DNA of 32,000 nt from Aquifex aeolicus VF5 (GTDB lineage Bacteria > Aquificota > Aquificia > Aquificales > Aquificaceae), in assembly GCF_000008625.1 (NCBI RefSeq), contig NC_000918.1, forward strand, positions 990,001 to 1,022,000, written 5' to 3'. The notes below the pieces were generated by a model that did not search any database, was not told where the DNA came from, and saw nothing but the letters and a program-made list of their open reading frames with translations. Position numbers and translations under genes: made by a program. Each line of letters opens with the position of its first letter. The stretch's first letter is position 1. Of the stretch, positions 1-32,000 are shown piece by piece.

Positions 1-717
1 GAAATAGGAAAGGAAGTGCTCGGCGTGGTTTTAATCGCTTGGGGAGCTATATTTCTTTCCATTTTATTTGCCTTTCTCTTCGGAAAATTCTTAAAACTTG
101 AAGAAAAAACTCTGAGGGCTTTTTTACTTGTTTCTTCGTTCGGAAATACAGCCTTTATGGGATATCCCTTTTTGTACGCTCTGGAAGGGAATGAAGGTTT
201 GAAGTACGCCATTTTATACGACCAATTAGGTTCATTCTTAATGGTAATTACCTTAGGACTGTTTTTAGCGATAGGCAAATTTGATCTCAAGGAATTAATT
301 CTTTTTCCGCCTTTTATAGCTTTAGTATTGTCTTTTTTACTTCACGGGGTTCGTTTTCCGCAGTTTTTTGAGCATTCCGTGGAAATAATTTCCGGTTCGC
401 TTATCCCGGTTATACTCTTTTCTCTGGGACTTCGTTTAAATTTCACAGATATGAAGTCGGATTACAGAACACTTTTTTCCGCACTCTTTATAAAAATGTT
501 CTTAGTTCCTCTGTTAATTTTAGTTTTTTTAAAAATTTTTGGACTCACTTCCTTGCCATATAGAGTGGCTTTAATCGAAAGTGCTATGCCCCCGATGGTA
601 TTTGCTGGCGTACTCGCTTTAAAATACGAACTGGACTTCAGACTTGCTTTTTCCGCAATAACACTGGGTATTGTCATCAGTTTATTTACAGTTCCTGTGT
701 TTAGGATCTTACTCTAA
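1..717 (+). CDS. AEC-family (auxin-efflux-carrier-like) membrane transporter, 5' end cut by the window edge
   Basis: The frame is open from base 1, with no stop before the GTG at 16. The protein is polytopic and hydrophobic, with SSFGNTAFMGYP and AMPPMVF segments typical of the AEC fold. About 233 aa of an expected ~300 aa are present. Confidence 0.65.
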   Translation, partial: EIGKEVLGVVLIAWGAIFLSILFAFLFGKFLKLEEKTLRAFLLVSSFGNTAFMGYPFLYALEGNEGLKYAILYDQLGSFLMVITLGLFLAIGKFDLKELILFPPFIALVLSFLLHGVRFPQFFEHSVEIISGSLIPVILFSLGLRLNFTDMKSDYRTLFSALFIKMFLVPLLILVFLKIFGLTSLPYRVALIESAMPPMVFAGVLALKYELDFRLAFSAITLGIVISLFTVPVFRILL

Positions 718-2455
718 TCTTTCTTTGCATTCTGTACATTTCTATAATTTCCTGTTCGGTGGTTGCGTCTTCCGGTCTTTTGTCGAACCTGTACCTTCCG
801 GTAAACCTCGGAAATCTCAGCCCAATTCCCCTGTTCGGAGAGACTTTTCCCCACCCGCACGTGTGAACAGGACTCAAAGTAAGTTCAGCTCCCGTTATTT
901 CAAGAACCAGATAGGGTTCAAACCACATGTCCGCTTCGAGAATTGAATTTACCCTCGGGTGTCTGTGGTTCAGTTTCCTCGGCATGAGTATCTCTTCAAG
1001 TTTCTTGAAGTCGTCTTCGGTAAATCCCGTTCCCACTTTAGTCACTGTTTTAAACATGTCACTTTCAGGGTCGTAGCACGCCATCAAGAGAGAACCGAAC
1101 GTTCCCTTCCTCTGTCCTTTTCCGTAAAAACCGCCCACGACCACAAGGTCAAGCGTGTCCGCAAGTACCGACTTGTAGTCTCTCTTGTACTTAATCCAGA
1201 GAAAGCCTCTCTTTCCCGCCTGGTATATGGAGTTGGGAGCAAGCGACTTACAAACTAGCCCCTCACATCCCTCTTCTATTGCCTGATAAAAGAAGTTTTC
1301 AAGATCCTCCACGTTGTCCACTATCTTTCTAGGAACGAGGCCTATACGGTCCGTCCTCTTTACGACTTTTTCTAAGATTTCCCTCCTCTCGGGGTAGGGC
1401 TTCAGGGTTAGGTCCTCACCGTCAAGGTATATGATGTCAAAGAGAAAGCCTGCAACGGGGTATTTCGTGATGTGGTACTTCGTTACGTACTTTACTTTTC
1501 TATGCATAAGTTCCTGAAAGGGTCTTATCTCACCACTTGCGGGGTCTATAACAACCGCTTCCAGTTCAACTATAAAGTCGTGGGGTATTGCTTCTTTTAA
1601 AAACTCTATAAGATCCGGGTACTGGTGAGTTATATTCTCAAGTCTCCTTGAAAAGAGATAAAACTCATCTCCCTTTCTGTGGGCTTGAATTCTCTCCCCG
1701 TCGTACTTGTACTCCGCTCCGCACTTTCCCCCGAGCTTTCTGAGGATGAGTATGGGACTGCTCATACGTTCTGCGAGCATGGGTCTTACGGGTCTTCCCA
1801 CCTGTATCTTTACCTGTTTTACCCCTTCCAGTCCTTTCTCCGCGAGGATTTTTGCCACGTAGCCGAGATCAGAAGTCAAGTTGTAGGCCCTCTCCACCAC
1901 TTCCCTGTTTACAGAACTTCCCGTAAAGGCTATGGAAAGAGCCTCCAGTATGGTGTTGTCCCCTATTCCGAGTCTCAGCCTTTCCGTTATCGTTCTCAAA
2001 AGGTACTTAGCTTCAAGAGGGGTTGCCTTTTTCAAAAGAGATGCGAATATGCTTATCTTTCTCTCCTGCGAGCCTATGCCTACGGCTTTTGCTATGTTTA
2101 AGAGTCCGTTGTAAACCTCTTCTACGGTTAGCGTCCCTTCGGGTTTAAAGCCAAGCTCTTCGTAAAGTTTCCTTCCAGCCTCTCCCAGATCTCCCTCTTG
2201 CCTAACTCTCTTTTCTATTTCCAGGGCGGGTATTTTGAGGACTCTGGAAAGAGCCCTTATGGCAAGCTTTTCACCGAAGTTGTAGTCAAGTCCCGTGTAC
2301 TCGGGAGCTATCTTACCTATTGATAGGTAAACGACTTTGTCTATTAATTCTTTAGGAGTTTGTTTGAAGAGCTCCACGAGGGAGCTCACCATTTCGATCC
2401 TGCTCGTTGTCTTCTCTATCCTCTCGTAAAACTCAGCCAGTATTCTGTATTCCAT
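701..2455 (-). CDS. lig: ATP-dependent DNA ligase, three-domain archaeal/eukaryal type
   Basis: Adenylation motif I is KYDGERIQ. The N-terminus [19 protein letters not shown] is archaeal-ligase-like, and an OB-fold C-terminal region is present. The likely start is the ATG at 2455; the track start at 2458 is a GTG one codon upstream. The 3' end overlaps the AEC gene convergently by 17 nt. Confidence 0.9.
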   Translation of the reverse strand: MEYRILAEFYERIEKTTSRIEMVSSLVELFKQTPKELIDKVVYLSIGKIAPEYTGLDYNFGEKLAIRALSRVLKIPALEIEKRVRQEGDLGEAGRKLYEELGFKPEGTLTVEEVYNGLLNIAKAVGIGSQERKISIFASLLKKATPLEAKYLLRTITERLRLGIGDNTILEALSIAFTGSSVNREVVERAYNLTSDLGYVAKILAEKGLEGVKQVKIQVGRPVRPMLAERMSSPILILRKLGGKCGAEYKYDGERIQAHRKGDEFYLFSRRLENITHQYPDLIEFLKEAIPHDFIVELEAVVIDPASGEIRPFQELMHRKVKYVTKYHITKYPVAGFLFDIIYLDGEDLTLKPYPERREILEKVVKRTDRIGLVPRKIVDNVEDLENFFYQAIEEGCEGLVCKSLAPNSIYQAGKRGFLWIKYKRDYKSVLADTLDLVVVGGFYGKGQRKGTFGSLLMACYDPESDMFKTVTKVGTGFTEDDFKKLEEILMPRKLNHRHPRVNSILEADMWFEPYLVLEITGAELTLSPVHTCGWGKVSPNRGIGLRFPRFTGRYRFDKRPEDATTEQEIIEMYRMQRKIRVRS

Positions 2456-2961
2456 CACTTGCTTGCAAGTTTTTCCTTAGCGTAAGCCATGAGCCCGCCT
2501 GCTTTGAGTATGTCCTGAAGCTCTTTGGGGAACTTGGTCGCCTGATACTCCTTTCCAGTTCTCAGGTTCTTAATTACTCCCTTTTCGAGGTCAACTTCTA
2601 TCTCGTCTCCGTGTTCAATTTCGTCTACTGCTTCCGGAGCTTCCACTATAGGGAGACCTATGTTTATGGCATTTCTGAAGAAAATTCTTGCAAAGGACTT
2701 TGCTATTACCACGGGTACGCCGGAATACTTTATGGCGATGGGGGCGTGTTCCCTGGAAGAACCAGAACCGAAGTTTTTGCCCGCTACTATAATGTCTCCT
2801 TCTTTGTGCTCTTTGGCAAACTCGGGATGTTCGCTGTCTTCCATGACGTGCTTTGCGAGCTCATACGGATCTGATGTATTCAAGTACCTTGCGGGAATTA
2901 TTTGGTCCGTATCTACGTTGTCTCCGAACTTCCAAACCCTTCCTCTAAACTTCATTTGCAT
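2455..2961 (-). CDS. leuD: 3-isopropylmalate dehydratase small subunit
   Basis: Motifs [15 protein letters not shown] and [14 protein letters not shown] are present. The real start is the ATG at 2961 (MQMKFRG) or at 2955. The upstream ORF extension to 3114 is low-complexity and runs through the AT-rich intergenic region. The TGA stop (2455-2457) shares one base with the lig ATG. Confidence 0.9.
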
Positions 2962-3013
2962 AATAATTAAATATACCTTACCTAAGCCTAGAATTTTTTT
3001 AATATTTAAAATT

Positions 3014-3538
3014 ATGATTATGAAATTTTTTAGTGAAAAGGCAGAAAAGAAGAAGGGAGGTGTAGAACCAGCTGTAGATGGTGTACTCTTAGAGCCTTCA
3101 AGGGAGAACTTCACCGTATCTTCTTTCCTCGAAGTAATAGCAGACGTAGGAGACGAGGAGGATTTGTACTTCTTTCAAAATAAGGCAGCTGAGAAGATGT
3201 CTTTAAAACTCGCAGAATACGTAAGGGAATTCAGCGGGAAGGAATCAGTCGGACTGTTTATTTCCTTCCTTAACTTCTTTCTGGAGAGAGAAAATCTCGG
3301 AAGTGTGAATTACGTAAAGGTTGACCTTTCGAACAAAAAGTTCGTCGTTGCGATTGAGAACTCTGCCATAGCTCTGGCTTTGAAAAAGAAGTACAAGAAG
3401 AAGGTTTGTAAATTCTACGAAACTCTACTTTCCGAGCTTTTTTCCGATTTGATCGGAGTGGACATAAAGTTTAAAGAGATACAGTGTCTTGCAGAGGAGG
3501 GGCAGCGTGAAAAGATTTGCATTTTTGAAAGTACTTAG
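3014..3538 (+). CDS. Small cytoplasmic protein with a V4R-like C-terminal Cys motif, first gene of the bcsB transcription unit
   Basis: The ATG at 3014 is the first start after the intergenic region; the ORF part from 2660-3013 is antisense to leuD. The C-terminus [41 protein letters not shown] fits the V4R pattern C..F..G...E..C...G...C.F, with a 3-residue longer last spacer. There is no signal peptide. Confidence 0.5.
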
Positions 3539-5600
3539 TCTCCTTCTTTTAATTGCCTTGTCCTTTTCCCAGACCACATCTGTAAAACTCTCGGAATTTC
3601 TCGGAAAGAATGTCCTCGATCTTAAGGGAATGGACGCAAGGGGTAAGCTCTCCTTTCCGGTGAACCCGCTCTGGAACGTTGAGAAGATAAAGTTCTACAT
3701 CTATTACAAAGCTTCGCCAGTTTTAAAGTCCGAACGTTCTGAGATCACTTTATTGCTAAACGGAAAAGTAATTACATCCAGACAGATTAAGGACGAGGGG
3801 TTAATAACCGTAGAAATAGAGAATCCTAAACTCTTTGATTTCAATACGCTGACTTTTAAAGCATCACAACACTACTGTATAAATTGCTGTGAAAACGAAA
3901 ACAGTCCTGAACTTTGGACGCAGATAGATCTAAAAAAATCGTATATACAGTTTCAGTACACCAAAAAACCTTTTCCCGAAAACTTAGCCTTTTTAAAGGA
4001 TATTTATCTATCCGAGAGACTGCTCAGTCCTGTGGAAATAGATATTCTGACGGATAAGGGAAGTAACAGACTCCTTACTGCAGGTGCGATATTTTCTGGG
4101 TACCTGGGTGCGAAGATAAAGTACAGAAGAATTTACGTAAATTACACGGAAAATCTCAGGGCAAAGGATACCGTTGTGATAGGTACGCAGGACTTTGTGA
4201 GCAGAGTGATCGGAGAGCGTGTATCGGGAAACATATACGTGACGCAAAACCCGAAGGATAAGAGTAAGTTCCTTTTAGTATTTACGGGAAGGGATGAAAA
4301 GGAAATCCTGAATGCAGTTAGAGCTTTTATACTCACTCCTTCTTCTTACCTCTCGGAGAAGTTCGTTTACGTTAGTGACGTAGTCCTGCCGGAGATAAAA
4401 GCGTACTCGAGTCCCGTTCTCTTGGCTCCGGGAGAGGAGATAACTTTAAGGAAGATAGCCGGAGGCGACGTAGTAGTCAGAGGTTACGCCGGAAGATTCG
4501 ATTTTTCCTTCTTCATTCCACCCGACTTAATGCTGAATCCGAAGGAAAAGTTGAGATTAAAACTCTTTTACAACCACGGATTGCTAGTAAGGGAGGGCTC
4601 AACAATAAACCTTTACATAAACGGAAAGTTCGTTTACTCCATTCCAGTTGATCCTTACGATAAGAGTGATTTAAAAGTAAGGGAAGTTTTAATTCCTACT
4701 AGTGTACTAAATAAAGGTTTTAACGTCCTCACCGTTGAGTCTGCACTCGTACCGAACAAAGAGGACTTCTGTGCAGCTGCGAATTTTGAAAGCCTTAAGG
4801 TTATAATCTACGGAAACTCCCTAATAAGTCTTCCCGACCTCGTCCACTGGACAAAAATGCCCAACCTCGTTTACTTCATCTCAACCGGTTTTCCCTTTAC
4901 GACTTACCCTGACATGAAGGACGCGGCCGTTTTAGTTGAATCCACAGATGGGGAAACACTTTCCTCAATGTTTACCCTTCTTGCCTTCATCGGAACTAAG
5001 ATACAATTTCCCCCTCTCAGACTCAGTGTGTACGTAGATAGACTACCAAATGACGTTGCACAGTCCAAGGATGTAATAGTTTTCTGGAACAGAAATTCCT
5101 TAATAAAGAAACAAATACTGAATTCTCTGGACAGTGTAGTCCTCGTAAAGGGAAAACTCTTTGAAGAAGATCAAAAGGAATTTTCCGTAAATCTCAGGAA
5201 GAGGGATTACGTCTTCACGATGGCTATGAGGGAGTCTCCCTTCAAGCCCAAAAGAACGATACTGGTTTTAAATTCTAAATCTCCCGGTACACTTCACAAG
5301 TTCGTAAAAATGCTTTACGACCCCGTAGTCCTATCTAAGATAAAGGGTGATACGGTATTTTACGACGAAAAAACAGACACAATCCTTTCCTCCTCTTCGG
5401 GACAGGTTTACTACATAGGGCACATGCCCGTATACAAGAAGGTATACTACGAAATAGGCTACAACCTTAAGTACCTGGTAGGACTGCTCTTAATATCACT
5501 CCTCGTACTCGCCTTTGCGACGAAGAAGCTCCTGGACTACAGGGCAAAGAAGAGACATCAGCAGGAAGAAAAGGAGGGTAAGGAGGAAGAGAAAAAGTGA
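3507..5600 (+). CDS. bcsB: Cellulose synthase periplasmic subunit BcsB-like
   Basis: The GTG at 3507 is preceded by GGAGGGG (3496-3502). It has the signal peptide [21 protein letters not shown] and a large two-module periplasmic body (LLLNGKVI / INLYINGKFVY). A single C-terminal TM anchor (LVGLLLISLLVLAFA) is followed by a K/E-rich tail. It lies next to GH8 bcsZ. Confidence 0.7.
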   Translation: MKRFAFLKVLSLLLLIALSFSQTTSVKLSEFLGKNVLDLKGMDARGKLSFPVNPLWNVEKIKFYIYYKASPVLKSERSEITLLLNGKVITSRQIKDEGLITVEIENPKLFDFNTLTFKASQHYCINCCENENSPELWTQIDLKKSYIQFQYTKKPFPENLAFLKDIYLSERLLSPVEIDILTDKGSNRLLTAGAIFSGYLGAKIKYRRIYVNYTENLRAKDTVVIGTQDFVSRVIGERVSGNIYVTQNPKDKSKFLLVFTGRDEKEILNAVRAFILTPSSYLSEKFVYVSDVVLPEIKAYSSPVLLAPGEEITLRKIAGGDVVVRGYAGRFDFSFFIPPDLMLNPKEKLRLKLFYNHGLLVREGSTINLYINGKFVYSIPVDPYDKSDLKVREVLIPTSVLNKGFNVLTVESALVPNKEDFCAAANFESLKVIIYGNSLISLPDLVHWTKMPNLVYFISTGFPFTTYPDMKDAAVLVESTDGETLSSMFTLLAFIGTKIQFPPLRLSVYVDRLPNDVAQSKDVIVFWNRNSLIKKQILNSLDSVVLVKGKLFEEDQKEFSVNLRKRDYVFTMAMRESPFKPKRTILVLNSKSPGTLHKFVKMLYDPVVLSKIKGDTVFYDEKTDTILSSSSGQVYYIGHMPVYKKVYYEIGYNLKYLVGLLLISLLVLAFATKKLLDYRAKKRHQQEEKEGKEEEKK

Positions 5601-6574
5601 AGTTCTTTACTGTTCTTTTGTTTTTCCTTTCATTCGTTTTTTCGGCGAGTATTGACGTGTGGAAATTGTGGGAACATTATAAAAAGACCTTTATAAGTAA
5701 AGAGGGGTACGTGGTAGATCCTTACAACAATTACAGGGTTACTTCGGAAGCTCAAGGCTATACACTTCTCATATCCGCCCTCATAGGGGATAAGGAAACC
5801 TTCTACAGGGTATGGAACTGGACAAAGGAAAATCTCAAAAGGAAGGATAATTTATTCTCCTGGCTCTGGATAAACGGACACGTAGTTGACAGAAACAACG
5901 CAACGGACGCCGACCTGTTCATAGCTTACGCTCTGCTAATCGCTTCTCAAAAGTGGAAGGATTATACGCTCCTGAGCGAGGCAAAGAGGATAAAGGATTC
6001 CGTCAAGGAACTCGTTGTGCCCGTGTGCAACGGAAGAAGGGATTACCTTTTTATACCCGCAAAGGAAGGTTACATTAAAAACAATATAGTGAGTTTAAAC
6101 GTAGTCTACTACGTCCCATTCATCTTCAGAAAGTTCTACGAATCTTTCGGAGAGGACGTGTGGAAAAACCTCTATAGGTACACCTACGACATTTATACGA
6201 TTAGGAATATATCAACGCACCTTACATACGACCTATTCAAAAAGGAATTGAGAAAGGGGAATTTTATAGACATAGACGGCATGCGTTTCCTGATATACGC
6301 TTACGTGGACGACAAAAGGAGTCTCCTTTACATGAGGAACGCAGTAGAGGGTATTCTGAAGTTTTACAGAGAAAAGGGTTACATTCCTTTGAAGTATAAT
6401 TACGTAACCGGTGGAGCAAGCAAGTTAAAAGCTCCCTTTTGTTTTTACTACGTATTCAGTAAGCTCCTTCCTTCCGATAAAAACTTAGAAAAGGAGTTCA
6501 GAAATGGGCTTGAGTACGACAAGAAGAATTACTACTGTTACGCTCTGCTTCTTATTGCTCTCCTACACGATTAG
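5597..6574 (+). CDS. bcsZ: Glycoside hydrolase family 8 endoglucanase
   Basis: ATDADLFIAYALLIASQKW (5900-5956) matches the GH8 active-site signature A-[ST]-D-[AG]-D-x2-[IM]-A-x-[SA]-[LIVM]-[LIVMG]-x-A-x3-[FW]. SEAQGYTLL is also present, along with a signal peptide. The GTG start overlaps the bcsB TGA (GTGA). Confidence 0.9.
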   Translation: MKFFTVLLFFLSFVFSASIDVWKLWEHYKKTFISKEGYVVDPYNNYRVTSEAQGYTLLISALIGDKETFYRVWNWTKENLKRKDNLFSWLWINGHVVDRNNATDADLFIAYALLIASQKWKDYTLLSEAKRIKDSVKELVVPVCNGRRDYLFIPAKEGYIKNNIVSLNVVYYVPFIFRKFYESFGEDVWKNLYRYTYDIYTIRNISTHLTYDLFKKELRKGNFIDIDGMRFLIYAYVDDKRSLLYMRNAVEGILKFYREKGYIPLKYNYVTGGASKLKAPFCFYYVFSKLLPSDKNLEKEFRNGLEYDKKNYYCYALLLIALLHD

Positions 6575-8516
6575 CTTCGCAGTGTACTACGTTAAAGTTC
6601 TGGAAACTACCGATAAAGCGAAGGCGGACGCAGTGCTCTACGAACTGGTAAACAGCGGTATAGACAACTGCAATGTAAAAAAAGCACAGAATTACGTGGT
6701 GTTTTGCGGTCCTTACTCCTCGCTCGATGAAGCGAGAACTGTATCTTCAAAAATCAACAAACTCGGTTACTTTACGGTTATAACGGAAAGAATTAAAAAG
6801 GAAACTAAAAAAAGTGTAAGAAAGACTGTTGAAAAAACTAAAACTACCGTAAAAAAAAGAGGACGGGTAAGGGAGGCCTTTTTAGGCCTAAAAGTTAAAG
6901 AGATGTACGACTACTTGAACGCAAACAAGTTAGTGGAAGCCCAGACACTCGCGTACAGCCTCCTGAATACGGAATTCAGAAACGAAGCTATATTTGTACT
7001 TGCACTTATAAACATGAAGAAAGGAAATCACGAAAAAGCCTGTGAACTTTTCTCAAAACTTCCCGATAAATTCAAACCCAATCTGGAAGAATTAAGGTCT
7101 ATATCCTGCCTGTACGCGGAGAAAATAAAAGAAAAACCAGAAGTAAAGAAGGAGGAAAAAACGGTTTACAGAGCTGATTTAACACAAGCCGGGAAATTGC
7201 TCGCACAGGGAAATCCAGAAGAGGCCATCGAACTTGCCAAAAAAGTTCTTCTCTCCGACCCAACAAACGTGGAAGCCATGCTCATTATAGGGGACGCCTA
7301 CATGGAACTGGGCGATTACTCTAACGCCTACTCCTATTACAAAATGGCACTGGGTTTTGACAAGGAAAACTTAAGAGCCATTAAAGGTTTGATGTACGCT
7401 TCACTGGCGTTAAAGAGATACGAGGAAGCCTACAATTACGCAAGGGAACTGGGGAGGTTGGGTGTTGAAAACGGAGACATAGAGAGGGTAAAAGCCCTGT
7501 ACCTTGCAAAGAAAGCGGAAGATTTTGTTAAGAGAAAGGAGTACGACAAAGCCTATATTTACCTGAAGGAGGCGGAGAAACTCGCTCCCGATGATCCTTA
7601 CGTGCTTTTACTCCTCGGGGATATTTACTTCGGCAGGGGAGATTACACACAGGCGTACAAGTACTACGTGGAGGCTTACAAAAGAAAAAGGGATTTTGAC
7701 TTTCTTTTGAAGATTCTTTACGCACTTGCTAACTTGAACAACTACGATCTTATAAACACTTACCTCTCCCAGATAGACGTGTCGGAACTGAATGAAGCTC
7801 AGAGGAGGAAGTTAAAGAACTTTTACAAGGTACTTTACGTAAAGGCATCATCTTACTACCTGAGTCAGAAGGACTACGAAAAGGCTTACAGGATAGCGAA
7901 AGAAGGATTGATTCTTTTTCCAAAGAATAGAACGCTGCTCAAAAATTTGGCATGGAGTTGCTTGAATTTAGAGGATTACAAGTGTGCTGAAGAGAACTTT
8001 AAGAAAGCGTTAAGTCTTTACGAGAATGATTACGACGCATTGTACGGTCTTGCTTTAACGTACGCGAGGGAAGGAAAGGAAGGCGAAGTAAACAAAATTG
8101 TGAAAAAGCTTGAAAAGAAGAGAGACAAGGAAACCTACATGAAGATAGCGGATATATACGTGATCCTGGGAGATTACGACAGGGCAGAGTACTACCTGAA
8201 TCAGGCTAAGAAATTGAGCAGGGCTAAGCCGGTAAAGATTAAGAGGGTCAAAATTCGCCCACGTGAAGAAAAATTAAGAGAGGAAAGAGTAGAAAGCACG
8301 ATCTTTTACAACCCGTTTATTAAAGGCTACGAAGGAGAAGAGAAGGAAACAGAAAAGGAAAAGGAGGAAAAACTTTACCCTTTTGAGCTTGAAGAGAAGA
8401 GGATTTCGGAGCTTGAAGAGAAGATAAAGGAGGCGAAGAAAAAGGAAAACACGGACTTTATAGAGTCGGGTATACAGTTCAGTCAAAATCGGGAAGAAAA
8501 GGTATGGACAAGTTAA
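6504..8516 (+). CDS. Exported SPOR-domain plus TPR-repeat protein, equivalent to the BcsC N-terminal TPR part
   Basis: AAGGAG lies 7 nt before the ATG at 6504. The signal peptide is ITTVTLCFLLLSYTISFA. A SPOR-like beta-alpha-beta-beta-alpha-beta segment lies at 6582-6792. Many TPR units follow (for example GDYSNAYSYYKMAL, GDYTQAYKYYVEAY), then a K/E-rich linker. Confidence 0.75.
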   Translation: MGLSTTRRITTVTLCFLLLSYTISFAVYYVKVLETTDKAKADAVLYELVNSGIDNCNVKKAQNYVVFCGPYSSLDEARTVSSKINKLGYFTVITERIKKETKKSVRKTVEKTKTTVKKRGRVREAFLGLKVKEMYDYLNANKLVEAQTLAYSLLNTEFRNEAIFVLALINMKKGNHEKACELFSKLPDKFKPNLEELRSISCLYAEKIKEKPEVKKEEKTVYRADLTQAGKLLAQGNPEEAIELAKKVLLSDPTNVEAMLIIGDAYMELGDYSNAYSYYKMALGFDKENLRAIKGLMYASLALKRYEEAYNYARELGRLGVENGDIERVKALYLAKKAEDFVKRKEYDKAYIYLKEAEKLAPDDPYVLLLLGDIYFGRGDYTQAYKYYVEAYKRKRDFDFLLKILYALANLNNYDLINTYLSQIDVSELNEAQRRKLKNFYKVLYVKASSYYLSQKDYEKAYRIAKEGLILFPKNRTLLKNLAWSCLNLEDYKCAEENFKKALSLYENDYDALYGLALTYAREGKEGEVNKIVKKLEKKRDKETYMKIADIYVILGDYDRAEYYLNQAKKLSRAKPVKIKRVKIRPREEKLREERVESTIFYNPFIKGYEGEEKETEKEKEEKLYPFELEEKRISELEEKIKEAKKKENTDFIESGIQFSQNREEKVWTS

Positions 8517-9496
8517 TACACACGAGCGTTTACCTGAACGCAGAAAAGAAGTTAGCGAGGGGGTTTTATCTGTGGACGGAAAACGATTTAATATTTCTCG
8601 ATTCTGGCGGTAAACCTGACTACACGCACTTCGGTGGTATAAATCTTCCCGTTATAAGGGACACGGATACTTCTTTTATAGGAATTGAGCCTATGGTAGG
8701 TGTAAGAGTTGGAAGGAAGAGTTACCTTAAACTCGGGATAGGCTCCACGCCCTTCGGAAACTCAAAGGTTCGTCCCACGTTTAGGGGAATATTCGAGGCA
8801 AATTACAGGGAAGAGGACATACTCCTCAGACTTACACTGAAACGGGACAGTGTAAGGGATTCCCTACTTTCCTACGTCGGGGCAAAGGATCCCCACGCAG
8901 ACAGGGAATGGGGGCGCGTTGTGGAACAGGGAGGAGAGGTTAAGTTCCAGCTCGGTAGCGGATACAGAGAAAGCTTCCTTTCTTTGAAAGGCGGTTATTA
9001 CGACATAGAAGGTAAGAACGTGAACGACAATTCAAGGTACTTTCTGGAAATTTATCCTTCCCTTTACCTCGGTAATTTACTGATAGACGAAAACTACTTA
9101 GGTCTCTTCTTCAGGTACGAGAACTACGATAAGAACGAAAATCTGTTTTACTTTGGAAACGGAGGTTACTTCAGTCCGAAAAACTTTGTACTTTTAGGGC
9201 CAAAGTACACCGGTTACTTTTACACGGACAGGTTGATGTTCAGGCTGAATCTTCTTCTGGGATTCCTGAGGTTTGAAACGGACGGTGATACGACGAACAC
9301 TCTTGCTGCAGACATCTCGGGAGAGTTTGAGTATAAGCTGAAGGAGAAAATATCACTTATAGGTGGCTTGGGCTACAGAAATTCAAAGGATTACGACGAA
9401 GTTTCTTTAAACATGGGAGTAAAATACTACTTCAACGGTCTTGAAAGCCCATTCAGGTCTACGGTGGATAAAGTAGACGAGAGGTTGTTCAAATGA
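8504..9496 (+). CDS. bcsC: BcsC C-terminal (BCSC_C-like) outer-membrane beta-barrel, encoded as a separate ORF
   Basis: The sequence shows an alternating beta-strand pattern. YFGNGGYFSPKNF resembles the conserved GGYFSPQ motif of BcsC barrels. There is no signal peptide of its own. The start overlaps the TPR ORF by 13 nt, in the -1 frame relative to it. Confidence 0.7.
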   Translation: MDKLIHTSVYLNAEKKLARGFYLWTENDLIFLDSGGKPDYTHFGGINLPVIRDTDTSFIGIEPMVGVRVGRKSYLKLGIGSTPFGNSKVRPTFRGIFEANYREEDILLRLTLKRDSVRDSLLSYVGAKDPHADREWGRVVEQGGEVKFQLGSGYRESFLSLKGGYYDIEGKNVNDNSRYFLEIYPSLYLGNLLIDENYLGLFFRYENYDKNENLFYFGNGGYFSPKNFVLLGPKYTGYFYTDRLMFRLNLLLGFLRFETDGDTTNTLAADISGEFEYKLKEKISLIGGLGYRNSKDYDEVSLNMGVKYYFNGLESPFRSTVDKVDERLFK

Positions 9497-10227
9497 TTAT
9501 TCCAGTACTTTCCTCAAAAGGAGGAGTGGGTAAGACAACTATAGCCACAAATTTAGCCTACACACTTTCCAAGAAAGCAAAAACCGTTTTGATAGACACG
9601 GATCCCCAAAACGGAGTGGCTTCCGTTTTGTGCAAGCGTCACGATATCGGACTTGCGGACATACTACTCGAAGGAACAAATTACGGGGAAACCCTCCGGC
9701 AGGTAAGGGAAAACTTTTTTATAATACCTACGGGTGCAAAAGCTATAGAGAATGAGTTTTCCTTTAATGAAAGTTTTAAGTACGAAAATATTCAAAACCT
9801 CTGTCTTAAACTCGAATCAGAAGGAGGATTTGAGTTTATTCTTTTCGACACACCTCCGGGGTATACGGTTCAGTCAAACGTACTCATGAAGTTGGCAGAT
9901 GTAATTCTTGCGGTGTTCGAAGCTGAACCCGCTTCCTACGCTTCTTTCAAGGTGTTCGAAACGCATATGTTTACAAAGGAAAAAGAAATTAGGGAAAAGT
10001 TGTGGTTAATAATAAACAAAGTAAGGGCTTCGGAAATAAGCGAAGATTTTTCATTCATTTTCAGGTACGAGGCCGGAGGGAACATCCTCGCCTACCTTCC
10101 TTACGACGAAGCCGTGTCCGTAGCCTCGGGGGAGTGCCTGCTCGTTGAGGAGTACAAACCTGACTCTCCTTTTGTCAAGCTCATGTATGAATTAGTTGAG
10201 AAATTATTGACACTCCTTAAAAAATGA
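9493..10227 (+). CDS. bcsQ: MinD/ParA-family ATPase, BcsQ (YhjQ)-like
   Basis: It has the deviant Walker A SSKGGVGKTT, IDTDPQN and a Walker B FDTPPG. It has an ATGA overlap with the barrel gene and sits inside the bcs cluster. Confidence 0.8.
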   Translation: MIIPVLSSKGGVGKTTIATNLAYTLSKKAKTVLIDTDPQNGVASVLCKRHDIGLADILLEGTNYGETLRQVRENFFIIPTGAKAIENEFSFNESFKYENIQNLCLKLESEGGFEFILFDTPPGYTVQSNVLMKLADVILAVFEAEPASYASFKVFETHMFTKEKEIREKLWLIINKVRASEISEDFSFIFRYEAGGNILAYLPYDEAVSVASGECLLVEEYKPDSPFVKLMYELVEKLLTLLKK

Positions 10228-10894
10228 GTTTTAACCTCAAAACTTTGTTTCTGTAAGTAACGCTTGCGTAGTCTACCGCCTTTATACCCTTTACTTTTCC
10301 GTTTTTAAAGCCCTCAAGCTCGAGTACGTAGGTTATCTTATCCCTTTTGTAAACCCTGCACCTTACCGGAATAAATCCTTCTTTTTTGTTAAGGATGAGG
10401 GCGTAATTTACAGCGTCAGCAACGGAGTAAGGAAAGTAACTCTTAAAGGTTATTTCCCTTTTTGTGAGCTTTCCCTCAAAGGAAACAATGTCTTCGAAAA
10501 CTTTTTTAACAGCTTTACATATTAACTCCTTTTCATTTTTTCCGTGAAGTACCAACTCCTTTCCGTTAAAACTTTCCACTTTCTTTTTCACATTTCCTTT
10601 GTTTATACTTACTATCCTGTCCTCGATATAGTAACACGTTCTGAGGAATGCCCCAGGATAAACGCTTTTTACTTGAGAAAGGTACTCTTTAGCTTTGCTT
10701 TTATTTTCCCACAAACCGACTCTTACGGTGTAATAATCTCCTATCTTTTCTATCCGTGCATGAGGGTAATCTGCGAGTTTTCGGTAAGCCCTTTCAGCGG
10801 AACTAAGATCTCTCGAAGACAGAACCTGTATACAGTAATAAGCTTCCTTGGAAAAGGAAAAGACTATTATTAAGAGGAGAAGGATAACCCCCAT
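10217..10894 (-). CDS. Membrane-anchored/exported SPOR-domain protein downstream of bcsA
   Basis: A strong SD, AAGGAGGGG, lies 6-8 nt before the ATG at 10894, inside the bcsA 3' end. The N-terminus is hydrophobic (GVILLLLIIVFSFS). The SPOR-like segment is YYCIQVLSS...YYTVRVGLWENKSKAKEYL (10631-10843). The ~135-aa C-terminal domain is of unknown type. Confidence 0.7.
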   Translation of the reverse strand: MGVILLLLIIVFSFSKEAYYCIQVLSSRDLSSAERAYRKLADYPHARIEKIGDYYTVRVGLWENKSKAKEYLSQVKSVYPGAFLRTCYYIEDRIVSINKGNVKKKVESFNGKELVLHGKNEKELICKAVKKVFEDIVSFEGKLTKREITFKSYFPYSVADAVNYALILNKKEGFIPVRCRVYKRDKITYVLELEGFKNGKVKGIKAVDYASVTYRNKVLRLKLIF

Positions 10895-13149
10895 TTAATT
10901 CCCCTCCTTATGTAATTCCATACTGTATTTAGGATATCATTTTTGAAGTAGTTGTATATGGATATGTAAACCTGTCCGAAGTCACGTAAAATTTGTTTCG
11001 TAAGTACTACAAAACCCTCAAAGGGTGTTAATTCCCTTTCCCTTTCAAGGAGGATTACCCACCTGCTGCTTGGAGCGTAAACTATATCTACTATCTTACT
11101 TACAGTTTCCACATCTTCAGGTTTCCATTCAAACTTCATTCTGAGGATATTCCTGTCCTTTTCGTAGCGAACCACTTTCGGTTTTATGTACACCAGCTTA
11201 TTTTCTACATTCCTTATTACTCCTTTTACTTCTTCACCTTCCTTGAATTCTTCCTTTGGTTTAGTTTCAAGTTTTACCGCAAGTCCTCCGAGGGATATAT
11301 CAATCACCCTTCCCAGAAGGGTTTCAGAGTCCCTGTAAATTATTATCTGGTCGTTTGATGGTATTCTGTGGAATTTCCTTCTCTGCCTTCTTTCGTAAGA
11401 AACATAGAGTGCTACCGTCATAACAAAGAAGTTAAAAGTGTTCCACCACAAGGTAATCAGAACCGTTCCCCTCTCGTCGGGGTACTGTATCCACCTGTAT
11501 ATGCCGAATAAATAACCGAGCAGGATAAGGTGATACAGGATAAAGTAAGGTTTGTAAAAGGGACTGATATAGTCCCTGTCTAGGAGTTCGCCCTTTGGTG
11601 TAACCCTGAAGGTGGGGTTCTTGGGATTTAAAAGGGTAAGTATAGATGGAATAAAGATAAATATACCGAGTATGCTTTCGTATATCTCGGATATAAAAGG
11701 CCACCTAACCCTGCTGAATAAGTAGTAAAAGAGTAACAAGCTTGCAAGAAAGTGGGGTATGGGATAGGCTAGGACTTCAGCTAAAGAAGCGTCGTATATG
11801 TGAAGTCCGAAAAGGAGGTAAGCGAGGGGAGCTATAAGGAATATAGTCCTTGCAAGTCCGAAGAACCAGAAAAAGCTAGCGTTAAAGTAAGCGAGTTTTT
11901 GATACCACTTCAAGCCCTTTTTAAGTATAGGGTTTTTGAGTATGAATATCTGGATCATTCCCTGTGCCCACCTTATCCTTTGGACTATCATTCCCGACAG
12001 CGTTTCAGGGTTCAAACCGAATATTAAAGGTCTGTCGTAGTAAACACTTTCGTAGCCCCTAGAGTGTAACTCTAACGCTGTTTCTGCGTCCTCTGTAACT
12101 GTTGTTGTCTGTATTCCCCCCACTTCTTCAAGGTACTTTCTCCTCAAGAGTGCAGCTGAACCGCAGAAAAAGGAGGAATTCCACAGGTCAAAGCCCTTCT
12201 GAATGAGGAAGTAAAACATTTCGTTCTCTCCGGGCATCCTTCCGAAAACACCGAGGTTTTTCTCTATAGGGTCGGGATTGTAAAAGGTGTGAGGGGTCTG
12301 TACGAGAAATACTTTTGGGTTTTTAACGAAGAATCCCACAGTTTCTTTTAAAAAGTCCTTTGAAGGAACGTGATCTGCATCCAATATAAGGATAAGGTCT
12401 CCTTTTGTTTTCTTCAGGGCTTCGTTTATGTTACCTGCCTTTGCGTGTACGTTCTTCTCCCTTGTAAGGTAGTGTATATTTTTGTAACCGAGTTTCCTCA
12501 GTCTTTCTACAAAGGACTTTAATTCCTCAGCCCTCTTTCTGAAGTACTCCCTCCTTTCAGGATCGGGATCATTTAGTCTTTGTTTCGTTCCCCCGTCGTC
12601 GAGTATGTAAACGTTAAACTTATCCGAAGGATAGTCCATATTAATCGCAGCAAGTGCGGTAGTTTCTGGAATTTCGGGCGGTTCGTTGTAGGTAGGTATG
12701 AACACGTCAACCGTGGGCAAAGATTCCATATCCACTTTTATGGCTTTTCTATCTATAGGTCTTATAGAGAAGAAAATACCGAGAAGTGCTATTGTTACAC
12801 TGTAGAATTCTGCAAAGTAAAGGGCTGTTGAGAAGATAAAGTTCCACACGTTGTCCGTGTTTATAGTGTTGAAAGTTCTCCACCAGAAGTACCTCAGCAT
12901 TATAAAGACGAGCAGGTACACGGTAAGGTAATGGGTATAGCCGAAATTAAACCGTTTCCATACAATGAGAAAAGCTCCCGCAAGGAGTGTGGAGTAGGCT
13001 ATGTAAAATTGAAATTCTAAGGGAGAAGGGGCTACTATGACACTGAGGTAAGTGAGAAGTCCGAAAATAAAGGTGTACTTAAGAGCTTTTATAAATAAGT
13101 TTTCGTCTATGTGAAGGTTAAACTCGAATAAAGTAAAGCGCTCTGTCAT
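10870..13149 (-). CDS. bcsA: Cellulose synthase catalytic subunit (GT2) with C-terminal PilZ domain
   Basis: GT2 motifs are present: DDG, ILDADH, FFCGS, TED (12088-12096) and QRIRW (11968-11982). The PilZ motifs RRQRR and DISLGG fall within 11113-11391. The ATG at 13149 is preceded by AGGAG; the track start at 13152 is a TTG. Confidence 0.92.
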   Translation of the reverse strand: MTERFTLFEFNLHIDENLFIKALKYTFIFGLLTYLSVIVAPSPLEFQFYIAYSTLLAGAFLIVWKRFNFGYTHYLTVYLLVFIMLRYFWWRTFNTINTDNVWNFIFSTALYFAEFYSVTIALLGIFFSIRPIDRKAIKVDMESLPTVDVFIPTYNEPPEIPETTALAAINMDYPSDKFNVYILDDGGTKQRLNDPDPERREYFRKRAEELKSFVERLRKLGYKNIHYLTREKNVHAKAGNINEALKKTKGDLILILDADHVPSKDFLKETVGFFVKNPKVFLVQTPHTFYNPDPIEKNLGVFGRMPGENEMFYFLIQKGFDLWNSSFFCGSAALLRRKYLEEVGGIQTTTVTEDAETALELHSRGYESVYYDRPLIFGLNPETLSGMIVQRIRWAQGMIQIFILKNPILKKGLKWYQKLAYFNASFFWFFGLARTIFLIAPLAYLLFGLHIYDASLAEVLAYPIPHFLASLLLFYYLFSRVRWPFISEIYESILGIFIFIPSILTLLNPKNPTFRVTPKGELLDRDYISPFYKPYFILYHLILLGYLFGIYRWIQYPDERGTVLITLWWNTFNFFVMTVALYVSYERRQRRKFHRIPSNDQIIIYRDSETLLGRVIDISLGGLAVKLETKPKEEFKEGEEVKGVIRNVENKLVYIKPKVVRYEKDRNILRMKFEWKPEDVETVSKIVDIVYAPSSRWVILLERERELTPFEGFVVLTKQILRDFGQVYISIYNYFKNDILNTVWNYIRRGIKWGLSFSS

Positions 13150-13328
13150 CAACTACTCCTATTTTTAAAGATATTTCTCAAGTCCTCTATAGTCAGAGTC
13201 CTTTTAAACTGCTTTTTTTCCGCTTCCCTTTTTTCTTCCTCCTCCTCTTGAACTATGTGGTTTACTATTTTCCACTTTTTAGCTAACCTTTTGAACCTCG
13301 CCTCGTCCCTGAAGGAGAAATCATCCAT
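13149..13328 (-). CDS. Candidate 59-aa charged helical micro-protein upstream of bcsA (below the ORF-track length cutoff)
   Basis: My hand translation gives MDDFSFRDEARFKRLAKKWKIVNHIVQEEEEEKREAEKKQFKRTLTIEDLRNIFKNRSS. Its TGA (13149-13151) shares one base with the bcsA ATG (TGATG). No SD is present, so it could simply be the bcsA 5' UTR. Confidence 0.35.
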   Translation of the reverse strand: MDDFSFRDEARFKRLAKKWKIVNHIVQEEEEEKREAEKKQFKRTLTIEDLRNIFKNRSS

Positions 13329-13351
13329 AGGTTATAGAATAATATCTTAGA

Positions 13352-14191
13352 GTGGGAAAGTATAAGAACCTTTACATAGGATGCAGCGGCTTTTCATACA
13401 GGGACTGGAAGGGAACCTTTTACCCTTCTCACATACCGGAAAGTGAGATGATAATTTATTACGAACAATTTTTTAACGTGGTTGAAATTAACTACACCTA
13501 CTACACTATGCCTCATCCCTATACCTTCCAGAGTTTTTTGGAGAAAACGAAAAGGCTTAGGTTTGCGGTAAAGGCAAATCAGGTATTTACACACGAGAGA
13601 AACTACACAAAGGAAGATGTAAAGAAATTCATCGAAGGTATTAAGCCACTCCTTGAGGAAGAGGAGAGGTTCATAGCTATACTATTTCAGTTTCCCGAAA
13701 GCTTTCGCTACACCCCTGAAAACCTTGAATATATTAAAAGGCTTTCTCTGGACTTTGCGGGAATAGACAGAGTAATAGAGGTAAGGCACAGGAGTTTTGC
13801 AAACAGGGAATTTTACGAGTTCGTTGAGGAAGTGGGCTTTTCCACCCTCGTCAACGTGGACGCTCCGAAGGTAAAGGGACTTTTGATAGGACCGTGGGTA
13901 TCCGTGGGAACGATAAATTACGTAAGACTTCACGGTAGGAATAAAGAAAAGTGGCACGCACACAAGGAGGCTTACGAGAGGTACGACTACCTTTACTCGA
14001 TAGAAGAGTTAGAGGAAATTAAAGAAAAGATATTGAGGATTTACGAGGGAAAAGATACTTACGTGTTTTTCAACAACCACTACAGGGGCAAAGGAGCCCT
14101 CAACGCCCTTCAGTTAAAAGAGCTCTTCGGTGAGGAAGTTAAAATACCAAAGGGACTTCTTTCCACTTTTGCACCTAAATTATGGGAGTAA
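13352..14191 (+). CDS. DUF72 (UPF0759, YecE-like) family protein
   Basis: N-terminal IGCSGFSYRDWKGTFYP and C-terminal RLHGRN...YDYLYS..EL...YVFFNNH..G.A..NA match the DUF72 pattern. It has a GTG start. Confidence 0.8.
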   Translation: MGKYKNLYIGCSGFSYRDWKGTFYPSHIPESEMIIYYEQFFNVVEINYTYYTMPHPYTFQSFLEKTKRLRFAVKANQVFTHERNYTKEDVKKFIEGIKPLLEEEERFIAILFQFPESFRYTPENLEYIKRLSLDFAGIDRVIEVRHRSFANREFYEFVEEVGFSTLVNVDAPKVKGLLIGPWVSVGTINYVRLHGRNKEKWHAHKEAYERYDYLYSIEELEEIKEKILRIYEGKDTYVFFNNHYRGKGALNALQLKELFGEEVKIPKGLLSTFAPKLWE

Positions 14192-14204
14192 TTGGAGGTG
14201 TGGT

Positions 14205-14525
14205 ATGGACAGGATAGCTTACTTCAAGAGTTTACTTGAGAAAAATCCGGACAACCCTATGGTTCACTATTCCCTAGGACTTGAGTACTTCAAAGTGAAG
14301 GATTACGAAAATGCCATAAAGCACCTTGAGAGGTACTTAGAACTTCAGGAAGACGAAGGTGCGGCTTACAGAACTTTGGCAAAGTGCTACGAGGAACTTG
14401 GAGAGTTCCAGAAGGCTATAGAAGTTCTGGAAGAAGGAATAAGACAGGCGATGAAGTACAATCACCCCTCCATGGCTCAGGAGTATCAGCAGTGGATTGA
14501 GGAGTTAAAGGGAATGGCTTTCTAG
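14205..14525 (+). CDS. Small TPR-like protein (106 aa)
   Basis: The ATG at 14205 has GGAGG 6 nt upstream. It contains two or three TPR-like helical hairpins ([28 protein letters not shown]; [25 protein letters not shown]). The upstream ORF extension overlaps the DUF72 gene. Confidence 0.6.
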
Positions 14526-15826
14526 TCAGTCAGTTCTCCGTGCAGGTACTTGTCGTAAGCGGATAGGTCAAAGTATCCGTGTCCTGAGAGGTTAAAGAGT
14601 ATCACTTTTTCTTCACCGGTTTCCTTGCACTTTAGCGCTTCGTCTATGGCTGCTTTAATTGCATGGGCGGACTCGGGTGCGGGAACTATGCCTTCCGTTC
14701 TCGCAAACGTTACAGCTGCTTCAAAAACTTCCGTCTGCTTATACGCCACGGCGTCTATGTATCCCAAATTGTATAGTTTACAAACTAAGGGGGCGTCTCC
14801 GTGGTACCTCAGGCCTCCGGCGTGTATAGGCGAAGGAACGAAGTCGTGACCTAGTGTGTACATCTTTATTAAAGGCGTCAGTCCTACACTGTCTCCGAAG
14901 TCGTACTTGTACTCCCCCTTCGTCAAAGTGGGGCAAGCTTCGGGCTCAACCGCCAGAACCTTTAAGTCTTCCTTCCTCTTGTCTCCCCTCAGTACGTCCG
15001 CCAAAAATGGAAAGGAAAGTCCTGCAAAATTACTCCCTCCGCCCACGGCTCCGATAATAACATCGGGGTAGTAGCCGGCTTCTTCCATCTGCTTTTTGGC
15101 CTCAAGACCTATCACCGTCTGGTGGAGCAGGACGTGGTTAAGTACGCTCCCGAGGGAGTACTTTGTATCCTCCCTGCTTGCGGCTTCCTCTATTGCTTCG
15201 CTTATCGCTATTCCCAAACTGCCCGGATGTTCTGGGTTTTCTTCGTAGTACTTCCTTCCCGCGTTTGTGTAAGGACTTGGGGAAGGTATCACTTCTCCTT
15301 TCCAAGTTTCCATAAGTATCCTTCTGTAAGGTTTCTGGTTGTAACTCACGCGAACCATGTAAACCCTGCACTGAAGATCAAAGAACTGCGTTGCGAAGGA
15401 AAGAGCACTGCCCCACTGTCCCGCTCCCGTTTCCGTAGTAAGTCTCTTTACTCCTGATATCTTGTTGTAATAAGCCTGTGCCACTGCAGTATTGGGCTTG
15501 TGACTGCCGGGAGGGGATACACTTTCGTTTTTATAGAAAATCTTTGCAGGCGTGCCGAGAAATTCTTCAAGGTTCTTAGCTCTGTGCAGGGGCGTAGGAC
15601 GCCAGAGAGAGTATATATCGAGAACCTCTTCGGGAATATCAATCCACTCCTTGTCTGAGACCTCCTGCTCTACGAGCGGTTCGGGAAATATAGCGAGTAG
15701 TTTTTCCGGCTTTACGGGTTCCATAGTTTCTGGATCTAACGGGGGTTCAAGGGGTTCGGGGAGTAGCGGGAGGATATTTAACCACTTTTTAGGGATTTCT
15801 CCCTCCGAAAGAAGAAATTTTCTCAT
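14522..15826 (-). CDS. trpB: Tryptophan synthase beta-chain paralog, TrpB2 type (PLP enzyme)
   Basis: It has the PLP-lysine motif GSHKPNTA and the glycine loop [11 protein letters not shown]. The 434-aa length and N-terminal extension are typical of TrpB2. No other trp genes are nearby. Confidence 0.85.
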
Positions 15827-15830
15827 AATA

Positions 15831-16916
15831 TTAATTTAGCTTAACGTAATCCCTATCCCTTTTCCATCCGCCGAAGTAATATAGAACCTTTTCCTCCGGA
15901 AGCTTTTCCTTCGCACAATTCAGGGCGTAATTCACGTCAAAGGGCATCATGTCCGTCCCGAAAATGAGAGGTGCCCCTATCTTATCCACAAGGTCTATCG
16001 GGTTAATCCTTTTCGTTCTCTCCTCACCGAGGGCTTCTAAATAAATTTCCCTATAGTAGCAGGTGAAGTTTGGTTGCATGCAGAGGAGCAAGTTGAGCTC
16101 TTTTACTCTCCTTATCTGGTCCTCACTTATTAGTTCCGCGTGTTCTATACGGTGGTACTTGAGCTTTGGCTCAAGTTTTTCAAAAGCCTTTATGGCGACC
16201 TCTATCGCTCCGTCCCCTATGGCGTGAAGGGAAGCCCTTAGGTTCAAACTCTCCAGTTCCTTCAAGATTTTTAAGAGTTTCTCTTCAGAGATTAAAAGTT
16301 TTCCTTTTGTTTTAGTATCTCTGTAGGGCTCCTTCAGGTGAGCGGTTCTGGCGGAAATAGAGCCGTCAAGGTAAACCTTCACCCAACCAAGTTGGAGTTT
16401 CTCACTTTCCCCTTTTTGTTCAAATAGTTTTAAAACACTTTTTAAACTCTCGTAGTAGGGCATAAGGACCACGTTTATCGGAAGCTCTTCGGAGAAGTAA
16501 ATCCTTGCAACTTCCTCGTCAACGTAGTCGTGAACCTCTGAAATTCCCATCTCCTTTGCCTTTTTAAGGGCATTCCTTATTGCTTTTCTCAGGGCTTCAC
16601 CCTTTGGTTTTAACTTGTTTGCCGCTTCCCAGAGTTCGTGTTCCACAAGGAAATAGCCCTCTTTATTCAGGAGTTTCTTCATATGTTTGTTCAAAATCCC
16701 TTTGTGTCCGTCCTTGTAGATTAGGAGAAGAGGGAAGTTAACGGTGTTTAAATCTTCGGGCGTAATTCCCAGACCGTAATCAAGTCCGTAGGCAACCAGA
16801 TAATCCCTTTTTAGGGATTTCAAAAACTTTAAGAGCTCTTCCTTTTTCTTGAATTCGTGAAAAGGGACCTCAGATATGGCGAAGAGCTCCAGGTGCGTGT
16901 GGGCGTCTACGAGCAT
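15831..16916 (-). CDS. Metal-dependent amidohydrolase (Amidohydro_3 / YtcJ-like)
   Basis: Metal ligand motifs are present: DAHTHL, KVYLDGS, HAIGD, RIEH and FGTDM. It lies 4 nt downstream of trpB2. Confidence 0.65.
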
Positions 16917-16933
16917 AATTTAAAATTTTCTTT
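16917..16933. promoter_or_regulatory. 17-nt divergent amidohydrolase/valS intergenic region centred on a palindromic TTTAAA
   Basis: The sequence is AATTTAAAATTTTCTTT. TTTAAA (16919-16924) lies 2 nt from the minus-strand ATG and 9 nt from the valS ATG. There is no SD on either side. Confidence 0.35.
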
Positions 16934-19900
16934 ATGGAGATTAAAGAGTACAACCCGAGGGAAATAGAGGAAAAGTGGAGCAGGTACTGGATAGAGAAGG
17001 CACTCTACCACGTGGAAAAACCCGATAAAAGGAAGAAGTTTTCCGTTGTTATACCTCCGCCAAACGTCACGGGTTCCCTTCACATGGGACACGCCCTGAA
17101 CGCAACCCTTCAGGACGTTATCGTGAGATGGCAGAGGATGAGAGGAAGGGAGTGTGTATGGGTTCCCGGGTTTGACCACGCGGGTATAGCGACCCAGTAC
17201 GTCGTTGAAAAGCAGCTCGCAAAGGAAGGAAAGAGCAGGCTTGAACTTGGTAGGGAAGAGTTTTTAAAGAAGGTATGGGAGTGGGTACCAAAGTCCAGAA
17301 ACGCAATAAGGACACAACTCACAAAACTTGGTGTCTCCGTTGACTGGAAGAGGGAACGCTTTACCTTGGACGAGGGATTTTCAAGGGCGGTAAGGAAGGC
17401 TTTCAGAACACTCTTTGAAGAGGGTTTAATATACAGAGCGGAATACATAGTAAACTGGTGTCCTAATGATAGAACCGCACTTTCGGACCTTGAGGTTGAG
17501 TACGAAGAAGAAAAGGGAAGTCTCTGGTACATAAAGTACCCCATAGTGGACGAAAACGGAAAGGACACGGGAGAGTTCATAACCGTTGCAACCACGAGAC
17601 CCGAAACAATGCTCGGAGACACGGCGGTAGCGGTGAACCCGAATGACGATAGGTATAAACACCTTGTAGGCAAAAGGGCTAGACTTCCCCTTGTCAACTG
17701 GGAAAGGAAGGATCTTAGAGGAAACTCCGTATCAAACCTCATTCCCATAATAGCGGACGAAAGGGTAAAGATGGACTTCGGAACGGGAGCGGTGAAAATC
17801 ACCCCCGCCCACGACCCTCTGGACTTTGAAATAGGAAAGACCCACGACCTTCCCTTTGTAAGGGTCATAGACGAGACGGGAAGGATGAACGAAAACGCGG
17901 GAGACTTTGCGGGAATGGACCGCTACGAGGCAAGGGAAGCCATAGTCGCAAAACTGAGAGAAGACGAACTCCTGGAAAAGGAAGAGGAAATCACCCACTC
18001 CGTAGGGCACTGTTACAGGTGTAAGACCGTAATAGAACCTATGGTCTCGGTTCAATGGTTCGTGAAAGTCTCCGACCCCAGAATAAAGGACATTTCCATA
18101 AAGGTAGTTGAAGAGGGAATAAAGGAAAGGGAAGAAAAAGAACTCTTCGTTCAACTCGCACAGGTAGAGGAACTCAGCGTAGTAATTCCTCTGAAGGAGG
18201 AAGGAAGGCACAAGATAGTAGTAGTTCTGGACAAAACAGCCAAGTTTCTTGTCGGAAAGAGAGAAGGAGAGCTCGCATACATATACTACCCCAAGGGTGA
18301 TGAGAGGACCCTTGAATTCGCAAAGAGACTCGCGGAAGAGTTCAAAGACTACGAGTTCATGGTCGCGTACGAGGGACTTCCAAAGATAGTTGTAATGGGA
18401 AACGAACAACTGGTAGAGCCTGGAAGCTACCTTTTTGTCTACGACGGTAAGAAGCTTGACCTTTATAAACTGGAAGGGGAAAAGCCCAAGTTCTTGAAAA
18501 CCCTCGGAAAGGGAGAGGCGGATTTAGAAGTAACCCAGAAGTCAATTCAGATAAAACCCGAAAGGATTAAGAAAGTAGAGGAAAGGGAGAAGAGGGTAAA
18601 GTTTATTCCCGAACACTGGAAGAAATTCTACCTTGATTGGATGTACAACCTGAAAGACTGGTGTATCTCAAGGCAGATATGGTGGGGCCACAGGATACCG
18701 GTTTGGTATTGCAAGGACTGCGGGAACGTAAACGTCTTCACGGACGACGACTTTGATAGGGCACACGACAAGATAATCTTCAACCTTATAGCGGACGGAA
18801 AGATAGACCAAGAGTTTACCCCTGAAGAAGTAGAAAAGGTGTTAAAGTCCCCTCACTTCGTCCACCCCGAGATGACAGTTCTTGACTTTTACAAAAAGTT
18901 CGTCTTTCACAGATACTACAACATGGACATAACCGCGGATTCCCTCAGACTCCTCTTTACTCAGGACATGAACCCTATGGCCATGCTCACTCCCGGCGTG
19001 TCCACGAGGAACATTTACAAGTACGACTCCCAGAAAAAGAAGTGGAAGATGGTTCTCAGGTGCAAAAAGTGCGGTTCTGAGAACTTAGAACAGGAAAGGG
19101 ACGTTCTTGATACGTGGTTCTCTTCGGCTCTCTGGCCTTTTGGAGTGTTCGGCTGGCCCGAAAGCACGGAGGACCTCAAAAACCTCTACCCCACGGACTT
19201 GCTTGTCACGGGCTTTGACATAATCTTCTTCTGGGTTGCGAGAATGATTATGATGGGAACGCACTTTATGAAGGACATACCCTTTTATGATGTTTACGTT
19301 CACGCCCTCGTGAGGGATAAATACGGAAGGAAGATGTCTAAAACCATAGGAAACGTAATAGACCCCCTTGACATAATAGAGCGCTACGGAGCGGACGCTC
19401 TGAGGTTCACGCTCGCAATCCTGACCGTTCAGGGAAGGGACATAAAACTCGCGGAGGAGAAGTTTGAAGGATATAAACACTTTGCGAACAAAATATGGAA
19501 CGCCGCAAGGTACGTTTTAATGAACACACCGGAGGACTTCATAGCGCGAATTCCCTACATGGCACCCTTGAAACCCGAAGACAAGTGGATAATAACGAAA
19601 CTCAACGAAACTGCGGAGGAAGTAAACAAAGCCCTTGAAAATTACCAATACTCTCAGGCGGCTCACGCCATATACGAGTTCTTCTGGAGCGATTACTGCG
19701 ATTGGTATATAGAGTTCACAAAGGAAAGAATTTACAAAAAGGCCCCGGAAGATAACGAAGAGGAAAAGGCAAAGGTGGAAAACGAAAGGACTACCGCACT
19801 CTACACCCTTCACTACGTTCTGGAAAAAGCCCTCAGAATTCTCCACCCCTTCATGCCCTACATAACCGAGGAACTCTGGCACAAACTCCCGAACGCCGAA

Positions 19901-20431
19901 GGAGAGAGCATATCCTTAGCGGAATTTCCCCAGAAAAACGAAGATGAGATATACGAAGAGGACAAACAGAAGGTTGAGAGGTTAAAAGAAATAATCTCTG
20001 CGATAAGGGCTATCCGTTCGGACCTCCAAATAAAACCGAGCGAAAAGATAAAGGCTTCCTTTAAAACTGAGAGCGAGTTTTCCAGAAGAGTAATTCAAGA
20101 GTTCAAGAACCACATACTCAACCTCGCAAAACTTGAAAGCTTTGAAGAAGTCTCTCAAAGGCCTCAGAACACCGTGGCCACATTCTCAAAGGACACCGAG
20201 ATATACGTCCACATAGAGGGACACGTGGACCTCGATAAACTTATTCAGTCTTACGAAAAGAAGAGAGAAAAGCTTTTAAAAGAACTTGAAAGGGTAAACA
20301 AGAAACTTTCTAACGAGAACTTCCTGAAGAAAGCTCCCGTGGAAGTTGTTGAGAAAGAAAAGCAGATTAAGGAAGAACTTGAGAACGACTTAAAGAAAGT
20401 TGAGGAAATCCTGAAGGTTCTCCGCTCCTGA
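16934..20431 (+). CDS. valS: Valyl-tRNA synthetase, unusually long (1165 aa)
   Basis: HIGH (SLHMGHALN), KMSKS (RKMSKTIGN), TTRPETMLGDTAVAV, DWCISRQIWWGHRIP and a C-terminal coiled coil are all present. There are two large insertions relative to the canonical layout (see findings). Confidence 0.95.
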   Translation: MEIKEYNPREIEEKWSRYWIEKALYHVEKPDKRKKFSVVIPPPNVTGSLHMGHALNATLQDVIVRWQRMRGRECVWVPGFDHAGIATQYVVEKQLAKEGKSRLELGREEFLKKVWEWVPKSRNAIRTQLTKLGVSVDWKRERFTLDEGFSRAVRKAFRTLFEEGLIYRAEYIVNWCPNDRTALSDLEVEYEEEKGSLWYIKYPIVDENGKDTGEFITVATTRPETMLGDTAVAVNPNDDRYKHLVGKRARLPLVNWERKDLRGNSVSNLIPIIADERVKMDFGTGAVKITPAHDPLDFEIGKTHDLPFVRVIDETGRMNENAGDFAGMDRYEAREAIVAKLREDELLEKEEEITHSVGHCYRCKTVIEPMVSVQWFVKVSDPRIKDISIKVVEEGIKEREEKELFVQLAQVEELSVVIPLKEEGRHKIVVVLDKTAKFLVGKREGELAYIYYPKGDERTLEFAKRLAEEFKDYEFMVAYEGLPKIVVMGNEQLVEPGSYLFVYDGKKLDLYKLEGEKPKFLKTLGKGEADLEVTQKSIQIKPERIKKVEEREKRVKFIPEHWKKFYLDWMYNLKDWCISRQIWWGHRIPVWYCKDCGNVNVFTDDDFDRAHDKIIFNLIADGKIDQEFTPEEVEKVLKSPHFVHPEMTVLDFYKKFVFHRYYNMDITADSLRLLFTQDMNPMAMLTPGVSTRNIYKYDSQKKKWKMVLRCKKCGSENLEQERDVLDTWFSSALWPFGVFGWPESTEDLKNLYPTDLLVTGFDIIFFWVARMIMMGTHFMKDIPFYDVYVHALVRDKYGRKMSKTIGNVIDPLDIIERYGADALRFTLAILTVQGRDIKLAEEKFEGYKHFANKIWNAARYVLMNTPEDFIARIPYMAPLKPEDKWIITKLNETAEEVNKALENYQYSQAAHAIYEFFWSDYCDWYIEFTKERIYKKAPEDNEEEKAKVENERTTALYTLHYVLEKALRILHPFMPYITEELWHKLPNAEGESISLAEFPQKNEDEIYEEDKQKVERLKEIISAIRAIRSDLQIKPSEKIKASFKTESEFSRRVIQEFKNHILNLAKLESFEEVSQRPQNTVATFSKDTEIYVHIEGHVDLDKLIQSYEKKREKLLKELERVNKKLSNENFLKKAPVEVVEKEKQIKEELENDLKKVEEILKVLRS

Positions 20432-20434
20432 TTT

Positions 20435-20893
20435 TTACTTACTTTTCTGGCAGTCTTCGCATATACCGAAAATCTCAAGCCTGTGGTGAGCGGGCTTGAA
20501 GTTGTACTTTTTGCATATTTCTTCCTGAAGCTTTTCTATCTCCTCATCAACGAATTCTATTATCCTCCCGCATTCCGTGCACACCAGATGGTCGTGGTGA
20601 GAACGTCCAATAACGAACTCGTAAATGGTTTTATTGTCCTTTTTTATTACTTCCTTAACAGCTCCGAACTCTTCAAGGAGTTTTACGGTTCTGTAAACGG
20701 TAGAACGTGAAACTTTTTTATCCTTGTGATTTGCAATCCAGTTTACTAATTCCTCAATCTCAAAGTGTTTGTTGTAGTCCGCTATAAGGTCTATGAGGTT
20801 TAAACGGGATTTGGTTACTTTCATGTTCTTCTTTTTCAAAAATTTAGTAAACTCCTTCTTTAGTTCTTCAACGTTTACCCTCATTAGTATCAT
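20435..20893 (-). CDS. fur: Fur-family metalloregulator (Fur/Zur/PerR not distinguishable)
   Basis: It has a winged-helix N-terminal domain, HHDHLVCTECG and CEDC (a structural CxxC pair plus His-rich regulatory site). An alternative start is M4 at 20884. Confidence 0.85.
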   Translation of the reverse strand: MILMRVNVEELKKEFTKFLKKKNMKVTKSRLNLIDLIADYNKHFEIEELVNWIANHKDKKVSRSTVYRTVKLLEEFGAVKEVIKKDNKTIYEFVIGRSHHDHLVCTECGRIIEFVDEEIEKLQEEICKKYNFKPAHHRLEIFGICEDCQKSK

Positions 20894-20899
20894 AATATA

Positions 20900-21505
20900 T
20901 TAATAATGATTTTCAATTGCAAGAATTCTTTTTAAGTCTTCCTTTGTATTCATGTTAAGTAGCGTGTATCTAAGCTCTTCTGGTATTTCCACCTCGTTGT
21001 ATCCGACATCCTTTAAAAGAGCCCATATTCTGTAATCTCCCTTTTTTATCCTTTCTTCAATTTTTTCTAAAAGTTTTTTTGAGTAAACACCTACGAGTGT
21101 GTGCAGCTTTTCCGTTTTTGCCACGCTTACGGGTTCTTTAAAATTCTCAAGGACGTAAAGTACAGTCTCCTTTTTCATTAAGGGAAGGTCACCAGAAAGT
21201 ACAAATACGTTTTCCTCTTTTGCGTGTTTTAGAGCGGTATAAAGACCAATTATAGAAGCACTTTCTTCAAACTCGTCCAGAACCACGGGAGCGTTTAAGA
21301 AGGAAAACTTCTCTCTGTCTTTTGCCACTATGTAAACCTCTTTAAAAACGCTTTTTGCTGTTTCGTACACCCTTTCTATGACTTTTTTCCCCTTTATCTC
21401 ATAGAGTAGTTTGTCCTCTCCGAATCTTTTACTCTTCCCTCCCGCGAGCACGTAGCAGGTATTCACCTTTGACAAGCTTCCTTTCCTCCACGTAAACGTT
21501 CGCAT
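20900..21505 (-). CDS. mobA: Molybdenum cofactor guanylyltransferase
   Basis: LAGGKSKRFGEDK and SGDLPL motifs are present. The start is uncertain: ATG 21505 overlaps the upstream gene by 77 nt, and the internal GTG at 21466 is also possible. Confidence 0.7.
   Translation of the reverse strand: MRTFTWRKGSLSKVNTCYVLAGGKSKRFGEDKLLYEIKGKKVIERVYETAKSVFKEVYIVAKDREKFSFLNAPVVLDEFEESASIIGLYTALKHAKEENVFVLSGDLPLMKKETVLYVLENFKEPVSVAKTEKLHTLVGVYSKKLLEKIEERIKKGDYRIWALLKDVGYNEVEIPEELRYTLLNMNTKEDLKRILAIENHY
20901..20915 (-). promoter_or_regulatory. Fur-box-like 7-1-7 operator immediately upstream of fur
   Basis: The minus strand reads TGAAAAT-C-ATTATTA, against the classical Fur half-sites TGATAAT-n-ATTATCA (6/7 + 6/7). 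It ends 7 nt before the fur ATG and lies inside the last codons of mobA. Confidence 0.4.
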
Positions 21506-22328
21506 TTTTGGGAATTTTTCTTCCCCTTATGTGAGGATTTAAATCCCTGAACCTTGACTCGTTCATGGAATACATTATCAGGAAATCCTCAACGCTCATA
21601 GGTATGCCAACCTTTACTATAGCAATTTCTCTTGAGGGTTCATAAAGATGTATTCCGTAATATTCAGGGTTTTGAGCAATTAGAAGCGTTGCAAGAAAGA
21701 GAGGAACGTAATTCTGAGTCTCTTTTGGGAGCTTTCTCCTCTCTTTCCAGAAATTGTAGTTTACATTTCTCCTTATGCAGTTTTCACCGCAGTTGTATGC
21801 AGCGAGGACAAGCTCAAGGTTTTTGAACTCTTCAAGCAAATCCCTCAAATACTTTGCCGCTGCGTGGGTGGACTTTACCACGTCAAAACGCTCGTCGTAA
21901 TCCTTCCTGACTATAAGTCCGTACCTCCTTGCAGTTTGTGGCATGAGTTGCCAGATTCCCGCGGCTCCGCTCCGCGATACCGCAAAGGGATTGTACATAC
22001 TCTCAACAATCGGAAGGTACTTGAACTCCTCGGGCAGTCCGTAGCTCCTGAGTATGGGGACTATTATATTTTCGTAAAGCTTCATTCTGTAAAAGGCATA
22101 CTTCAAGGATTCTCTTTTGGTGAGTAAGCTCTTCAAAGCTCTCAGAACTTCCGGTCTATTCACTTTATTTACGTAAAGAGAACGACTCAATTTAATTATG
22201 TCTTCCTCCGAGAGGGCGGGTTTTCCTTCCTTAATTACGACGTAGTTCCTGTTTTTCAGAACTACTTCCTTGGTCTTCGGTGTGCATCCCCCCACAAGGA
22301 TAAGTATTATTGTTAAAAAAAGCAGCAT
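21429..22328 (-). CDS. Lipoprotein lytic transglycosylase (SLT domain, MltD-like) with degenerate LysM-like C-terminus
   Basis: It has the lipobox LVGGC and the SLT catalytic region ESMYNPFAVSRSGAAGIWQLMPQTARRYG. A perfect TATAAT lies 10 nt upstream of the ATG. Confidence 0.8.
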   Translation of the reverse strand: MLLFLTIILILVGGCTPKTKEVVLKNRNYVVIKEGKPALSEEDIIKLSRSLYVNKVNRPEVLRALKSLLTKRESLKYAFYRMKLYENIIVPILRSYGLPEEFKYLPIVESMYNPFAVSRSGAAGIWQLMPQTARRYGLIVRKDYDERFDVVKSTHAAAKYLRDLLEEFKNLELVLAAYNCGENCIRRNVNYNFWKERRKLPKETQNYVPLFLATLLIAQNPEYYGIHLYEPSREIAIVKVGIPMSVEDFLIMYSMNESRFRDLNPHIRGRKIPKNANVYVEERKLVKGEYLLRARGREE

Positions 22329-22350
22329 TTTACTTTAGATTATATATCCT

Positions 22351-22944
22351 ATGGAAAACGTAAAGGAAGACAGGACCTTGGATCTATCTGGGCTCAGTTG
22401 TCCTCTCCCTGTCGTTATGACATCTGAAACGATGAGAAAAATGGAAGAAGGGCAGGTTTTAAAGGTGATTTCCACGGATCCGGGTTTTGAGAGGGATATA
22501 TGGAGCTGGGCAAAGCAAAGTGGGAATATACTTCTCAAGGTTGAGAAAGAAGACGGAAAGACGATAGCTTACATAAAGAAGGCAAGCGAGGCACACGAGC
22601 CATCACTCTGGTACTGGATAAAGTTCCACTCCTTAGGTGTAAAGCTCCACATAAGGCAGTTCTGTATACAGATAAACCCCTTCGTAAAGAAACCCACGCA
22701 CTTTATAACCTTCAGTGCCATCTCCGAAGGAACGAGGGCTGAAAAAGAACTGAAAAAACTCGGTGAGAAAGATGCAGTTCTGATACCAATTCCGGATGAA
22801 ATAGACCCGAGGTGCGGAGTTGTTCTCGCTGTTCACGGCGAGAAAAAGGCAAGGGAGATTTACGAAAAGTTAAAGGATATGGACATAGCGGTTGAAGCCA
22901 TTTACGAAAAGAAAGGAAAAGAGTACGAGAGAGTTTACCCTTAA
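22351..22944 (+). CDS. TusA/SirA-like sulfur-carrier domain fused to a DUF3343-like domain
   Basis: The N-terminal LDLSGLSCPLPVVM has the CPxP motif. The C-terminal FITFSAISEGTRAEKELKKLG..LIPIPDEIDPRCGVVLAV fits the DUF3343 pattern (IP.P..I...CG.A). Confidence 0.7.
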   Translation: MENVKEDRTLDLSGLSCPLPVVMTSETMRKMEEGQVLKVISTDPGFERDIWSWAKQSGNILLKVEKEDGKTIAYIKKASEAHEPSLWYWIKFHSLGVKLHIRQFCIQINPFVKKPTHFITFSAISEGTRAEKELKKLGEKDAVLIPIPDEIDPRCGVVLAVHGEKKAREIYEKLKDMDIAVEAIYEKKGKEYERVYP

Positions 22945-24686
22945 GCCCTCGCTAAGTTCTTCCTCTTTTTGTAAACGAATTCTTTTAAGCCTTCTAAATC
23001 AAAGGTATTTATTACTTTATCTGGCGTAGCCCAACCTCTCCTTGCGAGTCCTACTCCCAGAAACATTAAGTGCAGTTGCCTTGCAGAGTGGGCGTCCGTC
23101 ACTATCCCTATATAAACTCCCGCTTCCATACACTTCCTCACGTTTTCGGGAGATAAATCCATCCTCTGGGTGTTCAACTCAAGGGCTGTTCCCGTTTCTT
23201 TGGCCTTTTGTATGAGTTTTTCTATGTTTACGGGATAACCTTCCCTGTAACCGTACTGTTTTCCGGTCGGGTGCCCTATCATGTTCACGTAAGGGTTTTC
23301 CATAGCCTTTATAATTCTTTCAGTGTTGTCCTGCTCAAACCGCGAGTGAACCGAAGCCACGACAAAGTCAAACTGCTCCAGCACTTCGTCGGGAAGGTCC
23401 AGAGAACCGTCCGGGAGAATGTCCACTTCCGCCCCTTTTAGTATGTAAAAACCCTTAGGGTTATACTCCTTGTTTAGCCTATCTATTTCCTTCCACTGCT
23501 GTTTATACCTTTCTGGATCAAGGCCGTTCGCAACCCTAGCACTCTGGGAGTGATCCCCTATGACTATGTACTGATAACCAAGCTTATAAGCTGTTTCCAC
23601 CATCTCCTCAAGGGTGTTCACCCCGTCGCTCCAGTTTGTGTGCATGTGAAGGTCCCCTTTTATGTCTTTGAGTTCTACAAGTCTTGGAAGCTTGTGTTCA
23701 AGGGCGAGTTCTATCTCTCCCCAGTCTTCCCTTAGCTCGGGAGGTATCCACTGCATGCCAAGGACTTCGTAAACACCTTCTTCCGTTTCTCCTGCAATCC
23801 TTTCTTCCGTGTCCACCTTAAACACTCCGTACTCGTTTACCTTCAGACCCTTTTCCTTTGCTATGTCCCTTATCCTTATGTTGTGCTGTTTCGAACCGGT
23901 GAAGTACTGAAGGGCCGCACCCCAGCTTATGGGCTCTACGGTTCTGAGGTCCACCTGCCTCCCCGTATCGAGAATAATGCTCGACTTTGTCTCTCCCTTT
24001 GCAAGAACTTCTAAAAGTCCCGGATACTTGGTAAAGTGCTCGTGAATAGCTTTCCAGTTTTCCTTCTTGGCGGAAACGAGTATGTCAATATCCCCTATTG
24101 TTTCCTTCATTCTCCTCAAACTTCCCGCTATTGAGATGTTTTCGTACTTATCCTTAATCCTTTCCATGTACTTCAATACTTCCTGAGCCATCGGGTATGC
24201 TTCTATCAGGGATATCCTTTCCTTGCTCTTTTCCCAGAGTTCTATTCCCCTCAGTATTTTTAAAGCCTTTACGGGGCCAAATCCTCTGATCTTGTTAAAC
24301 TTTCCCTTTTTAAGGGCCTCTATAAACTCCTCTTTTGTCCTTATTCCGAGCTGTTCGTAAGCTATCTTTAAGGTCTTCGGTCCGACTCCCGGAGCGTCAA
24401 GGAGTTCCAGCAGGTCTTCGGGAACCATGCGTCTCAGTTCTTCATACTTCTTTATAGTTCCGGTCTTCAGGAATTCTTCTATTTTTAATAGTGTTGACTC
24501 ACCTATCCCGGGCATGTGGTGGAGTTTTCTCGTATAAAAAGCCTTTTCAACGTCTTCCTGGAGCTCGCTTATGAGGTTTGCCACCCTCCTGTACGTTCTT
24601 ATCCTGTAGGGATTTTCTCCGAGGAATTCAAGGATATCGGCCATTCTCTCAAAGATTTTTGCAAGTTCCTGATTCTTTCTGGACAT
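22941..24686 (-). CDS. polX: Family X DNA polymerase with C-terminal PHP phosphoesterase domain
   Basis: It has HhH motifs (GIGESTLLKI, GVGPKTLKI), a catalytic GSLRRMKETIGDIDILV and a PHP DLHMHTNWSDG. The start is taken at the ATG at 24686 (MSRKNQELAKIFE). The 61-codon upstream extension overlaps pdxJ and looks non-coding. Confidence 0.9.
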   Translation of the reverse strand: MSRKNQELAKIFERMADILEFLGENPYRIRTYRRVANLISELQEDVEKAFYTRKLHHMPGIGESTLLKIEEFLKTGTIKKYEELRRMVPEDLLELLDAPGVGPKTLKIAYEQLGIRTKEEFIEALKKGKFNKIRGFGPVKALKILRGIELWEKSKERISLIEAYPMAQEVLKYMERIKDKYENISIAGSLRRMKETIGDIDILVSAKKENWKAIHEHFTKYPGLLEVLAKGETKSSIILDTGRQVDLRTVEPISWGAALQYFTGSKQHNIRIRDIAKEKGLKVNEYGVFKVDTEERIAGETEEGVYEVLGMQWIPPELREDWGEIELALEHKLPRLVELKDIKGDLHMHTNWSDGVNTLEEMVETAYKLGYQYIVIGDHSQSARVANGLDPERYKQQWKEIDRLNKEYNPKGFYILKGAEVDILPDGSLDLPDEVLEQFDFVVASVHSRFEQDNTERIIKAMENPYVNMIGHPTGKQYGYREGYPVNIEKLIQKAKETGTALELNTQRMDLSPENVRKCMEAGVYIGIVTDAHSARQLHLMFLGVGLARRGWATPDKVINTFDLEGLKEFVYKKRKNLARA

Positions 24687-24722
24687 ACTTTTAAAGTTAA
24701 GCCTTGAATTAAGATTTAAAGT
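24687..24722. promoter_or_regulatory. 36-nt divergent polX/pdxJ control region with two TTTAAA hexamers
   Basis: TTTAAA at 24690-24695 lies 3 nt from the polX ATG, and TTTAAA at 24715-24720 lies 2 nt from the pdxJ ATG. Neither gene has an SD. TAAGAT (24710-24715) is a possible -10 that would place the TSS at the pdxJ ATG. Confidence 0.4.
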
Positions 24723-25451
24723 ATGAGACTCGGAGTAAACGTTGACCACGTGGCCACCGTAAGGCAGGCGAGGAGAACCTTTGAGCCCTCCCCCGTATTC
24801 GCGGCCCTCATAGCCCAGCAGGCGGGAGCGGATCAGATAACCCTCCATCTCAGGGAGGACAGGAGACACATACAGGACAGGGATTTAGAACTCATAAAGG
24901 AACTAATAACCATTCCCGTAAACCTTGAGATGGCTCCCACTGAAGAGATGAGAGAAATAGCCCTGAGAGTAAAACCTGACAGAATAACCCTTGTTCCCGA
25001 AAGAAGGGAGGAAATCACCACCGAAGGTGGTCTTGACGTAGTATCACTGAAGGAAAAACTCAAAGAATACTTAAAGCCCATAAAGGAGGCAGGTATTGAA
25101 GTCTCCCTCTTTATAGAAGCTCAGAAGGAACAAATAGACGCAAGTGTAGAAGTAGGGGCTGACGCCATAGAAATCCACACAGGAAGGTACGCAAACCTCT
25201 GGAACGAACACAGGTTTGAGGAAGCGAAGGAAGAGCTAAACAGGATAAAGGAAGCGGCAATTTACGCGAAGGAAAAAGGACTGAAGGTTTACGCGGGACA
25301 CGGACTTACTTACCACAACGTAAAAGACTTTGTCAGGGAACTCAAAGGCTACGTAGAAGAATTAAACATCGGTCACTCAATTGTGGCAAACGCCGTGATA
25401 TTCGGATTTGAAAGAGCTGTGAAGGAGATGTTAAACCTTATTAAGACTTGA
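24723..25451 (+). CDS. pdxJ: Pyridoxine 5'-phosphate synthase
   Basis: [25 protein letters not shown] and the 242-aa length match PdxJ. Confidence 0.95.
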
Positions 25452-26543
25452 CTCGTATTTTCTCAAAACTTCGGTTATTAATTCGTTGGATATTAAAAGG
25501 TGCTCTTCCTTTATCCTCAGCCTTCCTCCTTTTACTTCAAAGAAATCCCTCAAGTATTCTGGTACAAATTTTAAGTACTTTTCTTCAATACCTTCGGTGG
25601 TTCTCAGTCCCAGCATAATCCTTTCCTTTTCCAGTTCCGTTTCGTCAAGTTGCACCCTAAACTCAACGGGCTTTTTGTCTTCCTTTAGAAATTTTACATA
25701 CTTGCTTATATTTTTCGTGTTCCCGTACCTTACATTTTCGTAAAAGCCCCATGCAGAAACGCCTACCCCTAAAAACTCCTCCATTTTCCAGTAAACGAGG
25801 TTATGCCTGCACTCAAAACCCTCCTTAGCCCAGTTGGAAATCTCATACCTTTTAAAACCGAGCTCCCTCAAACCTTCCGAAAGCATTTTATGAAGTTCTA
25901 CCACTTCCTCTTCTTCCAGAGGCTTAAACTCACCCCTTTTGAAAGCAAGACCCATAGGTGTGTCCTCGTAAAGAGTGAGGAGGTATGCGGACACGTGCTT
26001 TACGGGAAACTTTTTCAGGTGTTCGAGTTCTACTTCCAGATCTTTCAGGCTCTGAGTGGGCCAGCCCCATATGAGGTCGACGTTCACGTTTTCAATTCCC
26101 GCCTCAAATAAACTCTCAAGACACTCAAGACTGTCCTTTACCGTGTGTTTCCTTCCGAGAACCCTTAACCCTTTTTCCGTGAAGCTCTGAACACCCACGC
26201 TTATCCTGTTTACACCGAGTTTTTTTAACTCCTCAAACTCCTTTTTGCGGTAAGTTTCGGGATTGCACTCAACTGTTATCTCCTTGACACCCGAGAGCCC
26301 GAAAACCTTGTCAATTTCCTCAATAATTTCACCGAGTTCTTCTGGTTTTAATAACGTGGGCGTTCCACCGCCGAAGTAAAGAGTTTCAAGTTTTACGTCA
26401 AGTTCTCTGTACAAATTTATTTCTCTCTTTAGAGCACTCAGGTAATCCCTAACGCTTACGGGAGAGTTTACAAGGGACAAAAAGTCGCAGTAAGGACACT
26501 TGTAAGAGCAGAAAGGTACGTGCACGTAAAGGGCTTTTATCAT
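25431..26543 (-). CDS. hemW: Radical SAM HemN-like protein (HemW-type heme chaperone / anaerobic coproporphyrinogen oxidase-like)
   Basis: It has a [10 protein letters not shown] radical-SAM cluster motif, GGGTP and a HemN C-terminal-like region. The ATG is at 26543; the track start at 26546 is a TTG. Confidence 0.85.
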
Positions 26544-26581
26544 CAAAACTTTAAATTTAGGTTGTATATTAAAAAATCACT

Positions 26582-26884
26582 ATGCCTGCGGATCCGAGAA
26601 ACGCCGGAAAGGACAAAGGAAATCTTCAGATGGAGCTCCAGAACTTGCTCACTTCCGCAAGAATAAGGAAGATGGAGTACGAAGCAATAGTGGAAGAGCT
26701 TGAGGAAGACGAGCTCAAATACGACCTCTTTGAGTACCAAGACTACCTTGAAAATTACATTATGCCCTACGTTGAAAGAGCTTACAAAAACGGCAGTAAA
26801 GAACTGATAGGAATGGCGGAGGAAGTAAAGAGTATATTTGAAGAAATTATTGATATGATAAAGGCGAGAATAGAAAAGAAGTGA
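26582..26884 (+). CDS. Small acidic helical hypothetical protein
   Basis: The ORF shows coding-like composition. Its stop overlaps the lpxB GTG (GTGA). The start is uncertain, either 26582 or ATG 26629. No family was recognised. Confidence 0.45.
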
Positions 26885-27951
26885 AAAAGATATTCCTCTC
26901 TTTAGCGGATCGCTCTGCCTCCAATTACGTGTATGAAATACTTAAGGAAGGCTTTGAGGAGTACGAAATCTACGGACTTACTGACGAAAAACTGGAAAAA
27001 ATAGGCGTAAAAAGTGTGGCAAGGTATTCTGAAATATCCACGGTAGGACTGATAGAAGCGCTTCCAAAAGTATTTAAATTCTTAAAAATTTACAGAAAAA
27101 TCCTTAAAAACTTAAAAAATACTGACACCCTAATAGCATGCGATGCTCCGGCCCTTAACTTAAGGCTTATAAAAGATGCGAGAAAACTCGGAGTAAAGCG
27201 GATTATTTACTTCATATCTCCTCAAGTGTGGGCTTGGAAGCCAAAAAGAGCGGAGATTATAGCCAATTACTGCGATCACGTAATAGTAATCCTCCCGTTT
27301 GAAAAAAAGATTTATAGAAAATTCCCGAACTTGAAAGTTCACTACGTAGGACACCCCCTAGTGGATTTGGTAAAACCTCAAAAAACAAAAGAAGAATTTA
27401 TGAAAGCTTTCAAAAAAGAGCCACTGCCCCTACTTCTCGGAAGCAGGGAAGGTGAAATAAGGAGACATGTTAAATTATTAAAGGGAATAATTGAAGAATT
27501 AAAAAAGAGTTTTGACGTAATTTCTCCGACTTTTAGAGAATTTTCAAAGTTTATTGAGAGAGAACTTAAAGTGAAAACCCTTACGTACGAAGGGGCTTCT
27601 TACGACTGCTTCTTTTACTCAAAAGCCTCACTAATAGCCTCGGGAACAGCTTCCTTAGAGGCGGGAATTGCGGGAAACCCTCACGTGGTTTATTACAAGG
27701 TAAACCCGATTACCTACTTTCTTGGGAAAAGACTTGTAAAAGTTCCCTACATAAGTTTAGTAAACATACTTTTAAAGGAAGAAGTAGTTCCAGAGTTTAT
27801 CCAAAAAAGTTCAGATGAGATACTGAAAGGTTTTGAAAAGGTTTACAAAAACGAAGAAGAAATTAAGGAAAAACTTGGAACGTTGAAGTTTATCCTCGGT
27901 GAGAGGTTCGTTATAAGGAAGCTCAGGGAGTTGTTCTTGGAAATAGTATAG
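26881..27951 (+). CDS. lpxB: Lipid-A-disaccharide synthase
   Basis: [13 protein letters not shown] and [13 protein letters not shown] are present, with length and layout typical of GT19 LpxB. It has a GTG start. Confidence 0.8.
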
Positions 27952-27960
27952 TTTTAAAGT

Positions 27961-28590
27961 ATGCTCAGGTTTGAGGATTGGGAACTCGCGGTAGTTATAA
28001 TTCTCACGAGGTTTATGGAAGCAATAGCGATAATAATAAGCATATACCTCGCCTTTAACGGCTACAAGCTCAGGTATGTCCTTGCAACCGCAGGTGTATT
28101 CCTTTTGAGCGTGTTGATAAACTTAACGGGACTCATTTTCAGACCTTACTTTATTTACTTTTCCTTAGCGAGTATATTCCTGAGTGCGCTTATACTTACC
28201 GCTTTAATTCTTTACGTTAAAAAGAACCCGGAAAAGACTAAGAGTTTTTCCCTTCCGGAAAACGCCAGATGTCCGGTTTGTAATGTTCTAATCCTCAAAG
28301 AGGACGAGCTCTGTACCGCAAAAATTGGGAATTATACTTACTACTTTGATACGTGTCACCATCTGGTTCAGCTACTTAAGGAACCCGATTACTTCGTAGA
28401 AAGGGGAAACATTTTTAAAGGAGAACTAAAAGAAGTTTTCGTAAAAACTAAGGATACAAAAAAGTGGAAAAAATTCAGTGAAGTGAAACTCGTGGGAGAG
28501 GACGGAAGACTTGTCGCTTATGAAAACCCTCCGAAAGGAGCAAAGGTAATAAATCCGGAGGAAATTCTTAGAGAAAGTCCCTTAAGTTGA
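27961..28590 (+). CDS. Membrane protein (3-4 TM helices) with a C-terminal Cys/His-containing soluble domain
   Basis: The N-terminal ~95 aa are hydrophobic. They are followed by CPVC-x6-C-x13-YYFDTCHH...EPDYF, loosely reminiscent of YHS/TRASH metal-binding modules. Confidence 0.5.
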
Positions 28591-29472
28591 ACGGGCCGGT
28601 ATTTTATCCTTTATAGCCTCGTATATCTTCAAAGTTGCGTCGGACTTGTTCAGAGTGTAGAAGTGAAGCCCCGGAACTCCGTGTTCTATGAGATCCAAAC
28701 ACTGATTTATGGCAAACTCAATCCCTATCTTTTTTACTTCTTCCGGTTTATCCTCCACTTTTTCAAGCTTTTCTATAAGACTCTGTGGAATCGTCGCTCC
28801 GCAAAGAGAAGCAAACTTTCTTATCTGTTTGAAGTTAGTAATAGGCATAATTCCCGGAATTATAGATATATCTATCCCTGCATTTTTGCACATTTCCACA
28901 AACCTGTAGTAGTAATCGTTCACGAAAAACATCTGAGTAATCGAGAAGTCTGCACCTGCCTCTACCTTTTCCTTAAAGTACTTCACTTCCCACTCGAGGT
29001 TCGGTGATTCCGGATGTCCTTCAGGATAAGAAGCCACTCCGATAGAAAACCAGTCTCCGAACTCCTTCCTGATCAGTTCTACGAGCTCTTTTGCATACTT
29101 GCACGCACCCTTCGGCGGTCTCCAGTCCGGTTTGTCCCTCGGAACGTCCCCCCTCAAAGCGAGAATGTTCTCTATACCTATGTTTTTGTAATCTTGAAGG
29201 ATATCAATAAGCTCCTCTCTCGTGTGTGCTATACAGGTGAGGTGTGCCATAACGGTGAGGTTAGTTTCCTCGTGTATTTTCTGTACTATATTCCTAGTTC
29301 TATCTCTAGTCGAACCACCTGCCCCGTAAGTAACGGATACAAAAGTAGGATTTAATTTCTCAAGTTTCCTTATAGTTTCAAAGAGCTGTCTTTCTCCCTC
29401 TTCAGTCTTCGGTGGAAAGAACTCAAAAGAAATACTGAAAACTCCTTTCCTCAGTATATCTCCTATTTTCAT
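28582..29472 (-). CDS. metF: 5,10-methylenetetrahydrofolate reductase
   Basis: [21 protein letters not shown] and the ~296-aa length match MetF. Confidence 0.9.
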
Positions 29473-29552
29473 AAGGAAGTATTTTAAAGGTGGACTAAGA
29501 ATTTTTAAGAAATAAAATAAAAAGTGTAAAAAACTTTCAAGGGAGGTGTGCC

Positions 29553-29915
29553 ATGAGTCAAGTTACTCAATCTTTCAGAAAAAGTCTCAGCCTCAACAAA
29601 GGTTTTACCTTGATTGAACTCCTGATCGTCATCGCGATCATCGCAATCCTTGCAACCATGGCCATTCCCAAAATTCAGGAGTACAGAAGGGCTGCACTCA
29701 TAGGTAAGCTCACGAATAATGCGAGATTGTGCCTATCAGCATATGCACAACAAGAAGCTGTTAGTGGAGTAACCGGAGCTGTATCCGTTACCGCCAACGT
29801 ACCGCCGGGATGTACAGGAGACGCATCATCGTGTACATGCAGTGAAGGAGGTGTTTCTGTAACTTGTTCCGTACAAAACGATGGTAGTATAACCTGCAGT
29901 GAAAGTACTTCCTAA
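29553..29915 (+). CDS. Prepilin-type protein, candidate major (pseudo)pilin; 17-aa leader, 6 Cys
   Basis: GGGAGGTG SD lies 4-5 nt before the ATG. The class III signal is KG|[17 protein letters not shown], with E at +5. The mature part is short (~103 aa) and Cys/Ser/Thr/Gly-rich. Confidence 0.85.
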
Positions 29916-29984
29916 TCTGCTAGGTTGCACCCTTCTTTCTTTTTCCTCTTTTCTTTTAACCTTTATTTATATAGGATTTTTATC

Positions 29985-30344
29985 ATGCCAAAGGAGGGGG
30001 GATTTACTTTAGTAGAAGTTCTTGTAGCACTCATGATCGTTCTCGTACTGGCAGGACTCGCCATTCCACTTTACGAGATCACTTTTAAAAGAAACGCTAT
30101 GCGGGCAGTAGTTCTTAGCGATTTAAGACAATGTCTTTCTATTATCTCCGTACACATGAGTACCGGAGGGAACTCCCCTTCTGAAGTTTTGGGCGAGTGT
30201 CCTAAATCTGACTACACGCAGGAAATAAGACTTCTTTCGGATAACCCTATAACCATAGAAGCTGTAGGAAGGAGTGATGTGGGAGAGGTCAGGTGTACCT
30301 ATGACGGAAACACCGGAGAGATAAGCTGTGATAGTACTTTTTAA
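29985..30344 (+). CDS. Prepilin-type protein, paralog of the preceding pilin; 4 Cys
   Basis: The start at ATG 29985 gives the leader MPKEGG|FTLVEVLVAL. It shares the layout ...R.CLS... and ...ISC/ITC.S... with the first pilin. Confidence 0.8.
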   Translation: MPKEGGFTLVEVLVALMIVLVLAGLAIPLYEITFKRNAMRAVVLSDLRQCLSIISVHMSTGGNSPSEVLGECPKSDYTQEIRLLSDNPITIEAVGRSDVGEVRCTYDGNTGEISCDSTF

Positions 30345-30765
30345 AAGGGGATTCACCCTTGTAGAACTTTTAATAGTAATAGGAATAATAGTTATTTTAA
30401 GTACAGTGGGGATTTTAAAATTCAGGGAGTGGTACGAAAACTACAAATACCTTGAGGAAGTATCAAAACTCGAATACTTGGTTAGGAGGGCTAAGGTAAT
30501 AGCCCTTGAGCGTTCTTCTTACGTAAAAGTGCGTGTTAATGGAAATAATTTAGTAATAGAAGATTGCGGAATAGACAACTCCTCCTGTACTCCCGTGGCT
30601 TCTTACAGATTTGAGTTTAACTTGGATTCGACCAGATCTGTGACTTTCAGTCCGAGGGGCTTGGCACATTCATGGGGAAGCTTCTGTATTTCAAAAGATG
30701 GAATGTCGTACAAGGTTATAGTAAACAGGGAAGGTATAAGGGTAGAAAAAGGAGGAACGTGTTGA
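30328..30765 (+). CDS. Minor pilin / pseudopilin, GspH/FimT-like; 4 Cys
   Basis: A GTG start gives KRG|FTLVELLIVIGII. The C-terminal VTFSPRGLA...YKVIVNREGIRVE resembles the GspH/FimT fold signature. Confidence 0.6.
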   Translation: MIVLFKRGFTLVELLIVIGIIVILSTVGILKFREWYENYKYLEEVSKLEYLVRRAKVIALERSSYVKVRVNGNNLVIEDCGIDNSSCTPVASYRFEFNLDSTRSVTFSPRGLAHSWGSFCISKDGMSYKVIVNREGIRVEKGGTC

Positions 30766-31103
30766 AAAAAGGATTTACACTGATAGAGGTTCTCGTAGCA
30801 TTGCTCGTTTTTATAATCGGCGTGGGGAGTATATTCTACGTTTTTTCTAAATTTTCCGATTTAATGAGAAACAGGTTCGTAATTACGTGTGTGACCGAAG
30901 CCGCGTATTATGCATTGGATGCCTGTGCGGCGGGAGCGGCACCGCCCGGATCGTTGACGTGCGGAAATATAACAGTTGACATTAGTGTAAGCGGCTGTGA
31001 ACCTTCACCGGGAGCTTGCAGGAACGTTTCCGTAACCGCCTCTTACAATACTATTAGCTTTTCTTTAACTACGAAAAAGTGTGACTTAGGAGCTTCGCCA
31101 TGA
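30759..31103 (+). CDS. Minor pilin / pseudopilin, GspI/PilV-size; 6 Cys
   Basis: AAAGGAGG (30748-30755) lies just upstream of GTG 30759 and TTG 30762. The signal is KKG|FTLIEVLVALLVF, and the protein is about 114 aa. Confidence 0.7.
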   Translation: MLKKGFTLIEVLVALLVFIIGVGSIFYVFSKFSDLMRNRFVITCVTEAAYYALDACAAGAAPPGSLTCGNITVDISVSGCEPSPGACRNVSVTASYNTISFSLTTKKCDLGASP

Positions 31104-31930
31104 ACAGGGGAATGACGCTTATAGAATTACTCGTAGCTCTTGCACTTTCTATAATTCTCTCCCTTGGACTCTACTACTCTTTCCGTTATTCGGGAATATT
31201 TTTCTCTCAGGATAAAGCAATATCCGACCTGATAGAATACGCAAGAACTGCAGAGGAACAACTGAAGTTTTACTTCGACAGGTGGGGAAACGGTGTACCT
31301 GAGGGAGGTACTGATTGTACTTACTCATTTCCAAATGGATATCCCAAAAATAGATTCTGCATCATTAAAGGAAGTTCGGGTAATTGTGATGAGATAATTT
31401 TTTACGGAAACACACAAGGATTTTTGATAGTGCTGGATGAAAAAGATGAAGATGAATTTAACGCTTTAGCGTGTAGGATGACAAACGATGAAGACGATTA
31501 TTACTACATTTGGAAAGAAGATAAACCTGTGGATACAACAACCGGCAACAGAATAGGTGTAAGCGGAGGAGACTGTGGGATAAAAGGAATTATTCCTAAT
31601 GCGAGTGTAGCGAAAGAGATTAATACATTAGACAAAGGTACAGTTACTCTACAAACAGGGGATGCCATTATTCGGGTACCGAAGATTATCAAGATATATT
31701 GCAGTGAGACGAATGGAGAACTATATTTAAAGGTATCAGAACAAGAAGCTAATAAAGCTCCTGTAGAAAGTCCATTAGTCCCTGTAAAGGAAATGGAAGC
31801 GACGCTCCTGCCCGAGGGATGCGATCCGACAAACGGAGAATGTACAGCGGTAAGGTTTCGTATAACCTTCGTAAACAGAGTAGGCAACGAAGAATACACG
31901 CTTACGAAGGACATAGTTCTCGGGAGGTAA
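31100..31930 (+). CDS. Minor pilin / pseudopilin, GspJ/PilW-size; 8 Cys
   Basis: It has an ATGA overlap with the previous gene and the signal NRG|MTLIELLVALAL. It is 276 aa. Confidence 0.65.
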   Translation: MNRGMTLIELLVALALSIILSLGLYYSFRYSGIFFSQDKAISDLIEYARTAEEQLKFYFDRWGNGVPEGGTDCTYSFPNGYPKNRFCIIKGSSGNCDEIIFYGNTQGFLIVLDEKDEDEFNALACRMTNDEDDYYYIWKEDKPVDTTTGNRIGVSGGDCGIKGIIPNASVAKEINTLDKGTVTLQTGDAIIRVPKIIKIYCSETNGELYLKVSEQEANKAPVESPLVPVKEMEATLLPEGCDPTNGECTAVRFRITFVNRVGNEEYTLTKDIVLGR

Positions 31931-31934
31931 TGAA

Positions 31935-32000
31935 ATGAAGGGTTTTTCTCTTGTAAACACTATAGTCGCCACATTTATATTTACAGCTGTTGGGTTTGCA
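31935..32000 (+). CDS. Prepilin-like protein lacking Glu+5 (GspK/PilX-like position), 3' end outside the window
   Basis: The ATG at 31935 gives MKG|FSLVNTIVATFIFTAVGFA, with Asn instead of Glu at +5. Only 22 codons are visible. Confidence 0.45.
   Translation, partial: MKGFSLVNTIVATFIFTAVGFA

Follow-up and report, generated by a model that had tools for sequence, protein, structure and literature searches.

Bacterial cellulose synthesis (bcs) operons are grouped into types I to III, in all of which bcsA and bcsB are adjacent on one strand. The type II, or E. coli-like, operon bcsRQABZC combines BcsA (with its PilZ domain), BcsB, BcsZ and BcsC with the BcsQ ATPase; the type I, or Komagataeibacter-like, operon bcsABCD includes the gene for BcsD; and type III operons have BcsK in place of BcsC and no BcsD, BcsE or BcsG. 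Rearrangements of bcsA and bcsZ that define operon clades were described by Bundalovic-Torma et al. 2020 (PMC7112194), with Burkholderia and Pandoraea among the organisms concerned.

The stretch of Aquifex aeolicus VF5 DNA analyzed here (the window; 32,000 nucleotides) contains the complete Bcs cellulose-secretion gene set of this organism, and its arrangement departs from that of types I to III: bcsA and bcsB are on opposite strands, separated by 5.3 kb, and converge. The literature within our reach contains no earlier account of this arrangement, and the Burkholderia and Pandoraea survey has no Aquificota entry and describes no case in which bcsA converges on bcsQ while bcsB belongs to the opposite unit. 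The locus shares with type II the BcsA(PilZ)-BcsB-BcsZ-BcsC set and the BcsQ ATPase, as well as a micro-protein of about 60 aa heading the operon, with a [KR]-W motif comparable to R51-W52 of BcsR. Unlike type II operons, it has bcsQ last and not second, SPOR modules on BcsC, bcsA inverted relative to bcsB, a V4R/BcsD-like gene that sits between bcsA and bcsB in colinear relatives, and a micro-protein that is weakly BcsR-like; Pfam and NCBIfam profiles for BcsE, BcsF and BcsG had no match among the ORFs of the locus. The likeness to type I lies in an accessory protein of the cytosol, some 160-180 aa long, that is predicted to fold like BcsD. The Aquifex protein differs in matching the V4R profile only, in keeping a Cys/Glu/Cys/Cys V4R-type motif that is absent from the aligned AxCeSD sequence, and in the placement of its gene, which in type I comes after bcsC. 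No BcsH, BcsP or BcsO was recognizable in the locus. Type III is set apart by its BcsK, whereas a BCSC_C barrel is encoded here, fused to the TPR part in the intact allele.

All nine ORFs of the locus were found in the window at the coordinates, on the strands and with the junction overlaps given by a first-pass annotation. On the plus strand the overlaps are 32 nt (V4R/bcsB), 4 nt (bcsB/bcsZ), 71 nt (bcsZ and the SPOR+TPR ORF), 13 nt (SPOR+TPR and barrel) and 4 nt (barrel/bcsQ); on the minus strand, the micro-ORF overlaps the start of bcsA by 1-4 nt. The micro-ORF product (59 aa) and the 225-aa SPOR protein match A. aeolicus entries with 100 % identity, in agreement with the hyperthermophile that the first-pass annotation had suspected. 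The domain identities proposed there also agree with profile HMM matches to BcsB, GH8, BCSC_C, CBP_BcsQ, BcsA/PilZ and SPOR. Matches to BcsB and to the barrel had been set beforehand as the check on which the bcs identity depended; both were obtained, and that identity stands.

The bcsA gene (10870..13152, minus strand) encodes a predicted c-di-GMP-dependent GT2 cellulose synthase of 759-760 aa. Its product scored 1050.9 bits against the NCBIfam profile TIGR03030 (cut-off 699.1), its PilZ domain was matched with an E value of 6e-15, and it matched the Rhodobacter sphaeroides BcsA structures with an E value of 3e-155. Alignment to 5ej1 and inspection for the motifs DDG, DxD, TED, QxxRW, FxVTxK (gating loop), and RxxxR and DxSxxG (PilZ) located the catalytic motifs as ILDDGG, LDADH, VTEDAET and QRIRWAQG, the gating loop as FRVTPKG, and the c-di-GMP motifs as RRQRR and DISLGG. 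The periplasmic co-catalytic subunit BcsB (3507..5600, plus strand) matched its Pfam profile at 1e-127 and NCBIfam NF008329 with 1226.5 bits (cut-off 1098), and its translation contains a signal peptide and a C-terminal TM anchor with the C-terminal sequence YLVGLLLISLLVLAFATKKLL. The GH8 endoglucanase of 325 aa encoded by bcsZ (5597..6574, plus strand) was matched by Pfam Glyco_hydro_8 (2e-37) and NCBIfam BcsZ (8e-36). We infer that it is probably Cel8Y, an A. aeolicus VF5 enzyme characterized in Kim et al. 2000, as cited in a passage of PMC5005244. The last plus-strand gene, bcsQ (9493..10227), encodes a SIMIBI/MinD-type ATPase that matched CBP_BcsQ (PF06564) at 4e-15, with 56.3 bits (gathering score 21.3); its P-loop, SSKGGVGKTT, contains the deviant Walker A sequence KGGVGKTT. 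The NCBIfam equivalog TIGR03371 matched at 2e-23, with 83 bits, below the cut-off of 158.

The first plus-strand gene (3020..3538, with an alternative ATG at 3014) encodes a cytosolic protein of 172 aa without a signal peptide. The V4R profile PF02830 matched it with an E value of 5.5e-6 and 26.7-26.8 bits, below the gathering score of 31; the orthologues P0019 and P0024 scored 31.5 and 41.7 bits, and all 13 family members examined matched. Cellsynth_D (PF03500), the BcsD family, was matched by five of these 13 with E values of 0.06 or less, the best clade member reaching 22.6 bits (1.3e-4), just below the gathering score of 23. The window protein had no match in the PF03500 search, and no clade member scored above gathering. 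An AF2 model of the protein (pLDDT 81.7) retrieved with Foldseek the V4R domains of PoxR, MopR and DmpR (E value 1e-5, TMq about 0.6) and TRAPPC3, and also BcsD (8pkd, 6.4e-5; 3a8e, 7.2e-5; 7zzy, TMt 0.72), with TM scores of 0.63-0.72. Alignment with BcsD by hhalign gave a probability of 54 % and an E value of 1.3e-4 over 70 columns. MJ1460 was matched in sequence (0.0045), including the pattern E-x2-C...C-x-F-E, and the next-nearest relatives of the family are generic V4R proteins. As modeled, the protein has a genuine V4R fold and, in addition, a likeness to BcsD. It resembles the V4R/Bet3-TRAPPC3 domains of PoxR, MopR, DmpR and MJ1460 in fold and, for MJ1460, in sequence; unlike the PoxR, MopR and DmpR domains, it is a stand-alone protein in a polysaccharide-synthase operon and not the N-terminal sensor of a transcription factor. 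Residues C130, E153, C156 and C167 do not vary within the bcs-linked V4R set, and the cysteines are lost in the members from Nautiliaceae. Zn binding is known in V4R and TRAPPC3 (PMC10933270), and on the predicted Bet3/V4R two-layer alpha/beta fold these residues may form a Cys-rich metal site of the V4R type.

SPOR domains occur in two proteins of the locus. That at the N-terminus of BcsC is a borderline match to PF05036 (21.3-23.5 bits, gathering score 21), and that of the 225-aa protein encoded at 10217..10894 on the minus strand is above gathering, with 48.8 bits. In the latter protein the SPOR domain lies between an N-terminal signal or anchor and a C-terminal domain of some 115 aa, and a search of 5.8 billion proteins found just three relatives, all from Aquifex. 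The SPOR domain of this protein shares 42 % identity (E value 5e-20) with the second SPOR domain of a Hydrogenothermaceae-type BcsC, a domain that the Aquifex BcsC does not have, as against an E value of 0.24 with the SPOR domain of the Aquifex BcsC. The AF2 model (pLDDT 65 overall) retrieved archease 1j5u (E value 1.6e-4, TM 0.63) and the SPOR domains of CwlC and DedD. Archease identity was rejected for the C-terminal domain, which had no Pfam match, archease included, up to an E value of 10; the likeness is one of fold, in a model of moderate confidence.

The 59-aa cytosolic micro-protein (gene at 13149..13328, minus strand) belongs to a family of 14 members that is confined to Aquificota and Nautilia-type bacteria; its gene immediately precedes bcsA in all the related loci examined. 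The family shares the motif L-K-[KR]-W-[KP]-I-[LIV]..[FY]L[DE] and a C-terminal IS.L+KIF. One member matched the NCBIfam profile BcsR_only (NF040717) with an E value of 0.0037; the window protein itself matched neither this profile nor PF10945, and had no match in the PDB. With hhalign, KKWKI aligned on KRWPLL of the E. coli BcsR at a probability of just 1.5 %. By these matches the micro-protein is weakly a candidate BcsR analogue.

Since bcsA and bcsB converge from opposite strands, they must be transcribed separately, as the first-pass annotation had held, and this is rare: among 71 informative bcsA loci from many phyla, 67 have bcsB directly downstream of bcsA on the same strand. The uncoupled layout is common to all three Aquifex lineages. 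Locus L084 has the same convergent arrangement, with a BcsA 91 % and a SPOR protein 66 % identical to those of the window; its contig ends inside bcsB, so that the V4R region lies beyond the contig end. Loci L085 and L003 also have this arrangement (BcsA 72 %, SPOR protein 48 %) and a V4R homologue, with different flanking genes. Every component visible in each lineage is kept. In Hydrogenothermaceae and Nautiliaceae, the operon is colinear in the order small ORF-bcsA-V4R-bcsB-bcsZ-bcsC-bcsQ, with bcsQ again the last bcs gene. All seven genes are present in L004, L006, L008, L010, L011, L089 and L094, and part of the operon in L005, L012, L090 and L093. A V4R homologue is directly upstream of bcsB in each of these eleven loci and in L085. 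The suggestion of the first-pass annotation that the locus had recruited extra modules therefore fits the Aquifex-specific 225-aa SPOR protein and fails for the V4R protein, the SPOR-headed BcsC and the micro-ORF, which are also found in the colinear operons.

Because bcsB directly follows bcsA in 67 of the 71 loci, we take the colinear order to be ancestral, and one inversion of it gives the Aquifex order. The ancestral operon would have consisted of a BcsR-like small ORF, bcsA, a V4R/BcsD-like gene, bcsB, bcsZ, a SPOR-TPR-barrel bcsC and bcsQ, and the inverted block would have been either the segment from the V4R gene to bcsQ or, equivalently, the small ORF and bcsA, leaving two convergent units. 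Behind bcsA there now stands the genus-specific gene for the SPOR protein with the archease-like fold. Gene order thus points to a single genus-level inversion in Aquifex. In L007, a MAG of another member of the Aquificales with a BcsA 54 % identical, bcsA is likewise convergent with bcsQ, an arrangement that may have arisen independently or be older and shared. Taken as a whole, the locus is quite likely an operon variant common to Aquificota and Nautiliaceae that was inverted once in Aquifex and in which the break in bcsC, described below, arose at the strain level. The Bcs operon of hydrothermal Aquificota and Nautiliaceae is apparently a coherent, undescribed variant.

The convergent layout could instead be adaptive, allowing an independent BcsA/BcsB ratio and antisense or collision control through the overlapping 3' ends. 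The reading frame of bcsQ ends ...AAA AAA TGA and the TAA of the SPOR gene is the reverse complement of the TTA at 10217-10219, so that the two stop regions overlap by 11 nt (10217..10227, read directly from the letters). All three Aquifex lineages retain the layout and an overlap (11 nt in both the window and L084, and 20 nt in L085), even though the flanks differ in L085 and L003. The E. coli BcsA:BcsB ratio is not 1:1, as up to six copies of BcsB form a crown over one BcsA (PMC8892547), which makes independent dosage conceivable. The overlap, which the first-pass annotation had singled out as a collision, is nevertheless typical: all but one of the window's seven convergent gene pairs have overlapping 3' ends, so that this is a habit of the genome and not a peculiarity of the locus. 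Simple inheritance equally predicts retention within one genus, and promoter and terminator scans of the locus did no better than on shuffled sequence. Operon scattering, moreover, is a known genome-wide trait of A. aeolicus, reportedly described by Deckert et al. in 1998. We therefore regard an adaptive origin of the layout as unlikely.

The two remaining alternatives draw on the break in bcsC. An intact BcsC is a single polypeptide with a signal peptide, a TPR array and a C-terminal 16-strand barrel, and in the window it is divided into a 5' fragment (6504..8516, plus strand; signal peptide, SPOR-like module and TPR array, the last recognized by TPR family profiles) and a 3' fragment (8504..9496, plus strand; BCSC_C beta-barrel, Pfam E value 1e-41). 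The first-pass annotation took these for a variant in which BcsC is split. On that reading BcsC would be a two-polypeptide system by design, an SPOR+TPR scaffold with a separate barrel, and the 13-nt overlap of the ORFs and an SD-like AAGG preceding the barrel ATG would suit such a design. Aligned with L001 and L002, the window shows the cause of the split, a single missing G at position 8482, where the window has G and L001 has GG. L001 is a 99.94 %-identical variant whose differences are 11 SNPs and the indel itself, and in it the 5' reading frame continues into the barrel to give one BcsC. Fused SPOR-TPR-barrel proteins of 950-1007 aa are encoded in L001, L084 and L085, and a fused BcsC is also found in all Hydrogenothermaceae and Nautiliaceae relatives. 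The intact frame at the junction reads GIQFRSKSGRKGMDKL, compared with KSGRKGLDKL, KSGRTGLDKL, KDGNSGTSKL and KSGTTGLGQL in relatives; the frameshift thus interrupts KSG+xG, a motif conserved where the barrel begins, and the barrel ORF alone starts MDKLIHTS, without a signal peptide. The deletion recurs in L002, which comes from independent reads of this strain and matches the window with 100 % identity across 20,227 nt; it is therefore not a sequencing error. The two-polypeptide reading is largely refuted, and we consider it highly improbable: the bcsC split is a strain-level lesion and not a design feature. With the barrel separated from the signal peptide and TPR part, export is probably defective in the sequenced strain.

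It is a further step to regard the whole locus as a decaying remnant in an organism that no longer makes cellulose, with the rearrangement and the frameshift as stages of gene loss. The bcsC frameshift itself, an apparent bcsA frameshift in L007 and the bcsQ pseudogene of E. coli K-12, a comparable strain-level lesion, lend this some plausibility. Against it, bcsC is the one damaged gene, none of the catalytic or c-di-GMP-binding motifs is missing, the near-identical variant has an intact bcsC allele, and all components, the 59-aa ORF included, are 46-91 % identical across the Aquifex lineages. In addition, a passage of PMC10086821 states that A. aeolicus produces cellulose. Decay of the locus is accordingly very unlikely, and we prefer the shared operon variant with one inversion and a strain-level bcsC lesion.

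For an apparatus of this composition, we propose a mechanism that draws on the BcsRQ and BcsD biology reviewed in PMC8892547. Binding of c-di-GMP to the PilZ domain would allow BcsA to polymerize UDP-glucose and extrude the glucan via its own channel, with BcsB, made from the other mRNA, joining BcsA post-translationally by its C-terminal TM helix. The glucan would be trimmed by BcsZ and conveyed over the periplasm and outer membrane by BcsC, whose SPOR head, probably together with the extra SPOR protein, would anchor the apparatus on peptidoglycan. BcsQ and the micro-protein may act at the cytosolic face of BcsA, and the V4R/BcsD-like protein may be a cytosolic accessory subunit; the roles of the SPOR, V4R and micro-ORF products are the ones we infer. 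In a bolder version, which is tentative and in our view rather doubtful, the V4R protein with its Cys/Glu/Cys/Cys site would link V4R domains to BcsD, BcsD would descend from a V4R sensor, cellulose synthesis in the hot-vent systems would be tied to a second, small hydrophobic ligand besides c-di-GMP, and the SPOR head of BcsC, joined in Aquifex by the detached SPOR protein, would pin export to the peptidoglycan.

A link between V4R and BcsD would offer a possible origin and a ligand-binding hypothesis for BcsD, the role of which is debated. The SPOR module on BcsC bears on a question raised in the 2021 review (PMC8892547), the placement of the Bcs machine relative to peptidoglycan. For work on thermophilic cellulose with strain VF5, base 8482 in bcsC is worth checking first. 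Aquifex itself is a natural experiment indicating that co-transcription of BcsA and BcsB is not required.

The ORF coordinates and overlaps that the first-pass annotation gave for the bcs locus proved exact to the base in our re-read ORF map, and its family assignments for the bcs ORFs were all upheld by profile searches. On the plus strand, an ORF for a V4R-like protein of 172-174 aa (3014/3020-3538, from the ORF map) is followed by bcsB (3507-5600), a GH8 gene (5597-6574), a SPOR+TPR ORF (6504-8516), a BCSC_C barrel ORF (8504-9496) and bcsQ (9493-10227), all placed by the ORF map and profile searches together, with successive junction overlaps of 32, 4, 71, 13 and 4 nt. The minus strand carries a 59-aa micro-ORF (13149-13328, from the ORF map), bcsA (10870-13152) and the gene for a 225-aa SPOR protein (10217-10894), the last two again found by both approaches. 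The bcsA start codon is TTG, and this start differs from that of the called gene. The micro-ORF product and the 225-aa protein each match Aquifex aeolicus proteins with 100% identity, which confirms the hyperthermophile suspected at first reading. BcsA and BcsB score above the NCBIfam equivalog cut-offs; BcsA has the full set of catalytic, gating-loop and PilZ motifs, and the C-terminal TM anchor of BcsB is present in the translation.

A search of the window against Rfam gave no match, no tRNAs were found in it, and promoter and terminator scans did not rise above shuffled sequence. A palindromic GC-stem hairpin, CTTCGGAAATAAGCGAAG, at 10028-10045 in the 3' part of bcsQ has a terminator-like score on both strands and lies about 170 nt past the SPOR gene stop on the minus strand, in a scan that overall is not enriched relative to shuffles. 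The divergent 59-aa ORF and DUF72 gene have their start codons only 23 nt apart (13329-13351), and leuD and the V4R gene are separated by 64 nt. With spacers of only these lengths, the two bcs units must have promoters that overlap the adjoining genes or each other. Next to leuD is a gene for a 585-aa ATP-dependent DNA ligase of the archaeal/eukaryotic type (701-2458, minus strand), here in a bacterium; the ligase is already known for A. aeolicus but conspicuous in the raw sequence.

A synteny scan with BcsA as the query and one genome per species gave 80 loci, 71 of them with enough downstream sequence. The separate, convergent bcsA and bcsB units noted at first reading are indeed present in the window and are a rare arrangement, since 67 of the 71 have bcsB after bcsA in the same orientation. 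The closest relatives of the locus are in Hydrogenothermaceae-type Aquificota (L004-L006, L008, L089, L090, L093 and L094) and Nautiliaceae (L010-L012), which share a colinear operon of a small ORF, bcsA, the V4R-like gene, bcsB, GH8, a SPOR/TPR/barrel bcsC and, as the final gene, bcsQ. The convergent layout of the window recurs exactly in two more Aquifex lineages. One (L084) has a BcsA 91% identical and a SPOR protein 66% identical to those of the window, with the same DUF72 neighbor; the other (L085 plus L003, both from one MAG) has 72% and 48% identity, respectively, and flanking genes unlike those of the window. The stop-region overlap is 11 nt in L084 and 20 nt in L085. Parsimony across the comparison loci makes the colinear order ancestral, and a single inversion, either of the block from the V4R gene to bcsQ or of the small ORF and bcsA, could have produced the Aquifex order. 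There is precedent for bcsA rearrangement as such (PMC7112194).

In an uncultured Aquificales MAG (L007, BcsA 54% identical), the small ORF and bcsA also converge on bcsQ (L007:8104-12890), and the gene after bcsQ, between it and bcsA, encodes a secreted protein of 449 aa that belongs to no known family and gave no match in a Pfam search. This convergence may reflect the same inversion as in Aquifex or a second event. The L007 bcsA is apparently frameshifted (ORFs 8397-8822 and 8865-10655), and its small ORF is extended at the N-terminus and includes a motif, RWPIL, like that of E. coli. In Aquifex sp. MAG 11 (L003:1-3300), a tRNA-Asp (2995-3072) immediately precedes the small ORF and bcsA, with a transketolase gene, a tRNA-His and a serine-recombinase fragment further upstream; these flanks, unlike those of A. 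aeolicus, could mark a recombination-prone site. In a Nitrospinales MAG (L078:3717-15564), bcsB, bcsZ and bcsC were not detected in the 10 kb downstream of bcsA, possibly another case of uncoupling of bcsA from bcsB.

The 11-nt tail-to-tail overlap of bcsQ and the SPOR gene (10217-10227) had been singled out as a collision of the two units. It is ordinary here. The 3' ends overlap by 4-21 nt in six of the seven convergent gene pairs of the window (701-717, 10217-10227, 14522-14525, 22941-22944, 25431-25451 and 28582-28590), the sole exception being valS and the gene at 20435. Judged from this 32-kb window, overlapping convergent stops are a genome-wide habit.

The division of BcsC into two ORFs, first read as part of the architecture, is the result of a 1-nt frameshift; BcsC is fused in L001, in the other Aquifex lineages and in the relatives. 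Two assemblies of public read sets hold near-identical copies of the locus. L002 matches the window with 100% identity across 20,227 nt. Between L001 and the window there are 11 SNPs and a single indel, at 8482, where L001 has GG in place of the lone G. Eight of these 12 differences are inside the bcs region, which makes up 51% of the compared length, so there is no meaningful excess. The extra G joins the SPOR+TPR and barrel ORFs into one SPOR-TPR-barrel BcsC of 980 aa. The restored frame across 8482, GIQFRSKSGRKGMDKL, fits a KSG+xG..L motif that BcsC has at the same place in the two other Aquifex lineages, where it is 950 and 1007 aa long, and in the Hydrogenothermaceae and Nautiliaceae (about 1080-1180 aa). 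Programmed -1 frameshifting at 8482 was considered and is unsupported: no X XXY YYZ slippery heptamer was seen in CAG TTC AGT CAA AAT CGG GAA GAA AAG, and an intact allele exists. Because the split also occurs in an independent read set, we regard it as a real strain-level mutation. The stand-alone barrel ORF begins MDKLIHTS, has no signal peptide and should therefore miss the outer membrane. The pseudogene bcsQ of E. coli K-12 is a familiar parallel to this lesion.

The N-terminus of BcsC has SPOR scores of 23.5 and 20.7 bits in Aquifex, 27.5 in L004 and 24.6 in the Nautiliaceae. Two N-terminal modules are present in BcsC of L004 and L010, and Aquifex BcsC keeps the first alone. In the 225-aa protein, the SPOR domain shares 42% identity with the second module of L004 BcsC (E 5e-20) and has hardly any similarity to the SPOR of Aquifex BcsC (E 0.24). 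The simplest story would be that in Aquifex the second SPOR module became detached from BcsC as a gene of its own, now located after bcsA, and acquired a new C-terminal domain. Only three relatives of the 225-aa protein, all from Aquifex, were found among 5.8 billion proteins. A Pfam search of its C-terminal domain gave no match; the model of this domain, of moderate confidence (pLDDT about 70-80 locally), is closest to archease (E 1.6e-4, TM 0.63), which we take as a hint of fold only. Peptidoglycan crossing is described as an open problem in a 2021 review of Bcs systems that never mentions SPOR (PMC8892547), and our literature search found no paper mentioning "SPOR domain" together with BcsC.

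When 1.84 billion representative proteins were searched exhaustively with HMMER (E <= 1e-3), the V4R-like protein proved to have only 12 relatives; a word-indexed homologue search had found just two. Four (P0023, P0024, P0026 and P0029) are encoded between bcsA and bcsB. The two most distant, P0028 and P0030, are generic V4R proteins beside UbiA and FAD-dependent genes, and the gene for P0025 (32% identical, E 2e-8) is flanked by those for a D12-class DNA methyltransferase and an Eco57I-like protein (L091:2351-4841), outside a bcs operon. Pfam V4R matches all 13 aligned family members, some above the gathering score, and the E-x2-C...C-x-F-E stretch can be aligned with MJ1460, a V4R protein of solved structure. 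C130, E153, C156 and C167 are invariant in the bcs-linked set, and the V4R-like protein is probably metal-stabilized. The three cysteines conserved throughout the Aquificota members are absent from those of the Nautiliaceae (L010:12364-12858 and L012:5077-5553).

The AF2 model of the protein (pLDDT 81.7, pTM 0.76) resembles the V4R sensor domains of PoxR, MopR and DmpR, and TRAPPC3, and equally strongly BcsD of four species (E 6e-5 to 3e-4, TM up to 0.72). Pfam Cellsynth_D gives near-threshold matches in five of the 13 members, the best with 22.6 bits (E 1.3e-4; gathering score 23) and spanning profile positions 13-102 of 110. Context was checked for four of these five, all of them linked to bcs genes; the three non-bcs relatives give no match. 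With hhalign, the alignment of bcs-linked members against BcsD (E 1.3e-4, probability 54%; AxCeSD sequence checked against 3a8e) pairs LNxFL....LGSVxV...I.HxNSP with LNALLALIGWGTVTL...IVHENLP. The structural likeness of TRAPPC3/V4R to AxCeSD has been remarked in passing (PMC10933270), and no paper mentioning BcsD together with V4R was found in our literature search. From sequence comparison and the model, we conclude that this is a V4R-fold cytosolic protein related to BcsD, a putative Bcs accessory subunit that may sense a ligand or scaffold the synthase.

The micro-ORF family numbers 14 members, 51-98 aa long; wherever a source is named, it is Aquifex, Hydrogenothermaceae or Nautilia. The ORF adjoins the bcsA start in every locus examined. 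Its conserved core, L-K-[KR]-W-[KP]-I-[LIV]-x-[FY]-L-[DE], with a C-terminal IS.L+KIF, is similar to LKRWPLLAEF of E. coli BcsR, in which R51-W52 are at the BcsQ/c-di-GMP interface (PMC8892547). One member matches NCBIfam BcsR_only weakly (E 0.0037). An hhalign comparison of the family with E. coli BcsR aligned the expected residues at a non-significant probability of 1.5%, and the family profile found no BcsR in the PDB. The presence of bcsQ in the operon makes a BcsR-like partner the most economical interpretation, and we provisionally assign the micro-ORF as BcsR-like.

BcsA, BcsB, BcsZ, BcsC (in the intact allele) and BcsQ all passed membership tests, and the locus would work like other synthase-dependent secretion machines of the Bcs kind. 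None of the three named bcs operon types accommodates it: it is not type II, lacking BcsE, BcsF and BcsG; not type III, since BcsC is present; and not cleanly type I, because the BcsD-like protein is below the BcsD profile threshold. A literature search on bcsA/bcsB in the Aquificae returned no match. Kim et al. 2000 (cited in PMC5005244) characterized the A. aeolicus GH8 enzyme as Cel8Y, a thermostable endoglucanase, and according to a review (PMC10086821) this species makes cellulose; on these grounds, function of the Bcs system at high temperature is plausible. The most striking features of the locus can be explained in ordinary ways, by a proposed inversion, a frameshift and a compact genome. 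What remains is a coherent and apparently so far undescribed variant of the Bcs operon, with two leads of specialist interest, the link between V4R and BcsD and a SPOR-tethered BcsC.
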